NCBI GenBank assembly: GCA_034190325.1
Contig: JAXHST010000006.1
Span: 1-32,000, forward strand
Length of the DNA: 32,000 nt
Reading direction: 5' to 3'
DNA from: Thermoplasmatota archaeon
GTDB taxonomy: Archaea > Thermoplasmatota > UBA186 > UBA287
Shown: positions 1 to 32,000 of the stretch, one piece after another
How positions within the stretch are numbered: position 1 is the first letter of the stretch
How the letters are laid out: every line of letters begins with the position of its first letter
Made by a program: the position numbers and the translations under genes
The notes under the pieces: generated by a model
Database searches by the model: none
Seen by the model: the letters and a program-made list of their open reading frames with translations, nothing else
What the model was told of the DNA's origin: nothing

Positions 1-703
1 GAGCCCAGTTATTTTTTCGCTTCTCCAACATCACTCACCTCCCAGTCTTAGGAATAGCCCTAGCTTAGCCTCTGGTGGTAGTTTTCTTACCACCGCTTCG
101 TTAGGGGTCTCCCCAGGATCCATGAGGGTCTTTATTACCTTGCCCTCAACCTGCGGTACTGGTTCTGGAGAAGGTACAACCCTTCTCCACCCTTTTTCAT
201 TTGGTTTGGCTTTTTTATTATACACTCAGGATGCTCTTCTTTCAACCTCTTTGCCTCTTCCTCACGCATATAGTTTCCAACAGGTTTTGAGGTATTCTCG
301 TCTCTGGATCATTGCTGTTAACTATAGTCTGAGTTATCAGAGCGCACACCCCTGTGTCTATCTTTAGCTCCGTGAATGCATTGATGAGGTTCTGTTATAT
401 CATATAACCAATTTGTCTCTGAGTCATACCCCCAACAACATCCATTCTCTGTGCGGGTATGATCTCCTTTGCAGCATCCTGCTGGACCATCATGTTTCCT
501 ATCTGAGGTCCATTGCCATGGGTTATCAGAAGCCTGTCATCCTCTTTCATTCGCTTCAATATTTGTGCTATAACCTTTGCTTTTTTTTCGCAATTTGCAA
601 ACTGTTCTTTTGTGCTGCCCTTTTCATCAGCCTGTTTTATAGCATTGCCACCAGGTGCAATAAGTGATCTCATAGACTTGATGGTAGTACATATTAAAAA
701 CAT
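1..703 (-). pseudogene. arcC: carbamate kinase, disrupted by an in-frame stop and frameshifts; 3' part runs off the window
   Basis: Minus-strand ORF from the ATG at 703 gives a carbamate-kinase N-terminus (LLITHGNGPQIGNMMVQQ ... MTQRQIGYMI). It then hits an in-frame TAA at 395-397. Homology continues downstream but in different frames: QNLINAFTELKIDTGVCALITQTIVNSNDPE, then ENTSKPVGNYMREEEAKRLKEEH, then KGWRRVVPSPEPVPQVEGKVIKTLMD. Similarity decays below about position 110. Confidence 0.75.
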
Positions 704-834
704 TTGGTAGTTTGTTTCTTATCTTATCAGCGGTGGAAGAGATTGAGAAGTGGTCCTGGCTCTGGAAAAGCAACTCTTTAGCTATAAAGAATAAGTAGGT
801 ATAAAGGCTTTAGCTCTTTTTTCTATAGATGTTT

Positions 835-1608
835 TTATCTTAAATCTTCTCTAAAGCCTTCGCAAAAGCGTCCTGGCATTCCTGCACGAAGTGCATAGTC
901 TGCATAGAGCGCACGTAGCACTGGGAGTGCTGGTTGTATGATGTCCATCTGGGTCTCGTAGCACATCAGCGCCCGCCTTTTTGCAACAAGATGACCTGTT
1001 ACATCCACGAAGACGTTGGCATTATCTGAATTAACCCAGTAATCGAAATACCGTATTATCGGTTTTTCTCTCAAATTCAAACTTTCCACAGCATCATGGA
1101 CAAGCAATCCTGTGGCCAAATGGTCTGGATGCTGGTATTGTGCGTTAATGTACTCAGAGGTGTATATCATATATGGTTGGTATCTTTCTACAATATCCCT
1201 CACAGCCCAGAAAGTGGTCTCATTGCACATAAGACCACCATCTGGAAACCTTAAGAAAATGACCTCATTTATTCCTAGCATGTGCGCTGCATTTTCTGCC
1301 TCTGCCTCTCGCGCAGCCGCAAGCTCTGGGCCTGTTTTCCCCTCCCCGGTTGCATCTCCTCCAGCCTCGCCGCTTGTCATGTATACCTCAACCACCATAT
1401 CGCCAAGCTCAGTTACGTGAACCAGTGTGGAGCCACCAGCGAATATATCCCCATCATCTGGATGAGGCGAGAATATAAGAACAGTCCCTCCTGAAGCTGC
1501 TGCTGTATGCTGCACAAAAGCTCCTTGCACTATAGCAAGGGCTAAGAGTAGGGCAAAAAAGCTTCCAAGCAGAGCTTTTTGCTTCATCTCTCCCTTATAA
1601 GGCTTCAT
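835..1608 (-). CDS. PIG-L/LmbE-family deacetylase with N-terminal signal or membrane anchor
   Basis: 257-aa ORF. Carries the PHPDDGDIFAGGS and HPDH motifs characteristic of PIG-L/LmbE zinc deacetylases. Hydrophobic N-terminus KALLGSFFALLLALAIVQGA. The true start may be the internal MKQKALL. Confidence 0.8.
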   Translation of the reverse strand: MKPYKGEMKQKALLGSFFALLLALAIVQGAFVQHTAAASGGTVLIFSPHPDDGDIFAGGSTLVHVTELGDMVVEVYMTSGEAGGDATGEGKTGPELAAAREAEAENAAHMLGINEVIFLRFPDGGLMCNETTFWAVRDIVERYQPYMIYTSEYINAQYQHPDHLATGLLVHDAVESLNLREKPIIRYFDYWVNSDNANVFVDVTGHLVAKRRALMCYETQMDIIQPALPVLRALYADYALRAGMPGRFCEGFREDLR

Positions 1609-1946
1609 CTGACCCCTTCATTATAACTGTGGAATATATAATATATAAAATCTTTTCACATTTTCTGTTAAGCAAAAAACCTTAAAATCATTTATTGAGA
1701 TTTGTTATCAGAGCTCTTTTGCCTTGAAAGCGGGAGCGAGCGTATACCTTGCAGAAGGGAAGAAGATATGGGGAAAGAAGAGGAGATCATAGCAGCTTAG
1801 AGCACTACTCGACTTTTTTCTGTGCCCGAGCAAAGTGAGGTTTATCGAAGAGTACGCCAAGGAAGAGAAATCTGAGATAGCTGCAGAGTCGGGAAACGCG
1901 CCTGAGGAAGGAAAAAACCGGAAGAAATCCCCGCGGTGGAGTGTGA

Positions 1947-2435
1947 TCACACCCTGTGCTCTCTCAGAAGTTCACTTATCATCTCGATGTGCTTCTTCTC
2001 TTCTCCGATTATCTCGTTGACGACCTTTTCGCTCTGTTCACCAGAGATCTCAACAATCTCATTGAAAAAGAGCAGGGTGTCCTTCTCAAACTGGAGGGCA
2101 AACTCGAGTGCTTCTACAGAATCCTTAGCCCCCATGGCTCTTTTAAAGGATTTTTCGTTGCCCATAAAGAAGGTGGATTCCACTATCACATTCAGATAGG
2201 GCTCTATCTCTTCCCAATCCCGCGGCAGGATGAAATCCTTTGCGTATTTTCTCAGGGATTCAAATTTCAGTTTGTGGAGATCCTCCTGCTTTGCCAGAAA
2301 TTCAAAGATTTTTTTCAGATCCCCCTCGGCTCTCCTGGCAGATTCACTGTAAAATCTCTCCCCATTTGTTTCAACATTAACTGCCAGCTCTATCACCTCT
2401 TCTGAAGAGTACATGCACACCATCTGTTTTATCAC
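1947..2435 (-). CDS. ferritin-like diiron protein (rubrerythrin-domain family)
   Basis: 162-aa ORF with two E ... ExxH pairs: ETNGERFY / QEDLH and QFEKDTLLFF / EEKKHIEMI. The start may be a downstream Met. Confidence 0.75.
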   Translation of the reverse strand: MIKQMVCMYSSEEVIELAVNVETNGERFYSESARRAEGDLKKIFEFLAKQEDLHKLKFESLRKYAKDFILPRDWEEIEPYLNVIVESTFFMGNEKSFKRAMGAKDSVEALEFALQFEKDTLLFFNEIVEISGEQSEKVVNEIIGEEKKHIEMISELLREHRV

Positions 2436-2503
2436 TTTTATAAATTTCTATGAAAAGACAGATCAGCTTTTTACGAAGCGTATGCTATCCAGATGTGATA
2501 CTA

Positions 2504-2971
2504 TCAATCTTTTTTCAGTTCATCAAGCGCTTCCCTGAGCATTATCTCGTGTTTCTTTTCTTCGTTCATAATTTTGTTTATAATTTTGATTGCACCTCCG
2601 GTTGACGAATCCAGCAAGACCTTATAAAAATTGTATGTCATGATCTCAAAATCGATACAATGATTAAGGATCTCTGCGATATCCGCGGAATCAATCGCTT
2701 TCATTATTGGACTTTTTTCAGAAAAAAGACTCAACTGGACAATTTCGCCCGAGTAAGGAATCGTTGGAAGTTGATTGGATGTAAAATCTCCTTTTTCTAA
2801 ATTTTTTCCAAACTGCTCAAAAATCTCTCTGTGTCTGATCTCTTCCTTAGCCAGCATCTCAAAGAGACTTCTGAGCCGAGAATTCACTCTTTTTGACGCC
2901 ATCAAGTAGATCCTGTTACCATCATCCTCAATCTTGACTGCCATATTTACTACCTCTTTCCATGAGAACAT
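2504..2971 (-). CDS. ferritin-like diiron protein (rubrerythrin-domain family), tandem paralog
   Basis: 155-aa ORF with the same architecture as the neighbour: IEDDGNRIY / EEIRHREIF and DFEIMTYNFY / EEKKHEIML. Confidence 0.7.
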   Translation of the reverse strand: MFSWKEVVNMAVKIEDDGNRIYLMASKRVNSRLRSLFEMLAKEEIRHREIFEQFGKNLEKGDFTSNQLPTIPYSGEIVQLSLFSEKSPIMKAIDSADIAEILNHCIDFEIMTYNFYKVLLDSSTGGAIKIINKIMNEEKKHEIMLREALDELKKD

Positions 2972-3101
2972 TATATTATATCAGGGTCATAATTTTAAAC
3001 CTTTCTCTCTAGGTTCTTTCCAAGGGATCTCTGCGGGGTTCAGGACTGCAACCTGGAAAGTTTCAAAGAGATTTTTTATGCCCTGCATAGAATTTCTGCA
3101 T

Positions 3102-3115
3102 ACTTCTCGAGAAGT
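3102..3115. promoter_or_regulatory. perfect 14-bp palindrome ACTTCTCGAGAAGT in the intergenic region upstream of a ferritin-like gene
   Basis: Read directly from the sequence. It lies in the 230-bp non-coding gap between folC (stop at 3202) and the ferritin-like gene (start at 2971), about 130 nt upstream of that start. Confidence 0.3.
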
Positions 3116-3201
3116 GCTATTTTACACGGTACATTGTGTTTTATCACACCATACTCTGATGTCTCCAGGGGCAATAAGAGCTCAATTTGGGCAATATAAA
3201 G

Positions 3202-4473
3202 TCAAAAGTCGCCCATGAATCCTTCACTGCTCTCTGTTAAACCAAGGATCCCTCTTGCTTCGCCCGCAAGGTAAAGAGAGCCCGTTATACAGATGTCTCT
3301 TTCAAAGCTTTTTGCTATCTCTATTGCATCTTTCAAGCTCTCAGCTATGATTACATTAGAATAAATGCCAGCTTCTCTTGCCAGATCCTCCTTTGCTAGC
3401 CTTCTTTCTGCCCTTGGTTCTGTCACCACAACAATCTCAGACAGAGGGCATAGCGCTCTGCAGATCTCAGCGTAATTTTTATCCTTAAGCACCCCAAGGA
3501 TCAGCACAGGCTTTATCCCAAATTTCTTCAGATTATCCGATAAGCATATGGCAGCCTCAGGGTTGTGAGCTCCATCTACTATTATCCTATTTCCCTTCTG
3601 TTCAATGACCTCAAATCTCCCTGGAACGAAAGCACCCCCTATCCCTTTATTTATAGCTTCTTTATTGCAGTCCCTCAGCAGCCTTACAGCGGCGCACGCA
3701 TTCTCTATCTGTTTTATTCCCGCCATCCGGGTTTTCAGAGGGAGCTCAAAACTTTCATCCATATAGATAAAATCGCTCCCGTTTATCTTTATGTCTATGG
3801 GCTCATATCTAAAATCTCTGTTGAGCACATTAAGTTTTGCTTTTTTCTCATTTGCTACACTCTCAATGACCCTTAGAGCACTATTATCGGCGCAGGTAAC
3901 AACATTTGCCTCTTCTTTTATTATCCCTGCTTTCTCATGTGCTATGGCTTCTACAGTGTTTCCCAGATACTGCGTGTGCTCCAGCGAAACATTGGTTATT
4001 ATGGCCTTTTTGGAATCTACGATGTTTGTAGCGTCCCATCTGCCTCCCATTCCTACCTCAAGGACAGCCACATCTACCTTCTCTTCTTTGAAATATTCGA
4101 ATGCCAGAGCTGTGGTTATCTCAAAAAAAGAGCAGTAATTCTTCTCAGCAATCTTTAAAAGTTCACCCAGTATTGATGCTATCCTATCTTTCTCAGCCAT
4201 CCTTCCATTGACAACTATTCTCTCTCTGAAATCGCTCAGGTGTGGGGATGTGTACAGACCTACTCTTTTCCCCGTCGTTTTCAGGATCTCTGCGCAATAA
4301 TATGCTGTTGATCCCTTTCCATTTGTGCCCGCGATGTGCGCATAATCATAATTTAGATGGGGGTTACCCAGCTCTTTTAAGAGCAGAGATGTGCGCTCTA
4401 GCCCCGGCTTCAGCCCATGAAAATGGTAAGAGTACAATCTCCCGAGTATGTTTTTATATTCTTCATCTATCAT
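3202..4473 (-). CDS. folC: folylpolyglutamate synthase / dihydrofolate synthase (Mur-ligase family)
   Basis: 423-aa ORF. P-loop HIAGTNGKGST, followed by YTSPHLSDFRERI and a VDGAHNPEA-type C-terminal domain, which is typical FolC. Confidence 0.85.
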   Translation of the reverse strand: MIDEEYKNILGRLYSYHFHGLKPGLERTSLLLKELGNPHLNYDYAHIAGTNGKGSTAYYCAEILKTTGKRVGLYTSPHLSDFRERIVVNGRMAEKDRIASILGELLKIAEKNYCSFFEITTALAFEYFKEEKVDVAVLEVGMGGRWDATNIVDSKKAIITNVSLEHTQYLGNTVEAIAHEKAGIIKEEANVVTCADNSALRVIESVANEKKAKLNVLNRDFRYEPIDIKINGSDFIYMDESFELPLKTRMAGIKQIENACAAVRLLRDCNKEAINKGIGGAFVPGRFEVIEQKGNRIIVDGAHNPEAAICLSDNLKKFGIKPVLILGVLKDKNYAEICRALCPLSEIVVVTEPRAERRLAKEDLAREAGIYSNVIIAESLKDAIEIAKSFERDICITGSLYLAGEARGILGLTESSEGFMGDF

Positions 4474-4557
4474 CTGCTATGAAAAGGTTATGAAAGATAT
4501 AAGGTTAGCTGCAAACAGTAGAAAATCTTATTAGTAAAAACTCCTCTCCATTTTAGA

Positions 4558-4666
4558 GGGCCTGTAGCTCAGCTAGGTAGAGCAGTCGGCTCTTAACCGA
4601 CCTGCCGGGGGTTCAAAACAGCCTATGAACGCTGTGCGGAAAGGCGTGAAAATCCCCTCAGGCCCG
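4558..4666 (+). tRNA. tRNA-Lys (anticodon CUU) with a ~35-nt intron inside the T-loop
   Basis: Hand-folded cloverleaf. Acceptor GGGCCTG/CAGGCCC, D-arm GCTC-AGCTAGGTA-GAGC, anticodon arm GTCGG-CTCTTAA-CCGAC (CTT at 4592-4594). Variable loop CTGCC, T-stem GGGGG (4607-4611) / CCCCT (4654-4658). 42 nt lie between the T-stem halves instead of 7. Discriminator G; no encoded CCA. Confidence 0.85.
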
Positions 4667-4704
4667 CTCAGCAACATTTATTAAGTAAAAGGCCGAATAC
4701 ACTT

Positions 4705-5265
4705 ATGAAGGAGGAGAAGGAAGCGTTTAGAGAATCTCAGGATATCATAAAAAAGTTGGTAAATGAGCTTCCATACCCTGATGAGCATGGGAAGGTAATA
4801 AGGCTCAACAGAAGGTTTGTGCTTCTTGACGTTTCTTACATCCCCTTTGATGTCCTCTATGGAATAGACGAAATTTTTGGTCCTGTATCAAAGACCATAC
4901 TCTTCAGGATTGGTAGAAGATGGGGTGATGAGATCTACGCAAGGTATGAATCCCTTGGTTTTGGTAGAGAGGATTGTCTGAAGCTCTCTGCGGCTGGGGC
5001 ATGGTACTTTGGATGGGGGATTTTTACATTCGAACTAGGAGCTGAAAGCTCCAGAGCAAGGATATACAACTCATTTGAGGTTGAGAGCATGGTTGTGCGT
5101 AAGGGAATAAGCGATGAGAATTCATGTCACCTATTTCCTGGGGTTATATCTGGTATTTACAGTAGATTCCTTGGAGAAGAGTGCTCAATACACGAGGAAA
5201 AGTGTGCAGCCAGAGGTGATGGATACTGTGAGCTGGTTGCTACTCCAGGGATCGATTTGACCTGA
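4705..5265 (+). CDS. V4R (4-vinyl-reductase-type) domain protein
   Basis: 186-aa ORF. The C-terminal HLFPGVISGIYSRFLGEECSIHEEKCAARGDGYCEL matches the V4R signature (aromatic/Gly helix followed by C-x3-G-D-x2-C). Confidence 0.7.
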   Translation: MKEEKEAFRESQDIIKKLVNELPYPDEHGKVIRLNRRFVLLDVSYIPFDVLYGIDEIFGPVSKTILFRIGRRWGDEIYARYESLGFGREDCLKLSAAGAWYFGWGIFTFELGAESSRARIYNSFEVESMVVRKGISDENSCHLFPGVISGIYSRFLGEECSIHEEKCAARGDGYCELVATPGIDLT

Positions 5266-5304
5266 GGTGAGGAAAGCTTAAATGCTCTTTCTTCTCTTTT
5301 CTTT

Positions 5305-6813
5305 ATGGATCTCAGAGCGATGAGGGAGAAAGCAAGAGAAGGAGGAGGAGAAAAAAGGATTGAAAAGCAGCACTCCTCAGGCAAGCTTACAGCCAGGGAG
5401 AGGATAAACCTCCTTTTCGAAGATTTTGAAGAAGCTGATATGTTTGTTACCTCAAGATGCACAGATTTTGGCATGGAGAAGAACAGATTTCTTGGTGATG
5501 GGGTTGTTACGGGCTATGGTAAAATTGAAGGCAGGGCTGCTGGTGCCTATGCACAGGATTTCACAGTCATGGGTGGCTCTTTGGGTGAGGCCCATGCAAG
5601 AAAGATATGCAAGATAATGGATACTGCCATGAAGATAGGCTGCCCTATAATTGGGTTAAATGATTCCGGGGGGGCAAGAATACAGGAAGGCGTCGACGCT
5701 CTTTCTGGTTATGGGCACATATTCTTCAGGAACACCAGAGCAAGCGGTGTCGTGCCCCAGATAACTGCGATAATGGGACCGTGTGCCGGGGGAGCTGTCT
5801 ACAGCCCTGCGATAACGGACTTCATAATAATGGTTGACAAAACAGCACACATGTTCATAACTGGTCCCCAGGTTATTGAATCCGTCACAGGTGAGAAGGT
5901 GACTCAGGATGCTTTGGGCAATGCCATGGTTCACAACTCTGTGAGTGGTAATGCTCATTTCATAGCTAAGGATGATAGAGAGTGCATAGGGATAATAAGG
6001 AATCTTTTGAGCTATTTACCCTCAAACAATATGGAGCTCCCTCCATTGCTCGATGAGTATTCAGAGCCTTCAAAAACAATACGCATGCCTTCGGATCCTG
6101 CTAAAGCATATGATGTTCTTGATGTGATAAGCTCCATAGTGGATCATGGAAGCTTTATGGAGGTGCAGAAATATTTTGCAAAGAACATTGTTGTTGGCTT
6201 TGGGAGAATAGCAGGCCAGACGATAGGTATAATAGCGAATCAGCCAAAGGTTTTAGCTGGTTGCCTGGACATAGATGCGAGCGATAAGGCAGCAAGATTC
6301 ATAAGGCTCTGTGATTCTTTCAATATACCGTTGCTCAACCTTGTCGATGTTCCTGGTTATCTGCCTGGCGTAAAGCAGGAGCATGGGGGTATAATAAGGC
6401 ATGGCGCAAAGCTGCTCTTTGCATATTCTGAGGCTACCGTGCCAAAGATGACGGTGATAATGAGAAAGGCATATGGTGGCGCTTATATAGGCATGTGCAA
6501 TAAAGAGCTCGGTGCTGATGCTGTGCTTGCGTGGCCCACAGCGGAGATAGCCGTTATGGGACCTGAGGGGGCTGTAAACGTAGTCTTTAGAAAAGAGATA
6601 GAGGGTGCAGAGGGTAAAGAAAAGCGCAGAAAGGAGCTGATATCAGAGTATAGAGAAAAATTTGCCAATCCATATGTGGCTGCTGGGAGAGGGTATATAG
6701 ATGAGGTTGTAGAGCCAGGAGAAACAAGGGAAAGATTGAAAAGCTATCTCACCATTCTTGAGAACAAAAGGGATAGTTTGCCAAAAAAGAAGCATGGGAA
6801 CGTACCCCTGTAA
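5305..6813 (+). CDS. acyl-CoA carboxyltransferase (propionyl-CoA carboxylase beta / methylmalonyl-CoA decarboxylase alpha family)
   Basis: 502-aa ORF. Contains GGGEKRIEKQHSSGKLTARERI, FTVMGGSLGE, NDSGGARIQEGV, GPCAGGAVYSPA and RKAYGGAYIGM, which are canonical carboxyltransferase motifs. Confidence 0.9.
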   Translation: MDLRAMREKAREGGGEKRIEKQHSSGKLTARERINLLFEDFEEADMFVTSRCTDFGMEKNRFLGDGVVTGYGKIEGRAAGAYAQDFTVMGGSLGEAHARKICKIMDTAMKIGCPIIGLNDSGGARIQEGVDALSGYGHIFFRNTRASGVVPQITAIMGPCAGGAVYSPAITDFIIMVDKTAHMFITGPQVIESVTGEKVTQDALGNAMVHNSVSGNAHFIAKDDRECIGIIRNLLSYLPSNNMELPPLLDEYSEPSKTIRMPSDPAKAYDVLDVISSIVDHGSFMEVQKYFAKNIVVGFGRIAGQTIGIIANQPKVLAGCLDIDASDKAARFIRLCDSFNIPLLNLVDVPGYLPGVKQEHGGIIRHGAKLLFAYSEATVPKMTVIMRKAYGGAYIGMCNKELGADAVLAWPTAEIAVMGPEGAVNVVFRKEIEGAEGKEKRRKELISEYREKFANPYVAAGRGYIDEVVEPGETRERLKSYLTILENKRDSLPKKKHGNVPL

Positions 6814-6838
6814 GAGCTGAGAAAAAGGTGGTGATAGA

Positions 6839-7204
6839 GTGCGAAAATTCAGAGTTAAAGTGGATGGAAAAGAGTACGTTGTTGAGGTTGCAGAAGAAGG
6901 AGCGCAGAGCGTAACGAAGGTAACGGAAGGAGAAACTGAAGTAAGAGAGGCGCAGAGGCAAGCGCCGACCACACACATAGAAGCGCCGTCAGAGGGAAAC
7001 GTTACAGCGCCGATTGCAGGGAAGATATTGAAGACATTAATAAGAGAGGGGGAGCACGTAGAAGAGGGCAAAGTTCTGTTTGTCCTTGAGGCAATGAAAA
7101 TGGAGAATGAGATCTATGCACCTAAGACAGGAGCAATTAAAAAGATCTATGTCAAAGAGGGGGAAAACGTTGAGGAGTCTCAGCCTCTGTGCGATATAGT
7201 CTAA
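6839..7204 (+). CDS. biotin carboxyl carrier / decarboxylase gamma-type biotinyl protein
   Basis: 121-aa ORF with a GTG start preceded by GGTGGTGA. Biotinylation motif LEAMKMENEI. N-terminal MRKFRVKVDGKEYVVEV is typical of decarboxylase gamma subunits. Confidence 0.85.
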   Translation: MRKFRVKVDGKEYVVEVAEEGAQSVTKVTEGETEVREAQRQAPTTHIEAPSEGNVTAPIAGKILKTLIREGEHVEEGKVLFVLEAMKMENEIYAPKTGAIKKIYVKEGENVEESQPLCDIV

Positions 7205-7287
7205 AGTAGAGTAAAAAAATAAGCGGGTAGATCAAACATCGTAAAAATGGTAAAACGAATAAACAAGAAAGATATTATTAATAATGT

Positions 7288-7719
7288 ATGGCTGAAGCAA
7301 TAACCGAAATGATCTTCTTTATAGTGGGCATATCCATAGCCCTATCTGTGATAGGAGCGGTTGTTTTATCAACAGAGAGGATGAATAGTGCTATGGGAGC
7401 TACAAGCTCGGCCCTTTATGATACGATGAGCTCAAAGATAAAGATAATAAGTGATCCCCTCTCCATGAGCGGCTCGCCATCAAAGCCATTGATTATTTAT
7501 GTGCAGAACGTGGGTAAAACTACCCTGAGCACAAATGCTGTGCTGATGATAGACGGAGAGGTAAAGGAGTGCAGGGAATACATGCTTGAGGGTGAGGTAT
7601 GGACTCCTTCTTCCGTGCTCTGCCTCGAGATAGAGCACCCCAGGCTTCCAGAGGGAGAGCACAGAGTGACAGTGGTGGCTGAAAATGGCGTTATGAATTC
7701 GATGGTCTTCAGGGTGTAA
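7288..7719 (+). CDS. archaellum FlaF/FlaG (ArlF/ArlG)-family protein
   Basis: 143-aa ORF. Has an N-terminal hydrophobic helix (EMIFFIVGISIALSVIGAVVL) followed by a beta-rich domain. It lies immediately upstream of arlH. Assignment to F versus G is not resolvable by eye. Confidence 0.65.
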   Translation: MAEAITEMIFFIVGISIALSVIGAVVLSTERMNSAMGATSSALYDTMSSKIKIISDPLSMSGSPSKPLIIYVQNVGKTTLSTNAVLMIDGEVKECREYMLEGEVWTPSSVLCLEIEHPRLPEGEHRVTVVAENGVMNSMVFRV

Positions 7720-7721
7720 AA

Positions 7722-8423
7722 ATGTACGAAATAGATCTTGATAGGGACAGGATGGGGCAGAGGCTTGGTGGAGGATTTCCAAAAGGCTCACTCGTTCTCA
7801 TGATGGGGCCATTCGGTAGTGGCAAATCTATTCTATGCCAGAGGTTTACCTATGGTTTTCTGAAGCACGATCATTCTGTTACATACACATCAACGGAGCT
7901 GACAACAAAAGGTTTCATTGAGCAGATGGGTTCCCTTGATTACCCTGTTGAGAGTTACATATACCACAGAAAGCTTCTGTATATCCCTGTTTATCCGATA
8001 ATAGGCAGAGCTGCGGATAGAAGCGGATTTTTGACCAAGCTCCTGGGCCCCAGAGCAAAAGCGCTATATTTAAATGAGACAATTGTCATAGATTCACTTT
8101 CTTCACTCATAGGTCAGGATCTTGAGAGCAAAAAGAGGGCTTTGGACGTTCTCTCATTCTTCAAGAAGCTGGCAGAGACAAAGAACAGGTGTGTGATCAT
8201 GACAGTAGATCCCGCGGAGATGCCCGATGAAATACTCTTAACCTTCAAAGCGGTCTGCGATGTGTTTCTAACCGTAGAGACCGTGATCGCTGAGGGGGGA
8301 GATGTGCTTCACAGGCTTACGGTTAACAGGTTTTTGAATCCTGAGAGAAGGATTACTGGCACAACAATGTTCAGGGTAGAGCCACATGCAGGAACTGTTG
8401 TTGAGATCGCAGAGGTAGCATGA
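7722..8423 (+). CDS. arlH: archaellum protein ArlH (FlaH), KaiC/RecA-like ATPase
   Basis: 233-aa ORF. GGGFPKGSLVLMMGPFGSGKS is an intact Walker A. Position between the FlaF/G-like gene and arlI. Confidence 0.85.
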   Translation: MYEIDLDRDRMGQRLGGGFPKGSLVLMMGPFGSGKSILCQRFTYGFLKHDHSVTYTSTELTTKGFIEQMGSLDYPVESYIYHRKLLYIPVYPIIGRAADRSGFLTKLLGPRAKALYLNETIVIDSLSSLIGQDLESKKRALDVLSFFKKLAETKNRCVIMTVDPAEMPDEILLTFKAVCDVFLTVETVIAEGGDVLHRLTVNRFLNPERRITGTTMFRVEPHAGTVVEIAEVA

Positions 8424-10045
8424 TAACAGCAGACCTTTTGAACGAGGCTATAAGCAGAAACCCCCATCTGGGTGAGTATCTACGCAGATATGAGCAGCAG
8501 TATGGTGTTACACCGGAGTTCCATGAACAATTGACCTATGATATGAGATACCTGAAAACTCCGAACATGATATACCCGGTGGGGGATCCCATTTTCATTC
8601 ATATCCATACAGATACTTCATCCGAAGAGATCCGGTATACCGCAATAGAGCCCCAGCTGAGCGAAGAGGCTGAGAGCAAAAGGAAGAGGATAATGGGCTA
8701 TATCTATGATAAGGTGCCCGAGGTGGACTTTGAGAAGGAGACGGATATAAGGAGTATTATACTGAGGCTCTATGATGAGGCTGTTTCTGCAAAGAGATCC
8801 TTTTTTAAGAGAGGTAGTATACACGTCAGCAAAGAGGAATATGAGCTGATAAAGTACTACATCCAGAGGGATACCCTGGAGCACGGAAAGCTTCAGCCGC
8901 TGATGAAGGATCCCTACATTGAGGATATACACTGCATAGGTCTAGATCCAATACACCTCAACCACAAAATATTTCAGATGGTGGAGACGAACATCAGCTT
9001 CACAAGCTGGGAGGATCTCGATGAATATCTGAAGATGCTTGGGGAGAAGGTAGGAAGCCCCGTCTCTGAGGGGCACCCTATAATCGATGCAGCCATGCCC
9101 GATGGCTCCCGACTGAATGTGGTCTACTCAAAGGACGTGAGTATAAGGGGCTCCAGTTTTACCATAAGAAAGTTCGCTGAGGAAGCAATAAGCGTAACCC
9201 AGCTCATAAAGTTTGGAACTTTAAGCGCAGAGGTTGCTGCCTATGTGTGGTTATGTTTGGAAAATGACACGAGCCTCTTCATGTGCGGTGAAACAGCAAG
9301 CGGTAAGACAACGACGCTCAATGCAATAATTCCTTTCATACCATCTGATGCAAAGATCTATAGCGTGGAAGAAACGCCAGAGCTTCATATCCCGCATGAA
9401 ACATGGCAGCAGATGTTAACAAGGGATACAGGGCAGGAGCAGGGCAATGTGACAATGTTTGATCTCCTGAAGGCTGCTCTGCGTTCAAGACCACACTATG
9501 TTATAGTTGGTGAGATCAGGGGACCTGAGGGCGCTATAGCCTTTCAAGCAATGCAGACAGGGCACCCTGTCCTATCAACATTCCATGCTTCATCAGTAAG
9601 AAAGATGATCCAGAGGCTTAGCGGGAGCCCCATCAACGTTCCTATACAGTTTATGGACCTGTTAAATGCAGCAATATTCCAGCAGATAGTCTATGTGAAG
9701 GGAGTCCTTGAGAGGAGAGTCACAAGCGTTGAAGAGGTCATAGGTTATTCCAGAGAGAGCCAGGGGGTGGTAACAAGAAAGATATTTTCTTATGATCCTG
9801 CTAGAGATGAGCACAGGTTTGATGGGCTCTTCAATTCCGCTGTGCTTGAAACAAAGATAGCCCCACGTTACGGAATAGAGGATCCTAGAGAGGTATATGC
9901 TTTGCTTGAAAAGAGGGCAAAGATACTTCAGTTGCTTGCTGATGCCAATATAGTGAGCTACAGGAGGGTTACACAGCTAATGAATGATTATCGTAGAGAG
10001 GGTGACAAAGCTCTGCCAGTCGAGATAAGAGCGCAGGTGCGTTGA
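8420..10045 (+). CDS. arlI: archaellum motor ATPase ArlI (FlaI), type II/IV secretion ATPase family
   Basis: 541-aa ORF. Walker A GETASGKTTTLNA, then VGEIRGPEG and the His-box region TGHPVLSTFHA. ATGA overlap with arlH. Confidence 0.95.
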   Translation: MITADLLNEAISRNPHLGEYLRRYEQQYGVTPEFHEQLTYDMRYLKTPNMIYPVGDPIFIHIHTDTSSEEIRYTAIEPQLSEEAESKRKRIMGYIYDKVPEVDFEKETDIRSIILRLYDEAVSAKRSFFKRGSIHVSKEEYELIKYYIQRDTLEHGKLQPLMKDPYIEDIHCIGLDPIHLNHKIFQMVETNISFTSWEDLDEYLKMLGEKVGSPVSEGHPIIDAAMPDGSRLNVVYSKDVSIRGSSFTIRKFAEEAISVTQLIKFGTLSAEVAAYVWLCLENDTSLFMCGETASGKTTTLNAIIPFIPSDAKIYSVEETPELHIPHETWQQMLTRDTGQEQGNVTMFDLLKAALRSRPHYVIVGEIRGPEGAIAFQAMQTGHPVLSTFHASSVRKMIQRLSGSPINVPIQFMDLLNAAIFQQIVYVKGVLERRVTSVEEVIGYSRESQGVVTRKIFSYDPARDEHRFDGLFNSAVLETKIAPRYGIEDPREVYALLEKRAKILQLLADANIVSYRRVTQLMNDYRREGDKALPVEIRAQVR

Positions 10046-10046
10046 A

Positions 10047-11705
10047 ATGAATGGCGCAAATGCATACAAGGTTATGAAGAAAGATTCTTTCAGTTATAAC
10101 CTTCTCTACACTCTGCCTGTTGCTCTGGTTACATTCCTTCTTGCTTTTTATGTTATGTTTCTCGGTTATGGTCTTGTCTATTCTGTACTTTTCATAATCC
10201 TAGCAGCAGTATGCACACTCTTTGTTGCCCTTTATCCATTCATGAACGCGTATGTGAGAAACAATCAGATAAACAATCTCATGCCCTTAATTATAACCCA
10301 CTTAGCTACGCTCTCTACCTCCCCCATGAACAGGGACCAGATAATAGACGAAATAATAGAGAGAAAAGAATATGGGCCTGCTGTTGAAGAGTTCATGAGG
10401 GTAAATGAGCTTACAAAGAATTTAAATATAAGCTTTGCTGATGCCTGCAGGATTCAGGCAAAAAGGACCACAAGCCAGACTATGGCTGACTTTTTTGACA
10501 GGCTCGCTAACTCAGCAGATGCAGGGGAGCGGTTCTCCACATTTCTGAATAACGAGCAGCGGTCAGCTTTTCAAATCTATGAGATAGCGTATGCTGGCTC
10601 TATAAACACGCTAGATCTCACAAAAGAGGTTTACATAAGTGCGATATCTTCCATACTATTTATGCTCATAATGCTGTGTATCCTTCCATTCATTCAGGCA
10701 GCTCCGATAACTATGTATGTAATGCTATCAATAATCCTCTTCCTGGTAACCATCCTGTGTCTTGTTTTTGGGGTGAGGCTAATTCTGCCAGCGGATCCCA
10801 TATGGGTACAAAACCGGAAAAAGACAGAGGTTGATAGAAGGATAAAGCTTTACTCTGCGATATCAATTCCTTTTTGCTTTGTGGTTTTTTTCATCTTTGC
10901 CTACCTCTTACCTTTTATCCCCCTACAGATTGATGTTGCCGCAGCACTAACGCCACCCATTTTCTGTGGTTATTATGCGAGAAAGGAGCAGGCAAAGGTA
11001 AACAACAGGGATGAAAACTATCCAACATTCATAAGGGCTGTAGGAAGCACCGCAGGGGTTGTTAAGAAGATAGAGGGTTCTATAGAAAGGCTGAGCACCC
11101 ACGAGTTCGGGAATCTGAGTGAGATGATAAGCAATTTGAATAAAAGGCTGAAAACCAAGATAAAAGCTACCGAAGATCCGTGGCATACCTTCGGCAGAGA
11201 GAGTGGTAGCTACCTCATATACGAATTCACACACATGTTTGCTTCCTCAATAGATGCGGGAAGTGATATAGCTAAGGGAGCTATAACAATAAATAACAAT
11301 TTCCTGAGTATCCTGGGCATGAGAAAGAAGCGCTTCCAGTCAGCCGCAGGTTATAGATGGGTTGTCTATGGTGTTGGTGTTAGCGTAGGCATAGTTTTTT
11401 CCATAGCATTCAGCGTTATTTTTATGATGCAGGATCTTTATGGCATGGTCTCTGCATCTACATTTTCAACCGAGTACCTGGGGAGCATGTTCACCGCTAC
11501 AGCACCCCTTCCCTACATAATGAAGCCCATAGCATCAATAATAATCATAGTTGCATATTCCATAGCTGGTGCATTTGTGATAAAGGATTCTGAGAGTGGC
11601 AGGGATGCCACAATGTTTGTTGACGTGGTAGGGATAGCATGGCTTTTAGCCATCTCCTGGGTTATCAGTGATGTCGTCATGAGCTGGGCTACTGCAGGAA
11701 TATGA
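10047..11705 (+). CDS. arlJ: archaellum membrane platform protein ArlJ (FlaJ)
   Basis: 552-aa polytopic membrane ORF directly after arlI. Shows the two-repeat FlaJ/TadC-like organisation, with cytoplasmic domains between TM bundles. Confidence 0.85.
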   Translation: MNGANAYKVMKKDSFSYNLLYTLPVALVTFLLAFYVMFLGYGLVYSVLFIILAAVCTLFVALYPFMNAYVRNNQINNLMPLIITHLATLSTSPMNRDQIIDEIIERKEYGPAVEEFMRVNELTKNLNISFADACRIQAKRTTSQTMADFFDRLANSADAGERFSTFLNNEQRSAFQIYEIAYAGSINTLDLTKEVYISAISSILFMLIMLCILPFIQAAPITMYVMLSIILFLVTILCLVFGVRLILPADPIWVQNRKKTEVDRRIKLYSAISIPFCFVVFFIFAYLLPFIPLQIDVAAALTPPIFCGYYARKEQAKVNNRDENYPTFIRAVGSTAGVVKKIEGSIERLSTHEFGNLSEMISNLNKRLKTKIKATEDPWHTFGRESGSYLIYEFTHMFASSIDAGSDIAKGAITINNNFLSILGMRKKRFQSAAGYRWVVYGVGVSVGIVFSIAFSVIFMMQDLYGMVSASTFSTEYLGSMFTATAPLPYIMKPIASIIIIVAYSIAGAFVIKDSESGRDATMFVDVVGIAWLLAISWVISDVVMSWATAGI

Positions 11706-12397
11706 AGGTCGTTGGTATAAGAGTCAAGGATGAGCGCACGTATAAAAAGATAGCTAAGGAGCTTGAGGCTTTGAACATTCCATTCATAAATCTCAACAGA
11801 GTTCCCAGCGCAGACATTGCGATAGTTCTAACAGATGATCAGGGTAAAGGTATATCCGTTGGCAGGAATGTTAAAAGAGCCATAAGGGGGTGTCTTCGAG
11901 CTTATAGCGGGAGATTTAGAGAGATAGTTATAGGCATCGATCCTGGACCAAGACCAGGGATAGCTGTTTTCGGGGATGAAAGGGAGATCTACAGTTGCAT
12001 AGCAGAGAGCCCTGAGAAGGCTGCTGCATTTGTAAAGAAAATAACAGAGATGTATGAGCATGAATCGTGCGTTATAAGGATAGGTGATGGGGCAAAAGTT
12101 TATAGAAATAGAATAATAAACAGGCTGCTCCCTCTGAGGATAGAGATTGTGGATGAAAGGAGAACAAGTGGGATGCACATGGAGTCAGCAAAAAAGATAG
12201 CATTTCTGAATGGTACAGTTATAAAAGAAGAGATCAGGCAAGAGTTTGAAGAAGGTGAGCTGAAGGAGATACAGAACGAGAGCAGGAGCATCTCCGGGAT
12301 AACGATCTCTAAAGAATTAGCAAAAGAGGTTGCTGAGGGGAAGATAGATATGAAAAAAGCTATAAAAAAACAAAACAAAAGGAGGAAAAATAAATGA
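11702..12397 (+). CDS. RNase-H-fold (RuvC/YqgF-like) putative nuclease with Lys-rich tail
   Basis: 231-aa ORF with an ATGA overlap with arlJ. VIGIDPGPRPGIAVFGD resembles the first acidic motif of RuvC/YqgF. VDERRTS resembles the YqgF DERxT motif. C-terminal tail is KKAIKKQNKRRKNK. Confidence 0.45.
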   Translation: MKVVGIRVKDERTYKKIAKELEALNIPFINLNRVPSADIAIVLTDDQGKGISVGRNVKRAIRGCLRAYSGRFREIVIGIDPGPRPGIAVFGDEREIYSCIAESPEKAAAFVKKITEMYEHESCVIRIGDGAKVYRNRIINRLLPLRIEIVDERRTSGMHMESAKKIAFLNGTVIKEEIRQEFEEGELKEIQNESRSISGITISKELAKEVAEGKIDMKKAIKKQNKRRKNK

Positions 12398-13191
12398 AAT
12401 TGATAATAGCCAGTGCTGTTGATGAGGCAAGCATGAACATAAGGAGAGAGCTCCTGAAAGATTTCGAGGAGAGCGATGGCTATTTTGTGCATAAAGATAC
12501 AGAGAGCGTGGCTCTCATGGATATAAAGGATATGCACATCTACCATGATAATGTTGATAAGGAGTTTGAGGAGCTCAGTGGCATTAAGCCAGAGCTTGTT
12601 GTCTTCATATCAAAGCACAGCAGCGAGCGAGCCATAGAGACAATAACTGTCCATCCTGTGGGAAATTATGATAAAGCTTCTCTGGGAGGCAAGGATTTTT
12701 GTGTTGTGCAATCAGAGCCTTATTATATGACAAATACGCTGCGCAACATGCTTGCTACAGGCTTCAGAGCGTCCTTCGAATGCACCCACCATGGCCCTTA
12801 TCTGGAGAGCCCTACATTTTTTGCGGAAATAGGAAGCGATGAAGAGGCATGGAATGATAAAGAAAAAGCAAAGGCTGTTGCAGGATCCCTGCTGAGAGCT
12901 CTTCTATCAGAGCGCAGGGAGCGCATGGAAGCGATAGCGATAGGCGGGGGGCATTATATGCCAGCTCCAACAGCTCTGGCATCGAGAAAGTCAATATCCT
13001 TCGGGCATATGGTGCCAAACTATCATATGAATAACTGCAGAAGAGCCATAGAGATTATATTAGAAAAAGAGGATGTGAGGTATGCGTACATGGACAAAAA
13101 GGCTGTTAAAAAGAACTTTGATCTCTATGATATAAGAAAGATCCTGCATGATTTTGGCATTGAGGAGATAGAGAGTAAAAAGGTACCATAA
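12394..13191 (+). CDS. dtdA: archaeal-type D-aminoacyl-tRNA deacylase (DTD2)
   Basis: 265-aa ORF. MKLIIASAVDEASMNI, ISKHSSE, TVHPVGN, ECTHHGP, GGGHYMP and FGHMVPNY match the DTD2/GEK1 family pattern. Confidence 0.85.
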   Translation: MKLIIASAVDEASMNIRRELLKDFEESDGYFVHKDTESVALMDIKDMHIYHDNVDKEFEELSGIKPELVVFISKHSSERAIETITVHPVGNYDKASLGGKDFCVVQSEPYYMTNTLRNMLATGFRASFECTHHGPYLESPTFFAEIGSDEEAWNDKEKAKAVAGSLLRALLSERRERMEAIAIGGGHYMPAPTALASRKSISFGHMVPNYHMNNCRRAIEIILEKEDVRYAYMDKKAVKKNFDLYDIRKILHDFGIEEIESKKVP

Positions 13192-13249
13192 AGGCTATTA
13201 TCGCTCTTCTATATCTTTTGCTGCGTTATGCAGAGCATTTAGCTTGAAT

Positions 13250-13800
13250 AAGATATAAGGACAAGGCAAAGCTCGTATAGCAGGGTCGATACGGTGAATA
13301 AAGCTATCGCCAGAGCTGTTAGAAGAAATATTCCTCATAGTAGCAATAGTTCTGGGAGGTGACTGTATAGTTTCTCCAGGCATTGTTGCAGGAATTGATG
13401 CCAAGTGCTATTGGCTTGATGCACATAGAGACTTTAACACCCCGAGCACCAGCGAGACATGATGCCTAGAGTGTATGTCCTTAGCTATCCTGGCACGCGA
13501 TGTCACAGAGATCTTTTGACCAACAAAGCCCTGTGCGGGAATAGATCATATTCCTTATAGAGTTGGGGCTTTGGATCCTGGGAGAGAGGCTCTTGATAGT
13601 TCAGAGGTAAAAACTCCCGGAAAGATCCCCAAAGTTAAAACAGGTATGAAGTCTTATCTACATATGTTCTAAATTTCAGCATAGCCTGGATTTTAAAGCT
13701 CCGAATGGCTTTTCATTAACGGACGTTGGTGGATAATTGAGCAGAGATCACAAACATAAATGTGCGGCGCTGACCCCCCATAACTCTGACGCAGTATAGG
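13250..13800 (+). pseudogene. arginase/agmatinase (ureohydrolase) family gene remnant
   Basis: The frame containing IVLGGDCIVSPGIVAGIDAKCYWLDAHRDFNTPSTSET matches the GGDH and DAHxD manganese-site motifs. It hits TGA at 13460-13462, then reads CMSLAILARD, then TGA at 13517-13519, then YRVGALDPGREALDSSEVK, then TAA at 13670-13672. After a frameshift it reads SLDFKAPNGFSLTDVGG, a stop, then CAALTPHNSDAV. The N-terminal portion is missing. Confidence 0.65.
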
Positions 13801-13804
13801 GGAT

Positions 13805-14734
13805 CTATCTTTTAGCCCTTTCTTTCAGTTTGTTTATGTTCGGCATCGCTGCTGGATCAACGCCCCGCAGCTCCGCTAAATAATAGGTGGTGAAGTCTAT
13901 GAAATAGAGGGCTTTGAATAGCTTTTCCAGATCGCTTTTTCCATAAAGCTCCATCTTCAGCACATCGCATCTCTCTCCCATTATGTCCATAGCCTCTTCG
14001 CATCCATCTATCGATATAACGATGTAATCTCTGAAGTTGTTGTGGAATGATTCTATTTCATTGTGGTTGAGCTCAGGAAAGTAGTTGCAGAAAGCTCTCG
14101 CTTTGCAGTTCTCGTTGATCTGCTGCTTGAAGCGAAGCGCTAAAGAGGCAAACGGATATGCGCCATATACCAAAGGAATCCTCTCCCCTATCCTCTTTGC
14201 CATGAGTTTTGCCTCCCCTCTCTTTTCTTTTACCTCTTCAAGCCATTGTGGTAGCTCTGCTGGTAGATCATAAAAGAGACCTAGAGCAGGAACAAGCATG
14301 CAAAATAGTGCTTGTCTGGGTAAAAAGCCCTGGGGCACCCTTATCACTTCTTTGCCTCTTTCCGCTAAAGCTCCCCCGCTGGTTATGCAGATCTTTCTTC
14401 CTCTGCTACGCTCAAAGGCCTCCAGGGTTTCCCTGGTGTTGCCGGAGTAGCTTATGACCAGATGCAGGGTCTTTTCATCACAGAATTTCGGCATGAGAGC
14501 GCTCTTGCTTACCGTTATTGGCTTATCAATCTTATCGTAAAGGAACTCCTGCACTATTGAGCCGACAACCCCGGATCCACCTAAACCAGAAATGAGAATA
14601 TTATTAAAGCCCCCCTGCACTCTTTTACATAGCTCCATTGCGTTTTTTGCCTGCTCAGGCTCTTTTTCTAAAACTTCAGAGAATCCCATATCTATCAATA
14701 CCGGAGGATCTGTATATCTCTCTGTTGTTATCAA
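13805..14734 (-). CDS. bifunctional phosphoglucose/phosphomannose isomerase (SIS domain)
   Basis: 309-aa ORF. Contains ILISGLGGSGVVGS, VISYSGNTRETL and ITSGG, with the C-terminal NENCKA ... ELNHNEIE pattern of the crenarchaeal/Thermoplasma PGI/PMI family. The start is uncertain: Met16 at 14689 would reduce the overlap with apbE. Confidence 0.8.
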   Translation of the reverse strand: MITTERYTDPPVLIDMGFSEVLEKEPEQAKNAMELCKRVQGGFNNILISGLGGSGVVGSIVQEFLYDKIDKPITVSKSALMPKFCDEKTLHLVISYSGNTRETLEAFERSRGRKICITSGGALAERGKEVIRVPQGFLPRQALFCMLVPALGLFYDLPAELPQWLEEVKEKRGEAKLMAKRIGERIPLVYGAYPFASLALRFKQQINENCKARAFCNYFPELNHNEIESFHNNFRDYIVISIDGCEEAMDIMGERCDVLKMELYGKSDLEKLFKALYFIDFTTYYLAELRGVDPAAMPNINKLKERAKR

Positions 14735-15710
14735 TTATCAAAGCTTCTACGTTGCTTAAAGATTCCACAAGCTTCATGCCCTCCTCTGGCCCCAAAACAA
14801 AAACGCTGGTTGATAGAGCGTCCGCAGCCGTAGCATTTTCAGCGATTATCGTTACGCTTATGCAGGGGCTTGCTGAGAATCCTGTTCTTGGATCCATTAT
14901 GTGGTGTACGCTCTTGTCAGGATTAAAGTAGCGCTCATAGTTGCCTGAGGTGCTTATCGAAGCATTTGTGATCTCAAATGTTGTGATGGATTGCGAAGTG
15001 TTTTCCGGGTTTGTGAGACCTATGCGCCATGGGCTATTTCTTTTCGGGTTCGTGCCAAGGCAGTACTCCTGCCCACCGAGCCTTATAAGGGCGCTCTCAA
15101 TGTTGTGCTCTCTCAATATATTTACAGCCTCATCCAGCGCATAGCCCTTTCCTATGCCCCCGAAATCCACCTCCATCCCTTCTTGCAGATAGATGCTTCT
15201 TCCTTTTATGATTACCTTATCAGCGCCAACAAACTGCATTGCCCTTTCTACAGCTTCTTTCTGCTCCTCAATGCTCTTCTCCCATAGCCCCGAGCTCCAG
15301 AGCTCCAGGATAGGTTTTATGGTTATGTCAAATGCGCCTCCAGTTATGTTGTAGTAGTAGAGAGACTGCTCCAGAACGTATAGAAGTTCATCAGAAGCAT
15401 TTTCTATGTATTTGTATTTATTAAGTTTATAAGCCTCTGAATTTTTATCGTATACAGACATAATAGACTCTATTTCTCTCCACCTCTCTTCTATCTCATC
15501 CATAGTCTTTTCGGCATCTGATCTGCCAAGAAGCTTATCTATAAAGCCTGCAGGTTCGTAGATCTCCATGTTGGCGGTCGTGTCCATTATGCCATTTATA
15601 TTCCTATCAAATTTTTTTGGTTGTTCTATAGAGACTGAGTGCGGAATCGCAGCTATTATCGCAATCGTAATTATCAATGCTAGCCCTAACGCTGCTGTTC
15701 TTAAATTCAT
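14676..15710 (-). CDS. apbE: FAD:protein FMN transferase (ApbE family), membrane-anchored
   Basis: 344-aa ORF. Contains GGAFDITIKPILELW, DFGGIGKGYALDEA, SISTSGNYERYF and HHIMDPRTGF. N-terminal TM helix. Confidence 0.85.
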   Translation of the reverse strand: MNLRTAALGLALIITIAIIAAIPHSVSIEQPKKFDRNINGIMDTTANMEIYEPAGFIDKLLGRSDAEKTMDEIEERWREIESIMSVYDKNSEAYKLNKYKYIENASDELLYVLEQSLYYYNITGGAFDITIKPILELWSSGLWEKSIEEQKEAVERAMQFVGADKVIIKGRSIYLQEGMEVDFGGIGKGYALDEAVNILREHNIESALIRLGGQEYCLGTNPKRNSPWRIGLTNPENTSQSITTFEITNASISTSGNYERYFNPDKSVHHIMDPRTGFSASPCISVTIIAENATAADALSTSVFVLGPEEGMKLVESLSNVEALIIDNNREIYRSSGIDRYGIL

Positions 15711-15747
15711 GCTCCCAATCTTCTTTCTACCTTAAATACAATGCCCT

Positions 15748-18700
15748 TTAGATAGGCTGTTGTGTCTGGTTCGACGGCAATCCCCCCGTCATCCCTGCCA
15801 GGTTTGGGATCTGCGATTGTAGCTGTTGAGATAGCCCTGGGTAATACACCATAGGTATCTCCAGTTCACTCGTTTTCCCAGCATCTATCACTACAGAGCC
15901 CTGCCCCATATAATCCCCGCTTATCACATTTATCGTGTAGGTTCCAACATCTAAGGATAGGGTAAACCTGCCACTCTCATCTGTTGTTGCTGTTGCTGAC
16001 ATCTGCTGCGGTGTGGAGTATACAAGCGCAGTAGCATTTTTTGCCTCTTCTCCATCATCAAAAACGGTGTTGTTATTCGCATCCATGAAAGCTGTGCTCT
16101 TTAGCGTTCCCTTAAACTCTTTTGCCTCCGTGTGCACATCCATCTCTATTCTGGCGCGATCCATTGCCTGCTCAAAACTAACATTCACTTCACTCTCAGC
16201 TATTGCACCACCGTTCTGTGTCACTGCTATCTTAAGATCTCCTTCAGGAGCTACTAAGGTAAAGCTCCCATCACCTTCAGTACTGGTAGAATCATGCATC
16301 ACCCCATTTTCGTCCCTTATCCCTACCGTGATGCCGGACAGTGGTAGGCCGTTGTAATCATAAACCTTTCCCTCGATGATGGCCCCAGGATAATACCTCG
16401 CTACTGTTACGTAATCGTTATCAGAGATGATAGTTTTGAAGTGCTTCATTCCATATGCAGGAGCTCTGCCTTGGTATATTAAGTACTCGCCATCAAGCCC
16501 TGGCATCTCCTGAGGCGGTAACCCTATATGGAGCCTGTAGATTGTTGAATTCACAAGCTTATCGGTCATTGTTGTCATTATGTGCTGTGTTACATATCCT
16601 TCTTCTCTATTCTCTCTCACGTATCTGAGCGCCTCTTCCTCATTTAGAACTGTAAAAGAACCAGAAGGGTCTGAGATAGTGCGATAGCTTTTCATCCATT
16701 GTTCCTGTGGTATTACAGCACCTCTCTGCCCATAGAGGATAGCCCACAACGCGTTAATGAAATCACTCTCGTTGAAGCCCGAAAGTCTCACAATAGCACC
16801 TACTACATTTGGGATTATTACTATATATGGGGGCATCTGCCCGAATTCAAACTCTCTGTATGTTGTCACAAAATACTCTATCGATCTTCCTGTGCTCTCC
16901 TTTATCAGTGCTAAAAGATCTACAGCCTGTTCCTCATTTATATGGGGCGTGTACTCATATTTTATCAGAGCGTCATAAGCCGCTTCAGGCTCTTCTACGC
17001 CCGTAGCTCTGAGAAACTCTATGCCCTGTGCTCTGCTCATCTGTCCTTCGTAGCTCAATAGCCTTGCAGCAACCATCTGAAGAGCATGGGTCTCATTCTG
17101 AGATAAGAAAAAGCGGGATGCCCAGAAATAGCCATTCTGGAAAGGATCCGCAGCAGTTGGATGCTTTCCTATCTGTATATTATAGAACCCGTAATCCCAC
17201 CAGCTTGCAACAGCAGGCCTCTTCTCTATTGCTGAAGGCTCATTGTATTTTTCGGCAAAATTCGCCAGAGCTCCATAGCCTTCAAGCTCTTCTTCACTCA
17301 TGAAAATCTCACCTAGAGCGCCCATAAATCTATCAGAGTACCAGTTTTTGTTCTCACTTTCCCACTCATAGGAGCTTCCTGCATCTATAGCCAGAAGAAC
17401 ATTGGGCAGGAATAGGACGAAGGCTATTATGAGCGCTAACAGCACATGTCTTATCCTTATACTCTTCCTTAAGGCATAGAATCTGCCTGTACGCTTCAAC
17501 CTGTTGAAGTCCTTTTTTATAGCGCCAAAGTTCGCAAAAGACAGGATGTATGCTAGCAGAATACCATTCATTATAGCATAGATAGGGCCAGCATTAAAGA
17601 TGAAGCGAGCGGCGCTTACAGCCATAAAGGTCGCCAGTATAAACCACACACAAAGGAATATGTAATATAGATCCCATTTTTTCCACACATCCCTCATCAC
17701 CAATCCAAGTGCCACAAATGCTGTGAAGAAGGTTGCAGGACCCAGGAGATAAGCAAGGTAACCTACGCCTGGTGGCTGGGCTTCCGCTATTGTTCTATAG
17801 ACGGGGTTACCCCCAAAATAGCCCCATCCTGTTATTATAAGCTCTGCTATATCTGGCATCAAAACATAAAGCACCGCCAGTCCGGCGAGCAGAACGATTA
17901 TAGCACCCGGGAATAAAAGGGTCCAGGGGGTCTTGCGGAGGGTTAGAAATATAAGCGTAGCCAGGAGTGCAGCAAGCAGCACAACAACCGATATCAGCCA
18001 GGCATCCTGTCTTGCTATTGTCATGTAGTACGGCGCTGATAATAATGGGCCGACCAGGAAAGGAATTATTGTTACCAGCGATATCCTCACAGATGATTTT
18101 TTCCTTATGTGGTCTATGAGCTGGACTACGAGCAAATAAAGGAAAAGTATGAGATCCACATAAACAAACCCCTCCCAGGACATCGCAAGGATAGCAAGAA
18201 ATATACCGGAGATCAGCGCGTATTTAACTGCGCTCTTCTCTTCCTGAAGCAGGGCTTTTAAGCTCGGCAACTTTTCGTCTACGCTGCTCTCCTGAACACT
18301 GAGGGCTTTTATTGCCATTACATAGAACAGTATTGTAAGAAGAGCAAAGAAAAGGTTGAAAGAGTCGTAGTCAGCACTTCCTACAGCAGAGGTATTTATG
18401 TGTGTGGCGGTTAACACCAGAAATAGTGCAGCAAACAACCCTTCTCTCTTGCTCTTTTTCTCAGCTATAAAGTAAATCGGAAAGACACAGAGCGCCCCGA
18501 AGATCGCTGGCAGTATATTGAGTGCAGCGATCGCACTGCTCTCTGCACCACCTAAAAGCTTTGCAACCAGCGCTGCTGTGAATGTGAATCCTATGGGCCT
18601 GGGGTTGTGCCAGCCAGATGGGAAGTTTAGCAGAGGATCCCACCTCAGATTCCTTCCGTTCTCTAAGATATATTCCACAACCCTTAGATGATACCACGGA

Positions 18701-18822
18701 TCCGTTCCTCCACCCATGGTCTCTCCAGAAATACCTGTTGACCAGTTGAAGAAGCATGTGAGGAAGAGGGCAACACCAAACAGCACTACGAGAGATATGA
18801 TTTCCTTAGTTTTCGAATTCAT
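15748..18822 (-). CDS. aglB: archaeal oligosaccharyltransferase AglB (STT3 family) with C-terminal beta-sandwich extension
   Basis: 1024-aa ORF. Multi-TM N-terminal half, WWDYG motif (ASWWDYGFYNIQ), and about 200 C-terminal residues with two carboxypeptidase-regulatory/Cna-B-like repeats (GDGSFTLVAPEGDLKI; ESGRFTLSLDVGTYTINV). Confidence 0.9.
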   Translation of the reverse strand: MNSKTKEIISLVVLFGVALFLTCFFNWSTGISGETMGGGTDPWYHLRVVEYILENGRNLRWDPLLNFPSGWHNPRPIGFTFTAALVAKLLGGAESSAIAALNILPAIFGALCVFPIYFIAEKKSKREGLFAALFLVLTATHINTSAVGSADYDSFNLFFALLTILFYVMAIKALSVQESSVDEKLPSLKALLQEEKSAVKYALISGIFLAILAMSWEGFVYVDLILFLYLLVVQLIDHIRKKSSVRISLVTIIPFLVGPLLSAPYYMTIARQDAWLISVVVLLAALLATLIFLTLRKTPWTLLFPGAIIVLLAGLAVLYVLMPDIAELIITGWGYFGGNPVYRTIAEAQPPGVGYLAYLLGPATFFTAFVALGLVMRDVWKKWDLYYIFLCVWFILATFMAVSAARFIFNAGPIYAIMNGILLAYILSFANFGAIKKDFNRLKRTGRFYALRKSIRIRHVLLALIIAFVLFLPNVLLAIDAGSSYEWESENKNWYSDRFMGALGEIFMSEEELEGYGALANFAEKYNEPSAIEKRPAVASWWDYGFYNIQIGKHPTAADPFQNGYFWASRFFLSQNETHALQMVAARLLSYEGQMSRAQGIEFLRATGVEEPEAAYDALIKYEYTPHINEEQAVDLLALIKESTGRSIEYFVTTYREFEFGQMPPYIVIIPNVVGAIVRLSGFNESDFINALWAILYGQRGAVIPQEQWMKSYRTISDPSGSFTVLNEEEALRYVRENREEGYVTQHIMTTMTDKLVNSTIYRLHIGLPPQEMPGLDGEYLIYQGRAPAYGMKHFKTIISDNDYVTVARYYPGAIIEGKVYDYNGLPLSGITVGIRDENGVMHDSTSTEGDGSFTLVAPEGDLKIAVTQNGGAIAESEVNVSFEQAMDRARIEMDVHTEAKEFKGTLKSTAFMDANNNTVFDDGEEAKNATALVYSTPQQMSATATTDESGRFTLSLDVGTYTINVISGDYMGQGSVVIDAGKTSELEIPMVYYPGLSQQLQSQIPNLAGMTGGLPSNQTQQPI

Positions 18823-18941
18823 GGTAATACCCAGAATTGTATTTCTTCTATTTTATCTTATCCTTTGCTCCTCTCCTATCTTGTCCCAGCCTATCCTGTA
18901 CAATGCCCATACAAATTTATCTTTGTAAGGGTATTCTATCT

Positions 18942-19568
18942 ATGCTCACCATAGTTATAGCGGAGGCAGAGCTCGAGCTAGTGCCCGAAGAGGCTTTAAG
19001 CGAAAGGTGCGTCGTAGAGTCCGCAAAAAAGAGGGGAAAGAGTGCTGAGGAGATCCTTCTGGACAGCAGTTATCACCATAATGCTGAGATCTGCAGGTCC
19101 GGACGCAGAGGGAGACCTGATATTGTGCATATAACTTTGCAGGTTTTACAGGAGTGTCTTCTGAATAATCTTGGTGAGCTAAGGGTTTTTGTGCACACAA
19201 GGAACGATGAGGTTATATATGTAAATCCTGAAACGAGGCTTCCCAAAAACTATAACAGATTCTGTGGTCTTATTGAAAAGCTCTTTAAGGATAAGGTGAT
19301 CAAAGCTGACAATGAGCTTCTCCGCATTGAGCATAAGAGCATAGAAGATCTTCTGAAAGAACTGGAGGGTGAGAAGATCCTGATGCACCCTGAGGGCGCA
19401 GGGCTCTCTGAGCATAAGAGAATAGGGGATGTGGTTGCTGTGATAGGAGGCTTTCCTCATGGGGATTTCTATAGAAATTATAATCTGGAGCGCTATCGTA
19501 TAGGAGACCTTGAGCTCACCACATGGGCTACAGCTATGGAAGTTCTATGCTGGTATACGCATAAGTAA
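18942..19568 (+). CDS. nep1: rRNA small-subunit pseudouridine methyltransferase Nep1/Emg1
   Basis: MLTIVIAEAELELVPEE, RGRPDIVHITLQ, VNPETRLPKNYNRFCGLIEKL and IGGFPHGDF match archaeal Nep1. The ORF-track start at 18837 adds a non-homologous hydrophobic extension, so Met36 (18942) was chosen. Confidence 0.85.
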   Translation: MLTIVIAEAELELVPEEALSERCVVESAKKRGKSAEEILLDSSYHHNAEICRSGRRGRPDIVHITLQVLQECLLNNLGELRVFVHTRNDEVIYVNPETRLPKNYNRFCGLIEKLFKDKVIKADNELLRIEHKSIEDLLKELEGEKILMHPEGAGLSEHKRIGDVVAVIGGFPHGDFYRNYNLERYRIGDLELTTWATAMEVLCWYTHK

Positions 19569-19592
19569 TTTTTAAATATTAAAAACAAGCTT

Positions 19593-20027
19593 ATGTTTAT
19601 GGATGAAGGATATGAGTATGAGATTCCAAAAATGAAGCCCCGCATAGGCTTTATTCTCTCTGTTATTGCAGGAATGCTTATAATTCTGAGCGCTGTGATG
19701 GTTTTGTACCTTGGGGTCAATCCATCCCTGCTTGAAGCTGAAGAGATGCAGGGGACACTGCAGGAGCTTGCTGAGCGCTCTGGTATGGAAACCTCTGAGG
19801 TCATGGATCTTATGTCCTCAATGTATCTTGGTATGGGGATCTTTGGTGTTGTTTCTGGCTTGCTTATCCTGCTGGGAGGAGCTTTAGCTTACTATCGCGG
19901 TTTCAGGGTTGGTGGGGGAGTAATTGTTCTTCTCTTCTCCATCCTATCTCTATTTGGTGGTGGAGGGTTATTCTTAGGACTGATACTTGGGGTCATAGGT
20001 GGGGTTTTGATACTGATGAACCGTTAG
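19593..20027 (+). CDS. small integral membrane protein, Gly-rich TM helices, unknown function
   Basis: 144-aa ORF with about 3 predicted TM segments, for example GGVIVLLFSILSLFGGGGLFLGLILGVIGGVLIL. No recognisable motif. Confidence 0.5.
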   Translation: MFMDEGYEYEIPKMKPRIGFILSVIAGMLIILSAVMVLYLGVNPSLLEAEEMQGTLQELAERSGMETSEVMDLMSSMYLGMGIFGVVSGLLILLGGALAYYRGFRVGGGVIVLLFSILSLFGGGGLFLGLILGVIGGVLILMNR

Positions 20028-20503
20028 ATCTTCAGCAGACCTATAAACCTATCAGCGCTGGAATTTGCCCACTCAAAAAAGGTAAAGGGCGCATCGCGCA
20101 GGGGGCTATTGCAGAAAGGCAGCCTTGCGAGCAGCGGTAGCGCAAGGTCTGAGAGTCTGCTCATGAATGAAAAGTAGTTTGACATGTATGCGCACATAGC
20201 AGAGATTATAAAGAAAGAGGACAGATCAAAGCATTTGTTTATGCTCCCTCTAATAGTTTCAATGTGCAAAGGGATGAGCGAAAGCTCTCCCAGCGTAAGA
20301 GCTTCTATCACTTCATTTATTGAGTCAGCCAGCTCATTTAGAAATAAAAGATCGCAGAGGAAAAGGACAAACTTCCTCATGGAAAAATGCTCTCCTGACG
20401 CAGGTGCCCTGGCAGATACCTCGCCCTCTTCAACCTGCGCCTTAGCCAGAGGGAGAATGAGGAGAATAAAAAAAAAGAAAAAAGAAAAAGCGAGCCCCCT
20501 CAC
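20024..20503 (-). CDS. hypothetical protein with signal-peptide-like N-terminus (last gene of the Roadblock/GTPase operon)
   Basis: 159-aa ORF with a 4-nt overlap with the upstream KaiC-like gene. N-terminus is MRGLAFSFFFFFILLILPLAKAQ. No recognisable family. The antisense ORF 20184-20507 looks like low-quality sequence. Confidence 0.45.
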   Translation of the reverse strand: MRGLAFSFFFFFILLILPLAKAQVEEGEVSARAPASGEHFSMRKFVLFLCDLLFLNELADSINEVIEALTLGELSLIPLHIETIRGSINKCFDLSSFFIISAMCAYMSNYFSFMSRLSDLALPLLARLPFCNSPLRDAPFTFFEWANSSADRFIGLLKI

Positions 20504-21240
20504 CTGATTCTCCCTATCTCAAAAGCTCCTGTCACATCGATAGTGCTCTTCTCAAGCCGGTATTCGACCCAGTTTCTGGATTTTGTCCCTCCAAAGCCCT
20601 GAAGCCTCAGATATAACTTTGACTCTCTAGTCTCTTCTTTAAACTCTAAGACTCCATCCATTATCCCTTTGAATAACTGAACCTCAGATTCGGGATGCAC
20701 CCCCGCGCCCATCACAAACATTGTTGTTGCTCCTGCGCTCTTTGCTCTACCTTTCATGATCTGAACGAACCTGAAGACCGTAGGGGCATTGGTGTTCGTT
20801 ATAAGGGTAGTGAGAGAGTCAAGGACTATGAGGTGATGCATATGCTTTCCCATGACCATCTGCTGTGCTTTGTTTAGCGCCAGGTTGATAGCAGCAAGAT
20901 CCATAGGGCTAGGTACATACTCTATGTATTTGTCCTTCTCTGTTACCCCTATGCTCATGGAATAGACATCCATGTATCTGACAAGTCCATTTGTTTCATA
21001 TGTTTGATATTTTGAATCCAGACTGGTTAACTCATCTCTCAGCTGGGTGGCAGGGGCATCTGTTGTTATGAATATTGTGGGTATTCCATGTCTCAAACAC
21101 TCAACAGAAAAGTTTTTTACAAACTGCTCTTTCCCTATGAATGGTGGTCCATACACCAGAAAAGCAGATCTGGCAGGAATGCCGCCCATAAGGAGAGTAT
21201 CCAGCCCTTCTATACCCGTAACAAGTTTTCTATCGCTCAT
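20500..21240 (-). CDS. KaiC/RecA-like (RAD55-type) protein with atypical Walker A
   Basis: 246-aa ORF. TGIEGLDTLLMGGIPARSAFLVYGPPFIGKEQF, where the Walker A reads GPPFIGKE (21127-21150), with Glu in place of Ser/Thr. Walker-B-like HHLIVLDSLTTL. Confidence 0.75.
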   Translation of the reverse strand: MSDRKLVTGIEGLDTLLMGGIPARSAFLVYGPPFIGKEQFVKNFSVECLRHGIPTIFITTDAPATQLRDELTSLDSKYQTYETNGLVRYMDVYSMSIGVTEKDKYIEYVPSPMDLAAINLALNKAQQMVMGKHMHHLIVLDSLTTLITNTNAPTVFRFVQIMKGRAKSAGATTMFVMGAGVHPESEVQLFKGIMDGVLEFKEETRESKLYLRLQGFGGTKSRNWVEYRLEKSTIDVTGAFEIGRIR

Positions 21241-22409
21241 TTTTCTTCCTCCTTTCTATGCAGTATTAAATCAACCAGGGTCTCAAATGCTTTAAGCACA
21301 TGTTCTTTATCCTTTGCAACACACGGAAGTATTGGTATCTCCTCCGGCAGCCTCATCCTCTCCTTTATTTCTTCAGGCGGCAAAGCTCCCGGCTCATCCT
21401 GTTTGTTTGCCAGGAATATTATGGGCATCCCGGTCTTCCATACCTCCTGCCACATGGCCTTTGATCTATCGAATGTCTCCGGTCTTGCGCTGTCAACCAT
21501 GACTATTGTGCCTATTGCATTCAGCGATAGTGTTCTTAGCAAAGGGTCAAACCTTTCTTGTCCGGGGGTTCCGAATATGTCTGCGCTCACACCCGCATGC
21601 TCTACGTGTCCATGGTCCAGCGCAATGGTTGTCCCGAGCCTGTCAACGGATACTGCCCTTGTAGATAGGGTATGTATGAACGTTGATTTACCAGAGTGAA
21701 AGGGTCCTGTGACTATGATCTTTGGTATGTACACTCTCACACCCCCGGGCTTTATGACCTTGAACATAACGGATCTGTTTTCTATGTTCTCGAGCCATCT
21801 TGCCTTAGCTACCTCAAAATACTCTCCGAAAACAACTCTTTGCTCTATACCCTTTATATTTATAAGACAATCAACATCCCTTATCTTCTCTATTGTTTTT
21901 TCATCATACGGCCAGAGTATGAAAGACAAAAAGGTTGTTGTTGCTTTTTTAAAGGTCTCTTTTAACTTTTCAAGGTTCTCAACGAAGCTCTGCTCCCCAC
22001 AGTAGTCAACAAGTGTTGAGAGAGCAGGTATAGCAAGAATGCCCCCCTCTACAGAATCCAGCGCCTTTTCTATGGTCTCTATTATCTCTTTTATATCATT
22101 CGGGTGTTTGACAATAAACTCTGCATCGGAGGGTGCGCCTATCAACATGGAGTAGCAGTCAACAAAAACTACCCTGCTTCTATACCGCTCCAGACTCCAT
22201 CCATATTCCTCAAATTCCCTCAATAGATACTGCGGGGGTTTTGAAAGAGCTACAATAACCCCCTCCTTCCCTGCAGAGATATTCTCATAAAATGCCTGGT
22301 ACACAAAGGGATCACCTTCGACGGTGGGTTCTGTGAGAAAAAGAACAGTGCTACCCCCGGGTATGGAACCCAGCATCTCATCCAGCACCACTATGTTAGT
22401 ATTAACCAT
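21237..22409 (-). CDS. fusion protein: degenerate KaiC-like domain (aa 1-225) plus Ras-like small GTPase (aa 229-385)
   Basis: 390-aa ORF. The N-domain is paralogous to the downstream KaiC-like protein (LGSIPGGSTVLFLTEPTVEGDPF; VFVDCYS; GGILAIPALSTL) but has no GK[ST] and no Walker B Asp. The C-domain has G1 GPFHSGKST (21681-21707), G3 DIFGTPGQERF, G4 NKQD and a G5-like CVAK. Confidence 0.8.
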   Translation of the reverse strand: MVNTNIVVLDEMLGSIPGGSTVLFLTEPTVEGDPFVYQAFYENISAGKEGVIVALSKPPQYLLREFEEYGWSLERYRSRVVFVDCYSMLIGAPSDAEFIVKHPNDIKEIIETIEKALDSVEGGILAIPALSTLVDYCGEQSFVENLEKLKETFKKATTTFLSFILWPYDEKTIEKIRDVDCLINIKGIEQRVVFGEYFEVAKARWLENIENRSVMFKVIKPGGVRVYIPKIIVTGPFHSGKSTFIHTLSTRAVSVDRLGTTIALDHGHVEHAGVSADIFGTPGQERFDPLLRTLSLNAIGTIVMVDSARPETFDRSKAMWQEVWKTGMPIIFLANKQDEPGALPPEEIKERMRLPEEIPILPCVAKDKEHVLKAFETLVDLILHRKEEEK

Positions 22410-22413
22410 TTTT

Positions 22414-22932
22414 CTATTCCCCCTTCTCTTTCAGAACTATCCTGCATCTATCGTCTCCCTTTGCTAAGCATTCCTCCTCCGTACTCTCATATTTTTTGTT
22501 GTAGAGCTCGGAGAAAAAGCCAGCAAAGTAACCTGCAAAATAAGAGTCCGCTGCCCTTCCTTTTGCCCTCTTTCCTATAGGAAAGCCTTTGCTCGCTGTG
22601 ATGTAGATCTCCTTACTGTTTTCCTCTATTTCTATCTCAACATCACCTATCCCCGTGGCTTTTGTGAATTCGCACAGCTTTTTTAGAGCTTCTTCCCCAG
22701 CCTCTCCCGCAAAATCTCTGTAAACACTTTTTCCATAGTCCTCCCCCACGAAGTAGAGAAGTGTTGCTGCAGGAGCTCCTACTATCCTTGTGATCCTCTC
22801 ATAGAGGGAGAAGAAGAGGTCACTCTTAACCAGGATGACCGAGGTTGAGTCTATCTCCAATCCTTCATTGAACTTCAGTTTTTCTTTCCACTCTTTGAGC
22901 AGGTCTTCAGCCTTTTCGCTTTTGTATAGCAT
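22414..22932 (-). CDS. V4R domain protein
   Basis: 172-aa ORF. DSYFAGYFAGFFSELY ... EECLAKGDDRCRIV is the V4R C-terminal signature, C-x3-G-D-x2-C. Confidence 0.7.
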   Translation of the reverse strand: MLYKSEKAEDLLKEWKEKLKFNEGLEIDSTSVILVKSDLFFSLYERITRIVGAPAATLLYFVGEDYGKSVYRDFAGEAGEEALKKLCEFTKATGIGDVEIEIEENSKEIYITASKGFPIGKRAKGRAADSYFAGYFAGFFSELYNKKYESTEEECLAKGDDRCRIVLKEKGE

Positions 22933-22936
22933 ACTT

Positions 22937-23317
22937 TCACCCCAGTATCTCCTTTATTCTGTTCACAGCCTTCTCTGCCTGTATAAAGAGCATGCCCAGG
23001 TTGACATTGTATCTGCAGAGGATAACCAGCAGAGTATCGGCACTGGCGCCCGTTATAATCATGCGGGTTGTCTTTGTCTCCACAAGAACCCTCTCAGGAG
23101 GATCCCTGGCCAGCTCCATCATTGCTGTTTCGGCTGCGCCGAGCATCGTAGCGCTCATAGCCGAAAAAGCTTCCTTACCAACCCTTGTTGGAAGGTGCGA
23201 TATTATGATAAGCCCGTCTCTAGAGACTATCGCACTCCCTTCTATTCCCGTCAGCCTATCAAGGTCCTGAAGCACCTCGTTTAGCATTTCCTGTTTTGTT
23301 TCTGCCATTTTAACCAC
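22937..23317 (-). CDS. Roadblock/LC7 (MglB-like) domain protein
   Basis: 126-aa ORF. LTGIEGSAIVSRDGLIIISHLP ... AFSAMSATMLGAAETAMMEL ... VLVETKTTRMIITGASADTLLVIL follows the alpha-beta-beta-alpha-beta-beta pattern typical of Roadblock/LC7. Confidence 0.8.
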   Translation of the reverse strand: MVKMAETKQEMLNEVLQDLDRLTGIEGSAIVSRDGLIIISHLPTRVGKEAFSAMSATMLGAAETAMMELARDPPERVLVETKTTRMIITGASADTLLVILCRYNVNLGMLFIQAEKAVNRIKEILG

Positions 23318-23777
23318 CTACCGTTACCAGATCCAACACCTCTTCACTTCCTTCCTGCTCCGGGAGGAGCCTGAAACTGAGTCTGTTGACAGCAACGCTC
23401 ATGTTGAAGTAGTCATTTAGAAAAGCCATTGCGACAGCTGAAAGGAAGGTGCATGGATGTTTATTGCTGCGTACGAGCTTTTCTATCCTTTCATAATCAA
23501 ATATGTTATAGCTCTTTATATAAATTTCACTATTTTTTCTCTCCACAATTATCTTATTGCAGTATCCTTCCTCTTCATAATGATGAAGAAGTTCGCTGAG
23601 AGAGACAACAGGATCTTTAAGATCTTTGGGTATCCACTTTCTAGCTTCAGCCCTTTTTAACAGTGTACCCCCTATACGCCTTACTATTGCTGGTGTTGAG
23701 ACTCCAAACAGATCCGAGATTGAAGAGGTTAGAGAATACAGCAGAACATTAGCGAGATCTTTCTTCACCTTTGCCAT
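23310..23777 (-). CDS. V4R-like fold protein lacking the C-terminal Cys motif
   Basis: 155-aa ORF. By eye it aligns segment-for-segment with the neighbouring V4R protein: LLYSLTSSISDLFGVSTPAIVRRIGG versus LYERITRIVGAPAATLLYFVGE; SEIYIKS versus KEIYITAS; HPCTFLSAVAMAFLNDYF versus DSYFAGYFAGFFSELY. It has no CxxxGDxxC tail. Confidence 0.4.
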   Translation of the reverse strand: MAKVKKDLANVLLYSLTSSISDLFGVSTPAIVRRIGGTLLKRAEARKWIPKDLKDPVVSLSELLHHYEEEGYCNKIIVERKNSEIYIKSYNIFDYERIEKLVRSNKHPCTFLSAVAMAFLNDYFNMSVAVNRLSFRLLPEQEGSEEVLDLVTVGG

Positions 23778-23791
23778 TATGGCATATTTGT

Positions 23792-23820
23792 AAACATATT
23801 AAATAAATGTTTCTATCAAA
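23792..23820 (-). promoter_or_regulatory. putative promoter with TATA-like box embedded in an inverted repeat, upstream of the Roadblock/GTPase operon
   Basis: The minus strand reads AGAAACAT-TTATTTAAT-ATGTTT-ACAAATATGCCATA-ATG. The AAACAT/ATGTTT inverted repeat (23792-23797 / 23807-23812) flanks an A/T box. That box is centred about 25 nt upstream of the ATG at 23777, which is consistent with a leaderless archaeal transcript. Confidence 0.35.
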
Positions 23821-23821
23821 G

Positions 23822-23932
23822 CGGACGCGGGGGGATTTTCATGCAGGTTTTGAAAGGATGAAATCCTTCATTTTGAACCCCCGACTCCCGGCTTAGGAGG
23901 CCGGTGCCTTATCCAAGCTAGGCCACGCGCCC
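23822..23932 (-). tRNA. tRNA-Arg (anticodon CCU) with a ~36-nt intron inside the T-loop
   Basis: Hand-folded on the minus strand. Acceptor GGGCGCG/CGCGTCC (one G-U), D-arm GCCT-AGCTTGGATA-AGGC, anticodon arm CCGGC-CTCCTAA-GCCGG (CCT = plus 23895-23897). Variable loop GAGTC, T-stem GGGGG/CCCCC. 43 nt (23835-23877) lie between the T-stem halves instead of 7. Discriminator G; no CCA. Confidence 0.85.
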
Positions 23933-23980
23933 TTCTGGAGAATGAGCATAACCATAGAAAAAGTTTTCTTATCCATCCTA

Positions 23981-24409
23981 TCATTCCACTTTTATACCCC
24001 TCTGCCCTCTATATCTCCCAGTGTACTTTTTTTCAGCAGGGCTCAGCATCCTCTCAAAAACTATCTGTACAAACCTTTCTCCTTTTTTCAGCTCGATTCT
24101 CTCATCACCTGCGTTGAAACATCCTATGGTCAGGGTGCCCTCAAATCCTGCATCGACCTTACCGAAAGAGCAGAAGATCCCTCTTCTGGCAAAGCTGCTC
24201 CTCACCCACAACTGTGCGCAAATATTCCCGGAGAGCTCTATGAACTCCGTTGTTGACACAAGAAAAAAGCTTTTGGGTTCTGGAAAGCCTCTCATCTCAT
24301 TTATGCTTAGATCATAGCCATTTGGTGTGAGAGCTTCTCTATCAAATGGATCTATCTTAAGCTCGCCTTTTTTTATAGCTTCTGTTATACCAAGATCGCT
24401 GAGGATCAT
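23981..24409 (-). CDS. dCTP deaminase/dUTPase-family protein (short form, likely dUTP diphosphatase)
   Basis: MILSDLGITEAIKKGELKIDPF, NGYDLS, VRSSFARRGIF, GKVDAGFEGTLT and GERFVQIVF ... YTGRYRGQRG match the Dcd/Dut trimeric family. Start taken at Met16 (24409) of the 157-aa ORF. Confidence 0.8.
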   Translation of the reverse strand: MILSDLGITEAIKKGELKIDPFDREALTPNGYDLSINEMRGFPEPKSFFLVSTTEFIELSGNICAQLWVRSSFARRGIFCSFGKVDAGFEGTLTIGCFNAGDERIELKKGERFVQIVFERMLSPAEKKYTGRYRGQRGIKVE

Positions 24410-24470
24410 ATTCCCTATAATTGCATGAAAATAAATATATATTCTTATTAACATTCACATCAGAGATACT

Positions 24471-24911
24471 ATGACTACGCCGTTTGATGTTGGTGCAGAC
24501 CTCCTGATCGAGAGGTTGGCTGAGAAGCTTAGGAGCGATGAGAATGAGAATATAAAGCCCCCAGAGTGGGCAGGATACGTGAAAACAGGAGCGCAAAAAG
24601 AAAAATTGCCAGCGCGGAAAGATTGGTGGTATATCAGATCTGCAGCGGTGTTGAGGAAGCTTTACATTAAAGGCCCTCTGGGAGTTGAAAGGTTAAGAGC
24701 AGAGTATGGTGGAGCCAAGAGAAGAGGGTGCAGACCTCAAAAAGCCACCAAAGGAAGCGGGGCTATTATAAGAGAGATTTTGCAACAGCTTGAAAGCGCT
24801 GGTGTCGTCTCAAAAGTAGAGAAAGAAGGAAGAGCTTTGACACCGAAGGGAAGGGCTCTTCTAGACTCTGTTGCCTATGAGCTTAGAGTAGAGAGCAGAG
24901 AGGTGAGTTAA
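24471..24911 (+). CDS. rps19e: 30S ribosomal protein eS19
   Basis: 146-aa ORF. Contains PEWAGYVKTGAQKEKLP, DWWYIRSAAVLRKLYIKGPLGVERLRAEYGG and GSGAIIREILQQLE. Confidence 0.95.
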   Translation: MTTPFDVGADLLIERLAEKLRSDENENIKPPEWAGYVKTGAQKEKLPARKDWWYIRSAAVLRKLYIKGPLGVERLRAEYGGAKRRGCRPQKATKGSGAIIREILQQLESAGVVSKVEKEGRALTPKGRALLDSVAYELRVESREVS

Positions 24912-24947
24912 ACGGACGAAGAACTTGAAAAGCTAAGAAAAAAGAGA

Positions 24948-25235
24948 ATGCAGGAGCTCCTACAACAGCAGCCTGGCGTGGAGGAAGAGAGGGAAGAAAA
25001 AGAGCAGGGGGAGAGAAAAGAGATCCTGAGAAGGATAATGACCCCGGAAGCAAGGGAGAGGCTCTCCAGGGTAAAGCTTGTGAAGCCAGAGTTTGCTCAA
25101 CAGATAGAGGAGCAGCTCATATATCTTGCACAGAGTGGCAGACTTAGATCGCAGGTTGATGATGCCATGCTTAAAAAAATACTTGCGCAGTTACAGCAGG
25201 ATAAGGATATAAAGATAAGGAGGATAGAGAAATGA
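24948..25235 (+). CDS. PDCD5/TFAR19-like dsDNA-binding protein (COG2118 family)
   Basis: 95-aa [26 protein letters not shown] ... [11 protein letters not shown] is typical of the family. The homologous-looking N-terminal codons (TDEELEKLRKKR, 24912-24947) lie upstream of the first ATG. Confidence 0.8.
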
Positions 25236-25387
25236 GCAGAAATAAGACAACGGGACTTAAGAGAAGATTAATGAAAGCAAAGAACAGCAATCGCAGGGTT
25301 CCTGCATGGGCTATAATGAGGACTGAAAGGAAGCTCATGTTCAACACCAAGCAGAGGAACTGGAGAAGGAGAAAGCTTAAAATATAG
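25232..25387 (+). CDS. rpl39e: 50S ribosomal protein eL39
   Basis: 51-aa ORF not in the supplied track: [57 protein letters not shown] lies at 25219-25224. ATGA overlap with the preceding gene. Confidence 0.9.
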
Positions 25388-25401
25388 CTGGGAGATGGAA
25401 T

Positions 25402-25671
25402 ATGGACGAAGCGGAGAGAGGAATACTTGAGCGTGTTTATACTATTCCGATAGATTTTAAGAATATACCAAAGAAGCAAAGAGCCAGGAGAGCTATAAAA
25501 GAGGTAGAGCACTTCATAGAGAGGCACATGAAGTCAGATTCTGTCTGGATAGATAACAGGATAAATGAGATCATATGGGCAAGGGGTGCTGAAAATCCGC
25601 CATCCAGGATAAAAGTTAAGGCAACAAAGTTCGAGGATGGCCTTGTGGAGGTAGTTCCGCTGGAAGAATGA
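25402..25671 (+). CDS. rpl31e: 50S ribosomal protein eL31
   Basis: 89-aa ORF. Contains ERVYTIPI, KKQRARRAIKEVEHFIERHMK, VWIDNRINEIIWARGAENPPSRIKV. Confidence 0.9.
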   Translation: MDEAERGILERVYTIPIDFKNIPKKQRARRAIKEVEHFIERHMKSDSVWIDNRINEIIWARGAENPPSRIKVKATKFEDGLVEVVPLEE

Positions 25672-26318
25672 TGCTGCAGCTTGATTTCGATGGAAGCGAT
25701 TTCATAGGTATCTATGGAAGGATATGCGATAAATACGGTGTTTTTGGATCCAATGTTCCGGATGCAACCATAAAAGAGGTAGAAAAGAACCTGGGCATAG
25801 AGGCTATAAAGACGACAATAGCATATGTCAATATAACAGGCTCAATGCTCGCCATGAATTCAAATGGAATGATGGTCAATAACTTTATAAATGAGAAAGA
25901 AAAGAAAAAACTCGAGGGGCTGGGCTTGAACATCGGTTATACTGCTCCAAACATGAACGCTGCGGGAAATATAATACTGGTGAACGATAAGCGAGCGCTG
26001 GTGCATCCTAAGATTCCAAAGCTCAAAGACATGGAGGATATCTTTGGTGTTGAAGTGGTTAGAGAAGATATAGGCTTTCGGAACGTTGGCATGGTATTCG
26101 CACTGACAAATAAAGGGGTGCTTTGCCATCCGGATCTTAGCGATGAAAAGGTAAAGATGATAGAAGAGCTGTTTGGCGTTAAAGGGAGCTGGGGCACAGT
26201 AAATCACGGCATGCCTTTTGTTGGTTGCGGGCTGGTATGCAATTCGAAAGGTGTTGTTATAGGAAAGAGAACAACAAGGATAGAGATGACAAGGATCCAG
26301 GACGCTTTAGATTTTTGA
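25668..26318 (+). CDS. eif6: translation initiation factor 6 (aIF6)
   Basis: 216-aa ORF showing the pentein-repeat pattern, with repeated G(S/N).(V/I)G motifs: DFDGSDFIGIYG, NITGSMLAMNSNG, NAAGNIILVNDK, RNVGMVFALTNKG, FVGCGLVCNSKG. Confidence 0.9.
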   Translation: MMLQLDFDGSDFIGIYGRICDKYGVFGSNVPDATIKEVEKNLGIEAIKTTIAYVNITGSMLAMNSNGMMVNNFINEKEKKKLEGLGLNIGYTAPNMNAAGNIILVNDKRALVHPKIPKLKDMEDIFGVEVVREDIGFRNVGMVFALTNKGVLCHPDLSDEKVKMIEELFGVKGSWGTVNHGMPFVGCGLVCNSKGVVIGKRTTRIEMTRIQDALDF

Positions 26319-26705
26319 ATGGGCGATCTGGAATTATTTTAAGTACTGAACTTTTGCGTTTTGAGCAAAAATGCTCTTATTCTTTAGCTGAGCTCTTTTG
26401 CCTCAGAAGCAAGAGATGCATAAAGCAGCTTGCTGAGCTGATTTATCCGCACTATACAGTGAGAAATGAAATAGCAGGGTAAAGGCTTTCTGAAGTTCAA
26501 AACGTTAATTCAACATGATTTTATCTCCCGGATGGTGTCTTTCTCTGTTAAGGGTTCCTATACAAGTTTTATGCGCAAAAAAGGGCGAAATTGAGGTAAT
26601 CTTTGAGAAAAGAGCAGCTCTTTCGGGCATGGGCGCACCTATGGGATCATACCTGGAAATGTATGAATTCTGTCCAAAAACCTTCAGCACAAAAGTTATA
26701 AATAT

Positions 26706-26726
26706 AACAACTGTTATACAGTTGTT
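26706..26726 (+). promoter_or_regulatory. perfect 8-bp inverted repeat (AACAACTG-TTATA-CAGTTGTT) between a TATA-like box and a small ORF
   Basis: AACAACTG lies at 26706-26713 and CAGTTGTT at 26719-26726. This nests with a second inverted repeat, TATAACA-AC-TGTTATA (26703-26718). The TTATAAATAT box at 26696-26705 is about 29 nt upstream of the ATG at 26729. Confidence 0.35.
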
Positions 26727-26728
26727 TG

Positions 26729-26905
26729 ATGACAAAGATATACGTAAGAGAAAGAGTGAAGGCGGGCGAGAAGCAACCCAGATACAGGGTCGTTGCTGTA
26801 ACGGGCTCTGGGTTGCAGATATCAGCTCCGCACTTCAGAAGGGACGAGATAGAGAGAATAGCAAAGGATGCTGGGGCAGAGGTAATATATCTTGAACCTG
26901 AGTGA
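26729..26905 (+). CDS. small hypothetical protein (58 aa)
   Basis: ORF just under the track cut-off: MTKIYVRERVKAGEKQPRYRVVAVTGSGLQISAPHFRRDEIERIAKDAGAEVIYLEPE. It has a balanced, globular-looking composition, unlike the overlapping 126-aa ORF in another frame. A TATA-like box is placed appropriately for a leaderless mRNA. Confidence 0.45.
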   Translation: MTKIYVRERVKAGEKQPRYRVVAVTGSGLQISAPHFRRDEIERIAKDAGAEVIYLEPE

Positions 26906-27230
26906 AGATGGTATATTTGAAGCTTCTGCCGAGATCCTTGTAGAGGAGGGCAGGATAGCTGTGGTGTTTAGAAAAGACAGCATCATGATAAAGCTGCCTA
27001 CAACCAGAAGGCTTGCAGAGCGTTTCGGGGTTCCGAACTACTACGCTCTACCTTTTTTCTCCATTATGGAAGAAAAAAAGCTCATAAAAAGGATAGAGAG
27101 AGAAGGGATCTTTACGACAAATGAAGGTAGCAGGAAGCTTTTGGAAATTCTGAAAGAGAAGGGAGCTGAGGAGATCCTTGGTGAAGAGCTGCTTCATGCT
27201 CTGATGGAGAGGGCTATGATGCTCTTATGA
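26892..27230 (+). CDS. hypothetical protein, possible winged-helix DNA-binding fold
   Basis: 112-aa ORF with a TTG start in the track; an alternative ATG lies at 26985. TTRRLAERFGVPNYYALPFFSIMEEKKLIKRIEREGIFTTNEGSRKL resembles an HTH plus wing. The 3' end overlaps the convergent gene by 17 nt. Confidence 0.4.
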   Translation: MNLSEDGIFEASAEILVEEGRIAVVFRKDSIMIKLPTTRRLAERFGVPNYYALPFFSIMEEKKLIKRIEREGIFTTNEGSRKLLEILKEKGAEEILGEELLHALMERAMMLL

Positions 27231-28014
27231 CGGTGCCAGCATTCTCTCCTTCTAAAGCTCTCTCAAGGTAGCCTCTTTTATGCCCGTTAATTATTCTTAT
27301 TTCTCTGATATTTTTTGCTCCGCTAAGCATCTCTATAGCTTTTCTCTCAAGAACCATGTCCTCCATGTTCATGGAGAGGAGCTCTTCTGCTTTTATCTCT
27401 TTTATAATCTCAGCTTCAGGGTTTTTAAACGGGTTTTCTGTATAAAGCCCATCTACGTTCTTCAGCAGAATACAGCTCCTAGCACCGAGAACCTCAGCTA
27501 TGAGAAAGGCCCCTGTGTCGGTGCGGTGCATCGGTATGATCTCCGCAGGATATTCATAGAGTCCATACGGGGGTGTGCCGTGAGTAACAGGCAGAAGGCC
27601 CAGCTTCATCATCGTCGGAATGTCCAGCAGATCTGAGGTTTGGATCCTTGTTCCGCCATAAGCAGAGAGCAGAACAGAGATCATTATAGCATTCTGCTCG
27701 CTTATCTTGCCAGCAAGCTCTGCAAGAACCCCTGTGGGTAAGTTAAGATCAATGCCTATATCTAGGATGTGTCTTACTCTAACCCCACCTCCAGTTACTA
27801 TGAGGAGTTTGTGCTTTTTGCAGAGCTTTCCTATCTCATCCATCAATGGTTCTACAACCTGTGCTCCATAGTCTATCAGCCCATGGCCCCCTATCTTCAC
27901 CACATTTAGCTCAGGCGCTATCCTTACACTCCCTCTTTTTCCATAGCCCTCTATCAGCCCTCTCCTGACCAAACTTTCCCCTTTAAGCTTTGATTCTATT
28001 TCGTGCCTTTCCAT
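27214..28014 (-). CDS. amino-acid-kinase-fold protein (UMP-kinase / molybdenum-storage-protein-like subgroup)
   Basis: 266-aa ORF. Contains VVKIGGHGLIDYG, LLIVTGGGVRVRHILDIGIDLNLPTGVLAELAGKISEQNA, HRTDTGAFLIAEVLGA and LLKNVDGLYTENP. It is not the canonical archaeal PyrH pattern. Confidence 0.6.
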   Translation of the reverse strand: MERHEIESKLKGESLVRRGLIEGYGKRGSVRIAPELNVVKIGGHGLIDYGAQVVEPLMDEIGKLCKKHKLLIVTGGGVRVRHILDIGIDLNLPTGVLAELAGKISEQNAIMISVLLSAYGGTRIQTSDLLDIPTMMKLGLLPVTHGTPPYGLYEYPAEIIPMHRTDTGAFLIAEVLGARSCILLKNVDGLYTENPFKNPEAEIIKEIKAEELLSMNMEDMVLERKAIEMLSGAKNIREIRIINGHKRGYLERALEGENAGTVIRAS

Positions 28015-28072
28015 AAGTCTGAGAGGGTCTTAAGGTTAAAAAGGTTATATACTAACAAACACATTTTTAACT

Positions 28073-28750
28073 GTGATAAGTGTAGTGATACCAGCTCTGA
28101 ATGAAGAAAAAAACATAGAAGCCTGTTTACTTTCTCTAAAAAACCAGACATATGAAGACTTTGAGCTTATAGTTGTTGATGGTGGTTCAGATGACAGGAC
28201 AGTAGAAATTGCTAGCAGGTATGCAAGAGTAATAGAGCAGAAGAGCTCAACGATAGGAGGTGCCAGGAGAGAGGGAGCGGAAGTTTCTATGGGCGACATT
28301 CTTGCTTTTACAGACGCCGATAGCATAGCGGACTGCAACTGGCTTATGAGAATAGCAAAGAACCTTGAGAGATATGATCTTTCCTATGGGCCTGTGTATT
28401 TTTATGAGAACAACTTTGGAGCAACGATGGTTCAGTTCTGGAGAAGGATGAGCACCTTTGGTAGATTCTTTGGCTTTTACAATATCCTCGGGCCGAACAT
28501 GGGGCTCAAAGGGGAGGTCTACCTTAAAGTGAAGCATGAGGATATATCCTTGCTTGAGGATTATGATTTTTCTCTTCGCATAAGCAAGAATAACATAAGG
28601 GCAAAATACGACAGGAATCAGATAGTGTATACATCAGCCAGAAGAATGAAGAAACTCCTGCCCTATTTATGGCTCTATATGTATGGCTATTACCATCATA
28701 GCGTTAGAAACAGAGGAAGACTGAAGAATTACCCTAGGGTAAAGGAATGA
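28073..28750 (+). CDS. family 2 glycosyltransferase
   Basis: 225-aa ORF with a GTG start. VVIPALNEEKNIEACLLSLKNQTYEDFELIVVDGGSDDRT and FTDADS (DxD) are typical of GT2. Confidence 0.85.
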   Translation: MISVVIPALNEEKNIEACLLSLKNQTYEDFELIVVDGGSDDRTVEIASRYARVIEQKSSTIGGARREGAEVSMGDILAFTDADSIADCNWLMRIAKNLERYDLSYGPVYFYENNFGATMVQFWRRMSTFGRFFGFYNILGPNMGLKGEVYLKVKHEDISLLEDYDFSLRISKNNIRAKYDRNQIVYTSARRMKKLLPYLWLYMYGYYHHSVRNRGRLKNYPRVKE

Positions 28751-29984
28751 TCCTGTATCTATAGACAAGGGTTTTTGTCTCCTTCGGTTTCAACATCGTT
28801 TCCCATTTTATCCTGTTACCCATCGTTTCAGCCTTCGGATTTGTGCTCACCAGGGTTGCATCCTTTGGCAGAGTTTGCTCTATTGTTATGTTAGATACAG
28901 AGCTTCCAGGGTTCTTTACGCTTATAGTATACTCATAGATCTTCTTTTCTTTGTCTATCTGCACGTCTGTCAGGTTCTTCTCAACCTTTATGTCCTGTGA
29001 GTAGCCTACAGCTATTGTGCTTTCCTCCCCCTCTGCCGTGTATGGCATGGATGTTGTTCCTACCCATGTTGAGTTATCATAGTAGTATATAATTCCAGTA
29101 GGCAAAGGATTTTTGAAGGTGTTATTGATCCTTACTCTTCTCTCTACAGCGCTATCGCCCCAGTAATAGTAGCTTTCTGCTTTTATCGTGCCATCAAACA
29201 GCTCTAAAGAGAGCGGGCTATCTATGGTTACGTTCTCCAGGATAAAGGAGTAGAACTCAAACTCTCTGGCTGCGCTGGGGGGCATAGGTACGGCTACAGA
29301 TCTAGAGGCCTCTTTATATAACGCTCCCCCGAAGGGCATGCCTGTGCGTAAGGTTAACTTCGCATTCTTCAAGCTCACAGGGCTCTTTATGTCCGCCATC
29401 GCTTCTATGTGCTCTCCCTCCATTACATATCGTATACCAAACTCTGCACCATCAACTATGTATGATAGGGTAATGTTTGTGGGCATAGAGCCATCATAAA
29501 AGAGCTCCAGAGCGTTGATATTTTCTGGTTGCGGCGTGTAGCTCCAGCTCTTTACCTTATCCTTATTTATAGCTACTGTTTTTCCATCTTTCTCTATCGC
29601 CATAAAGCCTCCACGCTCCCCCAGATATTTTCCGTTATAGGTCTCATCCTCCGTTTCTATGGTGTACATAAGGTCTTTTTCCTCTGGCAGGATCATTCTT
29701 ATCCCGCTGATCTCAGGGTGCTCTATTCTCAGAGATCCTGGTTCTATGTCTTCAGGCAGGTTTACAATATTATCCTCCAGAACTCTGTTCTCCCGGATCC
29801 ACATGCGGCCATCCTCATAGATAAAGGCCTCTGTCACTGGTTTCATATCTATAACCTCTTCCTCCGGCATGGTTGTCTCTATCTCTACATTTGATAGGTA
29901 GAAAAGTAACCCTAGAAAGCATAGAAGAGCAACCGCGGCCGCAACAAGGAAGGATATCCGAGCTTTTTCTCTCATCTTCATCAC
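28734..29984 (-). CDS. membrane-anchored extracellular protein, DUF4139-like
   Basis: 416-aa ORF with an N-terminal TM helix (ISFLVAAAVALLCFLGLLFYL). The beta-rich body and the C-terminal pattern VKNPGSSVSNITIEQTLPKDATLVSTNP ... IKWETMLKPKETKTLVYRYRI resemble DUF4139 proteins. Confidence 0.5.
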   Translation of the reverse strand: MMKMREKARISFLVAAAVALLCFLGLLFYLSNVEIETTMPEEEVIDMKPVTEAFIYEDGRMWIRENRVLEDNIVNLPEDIEPGSLRIEHPEISGIRMILPEEKDLMYTIETEDETYNGKYLGERGGFMAIEKDGKTVAINKDKVKSWSYTPQPENINALELFYDGSMPTNITLSYIVDGAEFGIRYVMEGEHIEAMADIKSPVSLKNAKLTLRTGMPFGGALYKEASRSVAVPMPPSAAREFEFYSFILENVTIDSPLSLELFDGTIKAESYYYWGDSAVERRVRINNTFKNPLPTGIIYYYDNSTWVGTTSMPYTAEGEESTIAVGYSQDIKVEKNLTDVQIDKEKKIYEYTISVKNPGSSVSNITIEQTLPKDATLVSTNPKAETMGNRIKWETMLKPKETKTLVYRYRIIPLP

Positions 29985-31265
29985 CTATGGAACTACCCTC
30001 TTTCTGTCCCTTGGGAAGAGTGTGCACTCCTTCACATTTTCCACACCTGTAAGCACGCTCACGAGCCTCTCTGCTCCTATAGCCCAGCCAGCGTGCGGAG
30101 GCATACCATACTCAAAGGCTTTTATATAAAAACCAAAGTTCTCAGGATTTAAATTCTTTTCTATGATCCTTTTCTTAAGCAATTCTGCGTCATGAACCCT
30201 CTGTGCACCTGAGCTAAGCTCGAGAGGGCCGAACATAAGATCAAAGCTTTTTGTTATCGTTTCGTTGTTCTCAAAGGGCTGCGCATAGAATGGTTTTATC
30301 TCAGAAGGCCACTCTGTTATGAAATATAGAGGTTCCATCTCCTCAGCTATGGCTCTAATAGCCTCTGTTGAGATATCCTCGCCATACTTTATGTCTATGT
30401 TCCTGCTCCTTGCAATCTCTATTGCCTCAGAGTATCTTAACCTTCTTAAAGGAAGTTTTACCTCTGGCAGCTCATACTCCAGGAGCTCAAGCTCCCTTTT
30501 TTTATTCCTGCTTACCAGATCAAAGATATCTTTAACAAGTGACTCTAGCAGGGACATAACATCTTCATGGTTCGCAAATGATTGTTCTACGTCTATAGAA
30601 ACGAACTCATTTAAGTGTCTTGGTGTGTTATGCTCTTCTGCTCTGAAAGCTGGGGCTATCTCAAAAACCCTATCAAAGCCAGAACTCATCAATATCTCCT
30701 TGTAGAGTTGCGGGCTCTGTGAAAGGTAGCACTCCTTTTCAAAGTATTTGACAGTAAAGAGCTCTGTACCACCCTCTGTTGCTGTTGCTATTATCTTTGG
30801 GGTGTTTACCTCCATGAAGTCTCTATTTATCAGAAATTCCCTTATGATCCTGAAAGCCTCACTTCTTATGCGGAATATCGCAAGATTCCTCGGATTGCGC
30901 AGGTCCATAAAGCGCGAGTCAATTCTTGTGTCAAAATCTGCTTTTACCTTTTGCGTAACATCCAGCGGCAGTGGCGCTTTTGCTGGATTTAGAATCTCAA
31001 CTTCGCTTGCTACCAGTTCGCAGCCACCAGAAACACTCTCATTTCTTTCAAGTGAACCTTTTACAGATATGACGCTCTCCAGCGTTAGCTCTTTAACTGG
31101 CTTTGGATCATGAAATGTTACCTGTATGTCCGCTATTCCTTCTCTCAATCTTACAAATCCTATGTTTTTCAGTACCCTTACATTCTGAACCCAGCCAGAT
31201 ATTACGAGCTCCTTGCCATAGTCTTTTTCGCTTATCTCCTCTACCCTCTCAGTCCTTTTTACCAT
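29985..31265 (-). CDS. aspS: aspartyl-tRNA synthetase, archaeal type
   Basis: 426-aa ORF with an N-terminal OB fold (ISGWVQNVRVLKNIGFVRLREG). Class II motifs are FRAEEHNTPRHLNEF and GWAIGAERL. Confidence 0.95.
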   Translation of the reverse strand: MVKRTERVEEISEKDYGKELVISGWVQNVRVLKNIGFVRLREGIADIQVTFHDPKPVKELTLESVISVKGSLERNESVSGGCELVASEVEILNPAKAPLPLDVTQKVKADFDTRIDSRFMDLRNPRNLAIFRIRSEAFRIIREFLINRDFMEVNTPKIIATATEGGTELFTVKYFEKECYLSQSPQLYKEILMSSGFDRVFEIAPAFRAEEHNTPRHLNEFVSIDVEQSFANHEDVMSLLESLVKDIFDLVSRNKKRELELLEYELPEVKLPLRRLRYSEAIEIARSRNIDIKYGEDISTEAIRAIAEEMEPLYFITEWPSEIKPFYAQPFENNETITKSFDLMFGPLELSSGAQRVHDAELLKKRIIEKNLNPENFGFYIKAFEYGMPPHAGWAIGAERLVSVLTGVENVKECTLFPRDRKRVVP

Positions 31266-31801
31266 TACAACTCCCCCAGGAGATCTCTGCTATCCATAAC
31301 CTTTGCACCATAGTACTTCCTTATGTACTCCAGCCCACTATCATAATCCTCCTGCGATAGGGCTTCTGTGCAATCGCTGAGCACCGTTACACCATAACCA
31401 AGGAAATAAGCATCTGCAGCCGTATGTCTTACGCAAAGGTTTGCGTGCAGACCTGTAAGAACCACTTCATCAACCCCCAGCTCTCTTAGAAGCATGTCAA
31501 GCTCCGTTCCAAAGAAACAGCTGTACCTTCTCTTTGGGACAATATAATCCCCTGTCTGAGGGGCAAGCTCTTCTATAACCTCAGCCCCCCTCGTTCCAGC
31601 CATTGCATGTTCCCCCCACATAGAGATCTCTCTATCTATGCCTTTGATATGGGCATCATTACAGTATACCACCGGCAGTCCCTGCTCTCTAAAAGCGTCA
31701 GAGACTTTTTTTATTTCCGGCACTATATGGAAAGCTCTTTCGCACTTTAAAGAACCTGTCAGAAAGTCATTCAGCATATCTATCACAAGAAGTGCTTTCA
31801 T
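31265..31801 (-). CDS. isochorismatase-family hydrolase (nicotinamidase-like)
   Basis: MKALLVIDMLNDF, CNDAH and TGLHANLCVRHTAADAYFLGY (catalytic Cys). Start taken at Met16 (31801). An AAATATATAG box lies about 25-30 nt upstream on the minus strand. Confidence 0.8.
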   Translation of the reverse strand: MKALLVIDMLNDFLTGSLKCERAFHIVPEIKKVSDAFREQGLPVVYCNDAHIKGIDREISMWGEHAMAGTRGAEVIEELAPQTGDYIVPKRRYSCFFGTELDMLLRELGVDEVVLTGLHANLCVRHTAADAYFLGYGVTVLSDCTEALSQEDYDSGLEYIRKYYGAKVMDSRDLLGEL

Positions 31802-31846
31802 ACAGAAGAATTGATCTTTCTCTATATATTTTATTTTATTATTCAA

Positions 31847-32000
31847 TCAAACCTTCAAGATATTAGAGAGCCATGAAGGCATGACAAAACCCAGATAGAG
31901 CAAGACCACAGCTATGGCTATAAAGACCCTTCTTATGCCTATAGGCACATAGCCCCCGATGCCATCGCACACCGTGACAAAGAATGCCAGCATTGCGAAT
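31847..32000 (-). CDS. C-terminal fragment of a membrane protein (gene continues beyond the window)
   Basis: The open minus-strand frame reads ...FAMLAFFVTVCDGIGGYVPIGIRRVFIAIAVVLLYLGFVMPSWLSNILKV, with the stop at 31847-31849. It is hydrophobic and no family was assigned. Confidence 0.4.
   Translation of the reverse strand, partial: FAMLAFFVTVCDGIGGYVPIGIRRVFIAIAVVLLYLGFVMPSWLSNILKV

Follow-up and report, generated by a model that had tools for sequence, protein, structure and literature searches.

Several described systems share elements with the locus considered here. Roadblock proteins are GAPs for MglA-family GTPases (PMC3199381, PMC9769811), and MglA and MglB are polarity regulators (PMC3199381, PMC2907295). 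In the available part of the survey of MglA groups by Wuichet & Sogaard-Andersen 2014 (PMC4316618), groups 2-5, of which group 4 is archaeal, share 'TT' in G2, 'GTPGQ' in G3 and 'NKxD' in G4, and their cognate MglBs are marked by an Asp-Gly pair; that part starts from short single-domain GTPases and reports no conserved neighbors for group 4. Actinobacterial conservons (CvnA-D / MfpB-E) are operons combining a Roadblock regulator and an MglA-family GTPase with nucleotide-dependent sensor-like and accessory proteins, and a third conservon protein is a GEF (PMC11343762). Archaeal KaiC-like ATPases include inactivated signaling proteins, termed 'iKaiC' (Makarova, Galperin & Koonin 2017, cited by PMC5847659). 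V4R domains occur in the sensors MopR/PoxR/CapR, in MJ1460 and in the C-terminus of MsvR, and have eukaryotic relatives in Bet3/TRAPPC3; TRAPP, a GEF for Rab, includes subunits of the Bet3 fold (PMC10152722).

The window, that is, the whole stretch of 32,000 nucleotides that was analyzed (positions 1 to 32,000 of contig JAXHST010000006.1 from a Thermoplasmatota archaeon), contains an operon in which these elements meet. As in MglA/MglB, an archaeal host carries a GTPase with the three motifs and, in the same operon, a Roadblock/MglB gene with the Asp-Gly pair. However, the GTPase shares a polypeptide with an inactivated KaiC-like domain, is paired with a second KaiC-like gene, and resembles Arl8/Arf more in sequence than it does any solved MglA. 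The operon is built like a conservon, but it lacks the histidine-kinase-like CvnA and the DUF742 CvnC, has KaiC-like and V4R-fold proteins instead, and belongs to another domain of life. Its KaiC sites are inactivated as in iKaiC, but they are partnered here by a small GTPase and its Roadblock regulator. In contrast to the known V4R sensors, its V4R-fold proteins stand alone, with no DNA-binding or AAA+ output. In the literature searched, outside which Makarova, Galperin & Koonin 2017 lies, the module is neither described nor functionally characterized, in agreement with the first-pass annotation of this DNA.

Organization of the operon

Six ORFs lie on the minus strand at 20024-23777, where the first-pass annotation had placed them, and the tight packing that it described holds except at the first junction. 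ORF2/ORF3 and ORF3/ORF4 are separated by 4-nt gaps (22933-22936 and 22410-22413), and ORF4/ORF5 and ORF5/ORF6 overlap by 4 nt (21237-21240 and 20500-20503). The 8-nt overlap claimed for ORF1/ORF2 (23310-23317) requires a GTG start at 23317, which would give an ORF2 of 126 aa (22937-23317), but the relatives keep an ATG (MAETKQ...) at 23308, leaving a 1-nt gap. The six-gene operon is confirmed, and omega values from relatives place all six genes under purifying selection (0.02-0.13 across ORF1, ORF2 and ORF5).

A TATA-like box read from the sequence, TTTATTTAA (23799-23807, minus strand), precedes the ORF1 ATG by about 26 nt; motif and spacing are kept in five relatives. It is a candidate promoter, from which a leaderless mRNA of the operon would start. 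A purine-rich Shine-Dalgarno-like motif precedes every internal gene. Together these signals are arranged as is typical of leaderless operons in archaea and point to a single transcription unit.

Immediately upstream of the operon is a tRNA-Arg(CCT) (23821-23932, minus strand). ARAGORN, and Rfam at its gathering threshold, find no tRNA in the window, because the T-loop contains an intron-like insert of about 36 nt (about 23839-23874). Below gathering, Rfam gives a partial 18-bit match at 23888-23923, and once 32-42 nt (~36) are cut from the T-loop ARAGORN calls tRNA-Arg(cct) at about 23932-23821, which bears out the tRNA proposed at first pass. In two relatives, one of them the near-identical one described below, the insert is at an identical site and differs in sequence and length, with identical exons; it therefore appears to behave as an intron would.

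A widespread triad and its neighborhood

The order and spacing of ORF1-ORF5 are kept in four diverged contigs (ORF4 identity 72-84%, dS >1); a near-identical relative (96%) also has the block, and gene order is unchanged in two partial contigs. Judged from these comparisons, conservation of the block exceeds chance. Relatives of the ORF4 fusion are encoded by 427 species genomes. The triad of a KaiC-like protein, the inactive-KaiC–GTPase fusion and a Roadblock protein was scored at the best 79 loci, which hold 83 fusion genes. At these loci, both partners adjoin 68 of the 83 fusion genes, a KaiC-like gene immediately precedes the fusion (74 of 79 testable cases), a Roadblock gene immediately follows it (73 of 81), and the median gaps are about 0 nt. 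This usual order differs from that in the window. The hosts are Methanosarcinales, Methanoperedens, Methanocellales, Hydrothermarchaeota, Archaeoglobales and Thermoplasmata; in a Methanocellales subset of five loci, no Roadblock gene adjoins the fusion. The conserved unit is thus the triad, which is widespread in archaea. The full set of six genes is confined to the Thermoplasmatota clade of the window, so that the idea of a six-gene module traveling across archaea falls away; the neighborhood that is conserved is that of the triad.

Could the unit serve translation, as a ribosome-linked GTPase module? Such a role would be suggested by position: S19e and a PDCD5-like gene lie within 6 kb at 36 of the best 79 loci, Methanoperedens and ANME-2 have the triad, a YhbY-like gene, S19e and the PDCD5-like gene in this order on one strand, and in the clade of the window, too, the S19e cluster is next to the operon. 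Yet the window's own S19e cluster runs divergently and is separated from the operon by dcd and a tRNA, Methanocellales, Hydrothermarchaeota and Archaeoglobales lack the linkage, and the GTPase is of the Arf/MglA-like and not of the translation class. Positional inheritance can account for the pattern, and we consider a ribosomal role highly improbable.

The archaellum has also been proposed as the target. The ArlG/H/I/J genes seen nearby at first pass are indeed present (7288-11705), and ArlH is itself KaiC-like; as had been noted, the larger ORFs of the window include no che genes. The module might govern this archaellum, or else a type IV pilus, much as MglA/MglB govern polarity and pili in Myxococcus, and archaeal type IV pilus loci are reported to include Roadblock proteins and several KaiC arCOGs (PMC4858521). 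However, the ~8.3 kb between the archaellum cluster and the operon hold housekeeping genes (D-aminoacyl-tRNA deacylase, PGI/PMI, ApbE, AglB and Nep1), an ArlH/I/J homolog is found within 6 kb at only 3 of the 79 best related loci, and most triad hosts belong to methanogen or ANME lineages, where the triad has unrelated neighbors. Synteny adds nothing to the motility guess, and a motility or polarity function seems quite unlikely.

KaiC-like modules, GTPase and Roadblock protein

ORF4 (21237-22409, minus strand, 390 aa) is, as first annotated, a fusion of a KaiC-like domain and a small GTPase. Residues 1-228 (21726-22409) form an inactivated KaiC/RecA-like domain (Pfam KaiC PF06745, 2.1e-16, residues 2-228) that lacks the Walker A lysine: it reads TEPTVEGD, and the family consensus is PGVEGxVF. 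Its nearest solved structures are PH0186 and PH0284. Residues 229-390 (21237-21725) constitute a Ras-superfamily small GTPase (Ras 3.4e-11, Arf 5e-11, TIGR00231 2.6e-14), whose motifs G1 GPFHSGKST, G2 GTT, G3 GTPGQ and G4 NKQD do not vary among 19 homologs and whose nearest solved structures are Arl8/Arl10 (3.5e-10). GTT, GTPGQ and NKQD agree with the features that define MglA groups 2-5 in the available part of PMC4316618 (section 15), and the domain has the signature of an Arf-like / MglA group 2-5 GTPase.

ORF5 (20500-21240, minus strand, 246 aa), the stand-alone KaiC-like protein recognized at first pass, matches Pfam KaiC at 2.3e-25 with degenerate ATPase motifs. Its Walker A, GPPFIGKE, keeps Gly-Lys and has Glu at the Ser/Thr position, and D-A replaces the catalytic Glu pair. 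The family profile (n=77) reads GPPMSGK followed by E/D, and the Walker B Asp is Asn in 53 of the 77. The claim that the GTPase has the only intact nucleotide site is therefore essentially right. Both KaiC-like modules exceed the Pfam KaiC gathering threshold and also match DUF7090 and DUF7504; the closest solved homolog of both, PH0284 (2dr3), was deposited with six chains, a hint by analogy that they may oligomerize.

Since the P-loop Gly-Lys is kept, ORF5 may be more than a scaffold and may bind or even hydrolyze nucleotide. In a stronger form of this idea, ATP turnover or autophosphorylation of ORF5 would gate the GTPase as an output, and the system would be a KaiC-type timer or kinase hub driven by ATP. 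Gly-Lys is conserved in 75 of the 77 family members and most keep the Glu after the second beta-strand; moreover, KaiC-like ATPases have been proposed as archaeal signaling hubs, according to the citation in PMC5847659. Against such a timer, the Walker A and B substitutions are found in most members, the window's ORF5 has D-A at the catalytic position, and profile searches detect no KaiB-like or other known KaiC partner in the operon, which makes it decidedly doubtful.

ORF2 (22937-23308, minus strand, 123 aa, from the conserved ATG) is the Roadblock/LC7 protein of MglB type that had been predicted (Pfam Robl_LC7 3.2e-14), and carries the Asp-Gly pair in a conserved SRDGL motif. The nearest solved structures are the archaeal Roadblock proteins 7f8m and 7yh1 and the conservon protein CvnB5 (3leq, 3e-7).

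V4R-fold proteins and clade-specific additions

Profile searches thus uphold the Roadblock, fusion and KaiC-like calls, and they do so for V4R as well; ORF1 and ORF6 find no Pfam or NCBIfam family. ORF3 (22414-22932, minus strand, 172 aa) matches Pfam V4R above gathering (6.5e-10) and the C-terminal region of MsvR (2.6e-12); its family profile aligns with the whole MopR/PoxR/CapR sensor domain (5e-14) and also matches MJ1460. The earlier label of a canonical V4R stands for the domain and not for the cysteine cluster, of which the first Cys is absent and two of three are present. ORF3 is a candidate small-ligand or metal sensor.

ORF1 (23310-23777, minus strand, 155 aa; omega 0.05-0.09) is clade-restricted, with 7 homologous clusters among 5.8 billion proteins and 12 representatives among 1.84 billion. 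It had been called V4R-like without the Cys motif; alignment to V4R by hhalign is not significant, and the likeness holds at the level of the predicted fold. The AF2 model (pLDDT 76, pTM 0.75) has Thorarchaeota TRAPPC3 (7yh3) as its top Foldseek match (TM 0.52, with weak statistics at E about 4e-3), followed by yeast, fly and Naegleria Bet3-family subunits, MopR/PoxR, H-NOX and BcsD. The best matches of this moderate model thus suggest a V4R/Bet3 fold.

ORF6 (20024-20503, minus strand, 159 aa) has a GTG start that overlaps the ORF5 stop. Its eight homologous clusters show 38-100% identity (omega 0.16-0.43), and it is missing from one relative (L083). The signal-like N-terminus reported at first pass corresponds to one hydrophobic segment, residues 1-25; the AF2 model is an all-helical bundle (pLDDT 73) with no fold match in the PDB. 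Found only in the window's clade, ORF1 and ORF6 are, by this distribution, lineage additions to the triad.

V4R is an in-operon neighbor in 7 of the 79 best loci, and it is joined to the triad at six loci besides the window's clade, often as tandem pairs or triples. From this pattern, V4R is repeatedly recruited to the triad; because most triad loci do without it, the switch cannot strictly require it.

A proposed GTP switch

What the analysis shows is the order and synteny of the genes, their conservation, the identities of their domains and the state of their motifs. On this basis we read the locus, as the best and a somewhat probable interpretation, as an MglA/MglB-type GTP switch that is carried by a non-catalytic KaiC-like scaffold and receives ligand input through V4R-fold proteins. 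Its core would be three proteins: ORF5 with its crippled ATP site, ORF4 with a dead KaiC-like domain and a GTPase, and ORF2. The KaiC-like modules of ORF4 and ORF5 would assemble into a RecA/KaiC-type oligomer, a platform and not an enzyme, that presents the tethered GTPase domains. A dimer of the Roadblock protein would be the GAP, or a GAP/GEF-type regulator, of this GTPase, as MglB is for MglA and MfpD/CvnB for the conservon GTPases. The GTP or GDP state would alter the binding partners of the platform. In the window's clade, the core would have gained ORF1, ORF3 and ORF6. ORF3 and the divergent, Cys-poor, paralog-like ORF1 would share the V4R/Bet3 fold; their most plausible role is that of a paired input that senses a ligand or metal and biases nucleotide exchange. 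ORF6 would be exported or membrane-anchored. All six genes would be expressed from one leaderless transcript, with the TATA box just downstream of the intron-containing tRNA-Arg. Gene linkage and the precedent of related families are the grounds on which we infer that the Roadblock protein contacts the GTPase, that the KaiC-like modules contact each other and that V4R proteins contact the GTPase.

The triad looks like a relative of both bacterial and eukaryotic GTPase switches. The eukaryotic side could go further, if the paired Bet3/V4R proteins and the Roadblock dimer made up an exchange-factor and GAP platform, of TRAPP/Ragulator type, on the Arf-like GTPase. V4R has been proposed as the ancestor of Bet3 (PMC2253512), and the TRAPPC3 match of ORF1, the tandem V4R genes and the Arl8/Arf affinity of the ORF4 GTPase would fit; the Asgard counterparts are reported to be generally not operon-linked (PMC10933270), a linkage that the window's operon would supply. 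Nevertheless, V4R domains of known function are small-ligand sensors (MopR/PoxR) and not GEFs, the operon lacks the longin-fold subunits that are part of the TRAPP catalytic surface, and V4R is missing from most triad loci. Such a platform is unlikely; if it were real, it would represent a prokaryotic analogue or forerunner of the eukaryotic multisubunit GTPase regulators.

A conserved triad and its occurrence

One genome per species was scanned, which yielded 427 loci with a relative of ORF4, the gene for a fusion of a KaiC-like domain with a small GTPase (21237-22409, minus strand), and the best 79 of these 427 were analysed for gene order. In this sample, the conserved unit consists of a KaiC-like gene, the fusion gene and a Roadblock gene, all on one strand and separated by median gaps of about 0 nt. 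The KaiC-like gene lies directly upstream of the fusion in 74 of 79 testable cases, and both partners are present for 68 of the 83 fusion genes. Roadblock and GTPase genes are coupled: they share an operon in the window, and in 73 of 81 testable cases the gene that directly follows the fusion encodes a Roadblock protein. Hosts of the triad are found in the Methanosarcinales (ANME-2, Methanoperedens), Methanocellales, Hydrothermarchaeota, Archaeoglobales, Alkanophaga and others.

The first-pass annotation had proposed an operon of six genes and asked whether they travel together. Across archaea they do not: the full set occurs only in the window's own clade, and it is the triad that is conserved. 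The order ORF1 (23310-23777), Roadblock, V4R, fusion, KaiC-like, ORF6 (20024-20503), all on the minus strand, is confined to this clade, where it recurs in L001 (96% identity), in L080, L081 and L082 (81-84%), in L085 (55%), in the fragment L084 and, with ORF6 absent, in L083 (72%). Since a V4R gene is an in-operon neighbour of the triad in only 7 of the best 79 of 427 loci, V4R is a recurrent accessory and not a core part. In Archaeoglobaceae and several uncultured Halobacteriota, triad-linked V4R genes frequently stand in tandem, as two or three paralogs. Expanded modules are present in L025, L031, L033 (uncultured Halobacteriota, tar biofilm) and L074; there, a single same-strand cluster combines two KaiC-GTPase fusions with three or four Roadblock paralogs and a tandem of three V4R proteins.

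The GTPase and its Roadblock partner

Profile searches bear out both halves of the fusion first annotated in ORF4 (390 aa): residues 2-228 match Pfam KaiC (2.1e-16, 60.5 bits versus a cut-off of 26.6), and residues 229-385 match small GTPases of the Ras/Arf type (3e-11; TIGR00231, 2.6e-14). The same architecture is found in nearly all of the 120 homologs listed. The GTPase motifs G1 (GPFxxGKS), G2 (GTT), G3 (GTPGQ) and G4 (NKQD) show no variation among 19 aligned homologs. ORF4 itself has a canonical P-loop, GPFHSGKST, as G1; T260 and T261 of its G2 region, RLGTTIALDHG, and G280, T281, P282, G283 and Q284 of its G3, DIFGTPGQERF, are each conserved in 19 of 19. ORF2 (22937-23317, minus strand) is a Roadblock/LC7 protein, as first proposed (Pfam Robl_LC7, 3.2e-14, 52.9 bits versus a cut-off of 23), with an Asp-Gly pair (IVSRDGLII) kept in all relatives examined. 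Among solved structures, it comes closest to archaeal Roadblock proteins and to CvnB5, a conservon protein of Streptomyces.

These motifs can be compared with the 2014 survey of MglA proteins by Wuichet and Sogaard-Andersen. There, groups 2-5 are marked by a G3 that reads GTPGQ and by a G2 in which Thr replaces the intrinsic Arg finger, groups 1, 4 and 5 have the canonical NKxD in G4, and MglBs cognate to groups 2-5 possess a conserved Asp-Gly pair (PMC4316618). ORF4 shows GTPGQ, not DxxGQ or TVPGQ, in G3; its second Thr in G2 replaces the group-1 Arg finger; and its NKQD fits the [NT]KxD of group 4. In their sequence motifs, ORF4 and ORF2 agree on all these points with an MglA of groups 2-5 and its cognate MglB. 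Overall, the GTPase domain is most similar to Arl8, Arl10 and Arf, which fits the survey's view of archaeal MglA of group 4 as the closest relative that Arf, Sar and SR-beta have among prokaryotes (PMC4316618).

Two degenerate KaiC-like modules

The KaiC-like half of the fusion lacks the Walker A Lys in every homolog aligned (n=19; PGVEGxVF), and in ORF4 the position reads TEPTVEGD. ORF5 (20500-21240, minus strand), a single-domain KaiC-like protein (Pfam KaiC, 2.3e-25, 89.8 bits versus a cut-off of 26.6), has the Walker A GPPFIGKE, in which Glu replaces Ser/Thr, so that GxxxxGK[ST] is not intact. Among 77 members of its family, GPPMSGK is followed by E (47), D (15), S (7) or N (4), and the Walker B Asp is changed to Asn in 53. 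The catalytic Glu pair after beta-strand 2 is absent from ORF5 as well, TTDA aligning with ALEE of PH0284, its nearest solved homolog. Therefore, the earlier view that only the GTPase has an intact nucleotide site is essentially right; ORF5 may, from its residual motif, still bind nucleotide.

The tandem CI-CII arrangement is not found, ORF4 and ORF5 each contributing one KaiC-like domain from a separate gene. NCBIfam KaiC equivalog scores of both modules are far below the cut-offs, and Pfam and NCBIfam profiles detect no KaiB-like protein among the operon products. The best KaiC alignment is with the CI half for ORF5 and with the CII half for the ORF4 N-terminus; the usual gene order, ORF5 then ORF4, hints on this account at a split double-domain KaiC carrying a GTPase, and it does no more than hint. 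That the two are recent duplicates was considered and rejected, BLASTP giving no significant pairwise similarity.

V4R-type proteins and clade-specific genes

ORF3 (22414-22932, minus strand) had been called a canonical V4R protein. Its Pfam match (6.5e-10, 39.4 bits) does exceed the gathering cut-off of 31. Of the three cysteines in the cluster that makes up the metal site of MopR/PoxR-type V4R domains, it has C155 and C163; the first-Cys column of other V4R neighbours is Cys-free in the window's clade. A profile of ORF3 and its relatives spans the whole phenol-sensor domain of MopR/PoxR/CapR (5e-14; residues 18-173 versus MopR) and also matches MJ1460. A third V4R-type protein (186 aa) is encoded at 4705-5265 on the plus strand, just upstream of a gene for a methylmalonyl-CoA decarboxylase alpha subunit; arlG is about 2 kb away. 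The protein matches the C-terminal region of MsvR (1.4e-7) and the V4R of MobR (3e-6).

ORF1 has no Pfam or NCBIfam family. It is under strong constraint (omega 0.05-0.09), with homologs in 7 clusters among 5.8 billion proteins and 12 representatives in a profile search of 1.84 billion. Of the original claim that it is V4R-like, the sequence part did not stand: besides the lack of family matches, hhalign against a V4R alignment gave a probability of 2.9%, and a PDB profile search was empty. Only fold comparison agrees with it. The AF2 model (pLDDT 76, pTM 0.75) has as its best structural match the Thorarchaeota TRAPPC3 (TM 0.52, with a weak E of about 4e-3), and its other matches among natural proteins are Bet3-family TRAPP subunits, MopR/PoxR, H-NOX and BcsD; the folds of TRAPPC3/Bet3, V4R, H-NOX and BcsD constitute one related group (PMC10933270). 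A V4R/Bet3-like fold is predicted for ORF1 with moderate confidence.

Within the 79 related loci, iterated HMM searches found homologs of ORF1 and ORF6 in L001 only. Distant ORF1-like domains (P0129, P0130, P0133, P0135; E 1e-10 to 1e-13) occur at five further loci, L086-L090, and in some of them about 200 aa are fused to the N-terminal side. These proteins (P0129-P0135) lie in unrelated, unannotated contexts and adjoin large unannotated proteins of 495-737 aa. No Roadblock, GTPase or KaiC gene is near their genes, which argues that the fold family of ORF1 has other partnerships.

ORF6 is a real, fast-evolving, clade-specific gene (omega 0.16-0.43; 8 homolog clusters, identity down to 38%, all of about 158 aa). 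The signal-like N-terminus ascribed to it is indeed conserved, as MRGLA-hydrophobic-AQVEEGE, and residues 1-25 are its single strongly hydrophobic segment. Its predicted structure is a helical bundle, for which the PDB holds no structural match.

Operon organization and the upstream tRNA gene

The ORF listing reproduces the six minus-strand frames between 20024 and 23777 as first described, with their 4-nt gaps (22933-22936 and 22410-22413) and 4-nt overlaps (21237-21240 and 20500-20503). An 8-nt overlap between ORF1 and ORF2 is less certain. The longest ORF2 frame does open at GTG 23317, but relatives keep an ATG equivalent to 23308 (MAETKQ...), so a 1-nt gap seems more likely. A TATA-like box, TTTATTTAA, lies at 23799-23807, upstream of the ORF1 ATG at a spacing of about 26 nt, and both box and spacing recur in five relatives; a purine-rich motif of the GGAGG/GGTG type precedes each of ORFs 2-6. 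The intergenic spaces within the operon are all too small for an internal promoter. Archaeal operons commonly open with a leaderless gene, their internal genes being led by Shine-Dalgarno motifs, and from its TATA-like box and internal Shine-Dalgarno-like motifs the present one appears to be of this usual type.

At the other end, the 3' ends of ORF6 and of a convergent membrane-protein gene (19593-20027, plus strand) overlap by 4 nt (20024-20027), so that no terminator would fit between the two genes; in L083, the equivalent of the membrane-protein gene has weak DUF4064 and DUF6114 matches. Two plus-strand frames, at 21088-21699 opposite the fusion gene and at 22835-23284 opposite the Roadblock gene, were set aside as coding-strand shadows. 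The second (about 144 aa; 'cluster 4' in the related loci) is open in 28 related loci, where the longest-ORF gene call picked it over the true gene. Its conservation is probably the shadow of a constrained sense frame.

The tRNA-Arg placed upstream of the operon is real but unusual. Neither ARAGORN nor Rfam at the gathering threshold detects a tRNA anywhere in the unmodified window, and with Rfam run permissively, a partial match of 18 bits at 23888-23923 is all that appears. The minus strand at 23821-23932 nevertheless reads as a complete cloverleaf with anticodon CCT, broken by about 36 nt (around 23839-23874) inside the T-loop, and in-silico deletion of 32-42 nt from this loop leads ARAGORN to call tRNA-Arg(cct). 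In L001 and L080, the exons are identical and the insert is at the same site, differing in sequence in L001 and in both sequence and length in L080. By this comparison, the insert behaves as an intron does. Its position is the T-loop, not the canonical 37/38.

Genomic context

A role in motility had been guessed at from the archaellum genes in the window. The ArlG/H/I/J genes are present at 7288-11705 and, as noted at first reading, no che genes were found among the larger ORFs of the window. Synteny lends the guess no support, since housekeeping genes intervene between the archaellum genes and the operon and an Arl homolog is nearby in only 3 of the 79 related loci. A 231-aa ORF (11702-12397, plus strand), which shares 4 nt with the end of arlJ, matches no Pfam or NCBIfam family; it may be an archaellum accessory gene. 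A further possibility, an anti-phage defence system, was dismissed, PADLOC matches being marginal (E 0.0026 or weaker).

Genes for S19e and a PDCD5-like protein lie within 6 kb in 36 of the 79 related loci, and also in the window's clade. The cluster is at 24471-26318 (plus strand) in the window and at 7535-8640 in L040, and the linkage is seen in two phyla. The order is YhbY-like, S19e, PDCD5-like in Methanoperedens and ANME-2, and S19e, PDCD5-like, L39e, L31e, eIF6, in opposite orientation, in the window's Thermoplasmatota clade. This proximity could be a functional hint, a weak rival reading; positional inheritance is the preferred one.

Relation to known systems and possible mode of action

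Roadblock proteins are GAPs for MglA-type GTPases in Thermus and Myxococcus (PMC3199381) and have this role in mycobacterial conservons as well (PMC9769811); a further small conservon protein is a GEF (PMC11343762). From these precedents and the matching MglA/MglB motifs, it is proposed that ORF2 regulates the tethered GTPase of ORF4. The two degenerate KaiC-like modules would build an oligomeric platform of the RecA/KaiC type; PH0284, their nearest solved homolog, was deposited with six chains. The V4R-fold proteins would provide an input that depends on a ligand or a metal. Whatever in this scheme, which we consider the most likely, goes further than domain identity and linkage is inference.

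By analogy, the module would operate as MglA/MglB or a conservon does; it is built with KaiC-like parts and is a full member of none of these systems. It shares motifs and presumably the mode of working with MglA/MglB, but ORF4 is not a single-domain small GTPase, having a 228-residue N-terminal KaiC-like domain. Unlike actinobacterial conservons, the operon is devoid of the histidine-kinase-like sensor CvnA and of CvnC; Pfam and NCBIfam reveal no histidine kinase or DUF742 match in any of the six proteins. With bona fide KaiC, the modules have the Pfam domain in common but none of the catalytic features.

It could also be imagined that the Bet3/V4R-fold pair and a Roadblock dimer form a regulator complex acting directly on the Arf-like GTPase held on a KaiC-like ring, as a non-Asgard, operon-encoded counterpart of eukaryotic GEF/GAP platforms of the TRAPP/Ragulator type. 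TRAPP, a Rab GEF, is composed of Bet3-family and longin-fold subunits, and the window has the Bet3/V4R fold, in ORF3 by Pfam and in ORF1 by predicted fold. TRAPP's longin-domain proteins, however, have no counterpart in the operon, where Roadblock is found instead, and we regard such a complex as improbable. If it did exist, these three eukaryote-signature folds would for the first time be genetically linked within a single transcription unit, and the origin of multisubunit GTPase regulators could be studied in a tractable model. As a rule, Asgard GTPase genes do not share an operon with genes for Roadblock, longin or TRAPPC3 proteins (PMC10933270), and the 2014 survey reported no conserved neighbours for archaeal group 4 MglA (PMC4316618). 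In the literature searched, whose scope did not extend to the likeliest catalogue, Makarova et al. 2017, a KaiC-GTPase-Roadblock module is neither described nor characterised, and no operon link between V4R and GTPase is reported.

Significance

To our knowledge, archaeal small GTPases regulated by Roadblock proteins have no known function; those of Myxococcus, Thermus and actinobacterial conservons are understood. KaiC-like proteins have been proposed as major signalling hubs in archaea, on little experimental evidence. In this module the two are physically joined: the GTPase and a dead KaiC-like domain form one polypeptide, and in nearly every case a second KaiC-like protein and a Roadblock protein are encoded alongside it. 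With fusion relatives in 427 species-level genomes, including methane oxidisers of the ANME/Methanoperedens type and a Thermoplasmatota clade, it offers a concrete and widely distributed system, simple in its biochemistry, in which both the GTPase switch and the KaiC hub can be tested. Its interest is moderate to high, since it is widespread, simple and directly testable. Furthermore, the recurrent recruitment of V4R/Bet3 proteins makes it testable whether the prokaryotic ancestors of TRAPP subunits are already partners of small GTPases or mere ligand sensors.

What the first reader, a model, noticed from the sequence alone, without database searches (positions are those of the whole stretch)
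21237..22409. Fusion of a catalytically dead KaiC-like domain to an intact Ras-like GTPase
Residues 1-225 align by eye with the downstream 246-aa KaiC-like protein. Examples are GSIPGGSTVLFL versus GGIPARSAFLVY, VFVDCYS versus RYMDVYS, and ILAIPALSTL versus LIVLDSLTTL. The P-loop position, however, reads TEPTVEGDPF with no GK[ST]. The Walker B Asp is replaced too: the motif reads AIPALS instead of VLDSLT. Residues 229-385 carry complete G1 (GPFHSGKST), G3 (FGTPGQERF) and G4 (NKQD) motifs. This implies a pseudo-ATPase scaffold tethered covalently to a small GTPase, an arrangement that could couple oligomeric KaiC-like ring assembly to a GTP switch.
Basis: seen in the sequence. Interest (0 to 1): 0.7.

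Follow-up and report, generated by a model that had tools for sequence, protein, structure and literature searches.

The report
Dead KaiC domain fused to GTPase
This archaeal gene really does encode one protein in which a KaiC/RecA-like domain that has lost its ATP-handling residues is joined without a linker to an MglA-type small GTPase. It belongs to a large, conserved and uncharacterised archaeal family that always travels with a Roadblock regulator and a second KaiC-like protein, so it looks like an unstudied archaeal G-protein signalling module.

Summary
ORF 21237-22409 (-) encodes 390 aa: a KaiC/RecA-fold domain (residues 1-228) and a small GTPase (229-390). The N-domain lacks the Walker A Lys/Thr, the catalytic Glu pair and the Walker B Asp.

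It is not a frameshift artefact. More than 1,000 protein clusters share the architecture. They span Thermoplasmatota, Methanosarcinales/ANME-2/Methanoperedens, Methanocellales, Methanobacteria, Archaeoglobi and many DPANN lineages, and their GTPase domains form one clade.

- The GTPase is MglA-family (G3 is GTPGQ, not DxxGQ; G2 is TT). It is related to the CvnD GTPase of actinobacterial conservons, not to classical Ras.
- The neighbouring 246-aa KaiC-like protein is itself non-canonical (Walker A reads GK-E).

The conserved module is a KaiC-like partner, the fusion protein and a Roadblock/LC7 protein. This lineage adds a V4R protein and a possible second V4R/Bet3-like protein.

Best reading, inferred and not shown: a Roadblock-regulated GTP switch rigidly coupled to a KaiC-type pseudo-ATPase scaffold that pairs with the KaiC-like partner. 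That would be an archaeal counterpart of the conservon G-protein systems.

Inactivated KaiC domains are a published concept. I found no description of this fusion or module in the searchable literature.

The parts
21237..22409 (-). Gene for the 390-aa iKaiC-GTPase fusion protein (stop codon 21237-21239)
   Evidence: ORF; Pfam KaiC + Ras/Arf; 100% identical protein in an NCBI Thermoplasmatota MAG and hundreds of full-length homologues
21726..22409 (-). Inactivated KaiC/RecA-fold domain, residues 1-228
   Evidence: Family profile vs PDB: PH0284 2e-26, PH0186 3e-24. Foldseek 2dr3 TM 0.84, rmsd 2.3 A. Under purifying selection: pN 0.12 vs pS 0.83 against L007
22311..22334 (-). Degenerate Walker A site TEPTVEGD (residues 26-33): Lys replaced by Gly32, Ser/Thr by Asp33
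   Evidence: Translation; alignment to PH0284 GGPGTGKT. No main-clade fusion has the Lys; a few divergent members keep a DK[ST]-type remnant
22239..22244 (-). Ser56-Lys57 at the position of the catalytic Glu-Glu pair of KaiC-like ATPases
   Evidence: Alignment to PH0284 'VALEEHP' vs family 'valsksp'; translation
22017..22040 (-). Degenerate Walker B site ILAIPALS (residues 124-131): Asp replaced by Pro128
21702..21755 (-). Domain junction IKPGGVRVYIPKIIVTGP (residues 219-236). AF2 predicts one continuous beta-strand (223-234) running from the KaiC-like domain into beta-1 of the GTPase, with no linker
   Evidence: AF2 secondary structure, pLDDT 89.9, pTM 0.85; P221 G222 G223 P229 K230 G235 invariant
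21240..21725 (-). MglA-family small GTPase domain, residues 229-390
   Evidence: Pfam Ras/Arf; 32% identity, E 1e-22, to the CvnD of a verified S. griseus conservon; best PDB sequence matches are Arl8/Arf
21684..21707 (-). G1/P-loop GPFHSGKS (G235, G240, K241, S242 invariant)
21627..21641 (-). Switch I RLGTT: invariant Arg257 and G2 Thr260-Thr261
   Evidence: the TT feature of MglA groups 2-5 (PMC4316618)
21558..21572 (-). G3 GTPGQ (Gly280 in place of the Ras Asp57; Gln284 is the catalytic Gln)
   Evidence: the GTPGQ hallmark of MglA groups 2-5
21396..21407 (-). G4 NKQD, guanine specificity, invariant
20500..21240 (-). Partner: 246-aa single-domain KaiC-like protein with Walker A GPPFIGKE and Walker B LIVLDS. 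Its start overlaps the fusion's stop (ATGA)
   Evidence: Pfam KaiC 2e-25, DUF7504, DUF7090; orthologues adjacent in 35/38 fusion loci; overlap seen in sequence
22414..22932 (-). 172-aa V4R-domain protein, immediately upstream of the fusion
   Evidence: Pfam V4R 6.5e-10; conserved in L007; V4R genes also near fusion genes in L010, L028, L030
22937..23317 (-). 126-aa Roadblock/LC7 (MglB/CvnB-like) protein
   Evidence: Pfam Robl_LC7 3e-14; PDB Asgard roadblock 7f8m 3e-14, CvnB5 3leq 3e-7; adjacent in 31/33 fusion loci with flank available
23310..23777 (-). 155-aa first gene of the operon, lineage-restricted, possibly a divergent V4R/Bet3-fold protein (weak evidence)
   Evidence: No Pfam hit; 7 homologues; AF2 pLDDT 76; Foldseek top hit Thorarchaeota TRAPPC3, TM 0.52, E 4e-3, then Bet3, MopR/PoxR, H-NOX, BcsD; hhalign vs V4R not significant
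20024..20503 (-). 159-aa ORF overlapping the partner's stop. Conserved in the closest relative only; function unknown; membership of the module uncertain
   Evidence: ORF; homologue at the same position in L007, 2e-32; no Pfam hit

Best explanation
The gene encodes a member of an ancient archaeal protein family (~390 aa). In it an inactivated KaiC/RecA-fold domain ('iKaiC') is fused, rigidly and without a linker, to an MglA-family small GTPase of the GTPGQ type. It is one component of a conserved module.

Proposed roles of the parts:
1. The GTPase domain is the switch. It binds and hydrolyses GTP.
2. The adjacent Roadblock/LC7 protein, probably as a dimer, is its GAP and/or GEF, as MglB is for MglA and CvnB/MfpD is for CvnD/MfpB.
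3. The iKaiC domain no longer turns over ATP. It serves as a docking and oligomerisation platform that pairs with the co-encoded, paralogous single-domain KaiC-like protein. That partner keeps the P-loop lysine, so it may still bind nucleotide.
4. The nucleotide state of one partner is thereby transmitted to the other.
5. In this Thermoplasmatota lineage a V4R protein (a small-molecule-binding fold), and possibly a second V4R/Bet3-like protein, supply sensory input or help nucleotide exchange.

Functionally this would be an archaeal G-protein signalling system, in which a KaiC-type hub stands where the conservon has its histidine kinase.

Shown: the architecture, the motif losses, the fold, conservation, monophyly of the fusion, gene linkage and purifying selection.
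Inferred: GTPase activity, the Roadblock GAP/GEF role, the iKaiC-partner hetero-oligomer, the direction of signal flow, and the cellular output, which is unknown.
For: Architecture and fold.

Loss of Walker A Lys/Thr, catalytic EE and Walker B Asp.

GTPase motifs invariant across the family (G1 GxxxxGKS, TT, GTPGQ, NKQD).

GTPGQ + TT is the published hallmark of MglA groups 2-5, which are coupled to MglB: PMC4316618.

Relation to CvnD: 32% identity, E 1e-22, to the GTPase of a S. griseus locus that I verified as HK-Roadblock-DUF742-GTPase. The Roadblock protein matches CvnB5 and Asgard roadblocks.

Precedent for the Roadblock role: in conservons the Roadblock protein MfpD is a GAP and DUF742 MfpC is a GEF for the GTPase (PMC13343842).

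Linkage: partner KaiC-like gene present in 35/38 fusion loci; Roadblock in 31/33 loci with flank. Two gene orders occur (partner-fusion-Roadblock and Roadblock-fusion-partner), so linkage survives rearrangement. Genes abut or overlap, with ATGA between fusion and partner here.

Partner and N-domain are paralogues: hhalign 99.7%.

Rigid coupling: continuous strand 223-234, pTM 0.85, invariant junction residues.

Both domains are under purifying selection: pN/pS about 0.15 and 0.12.

Single origin of the fusion: all 37 fusion GTPase domains form one NJ clade.
Against: No biochemical datum exists for any member that I could find.

The hetero-oligomer is inferred from gene linkage only. I could not run a multimer prediction.

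The partner is heterogeneous. Type A reads GK[E/D/G/N] and often lacks the Walker B Asp. Type B reads canonical GPPKTGKS. 'The partner' may therefore not have one uniform role.

Three loci (L013, L020, L038) lack a partner within the flank, and two (L008, L033) lack a Roadblock.

V4R genes accompany the module in only 5 of 38 loci, so any V4R role is lineage-specific.

Divergent members (an Aenigmatarchaeota MAG, a Nanohaloarchaea MAG and an unclassified archaeal MAG) keep a DK[ST]-type P-loop remnant (L036 reads EKR), and many lineages keep the Walker B Asp. 'Dead' therefore may not hold for the whole family.

By sequence the GTPase domain's best solved relatives are Arl8/Arf rather than MglA.

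The NJ tree has no support values.
Confidence: 0.55

Rival explanations
1. Assembly or sequencing frameshift artificially joined a KaiC-like gene and a GTPase gene.
For: One relative (Hadarchaeota MAG L035) has the two halves in two overlapping ORFs in different frames, so split forms or frameshifts do occur.
Against: An identical 390-aa protein is in an independent NCBI MAG. More than 100 full-length homologues of 43-96% identity share the architecture. About 90 full-length representatives (50%-identity clusters) match in one stretch over both domains. There are 1,193 clusters at E <= 1e-60. The fusion occurs in many phyla. The junction is invariant and modelled as one strand.
Confidence: 0.01
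2. The N-domain is not dead. It still binds a nucleotide or a phospho-ligand through a non-canonical pocket, and the protein is a two-nucleotide (ATP + GTP) device like the tandem CI-CII domains of KaiC.
For: The loop keeps a P-loop-like Pro-Gly-x-Glu-Gly with near-invariant P28, E31, G32. Divergent members retain DK[ST] at the Walker A position (L036 reads EKR), and many lineages retain the Walker B Asp. Foldseek aligns the whole fusion over about 440 columns of double-domain KaiC, but at rmsd 11-13 A.
Against: In this protein and its clade all four catalytic elements are gone: Lys, Ser/Thr, the Glu pair and the Walker B Asp. Acidic residues (Glu31, Asp33) sit where phosphates would bind.
Confidence: 0.1
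3. The iKaiC domain is an ArlH-like adaptor that docks onto archaellum or type IV pilus ATPase hexamers. The module would then control motility or polarity, as MglA/MglB does in Myxococcus.
For: ArlH is a KaiC-like protein, and the window carries archaellin-like/arlH/arlI/arlJ genes at 7288-11705. Roadblock proteins are often encoded in archaeal T4P loci (PMC4858521). Bacterial stand-alone relatives of the GTPase lie next to T2SSE ATPases in several Actinomycetota MAG loci.
Against: None of the other 37 fusion loci has an ArlI/ArlJ homologue in its flanks. In the window the archaellum genes are about 8 kb away, on the other strand, with unrelated genes between. The family is present in many DPANN lineages.
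Confidence: 0.1
4. The module acts in translation or ribosome biogenesis, as many prokaryotic GTPases do. The KaiC-like parts would be incidental scaffolds.
For: The module lies beside YhbY/S19e/PF01984 genes in Methanoperedens, beside YhbY in Methanosarcinales, and next to the S19e-PF01984-L31e-eIF6 string in this Thermoplasmatota lineage.
Against: This neighbourhood occurs in only three lineages and in different orientations (divergent here). No such genes were found in the other loci. The GTPase belongs to the MglA/CvnD switch type, not to the TRAFAC ribosome-assembly GTPases.
Confidence: 0.07

Closest known systems
Actinobacterial G protein systems (conservons: CvnA histidine kinase, CvnB Roadblock, CvnC DUF742, CvnD GTPase; the Mfp system of mycobacteria)
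   Same: The GTPase is homologous: FGTPGQERF is identical, TT(V/I)A(I/L)D(F/H)G is shared, and identity is 32% at E 1e-22. A Roadblock/MglB-type gene is adjacent. An ATP-binding signalling protein is encoded in the same operon. Some systems add a small-molecule-sensor accessory protein (GAF there, V4R here).
   Different: There is no histidine kinase and no DUF742. A KaiC-like protein stands in the operon instead. The GTPase is covalently fused to a dead KaiC-like domain. It lacks the bacterial insertion between G1 and G2. The system is archaeal.
MglA/MglB polarity switch (Myxococcus, Thermus); MglA family groups 2-5 of Wuichet & Sogaard-Andersen 2014
   Same: The G3 GTPGQ and G2 TT signature of groups 2-5, and coupling to a Roadblock gene. 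Group 4 is the archaeal (methanogen) group.
   Different: That census excluded proteins longer than 240 aa and reported no conserved neighbours for archaeal group 4. Here the protein is 390 aa with a strictly conserved neighbourhood. It lacks the group-1 intrinsic Arg next to the G2 Thr, but has a different invariant Arg257 three residues upstream.
Inactivated KaiC-like domains ('iKaiC') of archaeal signalling proteins (Makarova, Galperin & Koonin 2017, as cited in Galperin et al. 2018, PMC5847659)
   Same: A KaiC-superfamily domain with lost ATPase motifs, fused to another signalling domain and proposed to act in KaiC-centred hubs.
   Different: The fusions described in the text I could read are with REC, PAS and HalOD1 domains. 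I could not read the 2017 paper, so I cannot say whether it lists the GTPase fusion.
Single-domain archaeal KaiC-like ATPases PH0284 / PH0186 / SSO2452 and ArlH
   Same: Same fold and length for the N-domain (TM 0.81-0.85). PH0284 crystallises with six chains.
   Different: Those proteins have an intact GxxGxGKT, EE and Walker B. The N-domain here has none of them and carries a C-terminal GTPase.
Eukaryotic and Asgard TRAPP (Bet3/TRAPPC3 + longin subunits, a Rab GEF) and Ragulator-Rag (Roadblock platforms for GTPases)
   Same: The operon combines a V4R fold (the Bet3/TRAPPC3 superfamily), a Roadblock fold and a small GTPase.
   Different: The GTPase is MglA-type, not Rab or Rag. The V4R link is lineage-restricted (5/38 loci). 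The Bet3-like assignment of the 155-aa protein is weak (TM 0.52; hhalign negative). No GEF activity is known.

Membership tests
KaiC/RecA-superfamily ATPase (PF06745) | RecA-like alpha/beta fold homologous to KaiC-like proteins | tested here: met
   Pfam E 2e-16; PDB profile hit PH0284 2e-26; Foldseek TM 0.84, rmsd 2.3 A
KaiC/RecA-superfamily ATPase (PF06745) | Walker A GxxxxGK[ST] | tested here: not met
   TEPTVEGD: Lys replaced by Gly32, Thr by Asp33. The Lys is absent in all main-clade fusion proteins
KaiC/RecA-superfamily ATPase (PF06745) | Catalytic Glu(-Glu) after beta-2 and Walker B hhhhD | tested here: not met
   Ser56-Lys57 and Pro128 at those positions
KaiC/RecA-superfamily ATPase (PF06745) | Hexameric ring, ATPase and autokinase activity | not testable with these tools
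   Needs biochemistry or a multimer model; only single chains could be predicted
MglA family of small GTPases, groups 2-5 (Wuichet & Sogaard-Andersen 2014) | G1 GxxxxGK[ST], G4 [NT]KxD, catalytic Gln in G3 | tested here: met
   GPFHSGKS, NKQD and Gln284, all invariant in 22 sequences
MglA family of small GTPases, groups 2-5 (Wuichet & Sogaard-Andersen 2014) | G3 reads GTPGQ (no Asp) and G2 carries Thr-Thr | tested here: met
   G280-T-P-G-Q284 and T260-T261 invariant; criterion from PMC4316618
MglA family of small GTPases, groups 2-5 (Wuichet & Sogaard-Andersen 2014) | Genetically coupled to an MglB/Roadblock gene | tested here: met
   Roadblock gene at 22937-23317; present in 31/33 fusion loci with flank
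MglA family of small GTPases, groups 2-5 (Wuichet & Sogaard-Andersen 2014) | Single-domain protein of 150-240 aa | tested here: not met
   390 aa with an N-terminal 228-aa domain. [quoted passage not shown]
MglA family of small GTPases, groups 2-5 (Wuichet & Sogaard-Andersen 2014) | Placement inside the MglA clade in a phylogeny that includes Rup, Arf and Ras outgroups | not tested
   My NJ tree holds only relatives found through MglA-type motifs. PDB sequence search ranks Arl8/Arf first, and MglA is not in the top 60
Actinobacterial G protein system / conservon | CvnD-type GTPase and CvnB Roadblock in one operon | tested here: met
Actinobacterial G protein system / conservon | CvnA histidine-kinase-like protein and CvnC (DUF742) | tested here: not met
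   No HATPase_c or DUF742 in the operon's proteins. Both were found by the same method in the S. griseus control locus
TRAPP-like GEF core | Bet3/TRAPPC3 (V4R-superfamily) subunits together with longin/roadblock-fold subunits | tested here: inconclusive
   172-aa protein: Pfam V4R 6.5e-10. 155-aa protein: Foldseek TRAPPC3/Bet3 TM about 0.5, E 4e-3, but hhalign vs V4R gives 1.9% probability. Roadblock present
TRAPP-like GEF core | Nucleotide-exchange activity on a Rab-type GTPase | not testable with these tools
   Requires biochemistry. The GTPase is MglA-type, not Rab

The most novel reading that the evidence does not exclude
The module is a distinct, ancient archaeal 'G-protein / KaiC' signalling system. 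An MglA-type GTPase is hard-wired to a pseudo-KaiC subunit that co-assembles with a nucleotide-binding KaiC-like paralogue into a mixed ring, so that a GTP switch gates a KaiC-type timer or hub, or the reverse. In some lineages V4R (Bet3-superfamily) and Roadblock proteins would form a TRAPP/Ragulator-like GEF/GAP platform. That would make it a prokaryotic relative of the logic by which eukaryotes regulate Rab and Rag GTPases.
Probability: 0.2. Interest if true: 0.8.

Novelty: new variant of a known kind. Interest (0 to 1): 0.55.

Why it matters
Small GTPase switches with Roadblock regulators are known from bacterial polarity (MglA/MglB), from actinobacterial conservons, and from eukaryotic Rag/Ragulator and TRAPP. 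Their archaeal counterparts are almost unstudied.

This family appears to have fallen outside the main census of prokaryotic small GTPases, which dropped proteins longer than 240 aa and reported no conserved neighbourhood for the archaeal group. Here the neighbourhood is strict: KaiC-like partner, fusion protein, Roadblock. It spans methanogens, ANME and Methanoperedens methane oxidisers, Thermoplasmatota and DPANN.

If the model is right, it links the two signalling currencies proposed for archaea, KaiC-type hubs and G-proteins, in one complex. It would be a tractable case of a pseudo-ATPase acting as a scaffold. It would also be a further data point on the pre-eukaryotic history of GTPase-Roadblock-V4R/Bet3 partnerships.

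Tried and rejected
- **Pairwise BLASTP of the fusion against the downstream 246-aa protein.** Not significant. Replaced by profile-profile comparison, which is decisive.
- **Makarova et al. 2017 (PMC5717392 / doi 10.1128/mBio.01959-17).** Not held in the library, so prior description of this exact fusion could not be checked.
- **Other literature searches.** Searches for iKaiC, KaiC + MglA/MglB, KaiC + small GTPase, and fusion phrases found nothing describing the fusion. A COG2229/Roadblock search returned only irrelevant 'roadblock' papers.
- **afdb50 fold search.** The library was unavailable.
- **Is the 155-aa first gene a V4R protein?** No Pfam or PDB sequence hit. BLASTP and hhalign against V4R were negative. 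Only a weak fold resemblance was found. Left as 'possible'.
- **Link to archaellum or pilus genes.** No ArlI/ArlJ in any other fusion locus.
- **Link to ribosomal genes.** Seen in three lineages only.
- **dN/dS between the window and L007.** Synonymous sites are saturated, so only pN and pS are reported.
- **Search for a cultured, genetically tractable host.** The top 120 relatives of a Methanosarcinaceae member are all from MAGs or metagenomes.
Full report
**What is there**

The minus strand carries a tightly packed gene string:
- 23310-23777: 155 aa
- 22937-23317: 126 aa
- 22414-22932: 172 aa
- 21237-22409: 390 aa, the finding
- 20500-21240: 246 aa
- 20024-20503: 159 aa

Neighbouring genes are separated by 4 nt or overlap by 4-8 nt. 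The fusion's stop and the 246-aa gene's start share ATGA. The string is preceded by a tRNA gene and a TATA-like TTTATTTAATAT, so it probably has its own promoter. This promoter reading comes from the sequence alone.

Pfam assigns Roadblock/LC7 to the 126-aa protein, V4R to the 172-aa protein and KaiC to the 246-aa protein. For the 390-aa protein it assigns KaiC on residues 2-228 (E 2e-16) and Ras/Arf on residues 230-382 (E 3e-11). The rest of the window (AglB, Nep1, S19e, L31e, eIF6, archaellum genes) is archaeal. An identical protein is deposited from a Thermoplasmatota MAG.

**Check of the observation**

A profile of 22 family members matches the solved single-domain KaiC-like ATPases PH0284 (E 2e-26) and PH0186 (3e-24). 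In that alignment:
- GGPGTGKT faces the family's iePgvegd. In this protein that is T26-E-P-T-V-E-G32-D33, so Lys becomes Gly and Thr becomes Asp.
- The catalytic Glu-Glu faces Ser56-Lys57.
- The Walker B Asp faces Pro128.

The AF2 model is confident (pLDDT 89.9, pTM 0.85).

The by-eye alignment to the downstream protein is invisible to BLASTP. Profile-profile comparison confirms it: 99.7% probability, E 1e-25, same residue pairings.

**Not an artefact**

- More than 100 full-length proteins of about 389 aa at 43-96% identity share the architecture.
- In a library of 1.84 billion representatives (50%-identity clusters), 107 score E <= 1e-30. About 90 of these are 360-415 aa and match in a single stretch across both domains.
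- A second search seeded with a Methanosarcinaceae member found 1,193 clusters (90% identity) at E <= 1e-60.
- A scan of one genome per species found the full-length form in Methanocellales, Methanosarcinales/ANME-2/Methanoperedens, a Halobacteriota MAG, Archaeoglobaceae, Methanobacteriaceae, Thermoplasmata, Altiarchaeota, Woesearchaeota, Parvarchaeota (ARMAN-4), Nanoarchaeota, Aenigmatarchaeota and Nanohaloarchaea.
- The junction PGGVRxYIPKILVTGP is nearly invariant. It is modelled as one beta-strand (223-234) that leaves the KaiC-like sheet and becomes beta-1 of the GTPase.
- In an NJ tree of GTPase domains, all 37 fusion proteins form one clade. The only non-fusion inside it is the Hadarchaeota locus L035, where the two halves are overlapping ORFs in different frames. 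Asgard stand-alone GTPases are the sister group. The tree has no support values.
- Against the closest relative (L007), non-synonymous differences are 0.12 per site in the N-domain and 0.095 in the GTPase domain, while synonymous sites are saturated (0.83 and 0.76). The 'dead' domain is therefore maintained by selection.

**How dead, and across the family?**

In all main-clade members the P-loop lysine is absent (PGVEG, PGIEN, PSVGN and similar). An Aenigmatarchaeota MAG, a Nanohaloarchaea MAG and an unclassified archaeal MAG read xxxDK[ST]; a fourth divergent MAG (L036) reads EKR.

The Walker B Asp is kept in the DPANN members and some other lineages. It is replaced in Methanosarcinales (G/E/S), Methanobacteria (N), ANME-2 (E) and this lineage (P).

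Inactivation therefore looks progressive, and it is complete in this protein.

The N-domain has its own invariant residues: D84, G91, P103, S131, D135, C137-G138-E139, W166-P167-Y168, G187, Y197 and W205. These point to a conserved non-catalytic function.

**What kind of GTPase**

G1 (GxxxxGKS), G4 (NKQD), the catalytic Gln284 and a G5 Ala are invariant. However, G3 is G280-T-P-G-Q, and G2 is T260-T261.

Wuichet and Sogaard-Andersen give exactly GTPGQ plus a Thr in place of the group-1 Arg as the signature of MglA-family groups 2-5. Group 2 is the conservon GTPase CvnD/MfpB, and group 4 is archaeal (PMC4316618).

The domain is 32% identical (E 1e-22) to the GTPase of a Streptomyces griseus locus. 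I verified that locus to be a conservon: HATPase_c kinase, Roadblock, DUF742, GTPase. As that paper predicts for archaeal members, the bacterial protein has an extra insertion between G1 and G2.

By sequence against solved structures the best matches are Arl8/Arl10, Arf3 and Asgard Arf GTPases (E about 4e-10). MglA itself is not in the top 60. I therefore treat MglA-family membership as supported by motifs and gene coupling, but not by a rooted phylogeny.

An invariant Arg257 sits three residues before the G2 Thr. From my own knowledge, this is the spacing of the Arg finger in G-alpha. Whether Arg257 acts as an intrinsic finger is speculation.

**The module**

I called ORFs in 38 fusion-bearing loci and searched them with the window's proteins.
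- A paralogous single-domain KaiC-like gene is present in 35 of them.
- A Roadblock gene is present in 31, which is 31 of the 33 where the relevant flank exists.
- Two orders occur. Partner-fusion-Roadblock is found in Methanoperedens, Methanosarcinales, Hydrothermarchaeales and most of the DPANN loci. Roadblock-fusion-partner(-partner) is found in Methanobacteria, ANME-2 and this lineage. The linkage has therefore survived rearrangement.

The partner comes in two flavours.
- Type A, including the window's protein, has GPP(M/F)xGK followed by E/D/G/N instead of Ser/Thr, and often N/E/V instead of the Walker B Asp.
- Type B has a canonical GPPKTGKS and DS. Methanobacteria have both types.

The Mg-coordinating Ser/Thr of Walker A and its hydrogen bond to the Walker B Asp are described as strictly conserved elements of P-loop catalysis (abstract of 10.1101/2022.06.23.497301). 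A type A partner may therefore bind nucleotide but is unlikely to be an efficient ATPase. That is an inference.

V4R genes accompany the module in this lineage (window, L007), in a Halobacteriota MAG with two tandem modules (L010), and at about 1.7 kb in two ANME-2 loci.

The 155-aa first gene is restricted to close relatives (7 homologues). Its model (pLDDT 76) resembles Thorarchaeota TRAPPC3, Bet3, the MopR/PoxR V4R domains, H-NOX and BcsD only weakly (TM about 0.5, E 4e-3). A profile comparison with V4R proteins is negative.

**How it most likely works**

The following steps are inferred, not shown.
- The GTPase domain is a GTP/GDP switch.
- The Roadblock protein acts on it as GAP and/or GEF. 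This is demonstrated for MglB on MglA and for MfpD (GAP) in the conservon, where DUF742 is the GEF.
- The iKaiC domain is locked to the GTPase by a shared strand. It offers RecA-type subunit interfaces to the co-translated KaiC-like partner.
- The complex thereby couples the partner's nucleotide or assembly state to the GTP switch. The direction of coupling is unknown.
- V4R proteins add ligand sensing, or help exchange, in some lineages. This would be analogous to the GAF accessory protein CvnF8, which modulates the conservon kinase.

In this view the archaeal module is the functional counterpart of the actinobacterial G-protein system, with a KaiC-type protein in the place of the histidine kinase. 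The output is unknown.

I give the architectural statements more than 0.95 and the functional model about 0.5.

**Rivals**

- Frameshift artefact: excluded (see above).
- Residual nucleotide binding by the N-domain: possible in divergent members, unlikely here.
- Motility control through ArlH-like docking: the window has archaellin-like/arlH/arlI/arlJ genes at 7288-11705, and Roadblock genes frequent archaeal T4P loci. However, no other fusion locus has ArlI/J nearby.
- Ribosome-related role, suggested by YhbY/S19e neighbours: seen in only three lineages.

**Novelty**

Inactivated KaiC domains in archaeal signalling proteins are a published concept (Makarova et al. 2017, as cited in PMC5847659). 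Databases label these proteins generically: 'GTP-binding protein', 'ATPase domain-containing protein', 'KaiC'.

I could not read the 2017 paper. Searches of the available literature found no description of a KaiC-GTPase fusion or of this module.

The main census of prokaryotic small GTPases excluded proteins longer than 240 aa and reported no conserved neighbours for archaeal MglA group 4.

I therefore rate it a new variant of a known kind: a Roadblock-regulated small-GTPase system. It is real and widespread, but mechanistically untested.

Noticed in passing
window 23822-23932 (-): A tRNA-Arg(CCT) gene interrupted by an insert of about 35 nt in the T-loop, apparently a non-canonical intron. 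ARAGORN finds no tRNA in the whole window. Rfam's tRNA model matches only the D and anticodon arms (18.1 bits, below gathering). After deleting the insert in silico, ARAGORN calls tRNA-Arg(cct). The gene lies just upstream of the operon.
   Followed up: partly
window 7288-11705 (+): Archaellum motor gene set: archaellin-like 7288-7719, KaiC-like ArlH 7722-8423, ArlI (T2SSE) 8420-10045, ArlJ (T2SSF) 10047-11705. This gives a second, canonical-context KaiC-like protein in the same window.
   Followed up: partly
window 4705-5265 (+): A second stand-alone V4R-domain protein (186 aa, Pfam V4R 1.3e-11), next to a carboxyltransferase gene at 5305-6813.
   Followed up: no
window 20500-21240 (-) and orthologues in L001, L003, L005, L006, L008-L012 and others: The partner KaiC-like family has a conserved deviant Walker A, GPPMxGK[E/D/G/N]: Lys kept, Ser/Thr lost. 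It often has N/E/V at the Walker B Asp. It matches the Pfam families DUF7090 and DUF7504. This is a second kind of probable pseudo-ATPase in the same module.
   Followed up: partly
L010 (Halobacteriota MAG) 3288-9173: Two tandem copies of the module in one locus: partner, fusion, Roadblock, V4R (possibly two ORFs), Roadblock, Roadblock, fusion, Roadblock.
   Followed up: no
L035 (Hadarchaeota MAG) 71-1293: The two halves of the fusion lie in two overlapping ORFs in different frames. Its GTPase nests inside the fusion clade. This is either a secondary split or an assembly frameshift.
   Followed up: no
L047, L048, L052, L054, L059, L063, L073, L077 (Actinomycetota and Coriobacteriia MAGs): Bacterial stand-alone relatives of the GTPase lie within a few kb of one or two T2SSE-type (pilus/secretion) ATPase genes, often with a Roadblock-domain gene.
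   Followed up: no
L001/L002/L012 7535-8640; L005, L009, L011, L037; window 24471-26318; L007 2059-3950: The module lies beside YhbY, S19e and PF01984 (dsDNA-binding) genes in Methanoperedens, beside YhbY in Methanosarcinales, and next to the S19e-PF01984-L31e-eIF6 string in the Thermoplasmatota lineage. This could be ancient synteny or chance.
   Followed up: partly
window 20024-20503 (-): A 159-aa ORF with a hydrophobic N-terminus, overlapping the partner's stop by 4 nt. It is conserved at the same position in L007 (2e-32) and has no Pfam match. A 107-aa ORF on the opposite strand (20184-20507) overlaps it.
   Followed up: no
L042 (Odinarchaeia MAG) 4010-4708: The closest Asgard relative of the GTPase domain is a 232-aa protein with G3 GTPGL (catalytic Gln replaced by Leu) and a C-terminal extension of about 70 aa.
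   Followed up: no
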